The notes under the pieces were generated by a model. The model was not told the origin of the DNA. It searched no databases and saw only the letters and a program-made list of their open reading frames with translations. From contig JAHPZE010000007.1 of assembly GCA_019058365.1 (NCBI GenBank), positions 103,210 to 167,209 of the forward strand: a stretch of DNA of 64,000 nt, in the 5' to 3' direction. This DNA comes from Promethearchaeota archaeon. Lineage in GTDB: Archaea > Asgardarchaeota > Lokiarchaeia > Sigyniarchaeales > SOKP01. Position numbers and translations under genes: made by a program. Of this stretch, positions 1 to 64,000 are shown one piece after another; within the stretch, counting starts at the first letter, position 1; the number at the start of each line of letters is the position of its first letter.

Positions 1-188
1 TTTTTTACAACTGAACTTATTGGAGCAACTCCGTAATAGTCTTTTTTTTCCTTTTTATCACTCGTCATAATCTCTATTATATTAAGTTAATTTAACTATA
101 AAAATATAACAAAAATATCATATAAACAATAAAATATTTTAAATTGTAAATTATAGATGGTATACAAAAGAATTTTGAAAATAGAGAA

Positions 189-2075
189 ATGGTATATCAA
201 AAAGATTTTAAAAAATTCAAGGAATTCATTGGATTATTCGATAATTCTATAAGGGCTAACGATTTTCAGCAGTTAAATAAATTATTTCCTTCAATTGATG
301 AGTATGAAGAACAATTCTTAAGTGGTTACCATAAACGAAAGAAAGAAGGTACCTTTTATACAAACAAACAAATTTCAGATTTTATTGTATCTGAAATGCT
401 ACTTTGCTTAATTAATAAAAAATTCAATATAAATGGTTTGGAGTCAAAAAAGATTAGAAAAGTTAATGAAATTTACAAATATGATATTAAATTTAAACAA
501 AAATTAAAAGAATTATTATTAAATATTAAAATTTGTGATCCAGCATGTGGTTCGGGTGAGTTCCTATTAAGTTCGGCTGATATCATTTTTAATATTCTCA
601 AAAAACTAAATTCAAATCTAAATGTAGTTAATATTAAGAATCAAATACTAAACAACTTATACGGGTATGATATTAATGAATATGCGATTAAATTATGTAT
701 ATTGAAACTTCTCAAATGGTATCAAAATAACTTAGATGATAGCGTAAAAAAATCAATATCAATATTAAAGTTAAATTTAAAATTACAAAACAGTCTTATA
801 AATTCGAATTTTCCCAAATTTGATATAATTTTAGGAAATCCCCCTTATGGGAATATTTTAACTAAAGATGAGAAGGAAATCCTAAAAAAAGAAAACATTT
901 TCTATAATGATATTTATTGTGCTTTTTTATTAAAAGCTTTAGAGTGGAGCAATGAAGTTATAGGCTTCTTAGTTCCAAAAAGTTTCCTCCTTCGACAAGG
1001 TTATATTAATTTTAGGCAAGATTTTCTTTCTAAAGCAAATATCTTAGAAATCTATGATATTGGTTCCAAGATGTTTAAAACAGCAACAAACGAAGTACAA
1101 ATAATTTTATACGAAAATAAAAATGGATATAATGCTAGAGATTTAGATGTCTATGATTATCCAAAAACTAAGATTACTGCTTATCCAAATCAAAATGTAG
1201 ATTCATTAAGAATTTGCTTTAGTTTGAATTGTCCTTTAAGCTTAAAATCTAAAAAATTATATGTATATACATTTAAGAAAAATTGTCCCTTTTGTGGTTC
1301 AGATACGGTCGAAATGAATCGGATTAGAATAAAACCAAATGCGCAAATATATGAATTAATTGAAAAAGTTGAAAAGATCGGAGATTTAAACTACTTAAAT
1401 CCTGTAGATTTTCCAAAAATGATTAGAGGAGAAGAAGAAAAAGGGCTTAAGTTAGTAAAAACAAAATTAAGAAAAGATACAAAAGGGTCTTGCTTCTTTA
1501 TCAGCGCGAGAAACGATTTCAATTACTATATTTTCAGAAAAGTTAAATCATTTAATATTGAAGAAGTTGATCCAAAGATCTTAAAAGGTAATAATTATGA
1601 ATATTATAACCAACGAAAATTGTTAATAAAACATAATAATATTATCCCGGAAGTGCTTTATACTGAAGATAATGTGTGCTTTACATCATCAATTTATTCA
1701 TTACTCCATAATAATTCTGATGAACTAAAATACCTTTGTGCTGTTCTTAATTCAAGCTTAATTCAATTTTACTGTATATATGGTATTAATAATCAAAAAG
1801 ATACTACAATTAATTTAAATCAATATATGATTAGACATTTACCTATCGTCATTGTTGATAATGTAATTAAAAAAATAATCGTAGAAAAAGTTGACACAAT
1901 AAATAATTTATTAATTTTGAATAACCTAATTAAAAGTGAAAATGTACATCGATTGTTAAAAGACATTGATGATATAATCTTTAACCAATATTCAATAACA
2001 GAAAAAGAAAGGAATTTGATAATCTCAGAAGTAAGAAACCAAATTAAACATTTTAGAGTGCTTTATAATGAATAA
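189..2075 (+). CDS. Adenine-specific DNA methyltransferase (Eco57I/TaqI-like, gamma class) with C-terminal target-recognition region; no adjacent restriction endonuclease
   Basis: Motif X 'GTFYT', motif I 'DPACGSGEF', motif IV 'GNPPY', C-terminal 'YLCAVLNSSLIQFY...HLPI'. Confidence 0.9.
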   Translation: MVYQKDFKKFKEFIGLFDNSIRANDFQQLNKLFPSIDEYEEQFLSGYHKRKKEGTFYTNKQISDFIVSEMLLCLINKKFNINGLESKKIRKVNEIYKYDIKFKQKLKELLLNIKICDPACGSGEFLLSSADIIFNILKKLNSNLNVVNIKNQILNNLYGYDINEYAIKLCILKLLKWYQNNLDDSVKKSISILKLNLKLQNSLINSNFPKFDIILGNPPYGNILTKDEKEILKKENIFYNDIYCAFLLKALEWSNEVIGFLVPKSFLLRQGYINFRQDFLSKANILEIYDIGSKMFKTATNEVQIILYENKNGYNARDLDVYDYPKTKITAYPNQNVDSLRICFSLNCPLSLKSKKLYVYTFKKNCPFCGSDTVEMNRIRIKPNAQIYELIEKVEKIGDLNYLNPVDFPKMIRGEEEKGLKLVKTKLRKDTKGSCFFISARNDFNYYIFRKVKSFNIEEVDPKILKGNNYEYYNQRKLLIKHNNIIPEVLYTEDNVCFTSSIYSLLHNNSDELKYLCAVLNSSLIQFYCIYGINNQKDTTINLNQYMIRHLPIVIVDNVIKKIIVEKVDTINNLLILNNLIKSENVHRLLKDIDDIIFNQYSITEKERNLIISEVRNQIKHFRVLYNE

Positions 2076-2089
2076 ACTTTAAATGATTA

Positions 2090-2584
2090 TTATTCTCTTA
2101 ATTTAAAACAAAAATCGCACTTATTGTCTCCTAAACCCATCGCTTTTTTTCGTTCAAATTTTATTTTTGGATTAAATTCTTTAAAAGCTGCTTTATAAAA
2201 GGGAAAACACATATTATTGCATATTAATGGAATTCTTTCTTGTCGTTCTGGATTTCTATCCATTATTGCTTTATAGGGACACTCCTTTATATCGATAATC
2301 ACTTCTAAGGCAGAAATCCGATTAACTTTATATATCCAACCTTCTATAGACCATCTAAAAGTGATTATATCAACTAAATCACCTAAAGTGTTTGATTCAA
2401 TCTTCAGATATTTCTTTATCCTTCTAAAAATAATTCTCATGAGCCTAATCCAAACCGCTTTATCGATTTTTAGAGCAGTATCCCACCCTATTTCTTTTTC
2501 AGTTTCTATCATCCACACACCATCCATAGTAAAGAAGTTCTTTTCGAAGTAAAACAATTTATCAGCATCAGTTATTTTTCTCAA
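2090..2584 (-). CDS. DUF6125/V4R-like ligand-binding protein
   Basis: 'FTMDGVW...EIGWDTALKIDKAVW', 'ECPY', 'C..MC', 'MGLGDNKCDF' Cys pattern. Confidence 0.6.
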   Translation of the reverse strand: MRKITDADKLFYFEKNFFTMDGVWMIETEKEIGWDTALKIDKAVWIRLMRIIFRRIKKYLKIESNTLGDLVDIITFRWSIEGWIYKVNRISALEVIIDIKECPYKAIMDRNPERQERIPLICNNMCFPFYKAAFKEFNPKIKFERKKAMGLGDNKCDFCFKLRE

Positions 2585-2856
2585 ATGACAACCCCTAATT
2601 TATTTTAATAATATTAATAAAGAAAAAGATATCATTAAATTTTTTAATTGTAAATGTTTCGAAAATATTGTTATATATTAACGATAACATGGGATATTAT
2701 TAAAATATGTCATTAAATAAACTCAAATAATCATTCAGATATATGCCTTAACAGAGTCTTAAATATGGAAAACATTCTTTTTGCATTATTATAAAAATTT
2801 TTCTATAAAACTTCAGTCCCAAAGAATATGAAAAAGAAATGAGAAAAAATGGTTAA

Positions 2857-3015
2857 TTATTCCTGTTTTCTCAAAAGCGAGCTGAGTTCAGTTTTCAGCA
2901 AATCGCGTATAGCAACACGAATTACTTCTGAACGATTGGGATAAAGGTTCATGTTAACTAATTCTTCTATTCCACTTAGATATGCTTCGGGAATATGACA
3001 TGTTATTAATTTCAT
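2857..3015 (-). CDS. Ribbon-helix-helix transcriptional regulator (CopG/Arc/MetJ, CdrS-like), 52 aa, missing from the ORF track
   Basis: Manual translation MKLITCHIPEAYLSGIEELVNMNLYPNRSEVIRVAIRDLLKTELSSLLRKQE; 'YPNRSEVIRVAIRDLL' is the archaeal RHH signature. Confidence 0.88.
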   Translation of the reverse strand: MKLITCHIPEAYLSGIEELVNMNLYPNRSEVIRVAIRDLLKTELSSLLRKQE

Positions 3016-3272
3016 TTTTTTTTATAAAACCCCTTTTAATATGTAAAACTTATTGTTTTTGTTATACTTTACACAATTTGACAATATAATATATCAGTAT
3101 AATACTACGATAATATATCTGAAATTCAATAGTAATTATGGTTGTAAAGTATATTTTTTTAACTCTTTGAATTATTTATAATTAAATCATTAAATAAAAA
3201 TCTTCATTGATTAATAGACTAAATGTTATAATCATTTATGCTTTATATTTTAAGAGTGAGGCTGAATAATTT

Positions 3273-3731
3273 ATGTTAAACAAATATAATAGCAAGAAAG
3301 CATTATTAGAAAGGTCTAGTAGAGTTATAAATTCTATTATTAATGGTATGGAAGAATTAAGTATAGTAAAAAGAAGGAAAATAATGGAAAAAAGTGGAGA
3401 AGCGTGTGCAATAGCAGGGAGTTATGAAATTGCAAAAAAAATTTCTGAAGAAACGACTTGTATTGAAGAAATTATTGAAAAAATCAATAATCAAATTCCA
3501 TGGTGCGGTCAATGGAATTTAAAAGATAATATTATTAGATCAATATGCAATGAATGTGGATGTCCTCTTGTTAGAAATAAAATTGTAAATTTAAATAGTA
3601 CATTTTGTTATTGCTCTTTAGGTTGGGTAAAAATAATTTTTAAAACCTTGCTTAAAAAGCGCGTTCACGTTGAGATGTTAAAATCAATAGGTGCAGGTGA
3701 TAATATTTGCGAATATGTTGTATATATTTAA
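3273..3731 (+). CDS. DUF6144-like Cys-rich (V4R-related) protein
   Basis: 'GEACA', 'CGCPLV', 'FCYCSLGW', 'SIGAGDNICEY'. Confidence 0.6.
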   Translation: MLNKYNSKKALLERSSRVINSIINGMEELSIVKRRKIMEKSGEACAIAGSYEIAKKISEETTCIEEIIEKINNQIPWCGQWNLKDNIIRSICNECGCPLVRNKIVNLNSTFCYCSLGWVKIIFKTLLKKRVHVEMLKSIGAGDNICEYVVYI

Positions 3732-3774
3732 ATAAAATAAAAATACTTAAACTGTTTCTTTAATAAAATTAATA

Positions 3775-4905
3775 ATGAGTAAATTAATATTAGTTGATGG
3801 GGCAAAAGGGCATACTGGTACATTTCTTATAAAAAAGATATTAGAAACAAAGCCAGATTGGACTATAATAGCTACAGATTTACCCATGGATAAAAGAGAT
3901 AAATTAATGGCAAAGGAGACAATTTTTAGTAATAGATTCAAGTATATGACTGAAATACTAGAAAATGAGGGAATATTCTTTATCCCAGCTGATTTAACTG
4001 ATAAGAAGTCACTTGACGAATTATTTCAAGACAAGAAATATGATATCATTTTCCATGTGGCTAGCTTGTATGATTATTTTGCTGAATTAGACCTTTTAAG
4101 AAAAATAAATGTAGGAGGTATACAAAATCTGCTTGAAATTATATGTAAAACTCAAGATTTAACTAAATTAAGATTTATTCACTGGAGTACATGTGGTGTT
4201 TACGGAGAACCAAAATATCAAAAGAATAAGAAAGGATATCCCCTTCCTGGAGATGAAACAGTGCCTTTTAAACCCCCAAATAATTACAGTATAAGTAAAA
4301 TGGAACAAGAAATGGTTTTAAAGAAATATATGAATGATTATCAATTAAAAGCCACGATTATACGACCAGCACCAATAATGGGACCATATCAGATGTATGG
4401 GGTTTTTCATATAATACAACTAGTTAATAAGTCAGGATTTGGTCCTGGCATCCATATCTACCCTAAAAAGAAACGGTTAGCAATGCCATTAATTCATGTT
4501 GAAGATTTAGTTAGATCGGCGGTATTTTTAGCAGAAAGTGATCAAACAATAGGTGAAGCTTATAATCTTATTTTAGACACGTGCTTTCAAGAAGATTTCC
4601 TTGAATATCTTGCAGATTTACTAAATGTTGATTATTTTAATTTTCCTGTATGGTGGCCGTTTTATATAATTTTTTCGAAATTTCTTTACTGGCTTAATAA
4701 AAGGAAAGATAAAAAAGCTAAAAAGCTGAACTCAAGACCGCCAGTTGATTTATCAATGGCGGATTATACTACTCATCAATATCTTTTTTCTAATAAAAAA
4801 ATTAAAGATTTAGGATTCAAGTTTAAGTTTCCAGATTATAAAAGTGCTACTAAGGATACCGTTGAATGGTATCTAAAAAATAAATGGTTGGAGAGTGAAT
4901 ACTAA
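3775..4905 (+). CDS. NAD-dependent epimerase/dehydratase (extended SDR)
   Basis: 'DGAKGHTG' Rossmann variant, 'FHVAS', 'STCGVYG', catalytic 'YSISK', 'IHVEDL'. Confidence 0.88.
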   Translation: MSKLILVDGAKGHTGTFLIKKILETKPDWTIIATDLPMDKRDKLMAKETIFSNRFKYMTEILENEGIFFIPADLTDKKSLDELFQDKKYDIIFHVASLYDYFAELDLLRKINVGGIQNLLEIICKTQDLTKLRFIHWSTCGVYGEPKYQKNKKGYPLPGDETVPFKPPNNYSISKMEQEMVLKKYMNDYQLKATIIRPAPIMGPYQMYGVFHIIQLVNKSGFGPGIHIYPKKKRLAMPLIHVEDLVRSAVFLAESDQTIGEAYNLILDTCFQEDFLEYLADLLNVDYFNFPVWWPFYIIFSKFLYWLNKRKDKKAKKLNSRPPVDLSMADYTTHQYLFSNKKIKDLGFKFKFPDYKSATKDTVEWYLKNKWLESEY

Positions 4906-5382
4906 ATGGGATTTGTAGAGGGATTAATTCTAAGTTTTATAGTTGGTTGGATAAATTCTTACTTATATCGAAAATATCTACGAAGAAGAAACAAAGACTG
5001 GATTGTTTTTCTAGCAGTTATTTTCCTCTCAGCCCTATGGACTTTTGATAGTTTAATGTATTTCGAAATATTAGACATGAAATGGTTAAATTTTCTTCCT
5101 TGGGTTGATTTACCTTCCGTTAGTACTGGAAAATACTTTTTATGGAACTCTTTTATCATCTTTGGAATAGATCAAAAAATTAATTATCAACCAGGAATGG
5201 AAGTAATCGCAAGCTTTTTATTTTTATCATATTTATTTTGGTATTACCTTGGTTCTAAGCTTGGAAAAGTTATACATGGTTATAGAACATACCAACGAGG
5301 GCAATATTTTATATTTAGACCAGTGAAGAAATTCATTAAAGACCGCGAAAAAAACAAAGAAAATTCTGAGGTAAACACATAA
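4906..5382 (+). CDS. Hypothetical membrane protein, abuts the SDR gene
   Basis: 3-4 hydrophobic segments; ATG immediately follows the upstream stop. Confidence 0.7.
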   Translation: MGFVEGLILSFIVGWINSYLYRKYLRRRNKDWIVFLAVIFLSALWTFDSLMYFEILDMKWLNFLPWVDLPSVSTGKYFLWNSFIIFGIDQKINYQPGMEVIASFLFLSYLFWYYLGSKLGKVIHGYRTYQRGQYFIFRPVKKFIKDREKNKENSEVNT

Positions 5383-5681
5383 AATAATTTAAGAAGATAA
5401 GACAACCCGACAATTTAGACAAAACTGGTATTCAAAATGCCTTTTTAATTTTAAATATTAGATCAAAAATCGCTGAAATTCTAAGTTTAGCGAGTAATTA
5501 TATAATAAATGAAATAACAAATCTAATTTCTAGCTCTTGTTTTTATTATTCATTCTCTTGAGCTCCTAAAGGCTCTTCCTAAGAGTCATATCTGGACATA
5601 TGTCAAATCACAATAAAGTTTAAATAGGAGACTTTTTTTAATATAGTTAAGCATATTTTTTTCAATTTCACAAACTTTCGG

Positions 5682-6449
5682 GTGCTAGAGATAGTATTTA
5701 AAAGAGATATAGATCAATTTAGGTTTGAGAATAGACCATATAGATTCATGGGACAAGATCCACCAGAGCATCATGGTCCTCCTCTTCCACCCCCTTTTGA
5801 TGGTCTTCCGTTTTTCGGACCAAAATTACCTTTTTCACACGGACATTTCAAACCCCCATTACCCATAAGTCGAGAATCATTTCAAGAAATTAGAGATTTT
5901 ATAGTTTTATTAATAATTTCAGAGTATCCTGATGGTATAACTGGATATCAATTACAAGAAAAGTATAATTTTCCAAGAGGAACACTTGTGAGGACACTGC
6001 AGGATTTAGAGGATAAACAATATTTGAACTCTAAAGAGGCAATAATTGAAGGAAGGGCAAATAAGTTTTATATAATAACAGAATTAGGAAAGAGATTCAT
6101 AGAAGAATTAAAATTGAGATGGGCAAATCTATTTAGTGTAATGTCAGAGATAACACCCCCTAATGGTTTAAAAAGGATAATGTTCGAAAAAATAAAAGAG
6201 TTTAAGTCTAAAGATGATGCCATTGATCTTTTTCGCGGATTAAGATCATGGATGAAAGATATGCTTCAAAGAATAGAAAATAAAATTGAAAACTTTAAGA
6301 AAAGTAAAACTGATTTAGATAGTATCATTCTGAAAATTGAAAGAATGGAACAATTAAATAAAGATAAAATAATAGATTTAGTCAAGGAATTAATTGAAAA
6401 AGTGAAAGATAATGAAAAGTCTATTGATAATGTTAATATTAATAAATAA
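5682..6449 (+). CDS. PadR-family transcriptional regulator with Pro-rich N-terminus
   Basis: 'GITGYQL...RGTLVRTLQDLEDKQYL...KFYIITELG' wHTH plus C-terminal coiled coil. Confidence 0.85.
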   Translation: MLEIVFKRDIDQFRFENRPYRFMGQDPPEHHGPPLPPPFDGLPFFGPKLPFSHGHFKPPLPISRESFQEIRDFIVLLIISEYPDGITGYQLQEKYNFPRGTLVRTLQDLEDKQYLNSKEAIIEGRANKFYIITELGKRFIEELKLRWANLFSVMSEITPPNGLKRIMFEKIKEFKSKDDAIDLFRGLRSWMKDMLQRIENKIENFKKSKTDLDSIILKIERMEQLNKDKIIDLVKELIEKVKDNEKSIDNVNINK

Positions 6450-6497
6450 TTAAGAAAAAATTGATATAAAACAATTTATAAAAAAACATGATATAAA

Positions 6498-7586
6498 ATG
6501 ATATTACAACCATCAGGAAAGAGTAAAAAAGTAGAGATTGACAATTCAGAAACTGTTATAAAATTAGAAAATTTAACAAAAAAATTTGGGAATTTAACAG
6601 CAGTTAATAGTATAAACCTTGAAGTTCATAGAGGGGAAACAATTGGGTTAGTAGGTCCTAATGGAGCAGGTAAAACTACTACAATTAAAATGATTGCGAA
6701 AATTCTAAGACCAAATTCGGGTAGAATTCTTATTAGAACTAATAGTAGTGATTTACAAGATTTAGGAAAAATATCGAGAACTTTAAGTCAAATGGGATTT
6801 TTAATAGATATTCCCGCTTTTTACAATATGACTGCTTATCAATTATTAAGATATTTCGCAAACCTCCAAAATTACCCTAAAGATAAGATCGATCAAAGAA
6901 TAGATGAGCTTTTAGAGCGCTTCAAGCTCTCTGAATGGAAATTTGAACAGGTAAAAAATTTTTCTAAAGGAATGACTCAGAAGATAGGAATCATTCAAGC
7001 AATTATCCATGATCCGGAGATAATAATATTGGATGAACCACAAACTGGCTTGGATCCATTAGCACGTGTTGAAATACGGAAATATATCCGAGAGCTTCAA
7101 TCACAGGGAAAAACAATATTTGTTGCTTCCCATATGTTATATGAAATATCAGAAGTATGTGATAAAATCGCTTTAATTAATTATGGCTCTATAATTGGGT
7201 TTGATACAGTAGAGAATTTAGCACTTAAATTAAAGACTAGTGAATTAGATTGTGAATTACTTAAGACCATTAATGATAGTGAATTAAGCCCATTAATAGA
7301 TCGGTTAACTGAAAAACTTAAACCTTATCTAGACAAGAATTTAGACCCGATGATATCAAAAATTCCAGTAAAGTATTATCCTGAACAACAAGGGTTTAAA
7401 TTTTTTTATGATGGACGACATGAATCAAAAGGAGAGATCTTAAAGATTCTTATTAAGGAGTTCGAATCAGATTTTACAGTGATCTCATTTACTCAGCCAA
7501 AAACATCTCAACTCGAAAGAATTTATGCAGAAATGGTAAAAGACAATGATTCAAAAGGGAAAAGCAAATTAAATGGAGGGTTATAG
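6498..7586 (+). CDS. ABC-2 type exporter ATP-binding protein
   Basis: Walker A GPNGAGKT, signature FSKGM, Walker B IILDEP, H-loop ASH. Confidence 0.95.
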   Translation: MILQPSGKSKKVEIDNSETVIKLENLTKKFGNLTAVNSINLEVHRGETIGLVGPNGAGKTTTIKMIAKILRPNSGRILIRTNSSDLQDLGKISRTLSQMGFLIDIPAFYNMTAYQLLRYFANLQNYPKDKIDQRIDELLERFKLSEWKFEQVKNFSKGMTQKIGIIQAIIHDPEIIILDEPQTGLDPLARVEIRKYIRELQSQGKTIFVASHMLYEISEVCDKIALINYGSIIGFDTVENLALKLKTSELDCELLKTINDSELSPLIDRLTEKLKPYLDKNLDPMISKIPVKYYPEQQGFKFFYDGRHESKGEILKILIKEFESDFTVISFTQPKTSQLERIYAEMVKDNDSKGKSKLNGGL

Positions 7587-8445
7587 AAAAATGGATAATA
7601 GAAAAGAAAATCTTACTGGAATAAAGCCAATTTTATACACCATTGTATTTGAAATAAAAAATCAAAGAAAGAAATTTTATTTCTTTTCATTAATCGCACT
7701 TATTGTTGCTGTTTTATTGGGATATATCTTACAATTAATCCCAACTTATCTTCTATCAGATACACAAGCGGAGTTCTTTAATACTGGGTTACAATTTATT
7801 TCATTCATCACTTTATTTGCTGCGTGTTTGTTTTTTTCTGGAATAATTTGCTCTGAATTTGATAAAAAAACTGGTTTTATAGTTTTTCCCAAAATCAACA
7901 AATATAAATTAATACTAGGAAAATATCTTGGAAATTTAGTTCTAGTAGTTGTAATTATTACAATTTACTATTTTATTTTAGGGCTTCTCGGATTTTTCTA
8001 TTATGGTGGACCAATTAACATTCGATTCTTATATTCATACGGTATTGCTATATTATATGTAATAGCTCTAAGTAGTTTTGTAACATTTTTTAGCTCATTT
8101 ATGAGAAGTGTAAATCTTACAATCATTTCTACTCTAATAATTCTACTCATAGGGTTTAATATCGCTGATCAGCTTGTTACATTGATATTTGCGGATAATT
8201 TCGAACCTTTATACTCTCTATCATATTTAGGTTCTCTCATAACAGGGATACTCGAATATCCTTTTCCAAATCCGAGATATACTGAATTTTCATTTAGCGG
8301 TATGGGTCCAGGCGGTAGAGGAGGGGACTTCTCATTCGGTCAATGGGTAACACCTACTATTGAGATGGGAATTACCTTACTACTTGTTTTTATTGTTGTG
8401 TATTTTGTATTAGCTGCATATCTATTTAAAAGGAGGCAATTGTAG
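7573..8445 (+). CDS. ABC-2 type transporter permease
   Basis: About 6 TM helices, 'ICSEFDKKTG...LILGKY' motif, overlaps the ATPase gene. Confidence 0.88.
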   Translation: MEGYRKMDNRKENLTGIKPILYTIVFEIKNQRKKFYFFSLIALIVAVLLGYILQLIPTYLLSDTQAEFFNTGLQFISFITLFAACLFFSGIICSEFDKKTGFIVFPKINKYKLILGKYLGNLVLVVVIITIYYFILGLLGFFYYGGPINIRFLYSYGIAILYVIALSSFVTFFSSFMRSVNLTIISTLIILLIGFNIADQLVTLIFADNFEPLYSLSYLGSLITGILEYPFPNPRYTEFSFSGMGPGGRGGDFSFGQWVTPTIEMGITLLLVFIVVYFVLAAYLFKRRQL

Positions 8446-8446
8446 A

Positions 8447-9421
8447 ATGAAAAAAAATATAAAAATCAATATAATTGGAGTATCGCTTCTCTGTATAATT
8501 TTCTTGGGAATGTTTTCAACAATTACCATTGCTAATGGGAATTATAATATTGCCTTAACTAAAGGTACTGAAGTCTTTACTGTTACACAATATGATGAAG
8601 CTGCTTGGAAAACTACAATTAATTCGTCCACGACACCTTCAGATTGGTTCGAAGGAGATTCAAATCAAACTGGCGCGAAGAGTAAAAATACGATTAAAGG
8701 CTGGAATTATGTTACTTGGGAATTTTATGATATATTTGTTTCATTATTTTTACCAGCAATGTTTGAATCTGAAGAGCTTATCCCATTATTAGGATTAATG
8801 AATACTCAAGGATATAATGAATCTACTATAAATACTAATTATACAAATAGCTACAATCTATGGGTTGGTCTACGTGCTGTATGGAATTTTACAATTGGAA
8901 GCTTTGAAGAAGATCCTACAATTGCAAATGATCCACTTTTAATATTTCGAAATCCAACTGATTTTGATGACATTCTTAATAACTATAATAATTTATCAGC
9001 AGAACTTAATAGCCTTCCCGCGATTATATTTTCAAATATTAGCTTTCCAATCTTAGAACCAGATGAATTTTTATGGTTATTTATCTTTAATGGACTCACA
9101 TTAGGTACTCCCTTTAGTTCATATTTAGAAGAACTCATTACTGCACTCGATTGTAAAAATGCCACAGTTAGCAACAATGTTCTTACAATAAACCTGACTG
9201 GTGAAACAAATTATATTGTAGAAATTACTTATGGTAATGAAGGAACAATGTCTTCATTTGTAGTAAAAGATGTTGGGAGTAACATAATATACCAAATTGT
9301 TGCTACAAATACAGATTGGATCTTCTTTATTACAGTTATTATAGTGGTACTTTGTATCGGAGGATTAAGTGTTTATTTAATAATCCGGAAGCGAAAAATA
9401 AATAGAATAAGAAAGAAATAA
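8447..9421 (+). CDS. Secreted, membrane-anchored hypothetical protein
   Basis: N-terminal signal peptide, many N-x-S/T sequons, C-terminal TM helix and basic tail; in the ABC operon. Confidence 0.7.
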   Translation: MKKNIKINIIGVSLLCIIFLGMFSTITIANGNYNIALTKGTEVFTVTQYDEAAWKTTINSSTTPSDWFEGDSNQTGAKSKNTIKGWNYVTWEFYDIFVSLFLPAMFESEELIPLLGLMNTQGYNESTINTNYTNSYNLWVGLRAVWNFTIGSFEEDPTIANDPLLIFRNPTDFDDILNNYNNLSAELNSLPAIIFSNISFPILEPDEFLWLFIFNGLTLGTPFSSYLEELITALDCKNATVSNNVLTINLTGETNYIVEITYGNEGTMSSFVVKDVGSNIIYQIVATNTDWIFFITVIIVVLCIGGLSVYLIIRKRKINRIRKK

Positions 9422-9463
9422 ACATATTTTTTTTTAAATTTTAAATATTTAAGTTTGATATTA

Positions 9464-10606
9464 TCATTCTTTTATGTCCTTGGGGTTTATTTCTTTGCCA
9501 AGCATGGAGGATTTTAAAGCTGCTAAAGCAAATTGTGTTGTATATTTTCCTTCCTCCCCCGATAATATTGGATCTCCACCATTCTTTATTGCTTCAATGA
9601 AATGGTGAGTTGAATTTATAAATCCATATTTCCAATCTCGTTCCATATCTGAGATCGTTTCAATTTTTCCATCTCGGAAGATAACAATTGCGGGAAAAAA
9701 CTCTGATTTGGACATGGTATTGCCTCCAGCAGTTGCTTGATTTATCCACATAATTCCCTCTGAGCCCGTAATAGATATAAATTCATCCTCGGGATAATAG
9801 GGACTAGGTAAAGTCATGTTTGGAGAATAATTATATTCCATATTTCCATATGTAGGCACAAAAAAATCTGAATCCTGTGGAGGTGCGTACTTCCACATTA
9901 TATAAGCAGGGGCATCTAAATTATTAAATCTGTCAATCCATGAATAGACTTTTTCAATTTTTGCCCCAATTAAGTGTATGGCTAACCAAAATTTATGGAA
10001 TCCGTCATCAAATATAATAGGGGATCCACATTCCAATCCACCACCACACAATTTTGGATCTAACCTCCATATCCATGTTGTAGTAGTTATATCCCACCCT
10101 CCTTTAGATGCTTCAAGTGTTTTAATGTGAATTGAATTTACTTCACCTATAATTCCCTCTTCTAATAATTGCTTCGCTCTCATAATTGGAGGATAAAAAG
10201 TGAAGTTTTCAAAGATTTTTAGCTTTATATTATTATTCTTGCAAGCATTAATCATTTTATCGCAGTCTTTGATAGAGTGTGCCATTGGTTTTTGTACACT
10301 TATTCCTAAAATATTTTTTTGAGTTGCATAAAGAGTCACTTCACAATGTAAATGATGAGGTAATAAAATTTCTAGAATATCAATGTTTTCGACATCAAGC
10401 ATTTCTTTATAATCATGATAATGTCTAACATCGGACCCTAGATTAAACTTTTCAATCTTCTCTTTAATATGTCTTTCTTTACTATCACATAAACAAGTAA
10501 TTTCAATATCATCACGATTTAAATAGCCCAGTATATTAAGATCAAAAATAACTCCGCATCCAATGATTCCAACTTTTAATTTTTCCATGATTTTCCTCGT
10601 TTTCAT
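9464..10606 (-). CDS. Gfo/Idh/MocA-family oxidoreductase
   Basis: 'VGIIGCG', 'PHHLH', 'VQKPMA', 'DDGFH'. Confidence 0.9.
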   Translation of the reverse strand: MKTRKIMEKLKVGIIGCGVIFDLNILGYLNRDDIEITCLCDSKERHIKEKIEKFNLGSDVRHYHDYKEMLDVENIDILEILLPHHLHCEVTLYATQKNILGISVQKPMAHSIKDCDKMINACKNNNIKLKIFENFTFYPPIMRAKQLLEEGIIGEVNSIHIKTLEASKGGWDITTTTWIWRLDPKLCGGGLECGSPIIFDDGFHKFWLAIHLIGAKIEKVYSWIDRFNNLDAPAYIMWKYAPPQDSDFFVPTYGNMEYNYSPNMTLPSPYYPEDEFISITGSEGIMWINQATAGGNTMSKSEFFPAIVIFRDGKIETISDMERDWKYGFINSTHHFIEAIKNGGDPILSGEEGKYTTQFALAALKSSMLGKEINPKDIKE

Positions 10607-10839
10607 TATTTCAATCTATTATTTAGAAAATAAATGAAATTATAAAATGCAAATTTTAAGATGATTAATTTAAAAAATAAATTTATTTATTGTAGTAATT
10701 TAATAAGTTAAAGAAATAAAAAGTTCCCATATTTTTTTTTTAAAAATTAATATCTAATTTTTGTAGAAAAAACATCATTATAAAAAAGAAAATGTAAAAA
10801 TAAACAATAAATTAAAAAATATAAAAAAAATAATATTAT

Positions 10840-10915
10840 GTGGGGTGCTTTAGAGTTAGATTTTACAATAGTAATCTTTCGGATACTTTATTATCTTAAT
10901 TCTAAAGCGCTCCGC
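10840..10915 (+). ncRNA. Candidate structured RNA / long hairpin
   Basis: GTGGGGTGCTTTAGAGTTAGA pairs with TCTTAATTCTAAAGCGCTCCGC; most non-Watson-Crick positions are G-U on the + strand. Confidence 0.4.
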
Positions 10916-10935
10916 CTTTAATTTTGGTATAATGC

Positions 10936-11439
10936 TTAATTTTCACTAATATCTATTTTTTTAGCAGGTATTTTGCTAAATGTTACCTTTAGTAGCCCAT
11001 TAGCCATTTTTGAGACTATTGTATCTGTATCTGCATCAACGGGTAAAGGAATGTCCATATCTACATCAATAAATGTAAATCCCTTCCAGAAGAATGGATT
11101 GCAACATTCATGAAGCGTTTTTTCTTCCTCTGGCTTTTCATTTACATTTTTTCTTTCAGGAACCTTCGGTTTCTCTGATTTAATGTTCAGATGTTTGTTA
11201 ATTAAAGAAACCTTAACTTCTTCTTTAGTACGACCAGCTAAAGGTACAGTAATCAAATAGTTATCTCCAAGGTCTTCAACATTAAAAGGTATTTGACTCC
11301 CCATAAAACCTTTCATAAAATGTGTAGCCATCTTTTTCATTTTATGCAATTGTTGAGGATTAAATGGAAAGCAACCAAACATCGCTTTTTGATCATAAAC
11401 ACGACCGTGACTATGACCATGAGGACTTTCATCACACAT
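10936..11439 (-). CDS. Small heat-shock protein (Hsp20/alpha-crystallin)
   Basis: 'YLITVPLAG..KEEVKV', 'IPLP', 'SKMANGLLKVTFSK'. Confidence 0.88.
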   Translation of the reverse strand: MCDESPHGHSHGRVYDQKAMFGCFPFNPQQLHKMKKMATHFMKGFMGSQIPFNVEDLGDNYLITVPLAGRTKEEVKVSLINKHLNIKSEKPKVPERKNVNEKPEEEKTLHECCNPFFWKGFTFIDVDMDIPLPVDADTDTIVSKMANGLLKVTFSKIPAKKIDISEN

Positions 11440-11495
11440 TTTTTATTTTCCTCCTTAATTTATTTATTTTTTTGTATATATTTTAATGGCAAAAG

Positions 11496-12146
11496 TTAAA
11501 AATTCTCATACTCCTCATCATCCACTATAGGGATGGTCTTTGTATTTTTCTCTCTTTCTTTTTTTAAATCTTTTAAAAAATTCTCATATTTTTCAAGTTC
11601 ATTATCAATTTCTGTTAATCGCATTGAGATCCTTTCTCTGCTAAATTTTAAATCATCAATAATTCTTTCAACTCTACTAATATTTGTTAAAGAAAAATCT
11701 CCTTGATTGATTTCTCTATCAATTGGTGCACAATGATAAGGAAAACAAGACATTACTCCTTTAATTCGTTTTTCATGGGGTGACCATGCATTCACAACTG
11801 TGCGAATATAATCTCCAAGAGTATTCATACTAGATTCAAAATTATCTTTTAAAATTTCTTTTAATCTCTCCATACCTCGTCCGGTAATTCTGTAAATCTT
11901 TTTCTGACGATTGTTTTCATCAATAAATTCTTCTGTATCAACAAAACCTTTTTTATCCAATCTATTTAACAAAGGATATATTGTTCCTGGAGAAGCTCTC
12001 CACATTGGTTTAAATTTTTTATTAATTACTTGACTTATTTCATAACCAGATATCCCTTCTCGATTTCTAATAATAGAAAGTACCAAAATATCTAACCCTG
12101 AGAACGCTCCACCTTGATAACCACTAAATCGTTTGCCAAAGAACAT
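11496..12146 (-). CDS. PadR-family transcriptional regulator
   Basis: 'SGYEI...SPGTIYPLLNRLDKKG...KIYRITGRG'. Confidence 0.92.
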   Translation of the reverse strand: MFFGKRFSGYQGGAFSGLDILVLSIIRNREGISGYEISQVINKKFKPMWRASPGTIYPLLNRLDKKGFVDTEEFIDENNRQKKIYRITGRGMERLKEILKDNFESSMNTLGDYIRTVVNAWSPHEKRIKGVMSCFPYHCAPIDREINQGDFSLTNISRVERIIDDLKFSRERISMRLTEIDNELEKYENFLKDLKKEREKNTKTIPIVDDEEYENF

Positions 12147-12638
12147 TTTTTAACTTCACCAATATATCAGTTTTTGATAAAATTTATGATATTAAAGGAA
12201 AGACACCTATATAAATATATCGGAGATCGAATATTCAATAAATATTTGAGAGAAGCCAGAAAAAACAAAATGAAAAACTGAAATACCAAAATAATTTATA
12301 AGGAATATAGTGATTTAATAATCAATTATTTCTAATCATAGGAAACTTCTTTATCTTCATAATTATTAATTATTCGATTTTTGAGACTTGAATTCATAAT
12401 GTTAATATTTTTCTTATTAAATTTTCAATATTATAATCTCAATTAAAGGAATAAATATTGATAGGTATAATCTCTGTAAAGAATGTTTAAAAAAATGTCC
12501 AATGCGTAACTTTAATAGCCCTAACAGAACGCTACCCCGTTTACCAATAGAAACTAATTTTATTTCTGAATCCTCTAATTAATAGTATAACAAAAATACT
12601 TATTAATATCAAGTGAAAACTTAAATTAACAAACTATT

Positions 12639-14204
12639 TTGTTATATAAAAATATAATGTCATTATTAGATAAATTGCAAAGGAAAAAAGGGAAGAGGTG
12701 GATTATCCTTTATGTTGTTTTATGTATTAATTTGATAATTTTTCTTACATTAATTCATACAATTGAACCTTATTGGTATGAAATTAATTCAGAGGTATCA
12801 AGTTGGGTAGGATTTGACTTTGATATTGTTCTTTTAGTAAGGATAATTCTAATATTACCATTACTTTATGGTTTAGTATTAATTTTCATCAATATAAGAA
12901 AATTTACACAAGCAGATGAGCTAAAACCCTGTACTTTAAATAAAATAATACCGTTTATCTTGATTGTCTTGTATAATGTCATATTTAGTGTTTTATTATA
13001 CTTTTTTGACCAATATGGGCAAGTTAGGAGAATTTTACAAGTTTTGGATTTTTATAGTATTTACATTATTTTTATTCTTGATATCCTTCTTATAGTCTTA
13101 TTATATCCAATAATCAAAACTGTACCTAAATTAAAAAATTATCTTTCAAGAAAATACTTAGATCCATATAAGAAAGCATTGATAATAGTTATATGCCTTA
13201 TCAGTTGTTACATTTTTACTTTTACAATTCCAATAATATATCGACCTTCAAATGTGATAAATGGAGATTTACCACCAAAACCAGATTTGATTGCTCACAG
13301 AGGTGCTTCATCCTTAGCTCCAGAAAATACAATTGAAGCGGGTCTTGCAGCTCTTGAATATAATACCGTTATTGGATGGGAAGTAGACATTAAAATTAGT
13401 TTTGATGGAGTTCCGTTTTTAATGCATGATGATACATTATTGAGAACAACCAATGTATCAGATCATTTTCCCAGTAGAAAATACGATAAAGCAGAAACAT
13501 TTACAATTTCAGAACTTCGAGAATTAGATGCAGGTTCTTGGTTTGTGGAAGAGGATCCTTTTGATACCATCTCAAAAGGAATTATATCTTATGCAAAAGC
13601 AGAGTCATACAAGGGTATAAGAATTCCTACTTTTGAAGAAGTCCTTAACTTCACACGGGATAATAATTATTATTTAGATTTTGATGCCGATAGGCCAGAT
13701 CCTAGTCATCCTTATTATGAGGATTTTTATGAAATTCTCTTAAATATGACTATTGAATCTGGTGTTGATTTATCTAAAATGATGATTCCAACTTCTAATT
13801 CAGAATGGATTGAAATGATCAATATTCGTGCCCCTAATATTTTATTAGGATGGCCCGGTTCACCATCCCCTATTGAATTTGAATCTTCTTCTTATAATTA
13901 TTCTTATATTAATACGGATGATACATATTCAAATGCTGGATATCAAGCTTTATATCAATCAAATTTATCAGTAATGGTATATACAATCGACGCAAAGGAA
14001 AGACATTCTCAATTATGGTGTCTTGGAGCAAAATGGGTGAAAACAAATACTCCTTATAAATTCAACGATTTAACAAAACCTCTGTGGTATATGAATATTC
14101 TAACTTATGAAACAATATGGTTTATTTTTATTATTGCTGCTATTAGTTCTGCAATTATAATAAAATTTATACTAATTGAAAAATTCAAGGTAAGAAAAAA
14201 ATGA
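12639..14204 (+). CDS. Membrane-bound glycerophosphodiester phosphodiesterase
   Basis: 'IAHRGAS.LAPENT', 'EVDI', 'MHDDTL.RTT', 'LDAGSWF', 'IPTFEEVL'; N-terminal TM helices. Confidence 0.92.
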   Translation: MLYKNIMSLLDKLQRKKGKRWIILYVVLCINLIIFLTLIHTIEPYWYEINSEVSSWVGFDFDIVLLVRIILILPLLYGLVLIFINIRKFTQADELKPCTLNKIIPFILIVLYNVIFSVLLYFFDQYGQVRRILQVLDFYSIYIIFILDILLIVLLYPIIKTVPKLKNYLSRKYLDPYKKALIIVICLISCYIFTFTIPIIYRPSNVINGDLPPKPDLIAHRGASSLAPENTIEAGLAALEYNTVIGWEVDIKISFDGVPFLMHDDTLLRTTNVSDHFPSRKYDKAETFTISELRELDAGSWFVEEDPFDTISKGIISYAKAESYKGIRIPTFEEVLNFTRDNNYYLDFDADRPDPSHPYYEDFYEILLNMTIESGVDLSKMMIPTSNSEWIEMINIRAPNILLGWPGSPSPIEFESSSYNYSYINTDDTYSNAGYQALYQSNLSVMVYTIDAKERHSQLWCLGAKWVKTNTPYKFNDLTKPLWYMNILTYETIWFIFIIAAISSAIIIKFILIEKFKVRKK

Positions 14205-14387
14205 TGAAATTTTGTTTTTAATATATCTATAATCCATATTAGAAAGTTATTAAATGTAAAAAAAATTGAAATCTCTTTAATATGTAAGTATAACACGGAA
14301 AATATAGTAAAAGAGAATTATTAAATAACTATAAAACTAATATAAATAAATTGATTAATACTTTTAAAAAGTGATCTTTTTAAGATA

Positions 14388-15119
14388 ATGTTGGCACAAT
14401 TAACTGGATTTGAAATATTTTATGGAAGTTTTACATTAATATCTGTTATAATATCCACCGTATTAGGTCTTTTTATTGCATTAAAGTATTTACAGCATAA
14501 AAAAATAGAATTACTTTTAGTTGGAATTACATGGATACTTTTAGCAAGCCCATACTGGTCTGATGCGATACAATTTATTACAAATACATTTTTCGGGATA
14601 AGCCTAGATCCACCTTTGTATTTCTTCTTAGCTAATGCGTTTATTGCTCCAATTCATATTACATGGCTTTATGCTTTTACTAATTTTCTTTTTAAGAAGC
14701 AACAGAAGAAAATAATGCTATTCTTTACCATTGAGGCAATATTTTTTGAAATTGTCTTTTTGTATGTCTTTTTTTTGAATCCTTTTCTAATCGGAGACCA
14801 AAGAAGTGCTTTTGTAGTAGAATGGGCAATATGGATACAAGTTTACTTATTATTTTCGATAATTCTATTCTTAGTTACTGGATTTTTATTTGCTAGAATC
14901 AGTCTAAAAGCAGATTCTTCTGAAATTAAACTAAAAGGAAAATTTTTAATAATAGCATTTCTAACTTTTACAATTGGAACGATGATAGATGTTATTGGAG
15001 CAGAAAATCCTACAGAAATAACTATTTTTTTTGCCAGAACTTTTGTAATTGTTAGTTCGATCTGCTTCTACATAGGATTCACATTACCTAGATTCATCAA
15101 AGAATTATTTATAAAATGA
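14388..15119 (+). CDS. Hypothetical 7-TM membrane protein
   Basis: Seven hydrophobic segments, no recognisable catalytic motif. Confidence 0.7.
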   Translation: MLAQLTGFEIFYGSFTLISVIISTVLGLFIALKYLQHKKIELLLVGITWILLASPYWSDAIQFITNTFFGISLDPPLYFFLANAFIAPIHITWLYAFTNFLFKKQQKKIMLFFTIEAIFFEIVFLYVFFLNPFLIGDQRSAFVVEWAIWIQVYLLFSIILFLVTGFLFARISLKADSSEIKLKGKFLIIAFLTFTIGTMIDVIGAENPTEITIFFARTFVIVSSICFYIGFTLPRFIKELFIK

Positions 15120-15181
15120 GAGAATAAAAACGCTTTATCTTTAAAGCGTATAAATTCTTTTTCTTTTTGAGCAGTAAGAGC

Positions 15182-16423
15182 TTAATAAAATAATTTTCCT
15201 GCTTCTATTAAAAGTAACTTGTTAATTTCTGGTATGAAACTGTTGATTAAATTATAATCATATATAAGCGCGGAACCACGATTAAACATCACAATACCTC
15301 CAAAAGAACCTCTACTAGATAATTTAATCCACATGTTAGCACTAAAACCAGGCGTTGCTCCACCATGCCCTTTGTAACCAGATTCATAAATACACCAACC
15401 TAATCCATAACCTTTATTTGTAAAACCTTCTGTTGAGGTACCTGTACGTATCACTTGGCTAGATAGCATTAATGTCACACTTTCAGGACTTAGTAACTGA
15501 GTTTTATTATACCTACCTTGATTCATAAAAGCGATCATATATTTTACCATATCCGATATAGTGCTTCTTATTGATCCTGCTCCTGTCACGTTCATATTAT
15601 AAAGGGGCAATTCAAGATTTGCGTTATCGCTCCATTCATAAGGAATAGCATGGTTATCAATAAAATCTTCGTAGAAATACCCACTATGAGACATATTTAA
15701 TGGATTAAAAATGTTTTCTTGAACATATTCCTCTAAAGATTGATTTGTAATTTGTTCAACTAAATACCCCAGTAATTGAAAACCCGCATTAGAATAGTGA
15801 AACTCTTTCCCGGGTTCTTGATACCAATTATAATCATTATAGTAGGGACCAAGAGGATTTAAACTACCGTTAAGAAATTCTTCCAATGTGGGTCGATGTG
15901 AAAATGCTATAATCCCCCAGCCTAAATTATCATTTATCCAATCAATTGTTTGATTATTAAAGTAATACTCAAGTGACCAGTAGAGGTTTGTTTGTAAGCC
16001 TGCTGTATGTGTTAAGAGCATTCGAGTTGTAATAGGGATGTTAGGATAATCAGGGTGTCTAACGGTAAAGGGGATATAATCACTAATATTATCATCTAAA
16101 TTTAATAGATTACTTTCATTTAGTTGAAGAATCGCAGTTGCAGTAAAAGTTTTTGTGATTGAACCAATCATATATACGGTATCTAAATCAGATTGGTTCC
16201 CATAACCATTCTCCCATACTAGTGTCTCATTTATGACTATCCCAGCAGCTAATGATGGAATTTCATATTCTGCCATAAGGTTTTCAATTTTAGTATCGAA
16301 AGGGTCTTGGATAGGTGCTTGATTAGGTTTAAGAGATGAAATTATAAAAAACGATGAAATTCCAGCAAGAACTACACCTGCGGTAATAATAAGCCCATAA
16401 ATGATGTTCCTTTTAACCTTCAT
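15182..16423 (-). CDS. Serine hydrolase, beta-lactamase/AmpC-like family, membrane-anchored
   Basis: SxxK 'GSITK', 'LLTHTAG', 'YSN', 'HGG'. Confidence 0.92.
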   Translation of the reverse strand: MKVKRNIIYGLIITAGVVLAGISSFFIISSLKPNQAPIQDPFDTKIENLMAEYEIPSLAAGIVINETLVWENGYGNQSDLDTVYMIGSITKTFTATAILQLNESNLLNLDDNISDYIPFTVRHPDYPNIPITTRMLLTHTAGLQTNLYWSLEYYFNNQTIDWINDNLGWGIIAFSHRPTLEEFLNGSLNPLGPYYNDYNWYQEPGKEFHYSNAGFQLLGYLVEQITNQSLEEYVQENIFNPLNMSHSGYFYEDFIDNHAIPYEWSDNANLELPLYNMNVTGAGSIRSTISDMVKYMIAFMNQGRYNKTQLLSPESVTLMLSSQVIRTGTSTEGFTNKGYGLGWCIYESGYKGHGGATPGFSANMWIKLSSRGSFGGIVMFNRGSALIYDYNLINSFIPEINKLLLIEAGKLFY

Positions 16424-16776
16424 AACAAATGTATCATAAGATAAATATGATTTAAAATTAGTTATTGATCCTTATAAATATTGGTCGAAAAAAAATTATA
16501 TGAAAGAATTTTCAAAATATACAAGAAAGTAAGATTATAAATAAAAGAATATTCTTATTTAATTTACATTACCATGATTTATTAAAGATTTTTTAATAAA
16601 GTAGATTTAAAAATAATTTTGTTTCTTTTATGTTAATGCAATTTTACCAATAATATTGTAATAATATTGAGGAGTTATTAGAATATATTATTTAAAACGT
16701 GAAATGAAGCTTTCACGAACATTCTCAGACTTTATTAGAACAATTATTTAAAATAGCGTTTGGTTTTGTAATATTA

Positions 16777-17568
16777 ATGAGTAAAGAAATAAAATTTAAT
16801 GAAGTTAAAGGAGTCTTAACAGACATAGATGGAACACTTTATTTTAAAGGAACTCCGATTCCTGGGGCTCTTGAAACACTTTTAAAACTTCGTGAAATTG
16901 GCTTAAAATTTATTTTTTTTACAAATACTGATAGTAAATCACCCAAAACAGTATTAAACATATTACAAGATTATGGATTTAACATTGATAAGGACGAGAT
17001 TTTGACTCCAATTATAGCCATAAAAGAATTTTTATCAAAATATCCTGATAAAAAGTCTTATTTAATCACAACAGAAGAAGTTGCAGAAGAATTTCAAGAA
17101 TTTCCTCAAGTTATGGGTTCTGAAATACCAGATTTTGTGATTATAGGTGATTTTCATGATAATTGGGATGTAAATAGGCTTAATGTAGCTTTTAAGTATG
17201 TTCTTAGAGGCGCTAAACTGCTTGGAATGCAAGGTAATAGATTTTATCTTGATAGTAATGGTGAACCAGTTATAGACACTGGTACATTTGTACAGATGAT
17301 TGCTAACGTTACTAATGTGACTCCAAAAATATTTGGAAAGCCTTCGAGAGAATATTTCCTTCAAGCACTAGAAAAATTAAATCTCGTTTCCGATGAGGTA
17401 ATTGTGATTGGCGATGATCTTGAATCTGATATTCAAGGAGCTATCAATGCAAATATTAAAGCAATTTTAGTAAAAACGGGTAAAGGTCAATATTATGACC
17501 CTACTAAAGTGAAAATTAAGCCAAATCTAGTCCTTGATTCATTCAGTTCATTAATAGAACTAATTTAA
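16777..17568 (+). CDS. HAD-superfamily subfamily IIA hydrolase (LHPP-like)
   Basis: 'DIDGTL', 'FTN', 'GKPS', 'IGDDLESDIQGA', 'VKTGK'. Confidence 0.92.
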   Translation: MSKEIKFNEVKGVLTDIDGTLYFKGTPIPGALETLLKLREIGLKFIFFTNTDSKSPKTVLNILQDYGFNIDKDEILTPIIAIKEFLSKYPDKKSYLITTEEVAEEFQEFPQVMGSEIPDFVIIGDFHDNWDVNRLNVAFKYVLRGAKLLGMQGNRFYLDSNGEPVIDTGTFVQMIANVTNVTPKIFGKPSREYFLQALEKLNLVSDEVIVIGDDLESDIQGAINANIKAILVKTGKGQYYDPTKVKIKPNLVLDSFSSLIELI

Positions 17569-17743
17569 TATTATTTTATTAGATTAAAAAACATATCAAA
17601 TACATAATATTAAACATAAAGAGACCAATCTTTACATTACTATTTTATGGCATGATAATGGGAGAGAATAAAAAAATTTATATACTCCATTCTTTTGTTA
17701 ATTCATAAAAAAATAATTTAATTAAAAATAGGATGCATTATCT

Positions 17744-18739
17744 ATGGCTTTAAAAGAATATTTTGTACGAGATTTAGTAATTAACGATGAATATGGGATA
17801 ATTGACTCAAATGCGACGATTCAAGATGCTGCAAAAAAAATGAAAGAATTAGGGGTTCCAGATTTAGTAGTAGTTGAAGGAGAAAATCAGAAAATTCTGG
17901 GTGTTATTGCAGACTTTGATATTGTGCAAAATGCTGTAGCAGAAGGTAAAAATGTAAAAACTGAAAAAGTTATTTCTACAATGTATAAAATAACTCCCGT
18001 GAATTTAGATACACCTGTCGCTGAAGCATTCACAAGAATGAGAAATTTAAATGTGAATGTAGTACCTGTAGTTGAAAATGAAAAACTTGTAGGAGTATGT
18101 ACCATCCAGGACTGTTGGAGCTTCATTCCAGATCAAAATATAGATAAAATTGGACTCATTCCTGTTAGAAATACAAGAGTCGCAGAATTTTGGTTTGCTA
18201 GTGTATGTGCAGTTATGGCATTCACACTAGGAATAATTTTACCTTTAACTGGAATTTTTGGTTTTTTTACAGGATATTATAGTAATCTTATGAGTTTACT
18301 TGGCATGGGACCAATTGTAGGAGACCCTATATTGTTTTTCACATTATTTGATGTAAGAGGTGCAGGGATAATGATGCCTTTTATTAATCTAATTGATCCT
18401 GTTTGGATTACAATCGATATTTTTAGTATCTTAATGTTGCTATCTGGAATAATGGGTTTATTTTCGATAATTTATACAAGTTTTTCTGATACAAGAAATT
18501 TACAGACAAGTTGGATTATAAGAACAATTGTGCCTAGTTTAGCAGTTTTCTTTATGGCATTTGAATGGATCTTATTCGGTATTGCCTTTGCAATTCAGAC
18601 TCCACAACCTATTATTTCTATTGATCCTATAGGATTAACGTTATCAATTATATCGATGATATTAATAATATTAGCAATCAATCGAGACTACATTTTCCGG
18701 GGAATAGAAGAGCCCGAAATTAAGAGTGGTGAGGTGTAA
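17744..18739 (+). CDS. CBS-pair domain membrane protein
   Basis: Two N-terminal CBS repeats ('LGVIADFDI', 'LVGVCTIQD') followed by TM helices. Confidence 0.85.
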   Translation: MALKEYFVRDLVINDEYGIIDSNATIQDAAKKMKELGVPDLVVVEGENQKILGVIADFDIVQNAVAEGKNVKTEKVISTMYKITPVNLDTPVAEAFTRMRNLNVNVVPVVENEKLVGVCTIQDCWSFIPDQNIDKIGLIPVRNTRVAEFWFASVCAVMAFTLGIILPLTGIFGFFTGYYSNLMSLLGMGPIVGDPILFFTLFDVRGAGIMMPFINLIDPVWITIDIFSILMLLSGIMGLFSIIYTSFSDTRNLQTSWIIRTIVPSLAVFFMAFEWILFGIAFAIQTPQPIISIDPIGLTLSIISMILIILAINRDYIFRGIEEPEIKSGEV

Positions 18740-18748
18740 ACATAAGAA

Positions 18749-20233
18749 ATGCCCCGAGGTGGCGGAGGTGGATTTAGAGGTGGAGGAGCCCGTGCTGGGG
18801 GATTTAGCGGGGGTTTTCGAGGTGGGGGTTTTCGAGGTAGTCCTGGTTCATTTAGAGGAGGATATAGCGGAGGCGGAAGACCTTTTGGAAGAACTGGCGC
18901 TTCAAGAGTAGTATCAAGATCACCAAGAGGACCTTATTCTCACAGTTATTATGGTCCGCGTCGTAGTTACTATAGACCTTATTGGTGGTATTATCGTCCA
19001 TGGTATTATAGATGGTGGTATTCGCCCTATTGGGCAGGACGTTGGAATAGACCTTGGTATTATAGCCCTGTTTATGTTGGTGGAGGAATATTATTTATCA
19101 TAATTCTAGCATTGGTGATTCTTCCAATTGCAGGTGTAGCATTCTGGTTCCCATTTAGCAACACAAATGCAGAGGGCTATGTTAATTATCGATCTACAGA
19201 GACTTTATATTTTAATGAATTTTGGTATGAATATGAATACACAGAAGCAGGACAAGAAATTACATTCTCAGCTCAATCTTCACCTAGTACTATAACATTT
19301 GCTCTTTGGAATCAGCCTTTTGAAAATCTTCCTACTACGACTGAATATATTGATATTATGAATTCATCATCTATTAATCCTATTTCAAGTGATTATTGGG
19401 CGGAGTGGTTATTTCTAAGAGCTGGTTCCTTAGTTCTGTATGATTTTAATTCAAGTGCAAACCTTGATTTCTTTATTGCAGATGGCTATGATTTCTATAA
19501 TTGGTATTATGGAGGTTCTCCAGTATTCCCAGTGAGTGAGATAAATTCTGATCAAAGTAGTGGATATTATAATATTCCCGCTACTCAAGATTATTATCTT
19601 GTATGGTATAATGAAGGAGGTTCCACAATTGATGTTGATTATACAATAAATTATACAGCTGTAAATGTTCCCGATTTTAGCCCTACTTATGAGACAAACG
19701 AAGATGTCACATTTATTGCAACAGATACATTCATTGTTCCAACATCTGGTAATTGGTATTTTTTTATATATTTTGATCCTATGAATTCCCCTGATGAATC
19801 AACAACAATTACTTTTGATGTAAGCTATGATACTGGTGTTACCTATCAACAGAGATGGCTTGATATTTCATGGATTTTAGTTGTAATTCTTGTAGTTATA
19901 GTCATTATATTAATAGCAGCTGTTGTAGCAAGAAGAGGTCAGAAAAAACTAAAGCTTAAAGCGCCAACAACACCAGAACAAAAAACAACATCGCCATATA
20001 AAATCGCTCCTCCTGAAACAGTTCAGAAAGAATTTAATTGCCCGCGTTGCAACGCATCGATAAAACCCGATTCTAAATTTTGTCCTATTTGTGGAGGCAA
20101 AATAGAAGGAAGACAACTTGGTACTCCTTCGATAACTACTCCGACTAATGCAAAAACATGTTCTTTGTGTGGAAGTAAACTTACTGGAACAGAGCAATTC
20201 TGTAAATGGTGTGGTACTAAAGTAGAAAAATAA
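18749..20233 (+). CDS. Membrane protein with RGG/GGF low-complexity N-terminus and C-terminal double zinc ribbons
   Basis: Gly/Arg then Tyr/Trp/Arg/Pro-rich N-terminus, two TM helices around an extracellular domain, 'CPRC..CPIC' and 'CSLC..CKWC'. Confidence 0.8.
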   Translation: MPRGGGGGFRGGGARAGGFSGGFRGGGFRGSPGSFRGGYSGGGRPFGRTGASRVVSRSPRGPYSHSYYGPRRSYYRPYWWYYRPWYYRWWYSPYWAGRWNRPWYYSPVYVGGGILFIIILALVILPIAGVAFWFPFSNTNAEGYVNYRSTETLYFNEFWYEYEYTEAGQEITFSAQSSPSTITFALWNQPFENLPTTTEYIDIMNSSSINPISSDYWAEWLFLRAGSLVLYDFNSSANLDFFIADGYDFYNWYYGGSPVFPVSEINSDQSSGYYNIPATQDYYLVWYNEGGSTIDVDYTINYTAVNVPDFSPTYETNEDVTFIATDTFIVPTSGNWYFFIYFDPMNSPDESTTITFDVSYDTGVTYQQRWLDISWILVVILVVIVIILIAAVVARRGQKKLKLKAPTTPEQKTTSPYKIAPPETVQKEFNCPRCNASIKPDSKFCPICGGKIEGRQLGTPSITTPTNAKTCSLCGSKLTGTEQFCKWCGTKVEK

Positions 20234-20249
20234 TAAATTTAAAATTCTT

Positions 20250-21866
20250 GGGTAATTTTATGAATGAAGGAAGAATTATAAATTCTTTCAACGGTCTTCG
20301 TTTGTAAAATCTTTCTACCCACTTTTTTTTATTGTTCCTTTATTTCTTATTAAGTATTCTTAAGAGAATTTATGAAATTTATCGGCTTATAAAATAGCTC
20401 TATTCACTGCAATTATTTAAAGGAGGCGGAACTCATTTTCATTCAGAAGATATTTAAGTAAAGAATTGTTAAAAGATCCCATGACTGGAAGATATAAAAA
20501 GGTTTATGAACCAATTTGGCGCTCGATCGAAGCCCAAAATGGAAGAGGAGTGCACTTTTGCTTAGGAAAAATACAAGTTCTTTGTCCGGCGTGTGGGAGT
20601 CCTTTAGTAGGAGGATACGGCACCCATAAACGAAAAACTAAGCGTGTGGAAACATTTCAATGCAAAAATCCAAATTGTGCACATTTAAAAAAGTTTAAAA
20701 CACTAAAACAATTTGTTTTGACTACTTCCTATAAATTTCAGGAATTAATAGGAATAAAACTTAAAGAATTTTACGAAGATTTAATGGTAAAGAGTGCAAA
20801 ACAAAAAACACTCGCAAAAAAATATGGGATATCTGAATCACAAGTCTCTGCACTTAGAATTAAACTTGAACTTGCGATTCACAGAATTAATAGCTTGGAT
20901 TCGCTCGTATTAACCCCCCAGCCCGATAGAGCCATTGCTATTGATGAAACTTTTCTGAAAATTAAAGGAATGTGCATATATATTATTATTGCTACGGGAT
21001 ATACTTCTCGAAAAGTATTAGGCATTAAGGTCTCAAAAACTCGTACGGAAGATGATATTAGAAAGGTGTTTGATGAAGCAAACCAAAATACTGAGCACCC
21101 CATTAACACCGTGAGCTCGGATGCGTTAAATTCAACGCAAGCTATGACTAAAAATCTGGGACGGGAAATCACTCATGTCATCCATCCGCATAAAAAGCCC
21201 TTCAAAAAAGCAATAATTAAAAACTATAGATATGAAGGCAATGAAAGAGTGACGGGGATTGTCGGCATTGAAAGTGACTTCTTTAAAAAGCGCGGAAAAC
21301 GTCAATTCAAATATATGGAAATGAGAGAAGATTTAACTTCTAAACCTCAGAGAAAGAGGGGACGACCATTAGGTTCTAAAACAAAAAAGAAAAAAAAACC
21401 TGCAAAATCAAAACAGAAACGCGGTCGCAAGGGGCTTTATACCGTATTTTCCAAAGGAAAAATTGGATATGCGAGTATAGACCCATATCGGGATAAATTA
21501 AAGATAAATAAGAGGTTGTCCAGCACGGTGACAGCCGCGCTGAACGCGACATTAATAATATATGCCCTAATGTCGATTCAAAATAATCTTGCAGAAAATA
21601 TAAATTCTTTCCTCCGTGCTGTTTTACGGTTAACAGGACCGAAAACGATTGAATCCGTGGAGCAACGCATTAGGGCGACTCTAAAAATACGCAACCATCC
21701 CGAACTCTTAGAAGACATTTTGATTGAAAGGAAAGTGAGAGCAGAATTTTTATATAACAATCTAAAATTGATAGAGTATGCCGAACTATTAGAAAGAGGG
21801 ATTATTGTGTAAGATTATAAAAAAAAGGGTTAATTTATAATTCTTCATTCATCTATAAAATTAACC
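20250..21866 (+). mobile_element. Complete insertion sequence (IS6/IS1-like DDE), 1617 bp
   Basis: 35-bp TIRs at 20250-20284 and 21832-21866 (31/35 identical, GG...CC ends); 8-bp direct repeat AAATTCTT at 20242-20249 and 21867-21874; single transposase ORF. Confidence 0.92.
20466..21812 (+). CDS. DDE transposase with N-terminal zinc finger and HTH (true start may be ATG 20481)
   Basis: 'CPACGS...CKNPNC', HTH 'QKTLAKKYGISESQVS', catalytic 'IAIDETF', 'SSDA', 'NNLAE'. Confidence 0.9.
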   Translation: MLKDPMTGRYKKVYEPIWRSIEAQNGRGVHFCLGKIQVLCPACGSPLVGGYGTHKRKTKRVETFQCKNPNCAHLKKFKTLKQFVLTTSYKFQELIGIKLKEFYEDLMVKSAKQKTLAKKYGISESQVSALRIKLELAIHRINSLDSLVLTPQPDRAIAIDETFLKIKGMCIYIIIATGYTSRKVLGIKVSKTRTEDDIRKVFDEANQNTEHPINTVSSDALNSTQAMTKNLGREITHVIHPHKKPFKKAIIKNYRYEGNERVTGIVGIESDFFKKRGKRQFKYMEMREDLTSKPQRKRGRPLGSKTKKKKKPAKSKQKRGRKGLYTVFSKGKIGYASIDPYRDKLKINKRLSSTVTAALNATLIIYALMSIQNNLAENINSFLRAVLRLTGPKTIESVEQRIRATLKIRNHPELLEDILIERKVRAEFLYNNLKLIEYAELLERGIIV

Positions 21867-21923
21867 AAATTCTTATTTTTTTTCATATAATCTTATTTCA
21901 AATAATAAAAAAAGTGTTTTAAT

Positions 21924-22532
21924 TCAGAAATCTTTTAGAAGTTTTACACCGCATTTTTCACAGTATTCTTGTTCTAAACTCCTTATCCTTTCTCCACAAT
22001 TATTACAATGACCAAGTTTTTTAAGTATTTTCTTTTTAGTTTTTAAAAGCTCTTGCGCTTTTTTCTCTTCTACATATTTAGCATAATCCTCTTTAGGCTT
22101 GATTTCATTCTCAATAAATTCAATTGTGTCTTTTAACCATACGATAAAAATAAATTTTTCAGTGTCTTCAATTGTTTTGAATGATTTAAAGTCAGCAGTC
22201 TTTTTATCAGGAGCGTCTATAAATCTCTTAGATCCAATTTCAAGAAAAGTATTATAAAACAAAATACCATCATATATTAAATACTTCATTTCTTTATTTT
22301 TTTCCACTTCATAAGCTAAATCAAATCCCGTAGCGCCACGATTAATTAACTTCAATAATTTCTTCAAGAAATCTAAATGTTCAATTAAATCTTTTTTCTC
22401 CGTATTCTTATTGTCTATAGGTTTAGGAAGGGGCAGAATTTCCTCATCTAATAAAGTTTTTTTAAAATTTATTTTATATAATCTTTCTATTCTAAATCTT
22501 TTTTCTAGTCTTTCTCGTTGAAGGTCGTCCAT
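21924..22532 (-). CDS. Hypothetical protein with C-terminal zinc ribbon
   Basis: 'CNNCG...YCEKCG'. Confidence 0.75.
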   Translation of the reverse strand: MDDLQRERLEKRFRIERLYKINFKKTLLDEEILPLPKPIDNKNTEKKDLIEHLDFLKKLLKLINRGATGFDLAYEVEKNKEMKYLIYDGILFYNTFLEIGSKRFIDAPDKKTADFKSFKTIEDTEKFIFIVWLKDTIEFIENEIKPKEDYAKYVEEKKAQELLKTKKKILKKLGHCNNCGERIRSLEQEYCEKCGVKLLKDF

Positions 22533-22736
22533 ATCCTTCTAATCCAGATTAATTAAGTTGAAAGATCCTATGAGGTAAATAAGATACAAATATATAAATA
22601 TATTTATGGTTATGATTGAAAGATCATTGAAATAAAATAATAAAATATGAAGATAACAGTAATAAGCCCTAAGAAAATGAGTTAAAAAGGTTTTTAAAAG
22701 GTATAATTTTAAGTTTTTTATATATCAAAAAATAAA

Positions 22737-22937
22737 TTAATTAGCTTCTTGAGGTGGTTTTTCAGTTTCATGGTTTTTAAAAGAAGAATAGATCCCCTTT
22801 ATCTCAATAAGATCAACTGTCATAATAGTATGATTTAAATGTTTCTTCTCAAACTTTTTTATCTCTAACTGATTAACGGGATTACCAGGGTGAATTACTA
22901 CATATTCTCTACATTTAATACATGCACGAGCTCTCAT
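22737..22937 (-). CDS. Small putative zinc-binding protein
   Basis: 'CIKC...FEKKHLNH' C2H2-like pattern. Confidence 0.65.
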   Translation of the reverse strand: MRARACIKCREYVVIHPGNPVNQLEIKKFEKKHLNHTIMTVDLIEIKGIYSSFKNHETEKPPQEAN

Positions 22938-23145
22938 AATTATATTTAATATGTTATTTACTAATCATATCAATAAAATAATTGATAAGTACGTAATTCT
23001 CCACGATCTGAAAAAGTATACAAATATTTCAAAGTTACGGTTTTTAATTAAAAATGTTATATAATTACGAACATAAATTTTTTATCATTAGATATTACAC
23101 AATAATCTTTAAACTTTTTATTTCTATATGTTATAAACTAAAAAG

Positions 23146-25392
23146 CTATCTTTCCATTAAATTTGGAATTGTAGAATCGAAGTATTCCTTTAATTTTGGA
23201 ATAGAAAGTTTAAAATCTTTATTTTTTAATCCTCTTACTTTAATTTCGGATTGAGGTATTAAAACTCCTATCTTTTTAAGATATACTCCATAATTATTTG
23301 CTAAATTCATTATTTTATCAAAATCTTTTGGATCTGTCTCAATAATAAATCTACCATTAGATTCACTGAATAAAAGTTCATCATCTCTTAATTTATCATC
23401 AAGACAATTGGTAAGATCTAAATTTACACCCAATTTATTCTTAAAACACATTTCTGCTATTGTTATGATAAATCCTCCTTTATTCACATCATGATTGGCT
23501 TTAACTAATTCATTTCTATAGAGTTCAAATATAAAATCCCAAATATTTTTTATTTTAGCCTCATCAACTTTAGGAGGAATTCCCCCTTCAAGATTGTAGA
23601 TTACTGAATGATATTCTGAACCACCTAATTCGGCTTTTGTCTCTCCTACTAAAAAGATATCATCTCCTGCATTCTTAAAGGGGAGGGTTATTATATTTTC
23701 TTCACCTACCAAAAGACCTAAAATCATTATTATTGGTGTTGCTTTAATCGCGGTTTTTTTGGCCTCATCTTCATTATAGAAAGATACATTTCCTCCTACT
23801 ATAGGAATTCTTAAAGTTCTACAAAAATCATTCATACCTTCAACAGCTTTAGAAAAATACCAAAAAGATTCGGGTATTTCGGGGTTTCCAAAATTACAAC
23901 AATTTACCATTGCCATTGGTTTAGCCCCATTTGCTATTACATTTCCACATATTTCAACTAATCCCCCTTTAGCGCCTTCATAGGGATCTAAAAAGCAATG
24001 TTTAGAATTAACACCAACGCTCGCTGCAATAAATTTATCTGTACCAATTATTCTTAAAACACCTGAATCACCTTCTCCACATTTTACAACTGATCTAACA
24101 CCCACTTCATGGTCGTATTGTCTGTAGACCCATTCTTTACTACAAATGTTTTCTGATGCTATTAATCTATAGATAATATCTTTAAACTGTAAAGAAGGTT
24201 TTGGAGTTTTTTGAGCGAACAATTCATCTAAATAGGAGGGTCGTTTTTCTTGTCGCTTAAAAGTGGGTGATTCAGAAAGTGCTTTTGCGGGAATACTAAC
24301 TATGGGATCATCTCCATCATAAACTTTTAAAACTTTTGACTCATCAGTTTTCCCTATTACAGCAAAATTCAATTCATATTTTCTAAATACATCAAGAACT
24401 ATATTTAATCCTTCAGGTTTAACAATGAAAGCCATTCTTTCTTGTGATTCAGAAAGCATTACTTCATAAGAATTCATTCCAGGTTCTCTTGTAAAAACTT
24501 TCTTTAAATCTACTTTTGCTCCTGTGTTTCCATCCCCCGTTAATTCACTAGTTGCGCAAGTTAATCCTCCTCCACCTAGATCTTTCAACCCTCTTACATA
24601 ACCTGTTTTTACAGCTTCTAAAGTTGCTTCAATAATCATTTTTTTGGTGAATGGATCACCAATTTGAACCGCGGGTCTATCAGCTTCAGACATATCAGTT
24701 AGAGTACGGGAAGCAAATGTAACTCCATGGATTCCATCTCTACCAGTAGATCCCCCCATTAAAATTACATAATCACCAGAATTATAAGCTCTACTCGGTG
24801 CATTTTTAAAATCTTCTATAGTTCCTAATCCTATACATGCAACGTTTACTAAGCAATTACTTTCAAAACTATCATCAAATTCAACTTCTCCACCAATGGT
24901 AGGTATTCCCGTACAATTACCATAATCTGCAATACCTTTTACTATGTATTTGAATAGCCATTGTGAATGAGAATTATCTTTTAAAGGACCAAACCTCAAT
25001 GGATCTAATAATGCTATTGGTCGGACACCCATGCATAAAATGTCTCTTATTATACCTCCAATACCCGTAGCGGCTCCATGATAAGGTTCAATTGCAGATG
25101 GATGATTGTGAGATTCAATTCTAAATGCTAATGCATATCCATCCCCAATATCAATTACACCCGCATCTTGACCAGGGCCAGCCAATACATAATTATAATT
25201 TTTCTCAGCATCCTCAAACATTCTCAATTTTGGGCGTGATGATTTATATGAACAATGCTCACTCCACATAACATCAAACATGCCTAATTCAGTAATATTT
25301 GGATCTCTTTCTAATAAATTTTTAACTTTTTCAAATTCATCACTATTCATTTCTACATATACTTCTTTTCCGTCAATATTCACTCTCGTCAT
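23146..25392 (-). CDS. purL: Phosphoribosylformylglycinamidine synthase subunit PurL
   Basis: 'MWSEHCSYKSS', 'ESHNHPSAIEPY.GAATG.GG', 'TGRDGIHG', 'LSESQERM'. Confidence 0.98.
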   Translation of the reverse strand: MTRVNIDGKEVYVEMNSDEFEKVKNLLERDPNITELGMFDVMWSEHCSYKSSRPKLRMFEDAEKNYNYVLAGPGQDAGVIDIGDGYALAFRIESHNHPSAIEPYHGAATGIGGIIRDILCMGVRPIALLDPLRFGPLKDNSHSQWLFKYIVKGIADYGNCTGIPTIGGEVEFDDSFESNCLVNVACIGLGTIEDFKNAPSRAYNSGDYVILMGGSTGRDGIHGVTFASRTLTDMSEADRPAVQIGDPFTKKMIIEATLEAVKTGYVRGLKDLGGGGLTCATSELTGDGNTGAKVDLKKVFTREPGMNSYEVMLSESQERMAFIVKPEGLNIVLDVFRKYELNFAVIGKTDESKVLKVYDGDDPIVSIPAKALSESPTFKRQEKRPSYLDELFAQKTPKPSLQFKDIIYRLIASENICSKEWVYRQYDHEVGVRSVVKCGEGDSGVLRIIGTDKFIAASVGVNSKHCFLDPYEGAKGGLVEICGNVIANGAKPMAMVNCCNFGNPEIPESFWYFSKAVEGMNDFCRTLRIPIVGGNVSFYNEDEAKKTAIKATPIIMILGLLVGEENIITLPFKNAGDDIFLVGETKAELGGSEYHSVIYNLEGGIPPKVDEAKIKNIWDFIFELYRNELVKANHDVNKGGFIITIAEMCFKNKLGVNLDLTNCLDDKLRDDELLFSESNGRFIIETDPKDFDKIMNLANNYGVYLKKIGVLIPQSEIKVRGLKNKDFKLSIPKLKEYFDSTIPNLMER

Positions 25393-26105
25393 TAAGATAA
25401 CCTCCGTTTAATGAATTCTACCATGGATTCAAAAAATAATTTACCATGGATTGTTCTTTTTGGGCTTAAAATTGCTTCTGATGCACGTTCTGGATGGGGC
25501 ATTAATCCAATGCAATTTTGTTCTATATTGCAGATTCCAGCTATATTTTCTAAAGAACCATTTGGATTTGCTTCTCCTGTCAGCTCTCCTTGTTCAGTAG
25601 AGTATTTAAAAACAATCTGATTATTTTCCTCTAACTCTTTAAAATTATTAACAAAATATCGTCCCTCTGCATGAGCAATAGGTAAAGCACATACATCACC
25701 TAAGTTCATCTTATTAGAAAATGCAGTATTATTGTTTACTACTTTCAAATTTACCCACTTGCAGATAAATTTAAGAGAATCATTACGTAATAAAGCACCC
25801 GGAAGGAATTGAGCTTCAGTTAATATTTGGAATCCATTACAAATACCTATTACTGGTCTTCCGTCATCTAACATTATCCGTGCTTCATCAATTGCCGGAC
25901 TATGAGCAGCGATAATTCCTGCCCTTAAGTAATCTCCAAATGCAAATCCTCCGGGTAAAATCACTCCATCGTATTTAGATTCCTTGAAATGATTATGCCA
26001 TACTAAATCTGCTTCTACACCCTTAATAACATTTTTCAAAACGTGTACAGTATCTAAATCACAGTTGCTCCCTGCGAATTCGATTACTGCTATTTTAATA
26101 TTCAT
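25392..26105 (-). CDS. purQ: FGAM synthase glutaminase subunit PurQ
   Basis: 'GSNCD', '[11 protein letters not shown]', 'GICNGFQ', 'MPHPER'. Confidence 0.98.
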
Positions 26106-26371
26106 AATTTTGATACTTTTAAAATAGTTAGATTTTGAGTAACTGGATTAAAAATTCGGAGATCGTTACACATTTTTTCTACAAGTTTCTTAGCTTGAAT
26201 TTCATCAGCAGCTTTAAGTTTAATTTGTAAAAATTGCCCTGAACGGACATTAAATACCATGTCATATCCTTTTTTTGCCAAAAGGTCTTTTTGAATAGTT
26301 TCTCCTACTGGATCTCTAGCTGCTGGTTTATTCATTAACGTTATTTCTACTTCAAATTCTTGGCGACCCAT
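26102..26371 (-). CDS. purS: FGAM synthase subunit PurS
   Basis: 'KP..RDPVGETI', 'VRSG', 'NPV'; overlaps purQ. Confidence 0.93.
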   Translation of the reverse strand: MGRQEFEVEITLMNKPAARDPVGETIQKDLLAKKGYDMVFNVRSGQFLQIKLKAADEIQAKKLVEKMCNDLRIFNPVTQNLTILKVSKL

Positions 26372-26596
26372 TTGTGAAAAAAGAAGTTTTATATATTTTT
26401 ATTAGTTCTTATTAACTTAAAAATAATGCGCATCGACAAAAACGACAAGATCTTATATCTCCTCTATATAATTTAAGTAATCATACTAAACTAAATTCTA
26501 AATTTCTTAAAGAAAAAAAGATTATTGAAAGGTGAATTAATTAAATAAAAGATAATAAAATTGAAGAATATAATTTCTTTAATTCATGTTGATCAA

Positions 26597-26800
26597 TCAT
26601 AAATAACCTAAACTAATAATTACTGCGAGTATTAGAGCTAATAAGCCAAACAATAACGCGTATTTACTTCGCTTGGGTATGATAGTTCCTTTTAGCTCTT
26701 CATTTTTTTCTTCCTTATAACTTTTAAGATCTAAGATAATGAATACAAAACTAAGGATAAATAAAGTAAAATCGACAAATAAAAATATTAAATTCAACAT
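26597..26800 (-). CDS. Small two-TM membrane protein
   Basis: Two hydrophobic helices, ATG start. Confidence 0.5.
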   Translation of the reverse strand: MLNLIFLFVDFTLFILSFVFIILDLKSYKEEKNEELKGTIIPKRSKYALLFGLLALILAVIISLGYL

Positions 26801-26846
26801 AATACGATAAATTACTGTGAATTATTATTTAAATTTTTCTTAAATT

Positions 26847-27848
26847 CTATAAATAATTGGCTTCCTTTAAACTTTCATAAATCCTTTTTCGAACATCTGA
26901 AACTTCTGCTTTAAATTCTAATCCAGTAATTTTTTCATAACTGCTCATGTATCTTTTTGCTAATTCTATTTTAATATTTTCAGAAATTGGAGGAATATCT
27001 TCATCCGGTTTTATATCTGGAAAAATTTCAGGATAAGTATCCATAAGCCATCCTCTAAAAATCTCTTTATCTAAAATGTCAGGACTGTCTCCCTTCTCAA
27101 ACTTTTCTTTATAAGTATCAAGGATCCAGAATCGTGATGAATCTTGAGTGTGAATTTCATCAATAACCATTAATTCACCTTCTTTTAATCCGAATTCATA
27201 TTTAGTATCAACTAAAATAAGCCCGTTCTGTTCACAATATTTTTCTCCGAATTTGAATAACTTAAATGCAGCTTCTTCCATTTCTTCATAGATATCCTTC
27301 TCAACCATTTCTCTTTTTAAGATTTCTTCTTTCGAGAGGTAAATATCATGGCCCGATTCTGCTTTTGTGGATGGTGTTATAACAATTTCATCAAATTTCT
27401 GATTCTTTTTCATTCCTTTAGGAGGCATTATACCAGAAGTGGGTTTTCCTTTATTGTAATCACGCCACATACTTCCCGTTAGATATCCCCTTATGACTAC
27501 TTCAACTGGAACTGTCTTACATTGATGAACAACAGCTACGTTAGGATCTGGAATATCAATAATGTGATTTTTGACAATACCTTTAGTCTTTTCAAACCAG
27601 AAAGATGAAACCTGGTTAAGCATTTGTCCTTTAAATGGAATCGTGGTTATTACTCTATCAAAAGCACTTAGACGATCTGTTGCAATAATTATTCTTTTAT
27701 CTTTTTTTGTATAGTTATCTCTAACTTTTCCTCGATATAATTCCCCTAAGTTAGAAAAGTTTGTTTCTTTTAAGGTGTAGTTTAATTGTTCCCTTATTAT
27801 AGCATCAATATTCTTAGTAACCATTTTAAATAATAAAAGAAAAATCAC
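26847..27848 (-). CDS. purC: SAICAR synthetase
   Basis: 'YRGKVRD', 'TDRLSAFD', 'PSTKA', 'VDTKYEFG', 'DEIHTQDSSRFW'. Confidence 0.97.
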   Translation of the reverse strand: MIFLLLFKMVTKNIDAIIREQLNYTLKETNFSNLGELYRGKVRDNYTKKDKRIIIATDRLSAFDRVITTIPFKGQMLNQVSSFWFEKTKGIVKNHIIDIPDPNVAVVHQCKTVPVEVVIRGYLTGSMWRDYNKGKPTSGIMPPKGMKKNQKFDEIVITPSTKAESGHDIYLSKEEILKREMVEKDIYEEMEEAAFKLFKFGEKYCEQNGLILVDTKYEFGLKEGELMVIDEIHTQDSSRFWILDTYKEKFEKGDSPDILDKEIFRGWLMDTYPEIFPDIKPDEDIPPISENIKIELAKRYMSSYEKITGLEFKAEVSDVRKRIYESLKEANYL

Positions 27849-27886
27849 TAAAAATTCTTATTATTAATAAAAAAATAAGATTAACC

Positions 27887-28357
27887 TCAGTCTACATTGA
27901 CTGAAATTCCGCATTTATTACATCTCTTTGTGCCTCGGAATAAGGAGTTACCGCATTCGGGACAGTGATATCTTTTTTCCTCCTCTTCTACCCATTTTTC
28001 AGTTCCTAATTCTTTCCATTGAGGTATTGCCCTTAAAATAACTTTTTTCCCAACAGGAATAGGAAAACGTTCTATAAATTTACAGGGAAAATCATTACAT
28101 TGATAACATCCATCAATTCCTTTACTCTTGATGCAATCTCTGATAGGGCATGTTTGACAATATCCAAATATATTCTCTTGGTTTTCTGCGAGACATCCCG
28201 AACATTTAATATCGTCAACCGTTTTTGAAAACGGTTTGTAGACATCAACAAGTATTTCTTTAAATTTTAAATTATTTTCTCGATCGGCAATATGTATTGC
28301 ACACACACCGCAATATAGCCCACATGGGGCTAATAGAGCTTTATTTATATCTGTCAT
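27887..28357 (-). CDS. DUF3795 family Cys-rich protein
   Basis: 'APCGLYCGVC', 'CSGC', 'CPIRDC', 'CYQCNDFPC'. Confidence 0.85.
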   Translation of the reverse strand: MTDINKALLAPCGLYCGVCAIHIADRENNLKFKEILVDVYKPFSKTVDDIKCSGCLAENQENIFGYCQTCPIRDCIKSKGIDGCYQCNDFPCKFIERFPIPVGKKVILRAIPQWKELGTEKWVEEEEKRYHCPECGNSLFRGTKRCNKCGISVNVD

Positions 28358-28374
28358 TTTATCATCTCAATTTT

Positions 28375-28749
28375 TTATTTTTTGTAATAAATTCCATTAT
28401 TGAATTCCTTACTTGAATACTTTTTTTTATTCTTTTGCATTTTGTTTGTAAAAATTTGGCTTAAATCCAAATCTAGAGCATTAATCAAACTTATTAGATA
28501 AATGAAAACATCAGCTATTTCCTCTGAAATATTTGTAAGAAGTTTCTTACTATTCCAAATCTCTTCCACTGTGTAATCTCTAAAGAGTAATAATTGAGAT
28601 AATTCTCCCGCTTCACAATTAATAGCTTGAACTAAATTTTTAGGAGTGTGATATCTATTCCAATCACGGGCTTCTACAAATTTTTTTACTTCTTCCTTAA
28701 AAAATGAAATTGTTGTGTCAAGATCATTTAATTTATGATTTTCATTCAT
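28375..28749 (-). CDS. MazG-like nucleotide pyrophosphohydrolase (dCTP pyrophosphatase type)
   Basis: 'RDW..YHTPKNL', 'EAGEL', 'EEIADVFIYL'. Confidence 0.9.
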   Translation of the reverse strand: MNENHKLNDLDTTISFFKEEVKKFVEARDWNRYHTPKNLVQAINCEAGELSQLLLFRDYTVEEIWNSKKLLTNISEEIADVFIYLISLINALDLDLSQIFTNKMQKNKKKYSSKEFNNGIYYKK

Positions 28750-28790
28750 ATTATATCTATTAGAGTGTTTATGAGAAATTTATGTAATAT

Positions 28791-29621
28791 TTATTTAAGT
28801 TTCCTAATAAAATTACATATTAATTCATTAACTACCTCTTTTCTCTGAGCCGGAGCAAAATGACCTGCCATATCAATAATTTCTAATGTGGAATTTGGAA
28901 TCATATTATGTAATTTTTCAGACATTTGTTCTGGAGCAAAATTATCAAGTCTTCCACCAATAATTAAAGTAGGACAACTAATCCCAGATGGATCATATTC
29001 CTTTATTTCATGTATCATACGGAAAATTTGATCCTCAATTTGCATGTATAAATCATCTTTAGTGAGATTTAATCCCACTAACGTATCTGATAAAGCAGTA
29101 ATTATATAAGGAATTGTCTTATCTAACAACTTTTCAACAGAATTCGCTACTACATCCAAAAAATTCATTCGTATAAAATATGGGAGTAGATTATAAAAGA
29201 TATTCCTTATAACATTATCAATCATTATATACCCTGAATTTAGTAAGATAAGAAATTTAATATTTTCAGGGTGTTTCATTGCAAATCGCTGAGCAATCCC
29301 CCCACCCACTAATGAGTGTCCTATGATGCCGAACTTATCTTTTATCCCCAAGAATTCTAATAAATCCCCTAAATCTCTAATTAAATCATCCCTGAGATTC
29401 TTAGAAAGAATTAATTCCTTTGGATGGTCACTTCGACCATGACCGAGTGCATCAAAAGCGACAACTCTGTAAAATTTTCTTAGTACTTTAATTTGATGTT
29501 TAAAAAAAAATGCAGATGAGGCAAAACCATGCAATAGGATAATAGGACATTTCTGGGATGATTCAGGATTGATGTCCTCGTAATAAAGATTATATCCATC
29601 TTTATTCGTGAAAAAGGGCAT
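28791..29621 (-). CDS. Alpha/beta-fold hydrolase
   Basis: 'LLHGF', 'DALGHGRS', 'GHSLVGG', 'GGRLD', 'AGH'. Confidence 0.9.
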   Translation of the reverse strand: MPFFTNKDGYNLYYEDINPESSQKCPIILLHGFASSAFFFKHQIKVLRKFYRVVAFDALGHGRSDHPKELILSKNLRDDLIRDLGDLLEFLGIKDKFGIIGHSLVGGGIAQRFAMKHPENIKFLILLNSGYIMIDNVIRNIFYNLLPYFIRMNFLDVVANSVEKLLDKTIPYIITALSDTLVGLNLTKDDLYMQIEDQIFRMIHEIKEYDPSGISCPTLIIGGRLDNFAPEQMSEKLHNMIPNSTLEIIDMAGHFAPAQRKEVVNELICNFIRKLK

Positions 29622-30206
29622 GGTTATCAGTTTTATCTTTTTAATTAAACATTATACAAATATTTTATGGTGAAGTTAATTAATCAAATCTGAGTAATAT
29701 ATTTTCGATAATGAAAATAATCCATAAATTTAATATTTTTCTACTCAATTTAGAATTAGGATTTTACCTGTGGGCGCCGATTTTATCTAACAGTTTGTAG
29801 ATGATGGGGGATAAGGTACAGCAATAAGGACAAATATACTCTTCTAAAATTACAAAACATTTTAAAATTGAACTAAAAGCTTGGACTTATTTAGAACAAT
29901 ATTCTGGAAACTTATGGGTAAAGGCTTGTTAAGTTCACTAATCTTAGCTGGTATTTTCTTGGATTTTAACATAATTTAGTAAGGATTTTGTTTTTGGGAT
30001 ATGCTATAATTTGTTTTATTTAATTAATTTCAAATGACTGTGTGGGATTAGTAATCTTCGGGTTCGTTGTTTTTATGTGCTGGATTTCCATACACTCATA
30101 ATATCCTCACAGCTATACTAAATTTATGAAGTGTGGGTGAGAAATCTATGATCTTCATGTTATAATACACTCTAAACCTAACCTATAAAAAGAAAAATAA
30201 AAAAAA

Positions 30207-30362
30207 TTAAGATTGATTAAATAGCTTATCAATCAACCTATATACTTTATTGCTTGATTTACAACTGTTAGCATGATTCCTATTCATTGAGCAATCAGAA
30301 CAAGGAGAATTTAGGCAATTGTTCGAAAGAATAAACTTCAAAAAGCTTTTTTTAATAAACAT
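30207..30362 (-). CDS. 51-aa Cys-containing hypothetical protein (not in ORF track)
   Basis: MFIKKSFLKFILSNNCLNSPCSDCSMNRNHANSCKSSNKVYRLIDKLFNQS; leader AAAAATGAGGTATCAAGAAAATG. Confidence 0.6.
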   Translation of the reverse strand: MFIKKSFLKFILSNNCLNSPCSDCSMNRNHANSCKSSNKVYRLIDKLFNQS

Positions 30363-30426
30363 TTTCTTGATACCTCATTTTTTAATTCTAATAATTTTCA
30401 AATATAAAAATAAAAAAAAATGGGAG

Positions 30427-30582
30427 TTAGGATTTAATTTTCTTTACTTTAACAATTTCAAATGAATTAGATATGTATTCTTTGGGGAGTTCTACATTTT
30501 CAGCTTTAATAACTGCCTCTTGTTTGTTCTTGACTTCAAAAATGTATTCCAAATTTACATTCACAATAACGCTATATTTCAT
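30427..30582 (-). CDS. 51-aa hypothetical protein (not in ORF track)
   Basis: MKYSVIVNVNLEYIFEVKNKQEAVIKAENVELPKEYISNSFEIVKVKKIKS; GGTGA upstream. Confidence 0.65.
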   Translation of the reverse strand: MKYSVIVNVNLEYIFEVKNKQEAVIKAENVELPKEYISNSFEIVKVKKIKS

Positions 30583-30589
30583 CTGGTTT

Positions 30590-30790
30590 TCACCATGATA
30601 ATTTGCCTTCTTTGATTAAAATATTGATAAACAGAGCTTTATCCTCATTTGAGAGGTCTTTGAATTTCTTTTGATAGTCGGGGGATAACTGCTGTTCTAC
30701 TATCTCAAAACGGGAGGGGTGAAATAAGGGATCATACAGCTCACTTTCATCATCTTTTCTGGTTTTGGGTTTTTTCATTTTTGATTTCAC
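30590..30790 (-). CDS. Hypothetical protein
   Basis: ORF in the co-directional array. Confidence 0.6.
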   Translation of the reverse strand: MKSKMKKPKTRKDDESELYDPLFHPSRFEIVEQQLSPDYQKKFKDLSNEDKALFINILIKEGKLSW

Positions 30791-30813
30791 ACTCTTGTTA
30801 TAATTAAATAAAA

Positions 30814-30999
30814 TTAAAAGGGGAGAGGTTCTCCCTTTCGGATTTGGACATGAATTATTATATTTACCCTAATGATCATCAGGGTAAGAATGCATTTTTG
30901 GAGTTTTGATTTGGATTCGAAGCGATCACTTCTCAGATCATCATATAATGTAAAAAGGTACTCCAATCCTAACGAGCTTAATTTTGGCTTTCTGTTCAT
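30814..30999 (-). CDS. Hypothetical protein
   Basis: Leader AAAAATGAGGCATTAAAAAAATG. Confidence 0.6.
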   Translation of the reverse strand: MNRKPKLSSLGLEYLFTLYDDLRSDRFESKSKLQKCILTLMIIRVNIIIHVQIRKGEPLPF

Positions 31000-31024
31000 T
31001 TTTTTAATGCCTCATTTTTGGTTT

Positions 31025-31225
31025 TTAATAGATGGTTAATTCCTCAAATTCGGATTTATTGAGATTTAATTTGTGAAAGTCAATCTCATTGTAAAAAAAT
31101 ACTAACAAGGATCGAGATTTAGTTAATGCTAAAATGCATAGGGATTGAGCTTGGTCGTGGTTTTCACACTTTGTAATAGTCTTATTATCATAATTTACTA
31201 CATAATAGCACATTTTCTTTATCAC
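31025..31225 (-). CDS. Hypothetical protein
   Basis: ORF in the co-directional array. Confidence 0.55.
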   Translation of the reverse strand: MIKKMCYYVVNYDNKTITKCENHDQAQSLCILALTKSRSLLVFFYNEIDFHKLNLNKSEFEELTIY

Positions 31226-31245
31226 ATCCTTTATTTTAAAAAAAA

Positions 31246-31509
31246 TTAAAAAAATAATTGCTCAAATTGTTTGAGCTTACCATTTACAGAGTCGGCATGA
31301 TTCTCCAGTTCATCTTTAAGCATGATTAAATATTCTCTAATTTGCTTGTATTTTTCTTGAGAGATCTTCTGTTCTCCGTTTTGAATCTCCATTACTTCTA
31401 CTGTATCAAGATTAGAGATAGTTTCATAAATTTCATGTTGCATTTGCTCAGGCGTGAGATCTAAATTGGGTTCACTACTCCACACAGTTATAACAAATTG
31501 TTTTTTCAC
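31246..31509 (-). CDS. Hypothetical protein
   Basis: ORF in the array, GAAGTGA leader, C-terminal coiled coil. Confidence 0.65.
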   Translation of the reverse strand: MKKQFVITVWSSEPNLDLTPEQMQHEIYETISNLDTVEVMEIQNGEQKISQEKYKQIREYLIMLKDELENHADSVNGKLKQFEQLFF

Positions 31510-31546
31510 TTTTGGTTTTCACTTCTTTTTTTTTTTAAATTTTATG

Positions 31547-31723
31547 TTAATCTATAATTTCAATAATTTTGAGAAATTGGGGGGAGCTGCGGTCTTGAAA
31601 TTGATAAATGTAGATATTTCCCTTTCCCGAAGTCATCGAGCAGATACAACTTATAGCGTTCTCAATAGTATCCGCACTGCAACACAAATGGTTGCTATTT
31701 TCCCATCGTGCCTCATATCCCAT
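31547..31723 (-). CDS. 58-aa hypothetical protein (not in ORF track)
   Basis: MGYEARWENSNHLCCSADTIENAISCICSMTSGKGNIYIYQFQDRSSPQFLKIIEIID; fills the gap and overlaps the upstream stop. Confidence 0.55.
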   Translation of the reverse strand: MGYEARWENSNHLCCSADTIENAISCICSMTSGKGNIYIYQFQDRSSPQFLKIIEIID

Positions 31724-32090
31724 CTTTATTCATCTCCTCTGTTTGTGGTGTTAGTTCTGGATCTGGCGTTCCAATATGGATCAAATTAGAAAAATATTTA
31801 GAATCACAGTTATAGCATACTGCTTGACGGATATAATTGACATCTGGATTTTCTCCAAGTTCAATTAATAGAGGCACTTTCTCATTTTCAATAGGACTAT
31901 TACAGCTATCGCAAATAATTAAATCGTTAGGGATTGGAATTTCAGTAAATAACTTCTCGATTCCTTCTGAGAAATCAAACATTTTCATGGAACGATTTTG
32001 GAAAAAGGAATCGGTTCGAGAGGCATAATAAATAAAAGTATCAGGAAGCTGGTCTAAATTTTGCGGTCCTTTTACTAATTTTCTTTCCAT
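31713..32090 (-). CDS. Hypothetical zinc-finger protein
   Basis: 'ICDSCN...VCYNC'. Confidence 0.7.
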   Translation of the reverse strand: MERKLVKGPQNLDQLPDTFIYYASRTDSFFQNRSMKMFDFSEGIEKLFTEIPIPNDLIICDSCNSPIENEKVPLLIELGENPDVNYIRQAVCYNCDSKYFSNLIHIGTPDPELTPQTEEMNKDGI

Positions 32091-32105
32091 AATTTTTTAT
32101 CCCTC

Positions 32106-32303
32106 TCATACATTTCTTAGATGATCATATACTTCTTTCATAACCTTATCATAAAGGTCTTTATTAGTTAGGATTCTGAGAAGAAAGGTATTCGAATCTT
32201 CCATTAACTGCTTAATCTCATCATCGGTTAAGTTATGTTCCCGTATATAGTCGGCAAATACCTTATTCTTCTCTATTAATTCCAAATACTCATTTTTCAT
32301 CAT
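32106..32303 (-). CDS. Hypothetical protein
   Basis: GGAAGTGA leader, ORF in the array. Confidence 0.65.
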   Translation of the reverse strand: MMKNEYLELIEKNKVFADYIREHNLTDDEIKQLMEDSNTFLLRILTNKDLYDKVMKEVYDHLRNV

Positions 32304-32339
32304 TTTTTTTTATCACTTCCTTTTTTTTAATTTTTAATT

Positions 32340-32882
32340 TTAAATAAAATCTAATAGGCTGGTGTTCTGCCTTGAAATTATTTTTTTATTGATGGCAATA
32401 TGCGACTCAACAAGAGATTGAGATTGAGATTGAGATTTCGAGTCTAACAGTTTAATTGCATCATGGATTAACATCTTTTCTTTAGCTACTTCATCGGCAC
32501 GGTTGTAAATTCGGCATTTTCGCTGAGTGCGTTCATCTGGTCTCCGAGCTGACCATTTATGCATAAGTTCCGTACTTTCTTTTTGAAGCTTGGCTAACTC
32601 TTTAAGAAGTTGTTCCCTAGTAAGTGAGCCATATAACCGCTGTATGAGATCATTTCTTTTTTTGGTGCTTTCTTCGGTTTCTTTTTCAAATTTGGCTTTC
32701 AAACGAATGTATTTCTTTTCAAACATAGGCACAAACTCGATAAGGTCGGAAAAATCGTTTTTTTCTTTTGCGATTTGTAAGCCTTTTCTGAGGATTCCGA
32801 TTGAACTTCTTTCCAAAATTCCCTTATTGGTGTTAATAAGGTTTTCTGCTCTCTGGATTAACTCTTTCTCTTTTTTGTTCAT
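32340..32882 (-). CDS. Hypothetical helical protein with possible C-terminal PIP-box-like motif
   Basis: Coiled-coil composition; ends 'RQNTSLLDFI'. Confidence 0.7.
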   Translation of the reverse strand: MNKKEKELIQRAENLINTNKGILERSSIGILRKGLQIAKEKNDFSDLIEFVPMFEKKYIRLKAKFEKETEESTKKRNDLIQRLYGSLTREQLLKELAKLQKESTELMHKWSARRPDERTQRKCRIYNRADEVAKEKMLIHDAIKLLDSKSQSQSQSLVESHIAINKKIISRQNTSLLDFI

Positions 32883-32924
32883 TTTTTTATCACTTTAAAA
32901 AAAATAAATATTAAATTTGGGGTT

Positions 32925-33269
32925 TTAATTCCAACGTTCTGGAAATATTGGATTTTTGTTATATGTCTTTTTTATATATTCCTTAATCTCGTCGAGTGAG
33001 TTAAACATCTTGATTTCTCCATAACAATTTCTCCCTTCATAATAATAAATGTCTAAATACCATCTGCTTGTATGAAGTCGCTGACTCTCTCCATGATGGT
33101 ATCCAATTGCTAAATGAACTTCCTTCTCGGTTTGTCTAAAGTCTTGGGTTTCGGACACAATAAATCTTTCGGGTTCTTTCATGTGTAAACAGGGGTATTC
33201 GGCTTTTTCCCATGCTCTGTTCTCAAACATTAAGGTTTCCAAACTTTTAGTTTCCATTCTTAACATCAC
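32925..33269 (-). CDS. Hypothetical protein
   Basis: ORF in the array, overlaps the upstream gene by 4 nt. Confidence 0.65.
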   Translation of the reverse strand: MMLRMETKSLETLMFENRAWEKAEYPCLHMKEPERFIVSETQDFRQTEKEVHLAIGYHHGESQRLHTSRWYLDIYYYEGRNCYGEIKMFNSLDEIKEYIKKTYNKNPIFPERWN

Positions 33270-33556
33270 ATTTTTTTACTTTGGTTTTTATTTATTGCTC
33301 TAAGTCTTAAGAGATAGCTTTTCTCAAGTTGGGCATATATTTTAAACACTAAGGCGTTAAGGGTTTCCAATTGGCTAATTTCTTGGGATATTTTGTGGCT
33401 TTCTGATCCTCTGTTATTTCTCTTATAGCTTGTGAGATATTGAAGGGAATCTAAAATGAAATTGTGGACTTCTTCAAGTAATTTCGTATTGCGTTTTAGC
33501 TTTGCTTGTTTTAACAGTTCGGTTAATCTCTCTATTGTATTCAAGCTTGCTATCAC
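33266..33556 (-). CDS. Hypothetical protein (first gene of the array)
   Basis: ORF track; 4-nt overlap with the next gene. Confidence 0.55.
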   Translation of the reverse strand: MIASLNTIERLTELLKQAKLKRNTKLLEEVHNFILDSLQYLTSYKRNNRGSESHKISQEISQLETLNALVFKIYAQLEKSYLLRLRAINKNQSKKM

Positions 33557-33931
33557 TTAAGACTTTTATTTTTGGTATGAGAAATAATCATAATTCTTAT
33601 TTAAATGAAATTGGGCTTAAGAATTACTGAACATCAATTAGAGGGCTTCTATTATTAAAGATTAGACAATTTAAGAGGTGAATTGTGGTCTATTTCTATA
33701 AGGCTTAGGGGGTTGGGTATGTTGAGAAGTTGCTCCAGCAATTAAATCACTCCCTCAAAATATTCTTAACGAATACCTAACAAATCCTCAAATGTTAAAA
33801 ATTAATGAAATAATTATGAAAGCTCTAAAATGTGAAGAATAATTGAATTTAATAATTTAAATGAGCTTTTTATACCTATGATAATCTAGCCAATTCCAAA
33901 AAAGTCTTTTACTAAAAGCAGGAGAACAAAT

Positions 33932-35479
33932 GTGGAAACACGAAAGGCATTTGAAAAAGTTCGAAGTTTTGTAGATTGGGAATATAAAGAGAAACGCCCT
34001 AAATCTGTTAAGGCATTGCGTGTAAAAAGTAAAACAGCATTTACCATAGGAGCACTCCCTGACTATCAAATGAGAAGTCATGGACCCATAATTTTTGTTG
34101 TTGTCTCCGATTATGGAGATAATCTAACAGTATATTTCTTTAATCGCTTTGGAGATAAGTTAGGAAGTAAGAAATATGAGTCTACTCCTAAATTTAGAAA
34201 AGAATTAGCAAAGTCTACTACCTTAAAATACCATCTGCCTAAAGAAGAAAAAATAATATATGAAGATACTACTTCTGTTCTCCAAAAAGAATTCTCTAAA
34301 CTACATCAACAACTTAATCATAAACTAGGAATTTCTTATAAATATCCATATGCTCCATTAGTGGATAATACCCTAAAATTTACAGTAAATAGTAGGTGTG
34401 GATGCAAAAAAATAAAAAATGAGCTACATATTCCTTCTGATTTGAAAGAAAAAGGATATTTCGAAATTACAGCTATATTTGAATGGTTTCATTCATATCT
34501 TATGCTTATCATCTCAACAACTGAAGATGCAAACAATGAGCTCATAATATCCGAATTATCACTATTATTAAGTGCAGTATATATTCCTGAACATGCAAAA
34601 AATATCTTAAAACTAATAAATATTGACTATAAAATCGAGATACGAGGACAGCAATTCAATTTAACACAATCCATGAAAACTGTATTAACTTCTCTAACTG
34701 AAATTCCTCAAATGCAAAAATCAGAATTGAGATTTTTATTGAAACGATATATAGGAGTATTAGAATTATTAAAGAAATATGAAATACAATTTTCTCTTAT
34801 TGAAATCATACAATTATTCGTTCATTCTTGCGAAGTATTCAATTCGAATAATGATACTTATGTTCTTTATAATAGTAAAGAGGAAGATATTACCGGTTAC
34901 TTTTATTTCAGGATTTTCTCACGATCACTTGAATTGGCAAAACAGCTCGAAATGGAAGAATTGGCATATAAAACGTTCTTTTTCACTACTATTTTTGGAT
35001 TAACCATTTTAGATTCAAAGGAAATTGAAACTATAGATAAGTCTTTAACAGAAATAATTGATAATACACAATCAATGATGAATAATCCAATAGTTTACTC
35101 ACAAATAGGAAAAATCGATAATCTTGCTTCAGATATACTTTCTAAATACATCGTATCTCAACTTTCTCTAAATATACAACATGCAATAGAAGGTAATGCT
35201 CTAAATGTAATATTGGAAATTCAAAATCCTACCAATTATCCTCTTCAGGATTTTAGCTATAAATTATCATGGAAACCACAAAATAGGATAATGCTAACAA
35301 CCTCAACTGATATATCAAAATCTCGAGATCTACACGAAAGATTAAAAAGAAATTATTTGTTTGATATTCAAAATAGAGGTTTAATTACCATATCATGTGT
35401 AATTGCTTTTAATGACCCTTTAATTTCTGAAAAAATAATAAAAAAATCTGTCATTCTTGATAAAATAAATATTAATTAA
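33932..35479 (+). CDS. Hypothetical protein, 515 aa
   Basis: Long ORF, AGGAGA before GTG start, beta-rich C-terminus. Confidence 0.75.
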   Translation: METRKAFEKVRSFVDWEYKEKRPKSVKALRVKSKTAFTIGALPDYQMRSHGPIIFVVVSDYGDNLTVYFFNRFGDKLGSKKYESTPKFRKELAKSTTLKYHLPKEEKIIYEDTTSVLQKEFSKLHQQLNHKLGISYKYPYAPLVDNTLKFTVNSRCGCKKIKNELHIPSDLKEKGYFEITAIFEWFHSYLMLIISTTEDANNELIISELSLLLSAVYIPEHAKNILKLINIDYKIEIRGQQFNLTQSMKTVLTSLTEIPQMQKSELRFLLKRYIGVLELLKKYEIQFSLIEIIQLFVHSCEVFNSNNDTYVLYNSKEEDITGYFYFRIFSRSLELAKQLEMEELAYKTFFFTTIFGLTILDSKEIETIDKSLTEIIDNTQSMMNNPIVYSQIGKIDNLASDILSKYIVSQLSLNIQHAIEGNALNVILEIQNPTNYPLQDFSYKLSWKPQNRIMLTTSTDISKSRDLHERLKRNYLFDIQNRGLITISCVIAFNDPLISEKIIKKSVILDKININ

Positions 35480-35480
35480 A

Positions 35481-35633
35481 ATGATTAATTTGAGTAATGG
35501 TGAGATTGATAAAGCAATTAGAGAACTAGATCCTGAAATCCAAAAACTGTTAGGTAAGAAAGCTTATGAACAATGGTTGCGAATTTTAAGCATTGTAAGG
35601 GAAGGAAGAGAATTTTTCTATTCTACTATTTAA
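35481..35633 (+). CDS. 50-aa ORF or truncated gene fragment (not in ORF track)
   Basis: MINLSNGEIDKAIRELDPEIQKLLGKKAYEQWLRILSIVREGREFFYSTI starts right after the upstream stop. Confidence 0.4.
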   Translation: MINLSNGEIDKAIRELDPEIQKLLGKKAYEQWLRILSIVREGREFFYSTI

Positions 35634-35664
35634 ATTTTTACTTCAATTAGATTTCTAATTTAGA

Positions 35665-36912
35665 TTAAAGTTCATAACCACAATTTATACAAAAGCGTTG
35701 ACTTTCTCGTATTATTTTATGACCGCATATGGGACAAGTTTTAATATCCCTTGTTAAATCTGACTCTTCATTATATAAATGCAAGTCTTCTTGAGAGGGT
35801 TCCAGTAGAGGTAATCCGGATTTTTTTCGCCTAATACTAACTATTACAACTACAGAGATTACTGCGATAGTTCCGACAGCTATAATAGTAGGGATCAAAA
35901 AACGAGTATCTGATGGTGTTCCATTAGGATTATTATCAGGGGGGATATCTACCTCAAGCCAAGCATTAATCTGATCGAACTTATCTTGATTTAATCGAGT
36001 GCCCATATTCGCATATATTCCGTTTTCAAATTCATACGCATTTATTGATAAAATATAAAAGTTTCCTCCCGCTTCCTCCCACACAGGACCACCACTCTGC
36101 CCTGGAGCAGAATCCATCCAGTACCAATGATTAAAATTATCAGCATCATACCCGATGTCAGAATCATAATACATATTTAATCCTAAATCTAAGTCACCCG
36201 GATACCCCGCAGTATACAATGTTCCCGTATAAATAAGATCAAGGGGATCAGCGGTTTTTCTTCCCATCCACCCTGTCTGATTGCCTATGGTTTGATCAAG
36301 GGTAACCACCGCCCAATCATGTTGTACCATTGCAGATTGAGTCCACTCTGTATACGTTCGAAAATAGGTGGCATATGCATGACCGAAGGGCTCGTAAGAA
36401 CCATTCATCCCCGGTACAACCTTGATTTCACTTACCCATCCCCCATGGTCATGAAAATAGATACAATGACCGCATGTTAAAATATGGAACTCATCGAGCA
36501 TGGCACCAGATCCGATCCATTCAGAATCATCCTCAGCAGTTATAAATAATTTGCAAATGGTGCTCCATGGATAACTTGAAGTTACATTAATTTGTTCTCG
36601 ATCATCAGGTGGAAATGGATACGAAAGCTTAAGCGTATCAGCATGAATGGAACTAATATCATTAAAATTACCTAAAAAAGGCTGACTAATGGTTTGAGGT
36701 GACGATGTTCTGAAATTATCACTTTTCTCTTCCGTTCTTGTAAGAAGATTATAACCAATAGTAGAAGAAGAACTTTTTAATAAAAAACTGGTCTCGTTTG
36801 AAGATATGTTTTTATGAATAAAGAAAAGTGAACCATACGCATAAATAGATGAACAAGAAAGAACTAACATTAATACTCCAAAGATTAATTTCTGATTATA
36901 TACAACTTTCAA
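35665..36912 (-). CDS. Membrane-anchored trypsin-like serine protease (V8/glutamyl endopeptidase-like) with C-terminal zinc ribbon
   Basis: Triad motifs 'LTCGHC', 'HDWAVV', 'GQSGGP'; signal peptide, TM helix, 'CPICG...FCINCG'. Confidence 0.92.
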   Translation of the reverse strand: MKVVYNQKLIFGVLMLVLSCSSIYAYGSLFFIHKNISSNETSFLLKSSSSTIGYNLLTRTEEKSDNFRTSSPQTISQPFLGNFNDISSIHADTLKLSYPFPPDDREQINVTSSYPWSTICKLFITAEDDSEWIGSGAMLDEFHILTCGHCIYFHDHGGWVSEIKVVPGMNGSYEPFGHAYATYFRTYTEWTQSAMVQHDWAVVTLDQTIGNQTGWMGRKTADPLDLIYTGTLYTAGYPGDLDLGLNMYYDSDIGYDADNFNHWYWMDSAPGQSGGPVWEEAGGNFYILSINAYEFENGIYANMGTRLNQDKFDQINAWLEVDIPPDNNPNGTPSDTRFLIPTIIAVGTIAVISVVVIVSIRRKKSGLPLLEPSQEDLHLYNEESDLTRDIKTCPICGHKIIRESQRFCINCGYEL

Positions 36913-36999
36913 TACAAATTACCCTAGCGATTCTTACATTATCATATCACAGCATTGTAATAAATTTTATAGTGCATGAACTTATAATCTCTCATAAAG

Positions 37000-37135
37000 C
37001 AATAGGTGACTCCTACCAGCCAGACCTAATAGGAAGGTCAAAACACAAATAGGCGGAGGGGGGCGAAAATCAGAGTGTAAGAATTTACACTACCAAAAGA
37101 CAAAAATCCAGGGTAGCTGGTAGAAGTCAATATTG
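37000..37135 (-). ncRNA. Candidate multi-stem structured RNA or inverted-repeat element upstream of the protease
   Basis: 16-bp closing stem 37007-37022/37114-37129 (two G-U pairs on the - strand) enclosing GACCT/AGGTC and AGTGTAA/TTACACT hairpins. Confidence 0.5.
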
Positions 37136-37257
37136 TGTTTTTTATCTTCCCTCCCAGTAATATAAGACTAGTCTAATTTTTAAATTTTACACTGAGTTAG
37201 CTTTTCATTTCTCTCCTGTTTAAATTCTGCAACGTTATATCTGTTTTTATCCATTTT

Positions 37258-38298
37258 TCAATCTAATTTAATTCTTAATTGAGAATAATTTCGGAAATCA
37301 TCATAAATTCTTGAAGGATCTCGACGGGTAGTAATAAAAGAAACCTCTCTATCATTGAGTTTGTCAAAGATTAAATTACTAAACACCTCTTCAAGCTGGA
37401 CATTATATAGGTAACTTTTATCCCCATAGACTTTTTCTAATTGTTCTTTGGTGAGAAAATAGCTTTCTTGCTCACATTCTTGATAATAATCTCTATTAAT
37501 ACTATACTGCCTTTTATAATCCTCATAAGGTGGTTTATTAAGGAGATCATCTGCATCTTGCAATACAACAATTCCAGATGGTATATTACAATTATTTATA
37601 GGCATGTGCTCTTTAACTGCTTGAAGTAGTAATGGAACTAATACCTTCTGATAACGGATATCACATTCTGAGAGATCAATACATACTTTTTTCCCCTCAC
37701 TCCATAAGCTCAACCATCGAGGGGTATCCAAGTGCATCCACAAAGTTCGTTCTAATATGGGATCTTCTTGAATGAAATCAATTGCCTTCTCTATACTCTT
37801 TACATTACTCTCATTAAACTCTTCATCATAGGGGTTTTTAATTAAGTATTCCTTCACGTCAGTTAATAAGTCAACTAATGAACTAGGGAATCTGCATATC
37901 TTATAATGCATGAGGACTATCCCTATAATGATTCTCACCTCAAAATGAAAGCCGAATAGTGCATTGATAATACGTTCAAAATGCTCCCTATTCACTTCGC
38001 TTAATGCATTCCCGTAAAAATACGGTATTTCCAAATCTTGATTTCCATATTCATACACTCTATCAAGATGATAAAGATGAGTATCTTCATGTGAGCTTAA
38101 CTTGATCAATAATACTCCAACGTCGGGAACTCTCGTATAAAGTTGGTTTGATATATGAGATAATAATGCACTCTTCTCAGTCTGGTCTTTGCCGTAAATT
38201 AGAATATTGTACTTGAAATATTCCAGAGGAATATTCTCGATTTCTAAACCACTACTATAATCATGCACATACGTGCCAAGATTTATCCTAACCGCCAT
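37258..38298 (-). CDS. Degenerate HerA/FtsK-like ATPase (probably inactive)
   Basis: 'NILIYGKDQTEKS' (decayed Walker A), 'VCIDLS', 'IVVLQDAD' (decayed Walker B), 'FITTRRDPSRI'. Confidence 0.6.
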   Translation of the reverse strand: MAVRINLGTYVHDYSSGLEIENIPLEYFKYNILIYGKDQTEKSALLSHISNQLYTRVPDVGVLLIKLSSHEDTHLYHLDRVYEYGNQDLEIPYFYGNALSEVNREHFERIINALFGFHFEVRIIIGIVLMHYKICRFPSSLVDLLTDVKEYLIKNPYDEEFNESNVKSIEKAIDFIQEDPILERTLWMHLDTPRWLSLWSEGKKVCIDLSECDIRYQKVLVPLLLQAVKEHMPINNCNIPSGIVVLQDADDLLNKPPYEDYKRQYSINRDYYQECEQESYFLTKEQLEKVYGDKSYLYNVQLEEVFSNLIFDKLNDREVSFITTRRDPSRIYDDFRNYSQLRIKLD

Positions 38299-38475
38299 GA
38301 TTATTATCTTTCCTCATTCATTTTTCTGATTCTTTCATTTATTTAGTTATAAAATATTAAAATTAGTATATTTAAAAGAAAAAGCAATTTGAGTGGAACT
38401 TATTTTTTTAATTTGTTTTGCCTTCAGGTATGTTCACCTCTAACACTTAATCATAATTGATATTTTTATTCTGCA

Positions 38476-38745
38476 CTAATCTGTAATTTTTTCTCGACGA
38501 CTCTCGAAATAATTCTTGTAGATCCTAAGCGTCAACCTAGCGATCTCTGATTGAGAATAATTATGCTCTTCTAAAAAGAGTAACAGTGCGTCTAAAAGAC
38601 CTTTCAAATCGTCAAAAAGCTCGATTGCTTTATCACTTATAGAATTAATTAACGTTCTAGTGTCGTGTGTAAATATTTTTAGCTGAGTTCCTGTATCATC
38701 GAGCTTTTTCAGGGTGTCCCTATCTAATTTAACTGCTATAATCAT
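38476..38745 (-). CDS. Hypothetical protein
   Basis: ORF track; plausible composition. Confidence 0.6.
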   Translation of the reverse strand: MIIAVKLDRDTLKKLDDTGTQLKIFTHDTRTLINSISDKAIELFDDLKGLLDALLLFLEEHNYSQSEIARLTLRIYKNYFESRREKITD

Positions 38746-38763
38746 TTTTACCCCTATTCGAAT

Positions 38764-39111
38764 TTAATTTAATAAAAATTCTTGTCTTAAGAGCGAAATT
38801 GCTCTCTTTCTATACTTTGATGGTAATAACTCTATTTCAATACCACGATTATCATGAAAATCAGCAGGAGTATGGGAAAAAAAGGAAATTGTAATTAGGA
38901 GTGCTTTCGTTATGAGCACTTTATTATTAGTTTCTTTTAATACATTCATTAATTTAATTAGCAAAAAACTGATTGGAAGTTCTTGATTCTCATGATCAAC
39001 AATTTTCTTATAATAATAATCCCAGATTCTTGAAATACAATCTATTTCTGAACCATTAAAATCAAAATCTGATATAACCCTCAACCCCGTGTAATCTGAA
39101 ATATTTGTCAC
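38764..39111 (-). CDS. Hypothetical protein
   Basis: ORF track; divergent AT-rich promoter region upstream. Confidence 0.65.
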   Translation of the reverse strand: MTNISDYTGLRVISDFDFNGSEIDCISRIWDYYYKKIVDHENQELPISFLLIKLMNVLKETNNKVLITKALLITISFFSHTPADFHDNRGIEIELLPSKYRKRAISLLRQEFLLN

Positions 39112-39252
39112 TAATTATTGTTTCTTTTATTATGGGTATAAATGGGAATGTTTATATATAAATATATCTATTTCGATCGATTCATGAATAGTTGTGAAAA
39201 TTTATATATAAATATGCTTATTTAATATGTAGGGATAAAATGGTGGTTTAAA

Positions 39253-39459
39253 GTGTCTAAAAAAGAGGAAAAAAAGAAAAAAACATACAAAAGAAAACAC
39301 ATTCCTGAAAATAGTCTCACGATAATTTTTAAGTTTGAATCACAAGAGAAATTACAGGCATTCATACAAGATGAAAAATACCTTAAAATTTATGGAGAAC
39401 TTGTTACGGCTGCACACCAAAAAGGTGTTGCCTCAATTGATAACTTCACTAATCCCTAA
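39253..39459 (+). CDS. Small basic hypothetical protein
   Basis: Lys-rich N-terminus, GGTGG upstream, precedes the HEPN gene. Confidence 0.6.
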   Translation: MSKKEEKKKKTYKRKHIPENSLTIIFKFESQEKLQAFIQDEKYLKIYGELVTAAHQKGVASIDNFTNP

Positions 39460-39484
39460 TAATATAACAAAAGGTATTCTTAAT

Positions 39485-40603
39485 ATGGAAGATTCCTCTC
39501 AAACAAGAACAACTGAAAGAAATATTTTAATCGAAATGTATCAATTTGCCTTAGAATTATCTAATAGTCAAATTCCTAATTTATATGAGCTTGGACATTA
39601 CTTAACAGATAATCTGATTTCAAAAATATGTATGGTTGTCGCTAAAGAGTCTGTTGATAATTTCAATTCAACTTCTTATGAGAAAAAAAAATTTCCACAA
39701 TTATATAGAGATACATTAGAAAAATATTATCCTGATGCTCTTAAATATGAGGATATTTCAGACCTACATACTAAGCGAAATTGGTATCAACATAAATTTT
39801 GGTCAATTGAACATCATTTTAATAGACAATATGCTATTGATTACATTAATAAAGTAAAGGAAATAATGATTTCTATCGGGATAATAAATAATGATGATAC
39901 ACAACCAACTAACTATCTAAAAACACTAAACCCCGATACAATAACGGAATTAATTAAGGCAGCTACTCGTTCTACCACTCCAATACCCGACTCATATGAT
40001 GATTTTAAGAGTATTTTAAGGCATATACTGAAAAATTATATAATAAAATATTATAGAAATGTCATAAACAATATAAAGGAACCGAAGATAGATCGAAGGA
40101 TTAAGAATTTAGTAAATAAATTGATCGAATTAAACGATTCTCAAGCTAAAAATTTTATTGATAAAAACGGGAGTGTTAGACATAACCAAATAGTTAGCGA
40201 TTGTCTTGAAATTAGCTATGAAGAACTCAAAGAAAAACTAAAGAGAAATGAAATTGACACTACAGATACAAAGCGATCATTACCAGTGTTAGCAGGTGAT
40301 CTTGCATTAATCTTTCATAATAAATATGAATCATCCTTGCGTAATGATCATAATTATGTTAGAGATATACGCGGTGAATTGGCTGTAATTATCGGGTATT
40401 ATGATTATATTAAGGAACCATATAATCCTACACGTTTTAAAAATGCACTTACAATTTTAGAGACCCATGGATTAATACAGCAGTCTGGACCTGAATTTGA
40501 AACAAGTGACAGCCCAACTGAATGGAAGATATTAGACCCGTCTAGGCTGAATGAATTCGTTAAAAAAAATTCAATAAATTACATACTAAGAAATGTAATC
40601 TAG
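39485..40603 (+). CDS. HEPN-domain protein (putative RNase effector); start revised from 39335 to ATG 39485
   Basis: Rx4H 'KRNWYQH' in helical context; the revised start avoids overlap with 39253-39459. Confidence 0.65.
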   Translation: MEDSSQTRTTERNILIEMYQFALELSNSQIPNLYELGHYLTDNLISKICMVVAKESVDNFNSTSYEKKKFPQLYRDTLEKYYPDALKYEDISDLHTKRNWYQHKFWSIEHHFNRQYAIDYINKVKEIMISIGIINNDDTQPTNYLKTLNPDTITELIKAATRSTTPIPDSYDDFKSILRHILKNYIIKYYRNVINNIKEPKIDRRIKNLVNKLIELNDSQAKNFIDKNGSVRHNQIVSDCLEISYEELKEKLKRNEIDTTDTKRSLPVLAGDLALIFHNKYESSLRNDHNYVRDIRGELAVIIGYYDYIKEPYNPTRFKNALTILETHGLIQQSGPEFETSDSPTEWKILDPSRLNEFVKKNSINYILRNVI

Positions 40604-40726
40604 ATTTTTGATTAGTTTTAAAGAAAAAGATGCCAAAACGCAAGCACCTCTAGAATCTTCAAACTATGATTCTAATCATATATTTTTATTAATATAGCAA
40701 CTTTTTTAATAATTGGACGAAAGAAA

Positions 40727-41881
40727 ATGAAACCAAAAGCAAAATTAAACTTGGAATGGTTATTTGATTATAATAAAGATAAAACCAATTTTATAAATTT
40801 TATAGACGCTAGAGGAGGAAATTGGGCTGAATCCTTATCCAAAATAATTCAGAATCTGAAAAGTAAAGGGGTACAAGGCATTCAAGACAAATTTAAAGAT
40901 CTGGGATATAACATTGATAATGCTTATACTCAATTAAAACCGAGATTCTGTGAATTAGAAGTTGGAGATTTTATATCGAGTCAAGGAGAAAAAGTATATT
41001 TTTTAGAAGGTCAAAACTTGCCTGATATGATTTCAGGAACAAATAAATTTGATAAAGTGTGGGAGATTTCTACAATTTTTGACTCTCCTGAATTAAAAAA
41101 CCTTTGGATTGAAGCAGATAAAATAATTAGAAATTGGAACCAAAAAGTTAGATGCGATATTAAGCTAAGCGTAGGACTTTCAGGATTTAGACCAGAAAAA
41201 CGATATCACCATACTTTTAATAGAATAGTTAAATGTAGTTTGACTGAATTAAAAAACTTCGATCCAACAACATTAGAACCACATCATCTAGAAATAGTTA
41301 GGTCTCCAATGATTTTTTATCAATTAGAATTAAGTACTACCTCTTTTTCAGGGATTTCAACAATGATGGAAGGAGGGATTGAAGAGATGGCAAATTTAGT
41401 AACTCAAGAATATATTGATTCATGGGTTTCGCAATTTCAAGATAGAGTATTGAAGAAATCAAAACAAATGATTAATAATATTCGAAAAATAGAAAGTCTT
41501 GGAACTAATAAATGGGAAAAGGATAATTATCGCTTGATTACATTAGTCTCAGATGCGGATATATTTTATCATCAATATTTCTCTCAGACATGCTTTGGCT
41601 CATTGGATATTCACAAAACTAAAACTATCGGTGACCCTCGAGTAATTGGAATAAAGTCATCAAATCCTTGGTTTAAATATGTTAAAGAAAATTTTTCTGA
41701 TGATTATGGGAACCCTTTAAAGGAACCTAATGGTGTATTCTTAGATAAAGAAACTGAAGAGATTCACGGAATTCTATTCATTTCATCAAATCGAAGGCCA
41801 ATAGACTATAAGTTTTTAGCAAATCCTTTTGTGAAAAAAAATAATAATCCTAATTTAATTAAATATTTACCAAATTCGTGA
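40727..41881 (+). CDS. Putative PD-(D/E)xK restriction-endonuclease-fold protein
   Basis: 'FCELEVG...LPDMI...VWEIST' (E..PD..ExS variant). Confidence 0.55.
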   Translation: MKPKAKLNLEWLFDYNKDKTNFINFIDARGGNWAESLSKIIQNLKSKGVQGIQDKFKDLGYNIDNAYTQLKPRFCELEVGDFISSQGEKVYFLEGQNLPDMISGTNKFDKVWEISTIFDSPELKNLWIEADKIIRNWNQKVRCDIKLSVGLSGFRPEKRYHHTFNRIVKCSLTELKNFDPTTLEPHHLEIVRSPMIFYQLELSTTSFSGISTMMEGGIEEMANLVTQEYIDSWVSQFQDRVLKKSKQMINNIRKIESLGTNKWEKDNYRLITLVSDADIFYHQYFSQTCFGSLDIHKTKTIGDPRVIGIKSSNPWFKYVKENFSDDYGNPLKEPNGVFLDKETEEIHGILFISSNRRPIDYKFLANPFVKKNNNPNLIKYLPNS

Positions 41882-42130
41882 TAACTATTCAATATATAAA
41901 TTCTAACCTGATTTTTTGATCTAATTCTTAATAATATCCTTTTTTATCTCCTCCGGAAATGTTTTCATTTGTATTTTGGAAGCAAATATTCCTAGGATTA
42001 ATTTTAAAATATTACTATGTAAAAATCAGAAATTTTTAGTGCTATTATGTGTTATATTCTGATTTACTATCATTTAAAGCAATATGTATAATAGTCAAAA
42101 ATACTATTTTTTTCGATGTTCTAACTGCTT

Positions 42131-44356
42131 ATGAAAGCTCAAAATATAAAGCAAAAAAAGAAAATTAAACTATTTATTGAAGGAATGATTCAGAAATTTG
42201 AAAATTCTATTAAAAAGATAAGGAATCTACTTACAAAATATTTATTACCTTATATTTTTACACTAGTATGCATTTTTTTATTGGTAGTTGTTGATATCTT
42301 TATTCTTATATATCCCCAATCTAAAACAATTAGTGAATTTACATCAATATTTACACTGTTAATATCAATTGGTTTTTCCGTTTTTGCGTTGTCCCTAACC
42401 ATATATACATTTATTTTAAAACTCACACACGGTCAGACAATTGGGAAATATATCGTTTCTGATATTAAAATAAAAAGAATTTGTAAAATTTTTTTCTTTT
42501 TGATGTCTTTATTGATTGTAAATTATATAGTTATTCTTATATTCAACTTGCAAGTAAATTTAATTGCTATTATATTATGGGCAATGATTTTTATCATCAT
42601 TATCGTATTTTTATTAATAAAAGTTATTCTTAAGATGGTTTCGGCAACAACAACAGAAGATTTTTCAGTTTATTTTATAAGACAGGCAATGAAAGTCAAA
42701 AAACCATTTTTGAAGGAGTATAAAAAATTTATTGATAGAGAAATGCCCAAAATCACAAGCAATCTTAACCAGTTTGAAGAAAATATGATGAGAGAGAGGA
42801 TTATATATGATTTATCCAAAAAATTATTGGATAGAGAAAAATATGTTCAGTTGCACAAAGATGCATTAAATATATTGATAGAAATGCAAGAATCTACGAA
42901 ATCCATTAATAAGAAAATATATGAGGCTATTGGTCGATTTTTAGTACCTCCCCACACATTTGGATTAGGTTCCGATTTTATCAGAGATAATATTGTCATT
43001 CCCGTGAAATATTTATACAAAAAGTATCCCGATTTTAACAAGGGATTTTTGTGGTATTTAGAAAGTTATGTTATTGGAATACTTGAATCTGAATTATTAG
43101 ATACGAGAATGCTTAGTGATATAAGACAATTGCTTCCAGAAATAGAGAACATCGGTTATATATCAGAATCGATAATTTTTGATGAAACAAATGATATATT
43201 GTATCGGATTGCCAAAAAAATAACCTCTTTAGATAAAAAGGTAGATGGAAACATATTTTATCATATTAAGGATGGTATTATAGAAGATATAATCAATATG
43301 GTATATAAGAGTAAAACTATCAAAGTTGATATTAATGCATATCATAGAACTACACTAATGAATAATACAATTATGTCTCGACTTCGAGATTTGTGTCAAT
43401 TAGATATATCTTGGCGTTATAAAACAAATATCATCAATAAATGCATTGAAATAGTTAAAACAATTAGCAAATCGAAAAGTTATAATTATATGTATGGTTT
43501 TTTTTCGCCATTTCAAGATATGTGGGAAAGTCTGTTGAAGGAAAAGCAAATTTTAGAATATAGAGAACAGCTAAGGAAGTTACCTGGCTTACATCCTTTC
43601 ACTCTTATTCCCTATATCCTTGATGTCGTGGATAAATTCATAGATATGACATATGATAATACGATCTTTGTAATAGAATCAAAACAATATGCAATATCTT
43701 ACTTCCCATTTATGAAACAAGTAAATCGTATTATGATTAATTTGGCGTTTGAATTATTCGATGTATTCCAATCCGCAAAAAATGATGAAATAAAAAACAT
43801 TGCATTAAAAACTCTTCAATATACTTATGATAAATCAGTCGAACTTGGTGAAAAATTTGAGTCTGTAGAAAATTTTGATTTAATAAATTATATTGCTTGT
43901 CCAATTACTATTGGTCATTTCCTCCTTACATGTGCAGTAGTAGATGGAATTGAAGACGGTTTAAAATATTTAGAAAATTGTACAAAGCTAAAATTTGGAA
44001 TTAAATGCATTTTCGGAATAAAATTTATAGTATATTTATACAAAAAAGCAAATGATAAATACAACATTACTAATGAAATGTTTAATACTCTGATCAAAGA
44101 CAATATAAATGAAATAAAATCTGTTTTTTTTAGATCAGCGATAGAATATGAAAAATTCAAAAATGGATCAATATCTATTCATCGTTCACCTTTACACAAC
44201 ATAGACGATTTTTCCGATTCTATCGAATGGAGGTATGGAAAGATTGGAAGCAAGGGGATTATGATATCAAAGCACATTAATCAAATCTTACTTATGCTTT
44301 CAGATAATCTATATCAACAGGAAAGGATCTCGTTTATTCAGCAAATAACAAATTAA
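42131..44356 (+). CDS. Hypothetical protein with 4 N-terminal TM helices and a large helical C-terminal domain
   Basis: Hydropathy pattern; 741-aa ORF. Confidence 0.75.
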   Translation: MKAQNIKQKKKIKLFIEGMIQKFENSIKKIRNLLTKYLLPYIFTLVCIFLLVVVDIFILIYPQSKTISEFTSIFTLLISIGFSVFALSLTIYTFILKLTHGQTIGKYIVSDIKIKRICKIFFFLMSLLIVNYIVILIFNLQVNLIAIILWAMIFIIIIVFLLIKVILKMVSATTTEDFSVYFIRQAMKVKKPFLKEYKKFIDREMPKITSNLNQFEENMMRERIIYDLSKKLLDREKYVQLHKDALNILIEMQESTKSINKKIYEAIGRFLVPPHTFGLGSDFIRDNIVIPVKYLYKKYPDFNKGFLWYLESYVIGILESELLDTRMLSDIRQLLPEIENIGYISESIIFDETNDILYRIAKKITSLDKKVDGNIFYHIKDGIIEDIINMVYKSKTIKVDINAYHRTTLMNNTIMSRLRDLCQLDISWRYKTNIINKCIEIVKTISKSKSYNYMYGFFSPFQDMWESLLKEKQILEYREQLRKLPGLHPFTLIPYILDVVDKFIDMTYDNTIFVIESKQYAISYFPFMKQVNRIMINLAFELFDVFQSAKNDEIKNIALKTLQYTYDKSVELGEKFESVENFDLINYIACPITIGHFLLTCAVVDGIEDGLKYLENCTKLKFGIKCIFGIKFIVYLYKKANDKYNITNEMFNTLIKDNINEIKSVFFRSAIEYEKFKNGSISIHRSPLHNIDDFSDSIEWRYGKIGSKGIMISKHINQILLMLSDNLYQQERISFIQQITN

Positions 44357-44481
44357 AGGAAAAAATGTAGAATTAATTAATTATAGAATAAGCATTATTT
44401 ACACAACTTGTGTATATGACATGATGTATATATGTTAAAAATCTTTTCTCTTACTTTCTTTTCTCATTCTATGTTTTTAGG

Positions 44482-44730
44482 TTACCGGATATGTCTAATT
44501 AAGAATCCTCTAATCTTTTCTATTAAAACTTCTCTGCATTTAGGATGCGACCATTCTTCAGCATTGAATAGATTTTCTTCGTCTGCTCTTATGTGAAGCT
44601 ATAAATGCATAAGAATAACACGTATACTCGTTTTTAACTCTCTAAAATTCTGAATTTTACTAATCTTATTGAAAGTCTGATTAATAAGCTCACTTCGAGC
44701 CTTTTTTACTCACTCACTCTTTTCATACAT
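44482..44730 (-). pseudogene. Pseudogene paralogue of 63514-63762
   Basis: MYEKSE*VKKARSELINQTFNKISKIQNFRELKTSIRVILMHL*LHIRADEENLFNAEEWSHPKCREVLIEKIRGFLIRHIR; same length, two in-frame stops. Confidence 0.92.
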
Positions 44731-44923
44731 TGCATTAAGACAATAGATTTTATGGCATATAAATCGGATGAGAGTTGTAAATTGTAGTTTGGTTCATTTT
44801 ACATTACTTGAGCTAATAATCTGATTTAGAGCATTATAATTATAGATATAATCCATTATATAACGCAGATTTGGGAAGATTAATATTATATAATGCTAAA
44901 TCATCGATTAATGTGAAAAATTA

Positions 44924-45160
44924 ATGCCAAATTTTGATTTAAACTGGGCTGATTTACGTAGTATAAATGGTTCTTAACAAAATGGATTTGAAGAATTATG
45001 TTGTCAGCTAGTGAGATATGAAGATTTACCTGTAGATTCCAAATACTTTAGAAAAAGAACTCCAGATGCAGGGGTCGAATGTTATAGCAATAGCTTTAAT
45101 AGATTTCTTAATAGCGCAATTACTATGATTCTTCTTAAAGAAAGAAAAATAAAAAGATAA
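44924..45160 (+). pseudogene. Remnant of an Mrr-like nuclease N-terminus typical of nuclease-NACHT/STAND (Avs-like) proteins
   Basis: MPNFDLNWADLRSINGS*QNGFEELCCQLVRYEDLPVDSKYFRKRTPDAGVECY; internal TAA at 44975, similarity stops after 'ECY'. Confidence 0.75.
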
Positions 45161-45323
45161 ATCCACTTTTTAATAAAATTTGATTTAGAAATTTATTAAT
45201 TTGATTTATACTGTCTATTTTTCCATTGAGATAATAATGTTTTTTATTTATAAGTTTTCTATATTATTATAATAGTGTCAAAAATTATAGACAAAAATAA
45301 TTCAATATTTATAGGAGAATTTT

Positions 45324-46559
45324 ATGGGAATCATTGGGAATGACGATGATAAAGATACTAATTCGTTTATAATTGGAAAATTGGTAGAATCAGAGGAGTT
45401 ATTAAATCTTGACATTTCATTTCCACATGTCATCCTTATCAGTGGAAAGAGAGGAACAGGCAAATCTTATTCATTAGGAGTAATAGCAGAGGGGTTGTTA
45501 GAAACCTCACAATTAGTACTTCTAACGGATACCATGAATATATATTGGACAATGTTTAAGAAAAATACTCAGAATGAATCTAAAAATCTGCCAAACTATG
45601 AGTTAATTTCAGAAGGACTTCCTATCAATCTAATAACTATCAAAAGTAATGATGACTTTTATGAAACAGTTCAAACCGAAACCAACCTTGTTCGAATCAC
45701 CAAATTAATTTTATTACCATCAGAGTTATCTCCATCTGAATGGTGTGATATGTTTGATCTGAGCATCAATTCGCCAATGGGTATGGCGTTATTTGATGCT
45801 GTATCAATAGTCTCAGAAAAAAGTTCGTTTAGTATTTCAGATATTGTTGCAAAACTAAATGAAACCGAAATTGCCATTGGAACATTAAAAGCTCTTGAAC
45901 GGAGGTTAAAGAGTGTTGAGCAATGGGGGCTTTTTGGAGAGAAAGGAGTAAAGCTAAATGAACTTATGGATAATAGGCATATTAATATTCTTGATTTAGG
46001 TATAATTCCAAGAGGATTTGGTGGTGGGATGAGGAATGTCCTTCTTACAATTTTAATAAGAAAGATCATGAATAATCGAGTTAGAATTCGCAAATATGAA
46101 GAATTAGCAGAAATAAGTGATAATGCCTACTTGTATAAATCAAAGATTAGAAAAGGACTTCTTCCTCTATGGTTATTAATTGACGAAGCACATCAATTTG
46201 TACCTCGTAAAGGCACGACTGTCTCCAAACCAGCTTTAATTACTTGGGCTAAAGAAGGGAGACAGCCAGGATTAGGACTAGTAATGGCGACTCAACGCCC
46301 GGGAGCATTAGATTCAGAGATATTAAGTCAATGTGATATTATTATAAGTCATAGGATTACTCTTAATCAAGATTTAAAAGCTTTAAATGATCTTTCTCAA
46401 AATTATATGACTCAAGAACTTCGTTATGCGATTGGTGAAATAAAAGGAAGAGGGAAAGCGATTATTATGGATGATATTACAGAAAAACTAATAAAGGCTG
46501 AAATCCGTCCTCGGAAAACTTGGCATGGTGGAGGAGAAAGAAAGATAAAGAAATATTGA
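45324..46559 (+). CDS. HerA/FtsK-superfamily ATPase (DUF87-type)
   Basis: Walker A GKRGTGKS, Walker B LLIDEAH, arginine finger 'KEGRQPG', 'ATQRP', 'LSQC'. Confidence 0.93.
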   Translation: MGIIGNDDDKDTNSFIIGKLVESEELLNLDISFPHVILISGKRGTGKSYSLGVIAEGLLETSQLVLLTDTMNIYWTMFKKNTQNESKNLPNYELISEGLPINLITIKSNDDFYETVQTETNLVRITKLILLPSELSPSEWCDMFDLSINSPMGMALFDAVSIVSEKSSFSISDIVAKLNETEIAIGTLKALERRLKSVEQWGLFGEKGVKLNELMDNRHINILDLGIIPRGFGGGMRNVLLTILIRKIMNNRVRIRKYEELAEISDNAYLYKSKIRKGLLPLWLLIDEAHQFVPRKGTTVSKPALITWAKEGRQPGLGLVMATQRPGALDSEILSQCDIIISHRITLNQDLKALNDLSQNYMTQELRYAIGEIKGRGKAIIMDDITEKLIKAEIRPRKTWHGGGERKIKKY

Positions 46560-46571
46560 GAGCGTAAACGT

Positions 46572-47396
46572 ATGAGAGACTATCTTAATTATAAATACAA
46601 AATAATATATTCAGAACAATTTAGACTTCCTAGTATAAAATTTTTATTGAAATTATTTTCAAATAAAAAATCTCTATCTAAAAATGATTTAACTTCAAAG
46701 TGCATTCCATCTTCATATTTTAATAGCAAATTAACTTTAGAAAAATCAATAAGAATGATGAATTACTATGGATTAATTAATAAGAATAAGGAAAATTATC
46801 AACTTACGGAATTTGGTATAGTTGCTAAATATTCAACTCAATACAAAACTGAAAATGAATTCTTAGAAATACTAAATTACAGTTCATATGTAAATAATCT
46901 TACATACCATCTAATAATTGATCTTTTATTTAATATTTCAGAAAAGGAAATATCTGGAAGCATTGATTTCTTCTCTCAAATGTCTAGTGAGGAACAATAT
47001 ACTTACATCCAGAATAAAATTGAAGAATCTGTACAAAAAAATCTGCATAAGCGATATATCAGACATTTTACACACCCTATTAGGAAAATGGGTATTGTAG
47101 ATAAGTTTGGATTTATGCCAAGATTAAGAAATAATTTGTGGAAGGGTATTTTTTTAATCTCATTTAGTGATGTGTTAAAAGAAAATAAAAAGTCAAATAA
47201 TGAAATTTTACTTACAGATACTCTAATCAAGGATATTATAGCGCCCTTATTTTTAACTAAAGATGCGTTTTACTCATTCCTTAATAGAGAAACTTTACAT
47301 CCATATTTTAAATTGAACATAACAAAAGGGAAGGAATATTATATTCAAATTAATAAAATAGTAACACCCTTAACTATAGTGGAGGAGAATCTATGA
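46572..47396 (+). CDS. Tandem winged-helix DNA-binding protein (BrxA-like by position)
   Basis: 'SIRMMNYYGLI...YQLTEFG' and 'PIRKMGIV' wHTH-like ends; in the operon. Confidence 0.5.
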   Translation: MRDYLNYKYKIIYSEQFRLPSIKFLLKLFSNKKSLSKNDLTSKCIPSSYFNSKLTLEKSIRMMNYYGLINKNKENYQLTEFGIVAKYSTQYKTENEFLEILNYSSYVNNLTYHLIIDLLFNISEKEISGSIDFFSQMSSEEQYTYIQNKIEESVQKNLHKRYIRHFTHPIRKMGIVDKFGFMPRLRNNLWKGIFLISFSDVLKENKKSNNEILLTDTLIKDIIAPLFLTKDAFYSFLNRETLHPYFKLNITKGKEYYIQINKIVTPLTIVEENL

Positions 47397-47929
47397 ATTT
47401 AAAGAACTATATTTGGAATCATTCAGATGAATTCTATCTTATGCAAAATCAAGAAGACATTTTTAATAAAATTAAAGACTTCAAATTGAATGGTCCTATA
47501 CATATAGGAGGGGAAGAAGGGAATGGTAAGACTTTTTTAGCTAGAAAATTGCTAAATAATGAGTCGATTTATTTACCCATTCATTATAATTTCGATAGAT
47601 ATCTACTCAAGAATTATTCATTAATAATAGTAGATAACATTATTAATTTTCATTCAGAAATAATTTCAAAATTAAAAAGATGCATACAACATTGTAGATT
47701 GTTATTAATAATTAGTGAAAATTATTCAAAATCTTTAAATAATGATATCAATGCTATAATTAGACGTAATATAGACTTATATCCTCCTGATCTTGAAGAG
47801 ATAAATAATTTAGCACATTATTTATTTGAAATTTTCAAGATACCCTATAAAAATCTGCCTAAAAATGTTAATAATTTACAAAAATTAATAGACTTTTTCG
47901 ATCAGATAATAATAGAAAAAAATGAGTGA
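47393..47929 (+). CDS. Small P-loop NTPase (BrxB-like by size and position)
   Basis: Walker A GEEGNGKT, Walker B 'LIIVDN'; 4-nt overlaps on both sides. Confidence 0.65.
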   Translation: MNLKNYIWNHSDEFYLMQNQEDIFNKIKDFKLNGPIHIGGEEGNGKTFLARKLLNNESIYLPIHYNFDRYLLKNYSLIIVDNIINFHSEIISKLKRCIQHCRLLLIISENYSKSLNNDINAIIRRNIDLYPPDLEEINNLAHYLFEIFKIPYKNLPKNVNNLQKLIDFFDQIIIEKNE

Positions 47930-50900
47930 TGATTGATATGGATTTACGAGATGCTATAAAAAATTTGGGAGTTCTCGATATATTAAATGAAACTGCTACC
48001 CCAATTCGATTAAATCAATATTTTAATGAAAAATTTGAATTAATTAAAACTGGAAAGCACTTAATTAAAATAATGGAAACCTTAGCTCTTTATTGTGTAC
48101 CTAGTTGTGATCATGATAAAGCTCTTAAGAATATTATTAATAAAACTAAAGATGGAAAAGGACACATTGGTGTGGTTGAGGGGGATTTTGGCTCTGGGAA
48201 AACTGCATTTATGGCTTATATATGGGATAGATTAGAAAATGAAGGATATATGTCTTTACCTCCTCTGGGTCATGCAGATCCAAAACAGATCGTTGAAGCT
48301 ACTGGGAAATGGATAAAAAGCAAACTGGAAAGCAAACATTATAATGAAATTGATCAAATTTTAGAAAGAATAAATGATGTCAATCTTGAAAAAATAGCTA
48401 GTGCGATTGAAGATACAGAAGAGCTAAGAACTTTAGGGGTAATTGCTGGAGAAATTTTAAATGAACTTGCAAAATTCTGTAAGAAAGTAGGTTTTAGTGG
48501 ATTAATTATCCTTTTAGATGAATTGGAATATATTACTTCCGTTAGCAGAGGTAGTGAATCGAGTGAAAATATTAGACGTAATTTGGAATTATATAGAGAA
48601 TTCGTAAGGACAATTAATACTCAACAAAACATTTCTCCTTTAGTTTTTATGATTAGTGTTATCAGCTCTGATTGGGATCAAATTGAAAGCTTAAGGCATT
48701 TTTCAGGGCTAACTCAATCATTCCGTAGCAAATATAATGTTAATTCCCAAAGAGATAAGGATAATCCAGAGAAAAATCTAAGTTCTTTTCAAATCTGGAG
48801 TCATTGGAAAAATAAAATAGCTGAAAATGAAAATATTGGTGTTAAAGCAATACCTGATCCTTTTCATCCTATTATATTTAAAATTATTGATACAATATGC
48901 TTTGATCGTCCTGGAGAGGGTCAACAACCAAGAATGAGAGGTGTAATAAGAATATTGCAAGAACTATTAAAACAATATGTTGATAATAAAGAAATTCAAA
49001 CAATTATGCCAAATAGCATTTCAATTTTATTAAAAGAAGTTAATATTGGAAGTATAAAACAAGAGGGGATATTAGAAATTGAGGAGGATATACTTAAAAT
49101 CCCTTTTAAAGAGAGAAAGTATGCAAATATTGCACTTGAGATAGCGCAGATCTGCATTCCACTCTTTTGGAATGGTATTAATATAGATGAATTAGAAGAG
49201 ATTTTTGAAAATAAAGATGATTTTCAAATTGCTTTGAAAGAATTAAAAAAGCTTGGTTTTATCACTTATGAAGGTAAGGATAAAATCAGAATTGACCGAG
49301 AATATATGGAAAAGACTGTAAATAGACTTACACAAGATTTATCAATTAGACAAATTCTTAAAGAGATTAAAATAAAAGGCTTTCATGAATATGCTTATCC
49401 AGTTTTAGGTATGGAAGAGAGCATTAAAGCTTTAATAAGAAATCTAGAACTTAATATTGAAGAATTAGATTCAGAAGAAAATTATGTCAGATATAAAATA
49501 ACAGGTGAAATTGAGGAACCTACTATTAACCTATATTGGATAGAAAGGTGTTTTGAAGTTGTTGTAAGCGAAGAGCGTGATTTTGAAAAAGTTCTAAATA
49601 AAATATATCAAAATAACTCCTCAGATTTAAAAATTATCTTTCTATTGAGAGATTTTGATGAATCTGAAACGTTTATTGATGACAAGAATAATACGTTAGT
49701 AATTAAGATTGGTCCAGAAGTTGAGTGCAAATTAGAAGATGTTCAAGTCTCTCTTAAAGAAGCAGCAGCAATTTTCTACTATATGCATGAAAATAAAATA
49801 ATAAAAGGTCAAGAAACAATACAGAGTACTATTGTCCGTAGTATTTTTCAATCTATTGATATTGATGTATTTCAAATTGATGAGAAGGTTACTAGTTTTC
49901 ATGATTTAATTATCAATCTCTATAGGTTATTCTATCCTGAATATCAACCAGTAATGACAAAAAGTAGAACGCCTTCCAGTGCCATATCTAAGTTTATTGA
50001 ATTTATAAAGCAATTAGATTTAGAATATCGTGATTTCGGAGCGAGGGTACCTAAAACTAAATTTGATGAAGTTCTTTTTAACGTGGTCCCTCGAAAAAGT
50101 CAACATACTACATTAGAAAACAAGTTTCAGCAATATAACCTAATTCGGAAAGAGACTGAAAGCTCTGGTATATTCATGGTTATGAATGGTTTAATGGCTG
50201 AGAAGTTAATTGAGCAAAAAATTAGTGAAGACTCATTTATTTTAGATGATATTAAAGCATATCTAAGAGATTTGGGTTATCGAAATATAGAGATAGATTT
50301 AGCAATAGAGATTCTTGTGAAATATCGGGAAATGTATGAGATTAAGAAAGAAAGAATTGATATTTCTGGAAAAAAAGTTCTAAACGACGTATTAAAGAAA
50401 CGTAAATTTGAATTAGATTTCCTTCATAATTTTATAAGAAATATTGATACTTTGATAACTTCAATTTTTAAGGATGATAAGGATCTTTTCAATAAAGATC
50501 TAATTGAAAATTACAATAATTACAAACATAATTTTCAAAGTCTTGAGGAAACGTCTAACCTAATTAAAGACAAAACAATAAAAATAGAACAACAACAAGG
50601 TATCTTTCTTAATAAATTTAGAGATTTCGGCCAAATTTCTCAGAATCTTATTGGTCAGCTTGGCAAGTTCATAAAAAACATAAAAGATGAGACAGGTTTA
50701 TTCTATAATATAAAAAATATAGAAAAGATCTCTGTAGTCCCTCCAAAAGCACCTTATCCGGATTTTGCAGGCATTTTGAATAATATTTATAAAGAACTCC
50801 AAAATAATGTTCAGAAAATCTCTCAGAATAAAACTATTTTAATATCTTTTGAAAAAATATCTCAATTATTTCGAACTCTTGAGTCCTTTTTAGATAAATT

Positions 50901-52155
50901 GAATAACACAAGAGGGCTTCCCGAAGAAGGCATAGAAAATGATCTTAATAATATTATTAAGAAATATGCTGAAAGACCTACTACTATCAATGCAAATGTC
51001 TTATCTATTATTGGAAAAGATATAAATGATGTAATAAATGAATCTAGTAAAATTCAAAATGCCAGAAATGTAATTAATACCTTTATCACAGACTATTATT
51101 CATTTTGTGAAATTCTAAATGGTAAGGATTTAAAATCTTCATACTATGATCTTCAATACTCAAGCCAAATAATCGAAAGCAAACTAAAAATTAATGAAAA
51201 AGTAAAAAAAGAAATGGAGTCTCTTGAAACAATATTAATTAAGGCGAAAAGTAGATTAAATTCATCTTTAACCGCATTAAATGAATGTGTTACCGAGTTA
51301 AAAACAGATCCAGGTTTAGTTATACAATTCAGAACGGAAAGTGGAAAAGCAAGGGATCTTATTGAACTTCTAGAGCTGGTACAATTAAATAACCGTCTTC
51401 ATGATTTTAAGGATAAGTTTGAGAAGAAATATAATGAAACGAAAATAAGATTTTTAGATTTGATATCTCTTTCGAATCGATATGGTGTTAATGTTACTGA
51501 CACTCCAGTTCTGATAGATTCAGATAAATTTGAATCTGAATTTCCAAAATTAGATATATTAAATGACAAATATATTTCAATTATATTAAGATCTAAATCG
51601 CTAGAAACCCAACTCTTCAAATTATCACAGGAATTAATTGAATTACTTTTAAGTCATCTTTCTATTAGTATTAAGGAAGTTGATTCTAATTATGAAATTT
51701 TTAAAAAAATTATAGACATATCATCTTTACGAGGTGAAGATCAGGAAAGTATTCAAAAAAGTATTACTTCAATTGAGGAAATCGAGAAGGAAAGAATTCA
51801 ATTATTGAATAGTTTGTCTAATATTGAAGAGCCTAATAAAAAGATCAATTCCCTATATGTAAGGATTAAAAAGCAACAAGAATTTATAAAAGAACTCTGG
51901 CAAATCTACCAAAGTCGTTTAGAGAAGAAGAATGAATTGTTAAATGTAAAAAATGATTTAATGAAAATTCAAAGTGAAAATAAAGGTCCCTTTTCATTAT
52001 ATCAATATATTTTAAATTTTAAAAATCTTGAAAGAATGAGTAGAGACGAGATTCATGAATTATTATTAAATTCAGCAGAAAATATCTTTCAATTAGCCTT
52101 AGAAGGACATTTAAAATTAAAATTTGAAGTAATTAAATCAGAAGATGAAGAATAA
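47926..52155 (+). CDS. Large BrxC/PglY-like AAA+ ATPase with wHTH and long coiled-coil C-terminus
   Basis: Walker A GDFGSGKT, Walker B IILLDELE, 'PFHP', 'RMRGVIR', wHTH 'LKELKKLGFI'; directly precedes pglZ. Confidence 0.75.
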   Translation: MMIDMDLRDAIKNLGVLDILNETATPIRLNQYFNEKFELIKTGKHLIKIMETLALYCVPSCDHDKALKNIINKTKDGKGHIGVVEGDFGSGKTAFMAYIWDRLENEGYMSLPPLGHADPKQIVEATGKWIKSKLESKHYNEIDQILERINDVNLEKIASAIEDTEELRTLGVIAGEILNELAKFCKKVGFSGLIILLDELEYITSVSRGSESSENIRRNLELYREFVRTINTQQNISPLVFMISVISSDWDQIESLRHFSGLTQSFRSKYNVNSQRDKDNPEKNLSSFQIWSHWKNKIAENENIGVKAIPDPFHPIIFKIIDTICFDRPGEGQQPRMRGVIRILQELLKQYVDNKEIQTIMPNSISILLKEVNIGSIKQEGILEIEEDILKIPFKERKYANIALEIAQICIPLFWNGINIDELEEIFENKDDFQIALKELKKLGFITYEGKDKIRIDREYMEKTVNRLTQDLSIRQILKEIKIKGFHEYAYPVLGMEESIKALIRNLELNIEELDSEENYVRYKITGEIEEPTINLYWIERCFEVVVSEERDFEKVLNKIYQNNSSDLKIIFLLRDFDESETFIDDKNNTLVIKIGPEVECKLEDVQVSLKEAAAIFYYMHENKIIKGQETIQSTIVRSIFQSIDIDVFQIDEKVTSFHDLIINLYRLFYPEYQPVMTKSRTPSSAISKFIEFIKQLDLEYRDFGARVPKTKFDEVLFNVVPRKSQHTTLENKFQQYNLIRKETESSGIFMVMNGLMAEKLIEQKISEDSFILDDIKAYLRDLGYRNIEIDLAIEILVKYREMYEIKKERIDISGKKVLNDVLKKRKFELDFLHNFIRNIDTLITSIFKDDKDLFNKDLIENYNNYKHNFQSLEETSNLIKDKTIKIEQQQGIFLNKFRDFGQISQNLIGQLGKFIKNIKDETGLFYNIKNIEKISVVPPKAPYPDFAGILNNIYKELQNNVQKISQNKTILISFEKISQLFRTLESFLDKLNNTRGLPEEGIENDLNNIIKKYAERPTTINANVLSIIGKDINDVINESSKIQNARNVINTFITDYYSFCEILNGKDLKSSYYDLQYSSQIIESKLKINEKVKKEMESLETILIKAKSRLNSSLTALNECVTELKTDPGLVIQFRTESGKARDLIELLELVQLNNRLHDFKDKFEKKYNETKIRFLDLISLSNRYGVNVTDTPVLIDSDKFESEFPKLDILNDKYISIILRSKSLETQLFKLSQELIELLLSHLSISIKEVDSNYEIFKKIIDISSLRGEDQESIQKSITSIEEIEKERIQLLNSLSNIEEPNKKINSLYVRIKKQQEFIKELWQIYQSRLEKKNELLNVKNDLMKIQSENKGPFSLYQYILNFKNLERMSRDEIHELLLNSAENIFQLALEGHLKLKFEVIKSEDEE

Positions 52156-52167
52156 GGATGTGATTAG

Positions 52168-55100
52168 TTGGAAAATATTGAATTAGATTTAACTAAACAC
52201 AATATAATAACCACCAAAAATAATTTAGAAAGTTTAATTGAATGCTATCGCCAACATGACAACTTTATCTTAATATCTTCAGATACTTCTTCTTATTATG
52301 TTTACTCAATTATCAAAGAATATCTAGATCAAGGGCTTTCAGTTAATTGTATTGTTGAAATTGATGTTTTTAGATCACTGAAAATCTTCCAACGGTTTGA
52401 TCTTTCAGTTGTACAAGAATCATTAATTAAAATTCCTTTTAATAAACGGAATTTTACTTTAGCTCAGCAAATTCTGGAAAAAAGTTTTGAACTTTTTTTA
52501 GAGCAAAATTATAACTATAAAGTCCCCTATATACCATTCCAATTATCTCCTAGTGCTCTCAGAATAGCAAAAAAAATTATTGAAAATAATTATATTAATC
52601 AGAATTTTTTCAATAAATTCTCTAAAAAACTTATAATAAAATTAAAAGAATATAAGATAAGTTATATTCCCGAATTTTTAGGTTCTTATATAGGAAAAAC
52701 TGAGGATAGAAAAAAAGATAAAAAGAAAGAGTTAACAATCAACTTTTCAACAATATACAACGAATTGTTAAAGTTACAAAAATCCAAAGAAGATGACCTT
52801 GAGGACGTTATAAATAGACTTGAACAAGATTATATTGTTGATTTAAAGAATTTTTATTTAGAGTGGGATCTTGATAATGATGAAGAACGCCCATTTTTAA
52901 TAAGTGATACAATCAAAATCTTATTTGGTTTCCTATTTAATAAAGATGATGAATATCATCCTCTAATTAAAGGAATTCTACCCAAACATCTATCAAATAA
53001 CGTTGTTTTAATTATATTTGATAACTTAGGTTATTTTGATTTAATTCGTGGTATTAAACAAAGCAAATTATGGTCAACATTAAATTCGGAGAATGAAATT
53101 CTAATTTGTCCTGCTTTTTCAAGTTTCATAACCTCAACAGGTTCCGCGCTTTCATATTTAATTCGTGAAGATAAAGAGAATAAATCATTAATAGATAAGA
53201 TAGTCGATCAGATGATTGAAGAAGATGATCCTATTTCTGTAATAACAAGTTCTCAATGGAATCAGAACCACCCTTTTAATAAAAAATTATTTGATTCAAA
53301 AAGAAGTGGATATCTTAGGATATCAGAAACTGTTTTTACTTTAAATACATTAAAACCTTATCTCAAAGAACTTGAAAATAATCATTATTTGGTGGTACAT
53401 TCTTGTATGGGGATTCCACACGAGAATGTCTCATTTGAAAAATTATACGAGGAAGTTGAACAGAATGTCATAAAAAGGATTTCTGAAGCGATTGATTTGT
53501 TTCCAGATTCTGTAATCATAGCAATCGGAGATCATGGCGTTCAATGGACACACCAAAAGATTGGAGGTGGAGAAAAATTAGACAATAATAAACGAATTTC
53601 AAATATCCCTATTAAAGATTATTCAATGGGGGAAGTCAATATAGATAAACACAAAATTCTTCAGTTATTACAATTGGAATCCCAAAATTTCTTTCCTCTA
53701 AAACCTTCCTATGTAATAGAATTACCGAATACAAAAATGTGTCATGGAGGTTTTTCTTTTTCCGAACTTGTCATTCCTTTAATAATATGTAAACCTATAA
53801 AAAAAAAGATTGATCTAGAATTAGAAGAAGATCAAGTGGCACTTGGTGTTCCTTCTTTAGAAGAATCTAAAGTTAAAAAGGAAGATTTTATCCCAATACA
53901 AAAGGTTAGGGATATAATTCTCCACTATTTAGAGACAAATGGTCCATCGCAGGTTTCGGAAATAACAGAGTATGTAAGTAATGCTAAAAACAAGGATTTC
54001 TCAGAAGGTGATATAAATGGGTTATTACGTAGTTTATTGAGATATGGTAATGTTGTGAAAGGAAATCCTTCTGAAGGATCAGGTAAAAGAGCCAAAGCAA
54101 TAATATGGCATTTACCTAAACATGAAGAAAAATATAGAAAGATGGTAGATGAAGCAGAAGAGAAAATTTTAAAATTTATTAGAGAAAAAAAGGCGTGCTT
54201 ATTTAAACCAATATATGAAGAACTGCCTCTTAAAAGAGGGATTACCCTTTCAATATTACAACGGCTAAATTTTCAGAAAAAGATAGAAATTAAAGAATTT
54301 GAACGAATTTTCTATATTCATAATAATTTAATTTATAGCAAAGCAAAGATTTACTACATACCTGGTAATGAGGAGTATGCAATAAAAAGAATTTCTGAAG
54401 TTCAATCTGGTTCAAGTGCCCAAAGGAGTGAGAAAGCCTTATTAAGTCGATTCGATAATCTAATTGAACAATTAAATAAGGAACTTGAGTTTGAAGTGCC
54501 TGAAATTATCAAATCTGAAGCAATAAAGATAGCATTCCGAAAAATTAAAAAAAGTGGGAGGACAGGGATAAAGCATGTCGATCTTTTAGGTGCGGTTCTT
54601 TCTTTATCATTTAGGAAATTTCATATCCCGATTTCATTTGATTCTATTAGTAAAGCAGCAGTTCACACCAGTCTACTTCTAAAAAGTAAAGATCCAAAAG
54701 AAATTAATAATATATATAAACTATATTCTATAAGGAAAAAGAATATCCGGAAATTAAGTACAGAAATTCGAAGATTATTAGCTTTAAAGATAAAACCACT
54801 AAGTTTTAAAGATTATTTTAAATTCATTATTATGCGTCTAGATTGCCCTTACTACATTTATCACTTTGGAAACCAGATTTTAAAGGAATCAAATAGTTTT
54901 GTTTTACCTGGAATTGATCCCGGTGGGTTTGCAGGAGCAATAATTTACTATATTATTCGAAAAATAAAACCACTTGGTATATGTTATAAGACTTACAATC
55001 AAAAAACTATAGCAAGAATTATTAATGTGACAGAAGTTACATTAAGAAAGGCATTTAAAATTCTTGAATTAAAGATTCATCCATACTTTTCTAGTGAAAT

Positions 55101-56595
55101 TAATGAAATCGAAAGATTTATTGAAGATTCTGTTGATTTCAAAGAATTGAGAATTATTACTCAAGAAGGAAATGTTAGTCTTTCTGAACATCAAAACAGC
55201 ATTGAAGTTATAATAAGAAGCTTGATTAAGAACACTTTAGATTATGAATTAACTTACTGTGAGGAACATTATAGTAATGGAAATATAAATCATAAATCTG
55301 TTGTATTTTTCTTAGAGAACGAAATAATTGAAGGATTGCTAAATGAAAATTACAATATCATATTAAGTTCTCAAGAATTTATTAAGTATCTCATACCAGG
55401 ACAATCGAGAGTATTTGTTTGCAAAAATACAGTAGATAGAAACTTACAATTCTCATTTACTCCGAAGGTAGTTTTAATAAATATTCCACTATCTTATGCT
55501 AAAAATCTTATTCAGTTTGCAGGTATAGAATTAGCCGAGTTCTATATACAATGCAAGGATTCAGAGTTTATCCATGCCATGATTTTAGATAATGATAGTA
55601 TTGAAGAACATTCAATCGCTCTTTTTGATCTATTAGAAAAATTAGAATTGAAAGAATATCAAAAAAGTCTCTTGATACCAGAAATTGAAGGTCAATTTTT
55701 AAATGAATACATTATTGAATTTGAAGAAACCCTTGATGATGATAGTACCAGTGAAAAAGAAGTAAAAACTATTAAAAAAACAGAACTCTTTCGAGAATGG
55801 TTGGAAGAGGAGATCGATGTTAATAAAGATACTAAGAAAAATGACCAAATTTCAACTCAAGATATAGTAAAACCTAAACTAAAAGATCTTATAGACGATT
55901 TTAAATTATTTATTGATAATATTGATTATTCTGAAATTCTAAAAACACCAAAGAATTGCTACTTTATCATTAATCAAAGTTTAGAAGCTTATAACACTAA
56001 TCTTTACCAACCCGCTTTTGAAACAATGTTAACATCATTAGAACGATTGCTCTACAACTATCATTTTATATTCTTAAAGACTACAGAACGTTTAGACATT
56101 CATAAATATTTAAAGGATTTATGGAAAGAACGACTAATTTCAAAAGATCTTCGCGATCAAATAAATATTATAGCACGTTGTAGAAATGAAGTTAAACATG
56201 GGAGAAGAGATGTTGATCTTAATTATTTTAATACGTATTTTCTGTTAATTCTCGATTCGATTAAGAGATTAAGCTATGAATATTTTCAAATTCCAGCAAT
56301 TCATAAGGTAATAGAGCAGTTAAATAATCTAGAATTTGTTAAAGAACACAACCTTATTCCAATAAAACATGATCCTCAGATCCTTAAAAAATGGCTATTT
56401 AATAAGATTGAACAAATGTTTATATATGAAAGAGATGAGACCATAAACAATATTAATACCTTTAACATTATCATAGAATTTTTCATAGCTTCATTAAAGG
56501 ATAAAAAACAGAAACAATTCTACTTCAGTCTTGAATGTGAAATGAAAAGAGAAGGTAAAAATTATCTTATAATAAAAATGGAAGAAATGGATTGA
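52168..56595 (+). CDS. pglZ: PglZ-domain phosphatase fused to two wHTH domains, TFB/TFIIB cyclin repeats and a HEPN domain
   Basis: PglZ 'IIFDNLGY', 'GDHG', 'HGGFSFSELVIP'; TFB 'GIDPGGFAGAIIY...QKTIARIINVTEVTLRK'; HEPN 'RNEVKH'. Confidence 0.85.
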   Translation: MENIELDLTKHNIITTKNNLESLIECYRQHDNFILISSDTSSYYVYSIIKEYLDQGLSVNCIVEIDVFRSLKIFQRFDLSVVQESLIKIPFNKRNFTLAQQILEKSFELFLEQNYNYKVPYIPFQLSPSALRIAKKIIENNYINQNFFNKFSKKLIIKLKEYKISYIPEFLGSYIGKTEDRKKDKKKELTINFSTIYNELLKLQKSKEDDLEDVINRLEQDYIVDLKNFYLEWDLDNDEERPFLISDTIKILFGFLFNKDDEYHPLIKGILPKHLSNNVVLIIFDNLGYFDLIRGIKQSKLWSTLNSENEILICPAFSSFITSTGSALSYLIREDKENKSLIDKIVDQMIEEDDPISVITSSQWNQNHPFNKKLFDSKRSGYLRISETVFTLNTLKPYLKELENNHYLVVHSCMGIPHENVSFEKLYEEVEQNVIKRISEAIDLFPDSVIIAIGDHGVQWTHQKIGGGEKLDNNKRISNIPIKDYSMGEVNIDKHKILQLLQLESQNFFPLKPSYVIELPNTKMCHGGFSFSELVIPLIICKPIKKKIDLELEEDQVALGVPSLEESKVKKEDFIPIQKVRDIILHYLETNGPSQVSEITEYVSNAKNKDFSEGDINGLLRSLLRYGNVVKGNPSEGSGKRAKAIIWHLPKHEEKYRKMVDEAEEKILKFIREKKACLFKPIYEELPLKRGITLSILQRLNFQKKIEIKEFERIFYIHNNLIYSKAKIYYIPGNEEYAIKRISEVQSGSSAQRSEKALLSRFDNLIEQLNKELEFEVPEIIKSEAIKIAFRKIKKSGRTGIKHVDLLGAVLSLSFRKFHIPISFDSISKAAVHTSLLLKSKDPKEINNIYKLYSIRKKNIRKLSTEIRRLLALKIKPLSFKDYFKFIIMRLDCPYYIYHFGNQILKESNSFVLPGIDPGGFAGAIIYYIIRKIKPLGICYKTYNQKTIARIINVTEVTLRKAFKILELKIHPYFSSEINEIERFIEDSVDFKELRIITQEGNVSLSEHQNSIEVIIRSLIKNTLDYELTYCEEHYSNGNINHKSVVFFLENEIIEGLLNENYNIILSSQEFIKYLIPGQSRVFVCKNTVDRNLQFSFTPKVVLINIPLSYAKNLIQFAGIELAEFYIQCKDSEFIHAMILDNDSIEEHSIALFDLLEKLELKEYQKSLLIPEIEGQFLNEYIIEFEETLDDDSTSEKEVKTIKKTELFREWLEEEIDVNKDTKKNDQISTQDIVKPKLKDLIDDFKLFIDNIDYSEILKTPKNCYFIINQSLEAYNTNLYQPAFETMLTSLERLLYNYHFIFLKTTERLDIHKYLKDLWKERLISKDLRDQINIIARCRNEVKHGRRDVDLNYFNTYFLLILDSIKRLSYEYFQIPAIHKVIEQLNNLEFVKEHNLIPIKHDPQILKKWLFNKIEQMFIYERDETINNINTFNIIIEFFIASLKDKKQKQFYFSLECEMKREGKNYLIIKMEEMD

Positions 56596-57086
56596 AATAA
56601 TGATTTTAAAGATGTTATATTGCTTCTATTGGAAAAAAAATTACAAAATTAGAAATCATGCATGATTTCTCTTACAATTCTGATTTTTATTAGAAAGAAA
56701 GAATTTGAGGGATTACATCCAATTTTTCAAGAAATTTTGAATAAATTTTAACTTTTGAATTCTAAAGTCACCCAAATCTTAAATTTAATTTATAAGGCTG
56801 AATCTTTATGTATTTTACAAAATATGATTATTATTACCTATGGCAGAAATCAATTAATGAAAACTTTCCATCAAAGATAGATATACAAAATCTTAAAAAA
56901 AGTATTAAAAAGGAATTAAATAACAAATTACATGATGAATCTAGGGAAATTTAAAATTTAATTTTCCTTAACGTCTATAGGGATAACAATGATGATTTAA
57001 AAGAAATTATTAATAAAAATGTTAATAAAATCAATGGATTATGATATTAATATGAGTATCGATACTAATCGCCCCTTAGGGACAAA
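56596..57086 (+). pseudogene. Probable decayed coding sequence (lost N-terminus of the TPR gene or a separate gene)
   Basis: Coding-like fragments in shifting frames (e.g. 'YYYLWQKSINENFPSKIDIQNLKKSIKKELNNKLHDESREI*') leading into the TPR ORF, which has only a TTG start. Confidence 0.4.
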
Positions 57087-60000
57087 TTGTTCATTTTAGA
57101 ACGATATATACTTAAAAAGCGAATTGAAATAATGAAGATGTTAGAGGATAAAGATGAAAAAGATTTAATCTTCCTCTGTATTTCCTTACTTTTACAAAAT
57201 TTGTTCCTTAAAAAGTTAAGACTAGATCCGGGATATCGATTGAAAGTTTTATTGGAACTAGACAAAGATTTAAAAGTATTAAGACAAGCAAAAAGAGATT
57301 TAATTCTTTTATTTGAAGATTCTTCCCTTATTAAGGAATTTTCAGAGACAGTTAAAAAATCTAAAAGGGAGGATTTTAAGTTTGAGGAAAGACGCCTATT
57401 TATGAATGTAATAAATGAAAGGCAATATTTTAAAGTCTTCACTTCCGTATTTTTAAAAGAGAACGAGAAGATTCTCTGGTTTTATCTCTTATGGGGAGAG
57501 TTTATGGAAAATGGAAAAATCTCAGAAGCTATAGCCACTGAAGCTATGTTATTAGAGCTAATAGGGGGATATTTTCAATGTTACTTTCTTTTTTGGAAAG
57601 AATCACCATATGAAACGCCAAGAAATGCACACTATTATCTACTAAATGGAATAAGAGAAATTGTCAAAATGATCAATCCTTTCTTCTTAGATTATATAGA
57701 ATCTCAGAGGGCAAACATCCAGTTGACAGAGGAAATACAAGATATTATTGATAGCTTAAACTTTAACAAATTAATAAAACAATTAGATGAAATTTCAAAC
57801 CATTTAAAGGATATTTATGATTGCGAAATCGATAAGTTCAATAATAAACAATTATACAAATCAATTTTAACAATCTGCGCTCTAACATACTTCAATAATC
57901 TCCCTTTGGAGCAAAAAGTTTTGCAATTAAATAAAATTCAAGGTGTATCAAAATTTATAGAATTGGTGCGGTTGTACCCTACAGTTTACCCAGATAGAAT
58001 GTTTTCTATTGATCTTCCCACATGGTACAGAAATGGGCTTCTTCCTAGCTTTAAATCCCTAATTGAAGAAAAAATTAAGTCTCTTGATCATATAAGATCA
58101 ATTTCTTATCTAAAAAAAAATGAAGAAGAGCTGACTCATTTTATTTTAGCAAAATATTTATATAAAATTTTAATCTTGGAAAAAAAATATTCTTTAGCCT
58201 TCAAACTACTTAGTGAACGTTTTGAATTTATAGAAAACCTAGTGAATACGAAATTCAAAAACTATGATATGTGTAATGGAGAAGATCATTTTCAAGTGGA
58301 GATGTTATTCCTACTTGGTCAGATTGCTGCAGTTTCTAAGAAAGAAGCTGTCTTAAATCATATTATTAAAATTTTTAATAAGATGGGATTATCAGAAACG
58401 AATCCCTTAACTACGTATAAATTTCTAGCATTGAAGAGTATTTTATACCGTATAACTGGGGATTACAAAAAAGAATCTTTTCTCTTTCAGAGTATAAGAG
58501 TTGAGATTACTAAATTATTAAAAGAAAAAAAATTAAACCCAATAGAAATTATGGAATATCTTCTTCCTGCCCAATTGTTATTTTCTGAGAATTTTAATCC
58601 TAAGGTTATTAAACAACAGTCCATTATTCAACAATCAATTCTAACTTTTGAGAGGGAGTCTTTAATTCCTTATAATATTGAACCTTATATCATATATTTA
58701 GATTTAAGAAAAGAATTACTACGTAAAGCTCCTAATATTGGTGCTTTAGAGATAAGAGATAAAAGTTTCGAGTTATTAAATCTCAATTATATGAGTCTTC
58801 AATCACAAAGTTTGGGGAGTTTTAGAGAAGCACTTTTTTATGTTCCTGATATTATCACTTTAATTAATATTTATGAAAAAACCGATGAAAAAAGAATTCT
58901 GATGGAAACTATCGCATTTCCATATTTATATTTAGGTGATTATAAAAATTCGAAAGCTTATTTAGAAAAAGCATTAGAATTTAATCCGACTGATGCATAT
59001 TATAATGAATATTTGATATTAGTTAATTTGGCCTTGGAAGATTTTTCAGAAGCTTATAAGCATTTATTCAAACAATATCAGATGGATAAATTTCGCAGAA
59101 CTACTACAACAGCTACGTATATTGAATCATCCTATCGTCTATTACTATTTTGGTTTCAAGAATCTAAATTTGATGATGTAATTAACTCACTATTAGATAA
59201 TCTTCCTGAATTTGACAAATTGCTCCTTTATATTGATAAAATATATTGTGATATTGGAACTACATTTGCTAATTTAGGATTTTTTGAAAAAGCATTGTAT
59301 TATTATTTGAAATCATATAAAATAACTACAGACAGTGAGTTAAAAGCTTCATTACTAAATAATATTGGGACTCTACATAGTGATCAAAATAATATTGGAA
59401 AAGCTATAGAGACTTTTGAGAATGCTTTAGGATTAAACCAGGACAACAAAATGTTTTGGTTCAACCTTGCAAAAATGTATGAACTAAAACATAATTATAT
59501 TAAAGCAAAAGATATCTATGAAAACGCCAGTAAACACTTTGAAAGTAAGGATAAAGAAATTGCAGAATATATGAAATTGCAAAGTAGTCTAGCGGAATTG
59601 GATTCAAAAGGAATCCTTAGTTTAAATTTGGTAAAAGATGAGGATGCGCTAGAACATTTTAAGATTGCCCGTGAATTATTCTTAAATCGAAATACTATAA
59701 AATTTCTTTCAGATAATACAGGGAGTATTATCCATCATCTTACTAATGGATTTGATTGTCTATTTCATTCTAATATTTCTCTTTTATTAAATAAAATTTT
59801 AAGGAAAACATACCCGAATAATAATCGGCTCCCACCTAATATTTGGAAGGCTTTACCTCGAGGAGTTAGGGAAATCTGGAGAGGAAAGCACATGTCGCTT
59901 GGAAATATTTTATACTTAATCAACGATATGTTAGCAGTTAATCCTAATAATTTAGTAAAAACTTTTAGGGATGAAATATATCAGGTTTTAAGTTCTGAGG

Positions 60001-60159
60001 ATTTGAAAATTATTAAGAAAATGGCCGAAATTTGTTCAGATATACGAAATCCCGCAAGTCAATGGAGGAATTATAAATAACCAGACTTTATTGAATGCTT
60101 TACCTGAAATAATTGGAAATTTGAACAAATGTATACTTATCTTTAATAAATTCACTTAA
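57087..60159 (+). pseudogene. TPR-repeat protein with C-terminal HEPN domain, +1 frameshift at 60061-60062
   Basis: TPRs 'YLEKALEFNP', 'LLNNIGTLH...FENALGLN'; removing one A restores RNPASHGGIINNQTLLNALPEIIGNLNKCILIFNKFT* ending at 60159. Confidence 0.8.
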
Positions 60160-60417
60160 AAACAATGTTGATCTAAAGCAGAGATAACGAGTTACAAATT
60201 TTTTTAATTTCTAACTATGCACATATCGAAATTATTTAAAAGAAAAATTTTCCTATTATCGTATGTAATTCTTTTTCTCCACTTACAATATATTTAACTA
60301 ATTTCACAAAACTCACTATAATTTAAAATAACTATGAGAAGAATTATTACAGGGGATTTTTCTGTAGAAAATATTCATATTTAGGCTAATCTATTCTTTA
60401 AATATAAATCGAATTAT

Positions 60418-61033
60418 TCTATAAATTGTATTTCCTGTTATCTATATCTTTTATAAAATCATTTATAATTTTTTGTTCCCTTTTAGCCTCATCCTCTATT
60501 TCCATTGTCTCTTCGAGTAATTTAAAGAAATTTATTTCTTTTACCGTTATATCTTGTTTAAACCCCTTATCAGCTTCCATAGTGTAGAAATTCACATCCT
60601 TTTATATCTCCGTCTTTTTCTTCATTTTTTGTAAGTTCAAATGCTTTTCCTCCTGCGTAAAAATAATCAATACCTAATGGAAAAGCTCTATGAAGCATTC
60701 CTTCTCTTTCTTCTAATGCCATTAAATCTTCCAGACATTTTAATTTTTTTATTTGTTCATCTGTGCTTAATTCTTTTACTTGTATTGTTTGCTCATCATA
60801 TCTAGAATAAATATATTCAAAGATATCTTTTTTTAATTTTTGTATTCTCTTAGTTTGATCTTTTTTCTCTAAATAAGATTCCTGGCAATAACGACAGTAT
60901 CTATCTTTTGCGAGATTATCAGTTTTAGTTAAAAGCTGAAAAAATAAATAGATTCCTTTAAATAAAGGTTCATGAGTTCATCAAATGGTTTTAAATAAGA
61001 TAAGTATTCATCCTGCTTAATGTAAAATTTCAT
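60418..61033 (-). pseudogene. Frameshifted hypothetical gene
   Basis: ATG 61033 'MKFYIKQDEYL...' shifts into an open frame of about 120 codons 'LTKTDNLAKDRYCRYCQESY...GIDYFYAGG', then into 'MEADKGFKQDITVKE...'. Confidence 0.55.
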
Positions 61034-61077
61034 ACTTAATAGTAAATAATTATAAAATATATTTAATAGAAGTATTT

Positions 61078-61731
61078 ATGTCCTTAGAAATTAAATCTGT
61101 TGAAATTAATATTACTAGTGATATGTTGGGTTTGACAAGAGATAGACATACCCGTATGATTTTAAGAAAAACTTTGGAAGATATGGTTATTTATGAAGGT
61201 AAATATAGATATAATGTAAAATACCCCTTACCAGCCAATTTACAATCTCTCATTAATCAATTTTGCGAACATCCAGCTTTAGGAGCTATAAATAATGTTA
61301 ATTCGTATTTTGATAAAACCATAAAAGCAGGTTATACATCAGGAGGGAGAAGGGCTTATTCAAGACCGAGACTATACGAAAAAAAAAAGATCACTCCTAG
61401 TACAAGTGACATTAGCGCAGTTGGAGAAGGTATTGTTGGTTTTTATTTCGAAAATATTAAAAAGTATACGTTTGAAATTCGTCCATTCGGCGTATCACCC
61501 GATTTAATATTTAGAGATCGCTTAAAAAAGCCATCTCCTACTCATTTAATCGAAGTAAAAGCAAGCCTCTCAGATAATAATCCGAGTCTGACAATTGCTA
61601 TTGACATACTTTCAATTTTAGCTAAAACATCATTTCTAAGGAAGGGAAAATATTTTTCCCATATTTGCCAAGTATATATTAAACAGATTGACAATTTGAT
61701 TATAAAAGACTTAGTTATGGAAGGAGTATAA
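61078..61731 (+). CDS. PD-(D/E)xK nuclease-family protein
   Basis: 'AVGEG...SPDLIF...LIEVKAS'. Confidence 0.8.
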   Translation: MSLEIKSVEINITSDMLGLTRDRHTRMILRKTLEDMVIYEGKYRYNVKYPLPANLQSLINQFCEHPALGAINNVNSYFDKTIKAGYTSGGRRAYSRPRLYEKKKITPSTSDISAVGEGIVGFYFENIKKYTFEIRPFGVSPDLIFRDRLKKPSPTHLIEVKASLSDNNPSLTIAIDILSILAKTSFLRKGKYFSHICQVYIKQIDNLIIKDLVMEGV

Positions 61732-62060
61732 TGAACAAGAGCCCTAAATATTATCAAAAGAATAAAGAATATGATAAAGCATTAGATATATTTGTTCAAA
61801 ACTATATGGAAGAATTATATAATGGGGATTTTTATTTAAGTCAGCATTACATGGATGAAATTATCCAATCAATTTTGGAAAAGTTAGAGATTAAAAAAAA
61901 TTATGAAAAATTAGGTAGTGTTGAATTAGATTCGATTGTAAGGAGATTATTAAAAGATAAAAAAATCAATTTTAACAATTATTCTAAACAAATTGAAATT
62001 GATTTAAAAATCTCTATAACAAAACGATTTCCTCAATCCAAAGTTAATCTGATCGAATGA
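61731..62060 (+). CDS. Hypothetical protein translationally coupled to the nuclease
   Basis: TAATG stop/start overlap. Confidence 0.65.
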   Translation: MNKSPKYYQKNKEYDKALDIFVQNYMEELYNGDFYLSQHYMDEIIQSILEKLEIKKNYEKLGSVELDSIVRRLLKDKKINFNNYSKQIEIDLKISITKRFPQSKVNLIE

Positions 62061-62096
62061 ATAATTTAAGCATTTATATAATTAACTATTACTTAA

Positions 62097-62164
62097 TTAC
62101 CGTATATATCTAATTAAAAATTCCTCAATCTTTTCTCTTTTATAGCTTCGCTCTTTTTATACAT
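62097..62164 (-). pseudogene. Internally deleted remnant of the 63514-63762 gene family
   Basis: 5' 'MYKKSEAIK' joined out of frame to 3' 'EKIEEFLIRYIR*'; flank AGACAATAGATT shared with the 44.7-kb copy. Confidence 0.85.
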
Positions 62165-62367
62165 TACATCGAGACAATAGATTCGAAAGATTAAAAAGTA
62201 GAAGAGAGATATAATTTTTATTTAAACTTACCAAGATTATTTGCATATATTTAACAGAATAAAAAAATAATAGTAGATAATGACAAAACTCAATGCTCAT
62301 AATATTCTTTAAGTAAGAATCTTAGCTAATCTTATTTAAAAGACTATCTAATAAGTTCTGAAGAAAA

Positions 62368-63423
62368 TTATATTTTCTTAACTCTAAAATCTCCATCAAT
62401 ATGAATTTCTATATAACTTGGGGTTTTATCAGCAACCCAACAACCGGCATTCATCATAACGACATTATTAACATTACTCACATCAGTCTCATGGGAGTGC
62501 CCAAATATAACATGAGTGATTGGTTGAAGTGAATATTTTTCTAAGAATTGAAGAATCCTCCTGAAATATATCTCATTTTTTATATTTCTTCCATTATTAT
62601 GCAATCTTTTATCAATCTTTATTAAATCTTTTTCCATTCTTGATGGAGAAAAGTCAGAGATATCAAGTTTCCTTTCTGACGCCACATATTCGATATTTTC
62701 ATCAGTAATCAATAAATTGAATTGTTTTAATCCATACCATAATTCATTTAAAAGAACTCGTTCCACATCCTCCTCAACAAAACTCTTCCATACTGGAGCA
62801 AAAAAGAAATGATGCTTAAACCAAGCTTCAAATTGATATCCGTGAGCCATGAAATATTGGTAACTATTCTTTAGGTTTTTATTTTCAAGTATTATAGTTC
62901 CTTTATCATTTTCTCTTAAAATCAATCCTAATTCATTGAACTGAATATCATAAATAGAGTCAAATACTGATATTACTGTGTTGTTTGAAGAATTTTGACC
63001 AAAAATTACATACTGACACACAGTAAATTCATTTAGAAAATTATAATAAAATCTATTCACTCTTAATTTTTCTAAAAAATCTTTCTTACGTTTCTCAAAT
63101 TCAAAATTATAAAAACCACCTGTAGGTATTTCATGATTCCCTAAAGCGAAAATTATTTCAACACCATTATTATTTATTGCTTGTAAAATATTATATATAT
63201 CCACGAATACTTTATTGCTACATAAATTTTCAATTGTATTCCAAATTAGATCAAAGAAATCTCCAAGAATAACAAGAGCCTTTAAATATGGTAAATTCCT
63301 ACTCATTCGAGATTCAAATATATTTGAAAGAAAAACTAAAAATTCTTCTCTTCTGCAATAAATATCTCCCAGGTGCACATCAGAAAAAACCAATATTCGT
63401 GTGGAATTATCTATATGGAACAA
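62368..63423 (-). CDS. Calcineurin-like metallophosphoesterase
   Basis: 'SDVHLG', 'LGDFFD', 'GNHE', 'AHG', 'FGHSH'. Confidence 0.92.
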   Translation of the reverse strand: MFHIDNSTRILVFSDVHLGDIYCRREEFLVFLSNIFESRMSRNLPYLKALVILGDFFDLIWNTIENLCSNKVFVDIYNILQAINNNGVEIIFALGNHEIPTGGFYNFEFEKRKKDFLEKLRVNRFYYNFLNEFTVCQYVIFGQNSSNNTVISVFDSIYDIQFNELGLILRENDKGTIILENKNLKNSYQYFMAHGYQFEAWFKHHFFFAPVWKSFVEEDVERVLLNELWYGLKQFNLLITDENIEYVASERKLDISDFSPSRMEKDLIKIDKRLHNNGRNIKNEIYFRRILQFLEKYSLQPITHVIFGHSHETDVSNVNNVVMMNAGCWVADKTPSYIEIHIDGDFRVKKI

Positions 63424-63513
63424 AATTAATTAATCACTTTAATTGGGTTTCTAACATCTCTATTAAATAATCATTAATTCATTCTAAAATTAATTTATTT
63501 GCAAACTTTTGAA

Positions 63514-63762
63514 TTACCGTATATGTCTAACTAAAAATTCCTCAATTTTTTTTAATAGAACATTTCTACATTCAGGATGCAACCATTCTTCTCCTTTGAA
63601 TAATCTCTCTTCTTCTGCTTTTATGTGAAGCCATAAATGCATAAGAACAACATAAGTGGTCGTTCGAAGTTCGCTAAAATTCTGCGTCTTACAAATCTTA
63701 TCGAGAATTTGTTGAATGAGCTCCCTTCTGGCTCGTTTTACTGCCTCGCTCTTTTCATACAT
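63514..63762 (-). CDS. 82-aa hypothetical protein (intact member of the three-copy family)
   Basis: Intact ORF; two decayed paralogues in the window show it is a real gene. Confidence 0.85.
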   Translation of the reverse strand: MYEKSEAVKRARRELIQQILDKICKTQNFSELRTTTYVVLMHLWLHIKAEEERLFKGEEWLHPECRNVLLKKIEEFLVRHIR

Positions 63763-64000
63763 TCCACCTATAGAATATTATTAACCAATATAAAGCATAA
63801 GGGAGTTGTAGATTATGAATATTATACATCAGAAAATGTTGGTAATCATATTTAATTTTAGACATTTTGGTAACATTTTTATAGAATGGTATAAACAGTT
63901 AAAATGGTGGATCAAAATGCCTGAAGATGAAGATATTGAAAAACTCAACAGTTCCAAAGGATTTTGAAGAATGAATCCTAATAAACTATGATTTATTCTA

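What the first reader, a model, noticed from the sequence alone, without database searches (positions are those of the whole stretch)
45324..56595. Methyltransferase-less, HerA-led BREX-related five-gene operon
Seen: herA - wHTH - small ATPase - 1409-aa ATPase - pglZ fusion, tightly packed (12-nt gaps or 4-nt overlaps). No PglX methyltransferase, PAPS reductase, BrxL protease or helicase lies in or beside the operon. Known: BrxC-type ATPase plus PglZ is the shared core of BREX/Pgl systems, which normally carry a self-marking enzyme. Inference: an atypical archaeal BREX-related system in which a HerA translocase and a HEPN effector replace modification-based self/non-self discrimination. BREX relatives with HerA may already be described and should be compared.
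Basis: partly seen in the sequence, partly recalled or inferred. Interest (0 to 1): 0.88.

Follow-up and report, generated by a model that had tools for sequence, protein, structure and literature searches.

The report
Marking-less BREX-related HerA defence cassette
This five-gene operon is a very divergent relative of the recently predicted, never tested "BREX-Related Capture" (BRC) anti-virus system; it has no DNA-marking enzyme, and its PglZ nuclease-like protein carries a copy of the archaeal transcription factor TFB core and a probable HEPN RNase.

Summary
The five co-directional genes at 45324-56595 are real. All five are homologous, gene for gene, to the core of BRC (BREX-Related Capture) systems described by comparative genomics in 2026 (PMC12839542): HerA, a BrxA-position protein, a small active P-loop NTPase, a BrxC-type ATPase and PglZ. 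Pfam and PADLOC miss most of this. Profile-profile comparison with 24 BRC loci gives 92-100% probability for matched pairs, against under 10% for most mismatched pairs.

The PglZ call holds only at profile level, with all catalytic motifs aligned.

No methyltransferase, PAPS reductase, BrxL or helicase lies nearby. The TGT and GNAT genes that accompany nearly all BRC loci sampled here are also missing. Five family loci share the same five genes, and the conserved block ends 85 nt before herA and 15 nt after the last stop. So this is a self-contained, marking-less cassette, not a deletion derivative of this copy.

Its HerA is sister to all sampled BRC HerAs. The last protein adds about 900 residues: wHTH-like segments, a TFB core with both cyclin repeats, and a probable HEPN domain.

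Verdict: a new variant of a known but untested kind. The scan has met BRC systems before on other DNA, always with a marking module.

The parts
45239..45323 (+). Conserved upstream leader or promoter region of the cassette
   Evidence: blastn similarity between L122 and the window begins at 45239, 85 nt before the herA start. Sequence further upstream is unrelated. The upstream 120 nt of the window and L122 look alike.
45324..46559 (+). Gene 1: short HerA/FtsK-type P-loop ATPase (411 aa), the predicted DNA translocase
   Evidence: Pfam DUF87 at 36 bits. PADLOC mad8 at 5.6e-19 over the full length, plus HerA models. Walker A reads GKRGTGKS and Walker B reads LLIDEAH. hhalign against BRC HerAs gives 100%, E 6e-83. 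Family copies are 77-90% identical.
46572..47396 (+). Gene 2: 274-aa protein in the BrxA/DUF4007 position of BRC loci (presumed DNA binder)
   Evidence: No hit in any library. hhalign against 22 BRC second-gene proteins gives 92.0%, E 6.6e-7, over 247 columns. An hmmsearch with the BRC-only HMM gives 1.4e-6 for the window copy and 2e-7 for L013. Mismatched controls score 0.5% or less.
47393..47929 (+). Gene 3: 178-aa small P-loop NTPase, counterpart of the BRC STAND-type NTPase (BrxB position)
   Evidence: hhalign against BRC gives 98.7%, E 1.9e-16. The HMM search gives 5e-16. Walker A GxxGxGKT and the Walker B aspartate are invariant across 26 sequences.
47926..52155 (+). Gene 4: 1409-aa BrxC-type (ORC/Cdc6-like AAA+) ATPase with a long helical C-terminal part
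   Evidence: Pfam BrxC_BrxD at 38.5 bits against a cut-off of 22.2. Walker A reads GDFGSGKT and Walker B reads ILLDELE. hhalign against 23 BRC large ATPases gives 99.7%, E 7.7e-27, with 1176 collinear columns. Against the genome's own canonical BrxC it gives only 33.9%.
52168..56595 (+). Gene 5: 1475-aa multidomain PglZ fusion protein
   Evidence: Only four relatives were found among 5.8 billion proteins and 1.84 billion cluster representatives. All are 1465-1472 aa long with the same architecture.
52858..53847 (+). PglZ (alkaline-phosphatase-fold) domain of gene 5, residues about 231-560
   Evidence: hhalign against the phylum's PglZ ORFs gives 95.6-96.5%. Against BRC short PglZ it gives 96.6%, E 5e-10, and the HMM search gives 3e-11 to 2e-14. 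D285, T324, H418, D455, H456 and H526 are invariant in 26 sequences. 27 of 30 ESM Atlas neighbours are PglZ clusters.
53890..54402 (+). Two wHTH-like segments of gene 5, residues about 575-745
   Evidence: Sequence pattern only. No library hit. Not tested by fold.
54430..55092 (+). TFB/TFIIB core (both cyclin repeats) embedded in gene 5, residues about 755-975
   Evidence: NCBIfam PRK00423 (TFIIB) at 9.4e-10. tblastn matches host TFB genes in 47 of 61 genomes searched, G000 included. hhalign against 7 host TFBs gives 97.8%, E 8e-13. The TEVTLR helix motif is kept. There is no confident match to the Zn ribbon or B-reader.
55105..55842 (+). Middle region of unknown fold, residues about 980-1225. 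It is the fastest-evolving part of gene 5.
   Evidence: No hits. Mean pairwise identity is 0.43.
55930..56292 (+). Probable HEPN domain, residues about 1255-1375, with the RN[ED]VKH motif at 56182-56199
   Evidence: The motif is invariant in 5 sequences. AF2 gives a helical bundle at pLDDT 64. HepT HEPN toxins recur in Foldseek at E 0.13-0.4. Pfam gives sub-threshold HEPN_Apea at 0.082 and DUF4145 at 0.12. The ESM Atlas gives a DUF4145 cluster at 0.89. This is the best-conserved part of gene 5, at 0.63 identity.
56320..56592 (+). C-terminal beta-sheet domain of unknown function, residues about 1385-1475
   Evidence: The AF2 model shows four long strands. Only weak matches to NTF2- or cystatin-like folds.

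Best explanation
The operon is a self-contained, horizontally moving defence cassette of the BREX-Related Capture (BRC) kind, from a deep sister lineage of the described BRC systems.

Shown: all five genes are homologous to the five-part BRC core. These are a HerA DNA pump, a BrxA-position protein, a small active P-loop NTPase (BrxB position), a BrxC-type AAA+ ATPase, and a PglZ phosphodiesterase-fold protein with intact catalytic residues. Also shown: the cassette has no DNA-marking gene. The PglZ protein carries extra wHTH-like segments, a TFB core and a probable HEPN RNase domain.

Inferred, by analogy with BREX and with the published BRC model: the two ATPases, the gene-2 protein and the PglZ protein form a sensing and restriction complex. 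HerA threads foreign DNA towards it. PglZ acts as the DNA-directed effector. The HEPN domain serves as a second, RNA-directed or suicidal effector.

Because no marking enzyme is present, discrimination most likely rests on what is sensed rather than on an epigenetic mark. Candidates are free or replicating foreign DNA captured by HerA, or a signal read by the fast-evolving wHTH, TFB-core and middle modules.
For: - Gene-for-gene homology to BRC-only profiles, with our family excluded from them: hhalign gives 100 / 92.0 / 98.7 / 99.7 / 96.6% for genes 1-5. Most mismatched pairs score under 10%; the exceptions are 82% for the P-loop cross-hit herA vs gene 3, 29% for gene 5 vs a TGT set later found to be contaminated with PglZ, and 12.7% for gene 4 vs gene 3. 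HMM E-values run from 1e-6 to 1e-25.
- The nearest HerA relatives outside the family (about 40% identity) sit in loci with TGT, GNAT, PglZ and two ATPases, as the BRC paper describes (PMC12839542 section 36).
- On the HerA tree our clade is sister to all 24 BRC HerAs (99/97 support). Both stand apart from DPANN-type HerAs.
- The PglZ catalytic set and the ATPase Walker motifs are invariant.
- Five family loci carry the same five genes in unrelated flanks. The conserved block is 45239-56610.
- The cassette is rare. No copy was found in 60 relatives with gene 5. HerA had no match at E<=1e-30 in the 134 other genomes of its family, and nothing closer than 38% identity in the 399 other genomes of the phylum.
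- The motor is conserved (77%) while the binder and effector proteins evolve fast (37-48%), as in conflict systems.
- The neighbourhood is defence-like: a TPR protein with a PADLOC TPR hit lies downstream in the window, and a PemK toxin gene lies nearby in L120.
Against: - No experiment exists for any BRC system, so the defence role and the capture mechanism are predictions.
- Our family alignments are shallow (3-5 sequences, Neff 1.4-1.9), and the hhalign E-values are for single comparisons.
- Gene 2 is linked to BRC only at 92% and 1e-6. It has no detectable similarity to BrxA or to Pfam DUF4007.
- Pfam PglZ and DUF6079 models do not hit.
- The HEPN fold is not confirmed. Foldseek gives no hit at E<=0.001, and VIA-align gives only generic bundles.
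- A cassette without a marking enzyme and with an active nuclease needs some other safeguard, which was not identified.
- The same genome carries a complete type-1 BREX with PglX on another contig, so marking in trans cannot be excluded for this genome.
Confidence: 0.72

Rival explanations
1. It is a BRC or BREX-type restriction module that still depends on an epigenetic mark, but the mark is written in trans. The writer could be the genome's own type-1 BREX PglX on another contig, or an unlinked modification gene. In that case the cassette is only the restriction half of a mark-and-restrict system.
For: Nearly all sampled BRC loci carry a TGT-like gene, and many carry a GNAT. Earlier scan reports found the BRC core paired with other marking modules. 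G000 carries a complete BrxA-B-C-PglX-PglZ-BrxL locus on contig C30.
Against: Five family loci show no linked marking gene, and the conserved block ends right at the operon. A cassette that moves alone between unrelated flanks would be toxic or useless without its marker. Its proteins are far from the canonical BREX proteins of the same genome (gene 4 vs BrxC 33.9%; gene 5 vs PglZ 12.1%). No DpdA or BRC-type TGT was found elsewhere in G000, though this negative is weak.
Confidence: 0.12
2. It is not a defence system but a module of a mobile element. HerA would package or partition DNA, the ORC-like ATPases would serve replication, and the TFB-core fusion would redirect host transcription to the element.
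For: HerA/FtsK ATPases and ORC/Cdc6-like ATPases also serve DNA packaging and replication (general knowledge). The TFB core keeps its DNA-reading helix motif. The region is bracketed by two copies of an 82-aa gene within a 271-nt repeat.
Against: No integrase, capsid or replication gene travels with the cassette. In L013 it lies directly beside ribosomal protein L37ae and prefoldin genes. All five parts match a family whose other members carry PglZ, TGT and GNAT. The PglZ catalytic residues and the R-x4-H motif are conserved. The repeat and the 82-aa gene are absent from the other family loci.
Confidence: 0.08
3. It is a decaying remnant that is no longer functional.
For: In one metagenomic copy (L001) gene 2 is split into 205-aa and 57-aa pieces. 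The cassette is rare.
Against: The window copy and the L013 copy have five intact long ORFs, including two of more than 1400 aa in 28% GC DNA. In L120 and L122 every gene not cut by the contig end is intact. Catalytic and Walker motifs are invariant, and HerA is 77-90% identical across copies.
Confidence: 0.05

Closest known systems
BRC (BREX-Related Capture) systems, Rakesh & Krishnan, Nucleic Acids Res 2026 (PMC12839542); a computational prediction, untested
   Same: The same five-part core: HerA/FtsK ATPase, BrxA-position protein, small active P-loop (STAND-type) NTPase, BrxC-type ATPase and PglZ. Protein sizes are alike (about 390 / 270 / 170 / 1300 aa). The inner gene order (gene 2, 3, 4, PglZ) is the same. 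No PglX methyltransferase. Present in archaea.
   Different: There is no TGT-like or GNAT gene, whereas a clean TGT-like gene was found in 17 of 24 sampled loci and a GNAT in 16 of the 24 (L035, L036 and L038 included). HerA is the first gene rather than the last. PglZ is 1475 aa rather than about 316-420 aa (819 aa in L035), with added wHTH-like, TFB-core, unknown, HEPN-like and beta domains. The sequences are so far apart that Pfam and PADLOC see almost nothing. HerA is a long-branch sister of all sampled BRC HerAs.
Type-1 BREX (BrxA-BrxB-BrxC-PglX-PglZ-BrxL); a complete copy lies in the same genome at G000:C30 (locus L015)
   Same: The order and sizes of the parts run in parallel: 259/179/1204 aa then PglZ, against 274/178/1409 aa then the PglZ fusion. 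Both have a BrxC_BrxD-type P-loop and the same PglZ catalytic motifs.
   Different: No PglX and no BrxL, and HerA is added. Similarity to the genome's own BREX proteins is marginal: gene 4 vs BrxC 33.9%, gene 5 vs PglZ 12.1%, and genes 2 and 3 vs BrxA and BrxB 0.3% or less.
HerA/FtsK 'capture' systems and DndFGH (Rakesh, Aravind & Krishnan, NAR 2024, PMC10853773)
   Same: A HerA/FtsK pump is combined with ORC/Cdc6-like ATPases, fast-evolving DNA binders and a nuclease effector. These systems are proposed to act without strict coupling to a modification module.
   Different: The effector here is PglZ (plus a probable HEPN), not a DndH-type or PLD-type nuclease. This paper was located but not read in detail here.
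Type-1 BR / Hma systems with a HEPN-fused DUF499 ATPase (PMC12839542; PMC3710099)
   Same: A BREX-related machine carries a HEPN endoRNase fused to a core component as a presumed back-up or suicide effector.
   Different: There the HEPN sits on the ATPase N-terminus, and the system includes a methyltransferase and a helicase-nuclease. Here it sits near the C-terminus of PglZ, and there is neither a methyltransferase nor a helicase.

Membership tests
BRC (BREX-Related Capture) system | HerA/FtsK translocase, universally present | tested here: met
   Pfam DUF87 is over its cut-off. hhalign against BRC HerAs gives 100%. The family is the sister clade of BRC HerAs with 99/97 support.
BRC (BREX-Related Capture) system | BrxC-type ORC/Cdc6 AAA+ ATPase ('DUF6079') | tested here: met
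   hhalign against 23 BRC large ATPases gives 99.7%, E 7.7e-27, over 1176 columns, and the HMM search gives about 1e-24. Pfam BrxC_BrxD is over its cut-off. No Pfam hit to a DUF6079 model appeared in scans at E<=0.01 for the window copy and E<=1 for two family copies.
BRC (BREX-Related Capture) system | Active STAND-type small NTPase (BrxB counterpart) | tested here: met
   hhalign 98.7%, E 1.9e-16. Walker A and Walker B are invariant.
BRC (BREX-Related Capture) system | Tripartite DNA-binding protein (DUF4007 / BrxA counterpart) | tested here: inconclusive
   Gene 2 matches the BRC gene in the same position (92.0%, E 6.6e-7; HMM 1e-6 to 2e-7). Neither gene 2 nor the two BRC counterparts scanned (L035, L036) hit Pfam DUF4007. 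hhalign against BrxA gives 0.1%. The wHTH fold was not tested.
BRC (BREX-Related Capture) system | PglZ effector | tested here: met
   Profile-level only. hhalign gives 96.6% against BRC PglZ and 96.5% against the phylum's PglZ ORFs. The catalytic residues are invariant. The Pfam PF08665 model itself does not hit.
BRC (BREX-Related Capture) system | GNAT and TGT modification genes (present in a subset according to the paper; TGT in most loci sampled here) | tested here: not met
   No hit in six-frame searches of the window and six family loci with BRC GNAT and clean TGT HMMs. No Pfam hit in the flanks.
Canonical BREX (types 1-6) | BrxC/PglY-type ATPase plus PglZ | tested here: met
Canonical BREX (types 1-6) | Self-marking enzyme in the locus (PglX/BrxX methyltransferase, or PAPS reductase in type 4) | tested here: not met
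   None was found between 33.9 and 63.8 kb or in the other family loci. The genome's real PglX, on contig C30, scores 590 bits with PADLOC as a positive control.
HEPN superfamily | R-x(4-6)-H motif in a four-helix bundle | tested here: inconclusive
   The motif RN[ED]VKH is invariant. A helical bundle is predicted at pLDDT 64. There are only weak, recurring HepT matches (E 0.13-0.4) and sub-threshold Pfam hits to HEPN_Apea and DUF4145. VIA-align gives generic bundles.
TFB/TFIIB | Two cyclin-fold repeats of the core domain | tested here: met
   NCBIfam PRK00423 at 9.4e-10. hhalign against host TFBs gives 97.8%, E 8e-13, over residues about 755-970.
TFB/TFIIB | N-terminal Zn ribbon and B-reader/linker, needed for RNA polymerase recruitment | tested here: not met
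   There is no confident alignment to TFB positions 1-100. The segment is embedded in a 1475-aa protein, so it is not a basal factor.
MADS (mad1-mad8) | Eight-gene operon with methyltransferase, kinase and nuclease modules | tested here: not met
   Only the mad8 ATPase model matches HerA at 5.6e-19, apart from a marginal mad8 cross-hit on gene 3 (0.0038). No other mad model hits.

The most novel reading that the evidence does not exclude
A modification-independent BREX-type immune machine. The PglZ protein would use its embedded copy of the host's TFB core, with the neighbouring wHTH and fast-evolving middle modules, as a sensor or integrated decoy. It would detect viral promoters, TBP-DNA complexes or viral factors that target the host's basal transcription machinery. 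It would then fire the PglZ DNase and a HEPN RNase, while HerA reels in the foreign DNA.
Probability: 0.2. Interest if true: 0.85.

Novelty: new variant of a known kind. Interest (0 to 1): 0.6.

Why it matters
BREX and its relatives are thought to need an epigenetic mark to spare the host's own DNA. This lineage keeps the whole BREX-like and HerA machine but travels without any marking enzyme. It gains sensor-like and RNase-like domains on PglZ instead.

If it defends, it would show that the PglZ/BrxC/HerA core can work by sensing rather than marking. It would also be a compact five-gene object for testing what PglZ and HerA actually do. A basal transcription factor core built into an immune effector would be, as far as the literature searched shows, an undescribed fusion. 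It comes from archaea reported to be Asgard, where such a link between transcription and immunity is of special interest.

The locus also shows that current HMM libraries (Pfam, PADLOC, NCBIfam) miss whole lineages of BREX-related systems.

Tried and rejected
- AF2 of gene-5 residues 1-575 with 5 sequences gave pLDDT 46.9. It is unusable and was not searched.
- Foldseek and VIA-align on the C-terminal model gave no significant match, only generic helical bundles.
- Complex prediction on the PglZ domain plus gene 3, with 26-row alignments, gave no verdict (score 0.00). This is not evidence either way.
- The exhaustive HMMER search with the PglZ-domain profile found only 2 family clusters among 1.84 billion representatives and no bridge to PglZ.
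- Sequence searches of the PDB for genes 4 and 5 found nothing.
- The first related-loci scan, with the three-sequence HerA alignment, found nothing. A second call errored. The repeat with a 30-sequence alignment worked.
- My first TGT seed set was contaminated by a short PglZ (L035:3080-4291). This produced a spurious 29% hit between gene 5 and TGT. I rebuilt a clean set of 17 sequences.
- hhalign of genes 2 and 3 against the genome's BrxA and BrxB showed no signal.
- The sigma-70 promoter and terminator scan is uninformative for an archaeon.
- The Rfam scan of the window gave 0 hits.
- Searches of G000 for DpdA (Pfam) and for a BRC TGT protein found nothing, but the controls did not ring either, so these negatives are weak.
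- The TPR gene and the 82-aa repeat gene were considered as parts of the system. I rejected this because they are absent from the other family loci.

Full report
OBSERVATION

The window is AT-rich, about 28% GC. It holds five co-directional ORFs at 45324-46559 (411 aa), 46572-47396 (274 aa), 47393-47929 (178 aa), 47926-52155 (1409 aa) and 52168-56595 (1475 aa).

Library scans see little.
- Gene 1 is a short HerA-type ATPase: Pfam DUF87 at 36 bits, PADLOC mad8 at 5.6e-19 over its full length, and HerA models on its C-terminal half.
- Gene 4 passes the Pfam BrxC_BrxD cut-off (38.5 bits). So do its two homologues that were tested (29.6 and 35.2 bits).
- Gene 3 has only weak P-loop hits, but clear Walker A and B motifs.
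- Gene 2 hits nothing.
- Gene 5 hits no PglZ model in Pfam, PADLOC or NCBIfam. A search of the whole genome with Pfam PF08665 at E<=10 finds only a different gene on another contig. The only library hit of gene 5 is to TFIIB (NCBIfam PRK00423, 9.4e-10, residues 823-967).

IS GENE 5 A PglZ PROTEIN?

Four independent lines say yes, at profile level.
1. BLASTP against the genome's own canonical PglZ puts the HGG-S--E--P motif in register as the best local match. The E-value of 0.018 is marginal.
2. For residues 230-560, 27 of the 30 nearest ESM Atlas clusters are PglZ clusters. Scores are 0.90-0.93 with 181-191 shared features.
3. hhalign of the family alignment against 20 Pfam-positive PglZ ORFs collected from the same phylum gives 95.6-96.5% probability (E 1e-8 to 7e-10). 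The four catalytic motifs are aligned.
4. In a joint alignment with 21 BRC short PglZ proteins, D285, T324, H418, D455, H456 and H526 are invariant.

An AF2 model of the N-terminal half was too poor to use (pLDDT 46.9).

HOW ISOLATED IS THE FAMILY?

Gene 5 has only three relatives among 5.8 billion proteins and one more among 1.84 billion cluster representatives. All are 1465-1472 aa long and collinear. Gene 4 likewise has only family hits.

Contigs carrying these relatives show the same five genes in the same order and with the same sizes:
- L001, where gene 2 is broken.
- L013, intact, directly beside L37ae, prefoldin and DHH genes.
- L120, with 9.6 kb of small upstream genes, including a PemK toxin gene.
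- L122 with L003, from one sample.

Nucleotide similarity between the window and L122/L003 (73.5% and 77.7%) runs only from 45239 to 56610. That is 85 nt before herA to 15 nt after the last stop, and the flanks are unrelated. The unit is therefore exactly these five genes.

It is rare. Gene 5 found no copy in 60 related genomes, 36 of them from the same genus. The only matches there were the genomes' own TFB genes. HerA had no match at E<=1e-30 in the 134 other genomes of its family, and none closer than 38% identity in the 399 other genomes of the phylum. One cluster member is a GenBank protein from the LCGC14 marine sediment metagenome. Notes from this scan call the genome Asgard. I confirmed only that it is archaeal (TFB genes, and L37ae on a family contig) and that its relatives come from marine sediment.

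WHAT IS IT RELATED TO?

A literature search for PglZ plus HerA led to Rakesh & Krishnan (NAR 2026, PMC12839542). They define BRC (BREX-Related Capture) systems with these parts:
- a HerA/FtsK ATPase;
- a DUF4007 (BrxA-like) DNA binder;
- an active STAND NTPase (BrxB homologue);
- a DUF6079 (BrxC-type) ATPase;
- PglZ;
- GNAT and TGT genes in a subset.

The paper reports them in 45 taxa, including three archaeal classes.

I tested this link directly. HerA has more than 2400 relatives of 387-402 aa at about 40% identity. Their contigs show BRC-type loci. In L036 the 318-aa gene hits Pfam TGT and DpdA, and in L035 the PglZ passes the Pfam cut-off.

A scan of species-representative genomes with a 30-sequence HerA alignment returned 80 loci. 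Twenty-one of them have the order TGT-like, gene 2, gene 3, gene 4, short PglZ, HerA, often with a GNAT at either end. With the three metagenomic contigs above, that makes the 24 BRC loci used below. They come from Chloroflexota, Methanosarcina, Methanotrichaceae, Methanocaldococcus, Halorientalis, Poribacteria, Gemmatimonadota and others. HerAs of 436-450 aa from DPANN archaea and Methanosarcinales lack these partners.

Profiles were then built only from the BRC loci, with our family excluded, and compared with our family:

| Gene | hhalign probability | hhalign E-value | Note | hmmsearch E-value |
|---|---|---|---|---|
| 2 | 92.0% | 6.6e-7 | 247 columns | about 1e-6 |
| 3 | 98.7% | 1.9e-16 | | about 1e-16 |
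| 4 | 99.7% | 7.7e-27 | 1176 collinear columns | about 1e-25 |
| 5 | 96.6% | 5e-10 | residues 163-543 | 1e-11 to 1e-14 |

HerA gave 100% in the earlier comparison. Most mismatched pairs served as controls and stayed below 10%. The exceptions were:
- a P-loop cross-hit, herA against gene 3, at 82%;
- gene 4 against gene 3, at 12.7%;
- gene 5 against my first TGT set, at 29%. This set turned out to contain short PglZ sequences, and I rebuilt it.

By contrast, similarity to the complete canonical type-1 BREX in the same genome (contig C30) is marginal or absent. A maximum-likelihood HerA tree places our five HerAs as one long-branch clade. It is sister to all 24 BRC HerAs (99/97 support), and both are separate from the DPANN-type HerAs (100/100 support). 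The long-branch warning applies.

WHAT IS DIFFERENT?

1. There is no marking module. A clean TGT-like gene is present in 17 of the sampled BRC loci and a GNAT in 16. Six-frame searches of the whole 64-kb window and of all family loci with these HMMs find neither. Pfam finds no methyltransferase, PAPS reductase, Lon/BrxL or helicase in the neighbours.
2. HerA comes first rather than last.
3. The PglZ protein is three to four times longer. After the PglZ domain it has the following parts:
   - Two wHTH-like segments, called from sequence pattern only.
   - A TFB core with both cyclin repeats. hhalign against seven host TFBs gives 97.8%, E 8e-13. Identity to host TFB is 31%. The TEVTLR helix motif is kept. 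There is no Zn ribbon or B-reader.
   - An unassigned middle region.
   - A probable HEPN domain, then a beta-sheet domain.

The HEPN call rests on several weak lines:
- an RN[ED]VKH motif invariant in all five sequences;
- a predicted helical bundle at pLDDT 64;
- weak but recurring Foldseek matches to HepT HEPN toxins;
- sub-threshold Pfam hits to HEPN_Apea and DUF4145, both of which are HEPN families (PMC3710099);
- an ESM Atlas neighbour with DUF4145.

I rate the HEPN assignment at about 70%.

Within the family, HerA is 77% identical between the window and L013, against 37-48% for the other four proteins. Within gene 5, the HEPN-like and PglZ parts are the best conserved, and the TFB core, the middle region and the N-terminus are the most variable. 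This is the usual pattern of a conserved motor and effector with fast-evolving recognition modules.

MECHANISM

Shown:
- the parts list;
- intact ATPase motifs in genes 1, 3 and 4;
- an intact PglZ catalytic set;
- a conserved R-x4-H motif;
- a mobile five-gene unit;
- the absence of a linked marking enzyme.

Inferred from BREX work and from the BRC proposal (PMC12839542):
- genes 2-5 assemble into a sensing and restriction complex;
- HerA translocates foreign DNA to it;
- PglZ is the DNA-directed effector;
- HEPN acts as a back-up RNase.

How self DNA is spared is open. The most economical reading is activation by sensing, not by mark. The sensor could be HerA capturing entering or replicating DNA. 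It could also be a signal read by the wHTH, TFB-core and middle modules. Marking in trans, for example by the genome's own BREX PglX, is the main rival. It fits poorly with a cassette that moves alone.

COMPARISON AND NOVELTY

This is not a canonical BREX, because the defining marking enzyme was tested and is absent. It shares the complete five-part core of BRC and is best filed as a deep-branching, marking-less variant of that kind.

The BRC paper does not mention TFIIB or cyclin domains. It describes HEPN fused to DUF499 ATPases, not to PglZ. A search for TFIIB plus HEPN found no description of such a fusion.

Earlier reports of this scan found BRC cores on other DNA paired with TGT/GNAT, SspBCD or radical-SAM modules. 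This is the first one here without any such partner. No BRC system has been tested experimentally, so every functional statement remains a prediction.

Noticed in passing
G000 contig C30, locus L015:29-19336 (outside the window): The same genome carries a complete canonical type-1 BREX (BrxA, BrxB, BrxC, PglX, PglZ, BrxL). A mad3/LmuB-like SMC ATPase gene lies before it and a Dsr1-like gene after it. All are recognised strongly by PADLOC, so they serve as an internal positive control.
   Followed up: partly
window 44475-44745 and 63507-63777 (plus a 63-nt partial copy at 62072-62134): A 271-nt direct repeat (75% identity) carries an 82-aa minus-strand gene (65% protein identity between the copies). 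It brackets the operon, the TPR gene and three further ORFs. Neither the repeat nor the gene lies beside the other family loci.
   Followed up: partly
window 57087-60080: A 997-aa TPR protein (PADLOC TPR model, 3e-12) lies directly downstream. It is not conserved next to the cassette elsewhere.
   Followed up: no
L001:1543-2522: In this metagenomic copy of the cassette, gene 2 is split into a 205-aa piece and a 57-aa piece, while the other four genes are intact.
   Followed up: no
L035:3-14679: This contig seems to hold two BRC-like sets in tandem. The first runs partial large ATPase, short PglZ, GNAT, HerA. After a QueF gene on the opposite strand comes a second set: gene-2-like, gene-3-like, large ATPase and an 819-aa PglZ with no HerA of its own.
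   Followed up: no
L055-L119 (many): A separate clade of 436-450-aa HerA-like ATPases in DPANN archaea and Methanosarcinales (about 35% identity) has no BRC partners. Some sit next to other P-loop proteins of 310-760 aa. Their system is not identified.
   Followed up: no
window 39335-44356: Three upstream ORFs of 422, 384 and 741 aa have no hit in Pfam, PADLOC or NCBIfam. The 741-aa protein has a hydrophobic, multi-helix N-terminus.
   Followed up: no
window 35665-36912 (-) and 62368-63423 (-): A trypsin-like protease with a C-terminal zinc ribbon and a calcineurin-like phosphoesterase flank the wider island.
   Followed up: no

Follow-up and report, generated by a model that had tools for sequence, protein, structure and literature searches.

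A PglZ-HEPN-like protein with an embedded TFB core in a candidate BREX-related cassette of Promethearchaeota

The closest described counterparts of the locus analyzed here are the BREX-related system BRC (PMC12839542) and Type I BREX (PMC12205998). BRC combines HerA/FtsK-type and BrxC-like ATPases with a PglZ effector and with small accessory proteins, one of which is a P-loop NTPase; it is sparse, occurs in archaea too, and some of its loci have no modification enzyme. Its PglZ is described without C-terminal additions, and the BRC paper (PMC12839542) makes no mention of TFIIB, cyclin or Asgard. In Type I BREX, PglZ (BrxZ) has a BrxC-family ATPase as its partner and carries HTH-type DNA-binding units after the catalytic domain (PMC12205998), HTH or wHTH units at this place being common in BREX PglZ proteins. 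HEPN domains are recurrent backup effectors of BREX and BREX-related (BR) systems, and in the DUF499-HEPN proteins of Type-1 BR systems the HEPN domain is joined to a central component of the defence machinery (PMC12839542). In addition, archaeal mobile elements use TFB-family domains outside core transcription in a setting of element-host conflict, in the form of free-standing TFIIB homologues on conjugative elements (PMC6563490).

In a window of 64,000 nucleotides from a Promethearchaeota genome, five genes on the + strand that abut or overlap form a cassette. Gene 1 (45324..46559) encodes a HerA/FtsK-type, MAD8-like ATPase of 411 aa, which matches Pfam DUF87 (36 bits), PADLOC mad8 across its full length (E 5.6e-19) and several HerA models, whereas its matches to the NCBIfam HerA families, repair models included, lie under their cut-offs. 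Gene 2 (46572..47396) encodes a 274-aa protein with no assigned family and no DUF4007 link. Gene 3 (47393..47929), which shares 4 nt with each of genes 2 and 4, encodes a small P-loop NTPase of 178 aa (GEEGNGKT; LIIVDN). Gene 4 (47926..52155) encodes a 1409-aa P-loop ATPase of the BrxC/BrxD family with the Walker A motif GDFGSGKT, identified by Pfam BrxC_BrxD (38.5 bits, cut-off 22.2), PADLOC BrxD and NCBIfam BrxD; its orthologues likewise exceed the Pfam cut-off. The fifth and last gene (52168..56595) encodes the PglZ-wHTH-TFB-HEPN protein. Walker A motifs occur three times among the five products, and the methyltransferase motif [DNS]PP[YFW] does not occur in any of them.

PADLOC recognized no complete system, and the neighboring genes are largely orphans, not known defence genes. 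The cassette is conserved at three unrelated loci with differing flanks. A search for homologues of the same architecture, as the original prediction had proposed, yielded full-length homologues in other assemblies but no cassette copy in 40 related genomes (24 of the same genus), whose matches were their TFBs alone. Compared to BRC, Pfam finds neither DUF6079 nor DUF4007 in the cassette, and GNAT and TGT are absent; moreover, the PglZ carries ~930 extra residues, comprising two wHTH units, the TFB core, a middle domain and HEPN. Compared to Type I BREX, the cassette lacks the PglX methyltransferase, BrxA, BrxB and BrxL, and its PglZ, too divergent for Pfam PF08665 and PADLOC, has a different N-terminal domain and the added TFB and HEPN parts.

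The last gene is a single open frame of 1475 aa with a TTG start. Five independent assemblies carry it in collinear form, and one 25-kb Logan contig spans it unbroken at ~84x depth with 0 differences; homologues of 69, 53, 54 and 37% identity are collinear over the full length. The ORF is real, and not the assembly chimera that the original prediction had allowed for; the positions given there for the TFB-like segment (aa 754-970, nt 54427-55077) and for RNEVKH (from nt 56182) are exact. The family is very rare: a profile search of 1.84e9 proteins returned 15 matches, six of them ordinary TFBs. The N-terminal domain (aa 1-235, 52168..52872) has no assigned family, with no match in Pfam, no relative in its own genome and an hhalign probability of 1% against the N-terminal region of canonical PglZ proteins.

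The PglZ (alkaline-phosphatase-like) domain covers aa ~275-543 (52990..53796). Alignment by hhalign against 54 canonical PglZ domains gave a probability of 97.3% (E 1.7e-11, 248 columns), compared to at most 0.7% for the other five segments of the protein used as controls. The motifs FDNLGY (D285), FSSFITST (T322), GDHG (D455-H456) and HGGFSFSE (H526) fall on the canonical ones, including the Thr and His metal-site motifs of Type I BREX PglZ, and their key residues are invariant in five family members. Of 30 atlas feature matches, 27 are PglZ clusters. The domain escapes Pfam, PADLOC and HMM-versus-sequence searches; its presence is shown by computation, with the predicted metal-site residues intact. 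It is followed by two candidate winged-helix-like units (aa 575-655 and 656-745, 53890..54402), hinted at by sub-threshold Pfam matches that are nearly all to winged-helix families (FaeA, 3.3e-5; TnsA_C, Penicillinase_R, TrmB, MarR_2 and TFIIE_alpha) and by an HMM match to one host tandem-wHTH protein (E 1.3e-4).

The segment aa 746-985 (54403..55122) is a genuine copy of the part of TFB that reads DNA, and the evidence for this is strong. Pfam TFIIB (cut-off 23.6 bits) matches the segment aa 740-1000 in two stretches with 25.5 bits, compared to only 18.2 bits on the whole protein, and NCBIfam TFIIB PRK00423 matches with an E of 9.4e-10. When a five-sequence HMM of the core was run against all 7072 ORFs of the genome, all 11 host TFB paralogues came out on top (E 4.6e-14 to 9.2e-7), collinear across both repeats; among the 1.84e9 proteins, it matched TFBs alone beyond the family members. 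Pyrococcus TFB (1ais/1d3u) leads the sequence matches among solved structures, the first 39 Foldseek ranks are occupied exclusively by TFIIB, TFB or Brf, and VIA-align covers both repeats with Z of 9.8-10.8. As in the archaeal TFB and eukaryotic TFIIB cores (1ais, 1d3u, 1c9b), two cyclin repeats (aa ~770-880 and ~881-970) follow each other in identical order, with the shared motifs G(K/I)DP.G.A.AIIY, TQK.IA and VTEVT.R.

Despite this likeness, the core differs from archaeal TFB in several respects. It is embedded midway in a 1475-aa enzyme, shares ~21-28% identity with canonical TFBs, shows no particular closeness to any of the 11-12 divergent TFB paralogues of the host genome, and has an insertion of 20-70 residues in repeat 1. 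The Zn ribbon, B-reader and B-linker are missing, and the whole protein contains not a single CxxC. Nor is the GR(S/A) arginine retained: opposite R169 of human TFIIB, a residue we take to belong to the GR motif, the family reads I/T/L/L/K/R/A, without conservation. By contrast, VTEVTLRK (V954-K961, 55027..55050), the equivalent of the helix with which repeat 2 of TFB recognizes the BRE, is retained: of seven family members, five read TEVT[LI]R, as do canonical TFBs, P0005 has TEITLR and P0011 has TEVSIR, and the conservation reaches down to ~29-32% identity; across 13 aligned sequences R960 is invariant and E956 nearly so. The block of second winged helix, TFB core and middle domain also makes up whole proteins, namely P0010 (690 aa, recorded as Promethearchaeota) and P0011 (903 aa).

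This middle domain (aa 986-1190, 55123..55737) has an alternating strand/helix pattern and no assigned family; neither Pfam nor the atlas features nor the HMM search of its own genome gave a match. Further downstream, a helical domain at aa ~1241-1375 (55888..56292; AF2 pLDDT 65-88) is supported as HEPN-like, since all three fold searches are topped by HEPN-clan proteins. VIA-align gave Z-scores of 12.1 for Roquin HEPN, 11.7 for AF_0298 HEPN, 10.4 for sacsin HEPN and 10.2 for SO_3166, values within the range that helical bundles can attain by chance; the AF2 model is of medium confidence, and the Rx4H motif is short. The best Foldseek matches are HEPN toxins with weak E-values, and the atlas matches are HepT-like, PaREP1, DUF4145 and NTase_sub_bind; at the sequence level the domain matches no HEPN family, and its profile showed no significant similarity to host HepT proteins. 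The Rx4H motif RNEVKH (R1339-H1344, 56182..56199) is invariant in six sequences and, by interpolation of aligned ranges, would lie at most a few residues from R97/H102 in SO_3166 and from R102/H107 in the 7ae8 toxin. The predicted four-helix fold, in which R-N-x3-H takes the position expected of it, resembles HEPN backup effectors and HepT toxins; unlike known HEPN RNases, it is followed by a conserved 100-residue C-terminal extension (aa 1376-1475, 56293..56595; pLDDT < 50), and unlike DUF499-HEPN, it sits on the C-terminal end of a PglZ rather than on an ATPase. The domains foreseen in the original prediction (PglZ, two wHTH units at hint level, both cyclin repeats with neither Zn ribbon nor B-reader, and HEPN with Rx4H) were thus recovered.

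We propose, with a little over even chances, that the protein is the large effector and sensor subunit of a rare, BREX-related, BRC-like cassette of Promethearchaeota, in which the TFB core reads DNA or promoters. A defence role, as originally predicted, is suggested by domain content and patchy distribution, and the BrxC/D-like and HerA/MAD8-like ATPases of the cassette agree with it. The two winged helices and the double cyclin core would form a DNA-binding array between PglZ and HEPN. Parts of an initiation factor are lost from the core, namely the polymerase-binding Zn ribbon and B-reader as well as the R169-aligned arginine, whereas the BRE-reading helix-turn-helix with its invariant R960 is kept, which favors a DNA-reading role; DNA binding is inferred from this one conserved helix. 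The sequence read would probably be purine-rich and BRE-like or promoter-like. Such reading may place or license the complex on invading DNA handled by the HerA and BrxC-like ATPases, PglZ would then cut the DNA, with HEPN serving as a second effector, an RNase of abortive type. The model explains neither the sparing of self DNA without a methyltransferase nor the conservation of cyclin repeat 1 within the family, and it gives the N-terminal and middle domains no role.

Alternatively, the core might dock on TBP-TATA-BRE and, devoid of Zn ribbon and B-reader, block polymerase at invader promoters and bring the nucleases there. Both cyclin repeats in canonical order and the retained BRE helix would fit, as would the inability of an N-terminally truncated TFB to recruit polymerase. 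In archaeal viruses, moreover, early genes as well as anti-defence genes are preceded by strong BRE+TATA promoters (PMC11065993). However, human TFIIB R169E no longer associates with the TBP-TATA complex (PMC6004067), and the aligned position is variable here; together with the large insertion within repeat 1 and the unexplained sparing of host promoters, this makes such docking unlikely.

We regard as improbable the integrated decoy of the original prediction, a core imitating host TFB such that a viral factor attacking the initiation machinery would bind or modify it and thereby switch on HEPN and/or PglZ. We know of no viral protein that targets TFB. A core without the polymerase-recruiting N-terminus is unable to act in initiation, and its placement within an effector bearing two nuclease-type domains would suit a decoy; the initiation machinery is also contested ground, since archaeal mobile elements carry their own TFIIB homologues (PMC6563490). 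Nevertheless, the low identity, the repeat-1 insertion and the unconserved R169-aligned residue make a poor mimic, with none of the host paralogues close to it. In addition, conservation is highest in the DNA-reading helix rather than on a protein surface, and the wHTH2-TFB-mid module is found alone, without effectors. The predicted domain order and defence context stand, whereas the evidence leans against a faithful decoy of host TFB.

Most doubtful is a machine for DNA repair, chromatin or gene regulation, or a TFB-like block that regulates the cassette's own promoter alone: archaeal DNA repair also uses HerA-type ATPases, with repair models matching here below cut-offs, the neighbors are mainly orphans, and the proteins made up of the module alone might simply be regulators, but BrxC/D together with PglZ is the pair that marks the BREX superfamily (PMC12205998), the defence protein MAD8 is nearest to the HerA-type ATPase of the cassette, a HEPN-like domain with Rx4H is fused, no copy of the cassette was found in the 24 same-genus genomes searched, and the cassette lies in three differing contexts and belongs to an extremely rare family.

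A literature search found no paper mentioning PglZ together with TFIIB, as the original prediction had surmised, and the combination of PglZ, two winged helices, TFB core and HEPN in one protein was not found in the literature. Altogether, systems of the BREX/BRC type that unite HerA, a BrxC-like ATPase and PglZ are known, and what appears to be new is a TFB core within a PglZ-HEPN-like protein.

The gene encoding the PglZ-TFB protein is a single uninterrupted frame at 52168-56595 (+), which starts with TTG and encodes 1475 residues. It is preceded by four co-directional genes, and the genes overlap or abut one another. The host genome is 4.7 Mb in size with a G+C content of about 27-29%, and the window forms the end of its contig C9; close homologues of the host TBP and of the host's ordinary PglZ are publicly annotated as Promethearchaeota or Lokiarchaeota. 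In the Logan assembly of the probable source run, positions 51500-57200 lie within one 25-kb contig at a depth of ~84, with no difference and no joint. Moreover, word and profile searches revealed four more full-length relatives of 1465-1472 residues in other assemblies, which share 69, 53, 54 and 37% identity with the protein and are collinear with it across every domain. The continuous Logan contig and these collinear homologues together establish that the open reading frame is not an assembly chimera.

The family is small. A profile of residues 250-1449 retrieved 15 matches at E ≤0.001 from 1.84 billion representative proteins, nine of which belong to the family, the remaining six being ordinary TFBs of ~300 residues that matched solely via the TFB region. 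The word search added two close full-length relatives beyond these nine. Among 40 related genomes no full-length relative was found and TFBs alone matched, and scanning the genome_contigs and metagenome_contigs collections with the family alignment gave no relatives.

The TFB core (residues 746-985) is the best-supported part of the protein. The Pfam TFIIB model (PF00382) scores 18.2 bits on the full-length protein, under the gathering cut-off of 23.6, and 25.5 bits in two stretches, over the cut-off, when residues 740-1000 are scanned alone; the NCBIfam TFIIB model matches with an E-value of 9.4e-10. The top matches among the sequences of solved structures are the Pyrococcus TFB cores 1ais and 1d3u. 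A profile of residues 746-985 built from five family members and run against all 7072 host ORFs placed the 11 canonical TFBs on top (E 4.6e-14 to 9.2e-7); in these alignments each of the two repeats falls on its own counterpart. The AlphaFold2 model of the core is poor (pLDDT 58.6), and since the mean pLDDT of this model and of the second one, covering the HEPN region, is ~59-60, TM-scores are low and the family ranking alone was used. In this ranking, Foldseek placed TFIIB, TFB or Brf at each of ranks 1-39, and VIA-align superimposed 172-185 residues across both repeats of TFIIB, TFB and Brf1 (Z 9.1-10.8). Repeat 1, which carries an insertion of 20-70 residues, aligns with cyclin boxes at an rmsd of ~3.3 Å. 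Profile, Pfam segment, Foldseek and VIA-align thus agree with the original prediction that both cyclin repeats follow each other in order.

Compared to TFB and TFIIB, the core retains the two tandem cyclin repeats but lacks the Zn ribbon, B-reader and B-linker. No CxxC occurs in the whole protein, and residues 560-760 contain a single cysteine; therefore the Zn ribbon is absent. The B-reader is likewise absent: the core, where the TFB alignments begin, is preceded by two winged-helix-like units, and no B-linker is seen. The Zn ribbon and B-reader had not been apparent in the first reading of the sequence either. The host also encodes a large repertoire of basal factors (loci L001-L008 and L029; contigs C35, C34, C44, C51, C39, C26, C16, C15, C7 and C20), comprising 11 canonical TFB paralogues, one divergent copy that has a Zn ribbon and whose TFIIB repeats are weak (contig C35, 154597-155631), and two TBP genes (contig C37, L023:1441-2118 (-), and contig C16).

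Alignment of the family members against 17 canonical TFBs revealed three common motifs: G(K/I)DP.G.A.AIIY, (T/N)QK.IA and the BRE-recognition helix. At the motif level, VTEVTLRK (residues 954-961) appears to be the counterpart of the BRE-recognition helix in repeat 2. Five of seven family members have TEVT[LI]R, and the members P0005 and P0011 have TEITLR and TEVSIR, respectively; across family members and TFBs, R960 is invariant and E956 nearly so. In the GR(S/A) motif the glycine is invariant and the next residue is I, T, L, L, K, R and A in the seven members, in a repeat-1 alignment that is the weaker of the two. The arginine of this motif presumably corresponds to R169 of human TFIIB. The R169E mutation of human TFIIB prevents its association with TBP-TATA (PMC6004067).

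The PglZ domain is very divergent. It was matched neither by Pfam PF08665 (E up to 10), PADLOC and NCBIfam nor by plain HMM searches, and residues 230-600 found nothing among the sequences of solved structures; the family PglZ HMM misses the canonical PglZ of the host, and no PglZ was among the matches of the 1.84e9-protein profile search. By language-model features, PglZ clusters account for 27 of 30 matches. An hhalign comparison against 54 canonical PglZ proteins, which were collected by querying with the PglZ of the host, gave a probability of 97.3% and an E-value of 1.7e-11 over 248 columns; the remaining five segments, which served as controls, reached ≤0.7%. FDNLGY, FSSFITST, GDHG and HGGFSFSE align on the canonical DALRYE, PSiT, DHGF and HGGiSLQE, so that the metal-site motifs D, (S/T)xT, DH and HGG, whose residues (including D285 and T322) are invariant in five members, are all four in register. 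In the PglZ of Type I BREX, mutating the Thr and His positions abolishes or weakens nuclease activity (PMC12205998), and the Thr and His of the present domain correspond to these positions at the motif level only. The profile-profile match with motifs in register bears out the PglZ assignment, though Pfam and PADLOC see none. An ordinary PglZ of 793 residues (Pfam 66.7 bits) is also encoded in the host genome G000 (contig C30, 73375-75756; L014:217-2598), and few genomes of the phylum carry a canonical PglZ (three of 151 sampled).

The region of residues 1241-1375 is likely, although not proven, to be a HEPN domain. Its Rx4-6H motif reads RNEVKH, of which R1339, N1340 and H1344 are invariant in six sequences. 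In the AlphaFold2 model, residues 13-148 (residues 1237-1372 of the protein) have pLDDT values of 65-88. Structural similarity search using VIA-align against 48,161 chains ranked the HEPN domains of Roquin (Z 12.1), AF_0298 (11.7), sacsin (10.4) and SO_3166 (10.2) on top together with TT1696 and ST0689 (Z 12.1-9.7 for the HEPN list), followed by Csm6, LsoA, RnlA and AbiA, at a level (Z <13) that helical bundles can reach by chance. The best 14 Foldseek matches are HEPN toxins or HEPN-domain proteins, with weak E-values (0.14 and weaker), and the ESM Atlas matches fall into HepT-like, PaREP1, DUF4145 and NTase_sub_bind clusters, all of which we take to belong to the HEPN clan. By interpolation of the aligned ranges, R1339 and H1344 come to lie a few residues at most from the Arg and His that are catalytic in HepT toxins. 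The hhalign probabilities against the host HepT (3.9%) and DUF4145 (0.6%) proteins are not significant, although the two local alignments both place RNEVKH on an R..xH or N..xH motif. The sole match of this region in a profile search of solved structures, a FliC/FliS chimera (E 0.034), was taken as chance. The original prediction of a HEPN domain therefore holds as likely rather than proven, since the fold rankings and the invariant motif support it and the sequence profiles are not significant.

The two winged-helix-like units gave many matches, nearly all to winged-helix families but sub-threshold, which hints at their proposed assignment without settling it; the winged-helix segment also matches a host tandem-wHTH protein (E 1.3e-4). 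The middle domain (55123-55737; residues 986-1190) is conserved, with alternating strands and helices and the motifs FFLEN, SRVFVC.NT.D.NL and AGIELAEFY, and was placed in no family by any search: it has no usable atlas-feature match, and hhalign gives ≤0.7% against the flanks of canonical PglZ. For the N-terminal domain (residues 1-235), hhalign with the corresponding end of canonical PglZ proteins gives 1%. Pfam, host-genome HMM, atlas-feature and hhalign searches give no assignment for these two domains or for the last 100 residues. The middle domain always accompanies the block of the second winged helix and TFB core, including in two complete stand-alone proteins of this three-part composition: P0010 (690 residues, from a Promethearchaeota MAG) and P0011 (903 residues, with a different N-terminus). 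Beside P0011, and divergently transcribed from it, lies an ORF (L010:2-319 (-)) that contains a zinc-ribbon motif (CPSC...CKSC) and may derive from a mobile element.

The PglZ-TFB gene is the last of a five-gene cassette (45324-56595 (+)), and the same five genes occur in the same order at two other loci. Gene 1 encodes a HerA/FtsK-type ATPase of 411 residues, matched over its full length by PADLOC mad8 (E 5.6e-19) and also by PADLOC HerA and Pfam DUF87 (36 bits). Gene 2 encodes a protein of 273-274 residues across the three loci; its homologue on the ENA contig is broken by a masked N run (L009:about 2100-2350), and its N-terminal part alone is usable. Gene 3 encodes a P-loop protein of 178-180 residues that contains both Walker motifs (A and B) and matches AAA/STAND models weakly, below their cut-offs. 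Gene 4, directly upstream of the PglZ gene, encodes a BrxC/D-family ATPase of 1409-1413 residues (Pfam BrxC_BrxD 38.5 bits, over the cut-off). The flanks differ by locus, consisting of L37ae and prefoldin genes at one, small ORFs and a Cas4-like gene at another, and orphans and a TPR protein in the window; therefore the cassette moves as a unit. This TPR protein of 997 residues (57087-60080 (+); PADLOC 'TPR' PDLC02907, E 3.4e-12) lies just downstream of the cassette and is probably separate cargo, because it does not accompany the cassette at the two other loci. Nearly all ORFs at 33932-44356 and 61078-63762 are without a Pfam or PADLOC family; the exceptions encode a trypsin-like protease (35665-36912 (-)), which also has a Zn ribbon, and a phosphoesterase of the calcineurin-like type (62368-63423 (-)). 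The region around the cassette looks like a variable island.

The cassette follows the same logic as the BRC systems of a 2026 survey, which combine HerA/FtsK, a BrxC-like DUF6079 protein, PglZ, a STAND NTPase and DUF4007 (PMC12839542). Gene 1 supplies the HerA/FtsK translocase that is always present in BRC. However, DUF6079 and DUF4007 were not detected by profile searches: gene 4 matches BrxC_BrxD alone, with no DUF6079 at E up to 1, and hhalign of gene 2 and its homologues against three DUF4007 proteins gave 0.2%, both profiles being very shallow. In addition, the PglZ of BRC is described without C-terminal additions, which the present protein has. The pair of PglZ and a BrxC/PglY-family ATPase is shared with BREX, whose PglX/BrxX methyltransferase, found in most types, is absent from the cassette; the five products match no methyltransferase family and lack the [DNS]PP[YFW] motif, and the scanned neighbours include no methyltransferase. 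According to the survey, HTH or wHTH units are frequent on the PglZ proteins of BREX, and HEPN commonly serves as a backup effector (PMC12839542). TFIIB homologues on archaeal conjugative elements are free proteins (PMC6563490), whereas the present core is embedded in a PglZ-HEPN protein. We regard the protein as a BREX-related PglZ effector that has recruited a TFB core, a recruitment that we found described nowhere: in the literature library searched, no paper names PglZ together with TFIIB, the single one that contains both PglZ and transcription factor B is a general restriction-modification review, and the survey mentions no TFIIB, cyclin or Asgard in its text and no Asgard names or TFIIB in its supplements (PMC12839542).

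Building on the observed architecture, conservation pattern, cassette and rarity, we infer each functional step; our favoured reading is a BRC-like defence cassette in which this protein serves as both effector and sensor. The TFB core would have been repurposed to read DNA, since the BRE-reading helix is the element conserved across the family, whereas the N-terminal part that binds RNA polymerase is missing and the arginine equivalent to R169 has not been retained. Strong viral BRE+TATA promoters would be a plausible, if speculative, target; in archaeal viruses, promoters of this kind drive early and anti-defence genes (PMC11065993). The original observation is confirmed and its interpretation is supported in part; it had offered two other mechanisms, both of which we rate as less likely than the DNA reader. 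In one, the core would steer the complex to TBP-bound promoters; a co-fold of the host TBP (residues 30-215) with the TFB-like core scored 0.01, which counts neither for nor against this mechanism. In the other, the core would act as a decoy for viral proteins that target the host initiation machinery.

A more far-reaching and rather unlikely proposal is an immune sensor made from a general transcription factor. The TFB core in a PglZ-HEPN effector would read the viral takeover of transcription, be it the unusually strong BRE/TATA promoters that incoming DNA may carry, TBP-bound promoters of the invader or a viral protein targeting TFB, and couple this detection to DNA and RNA cleavage, discriminating self from non-self without DNA methylation. 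The general importance of the protein is uncertain because the family is tiny. As standard domain libraries miss its very divergent PglZ, BREX-like systems of Asgard archaea may be under-counted. General transcription factors are regarded as housekeeping, and here the DNA-reading core of one is conserved inside a BREX-type nuclease effector; it has thus been reused as a building block of what appears to be an immune system, in archaea of the lineage nearest to eukaryotes. How the BREX superfamily recognizes its targets and kills is still debated, and should the core read promoter-like DNA, invaders would be recognized without methylation, a new sensing principle for this superfamily.
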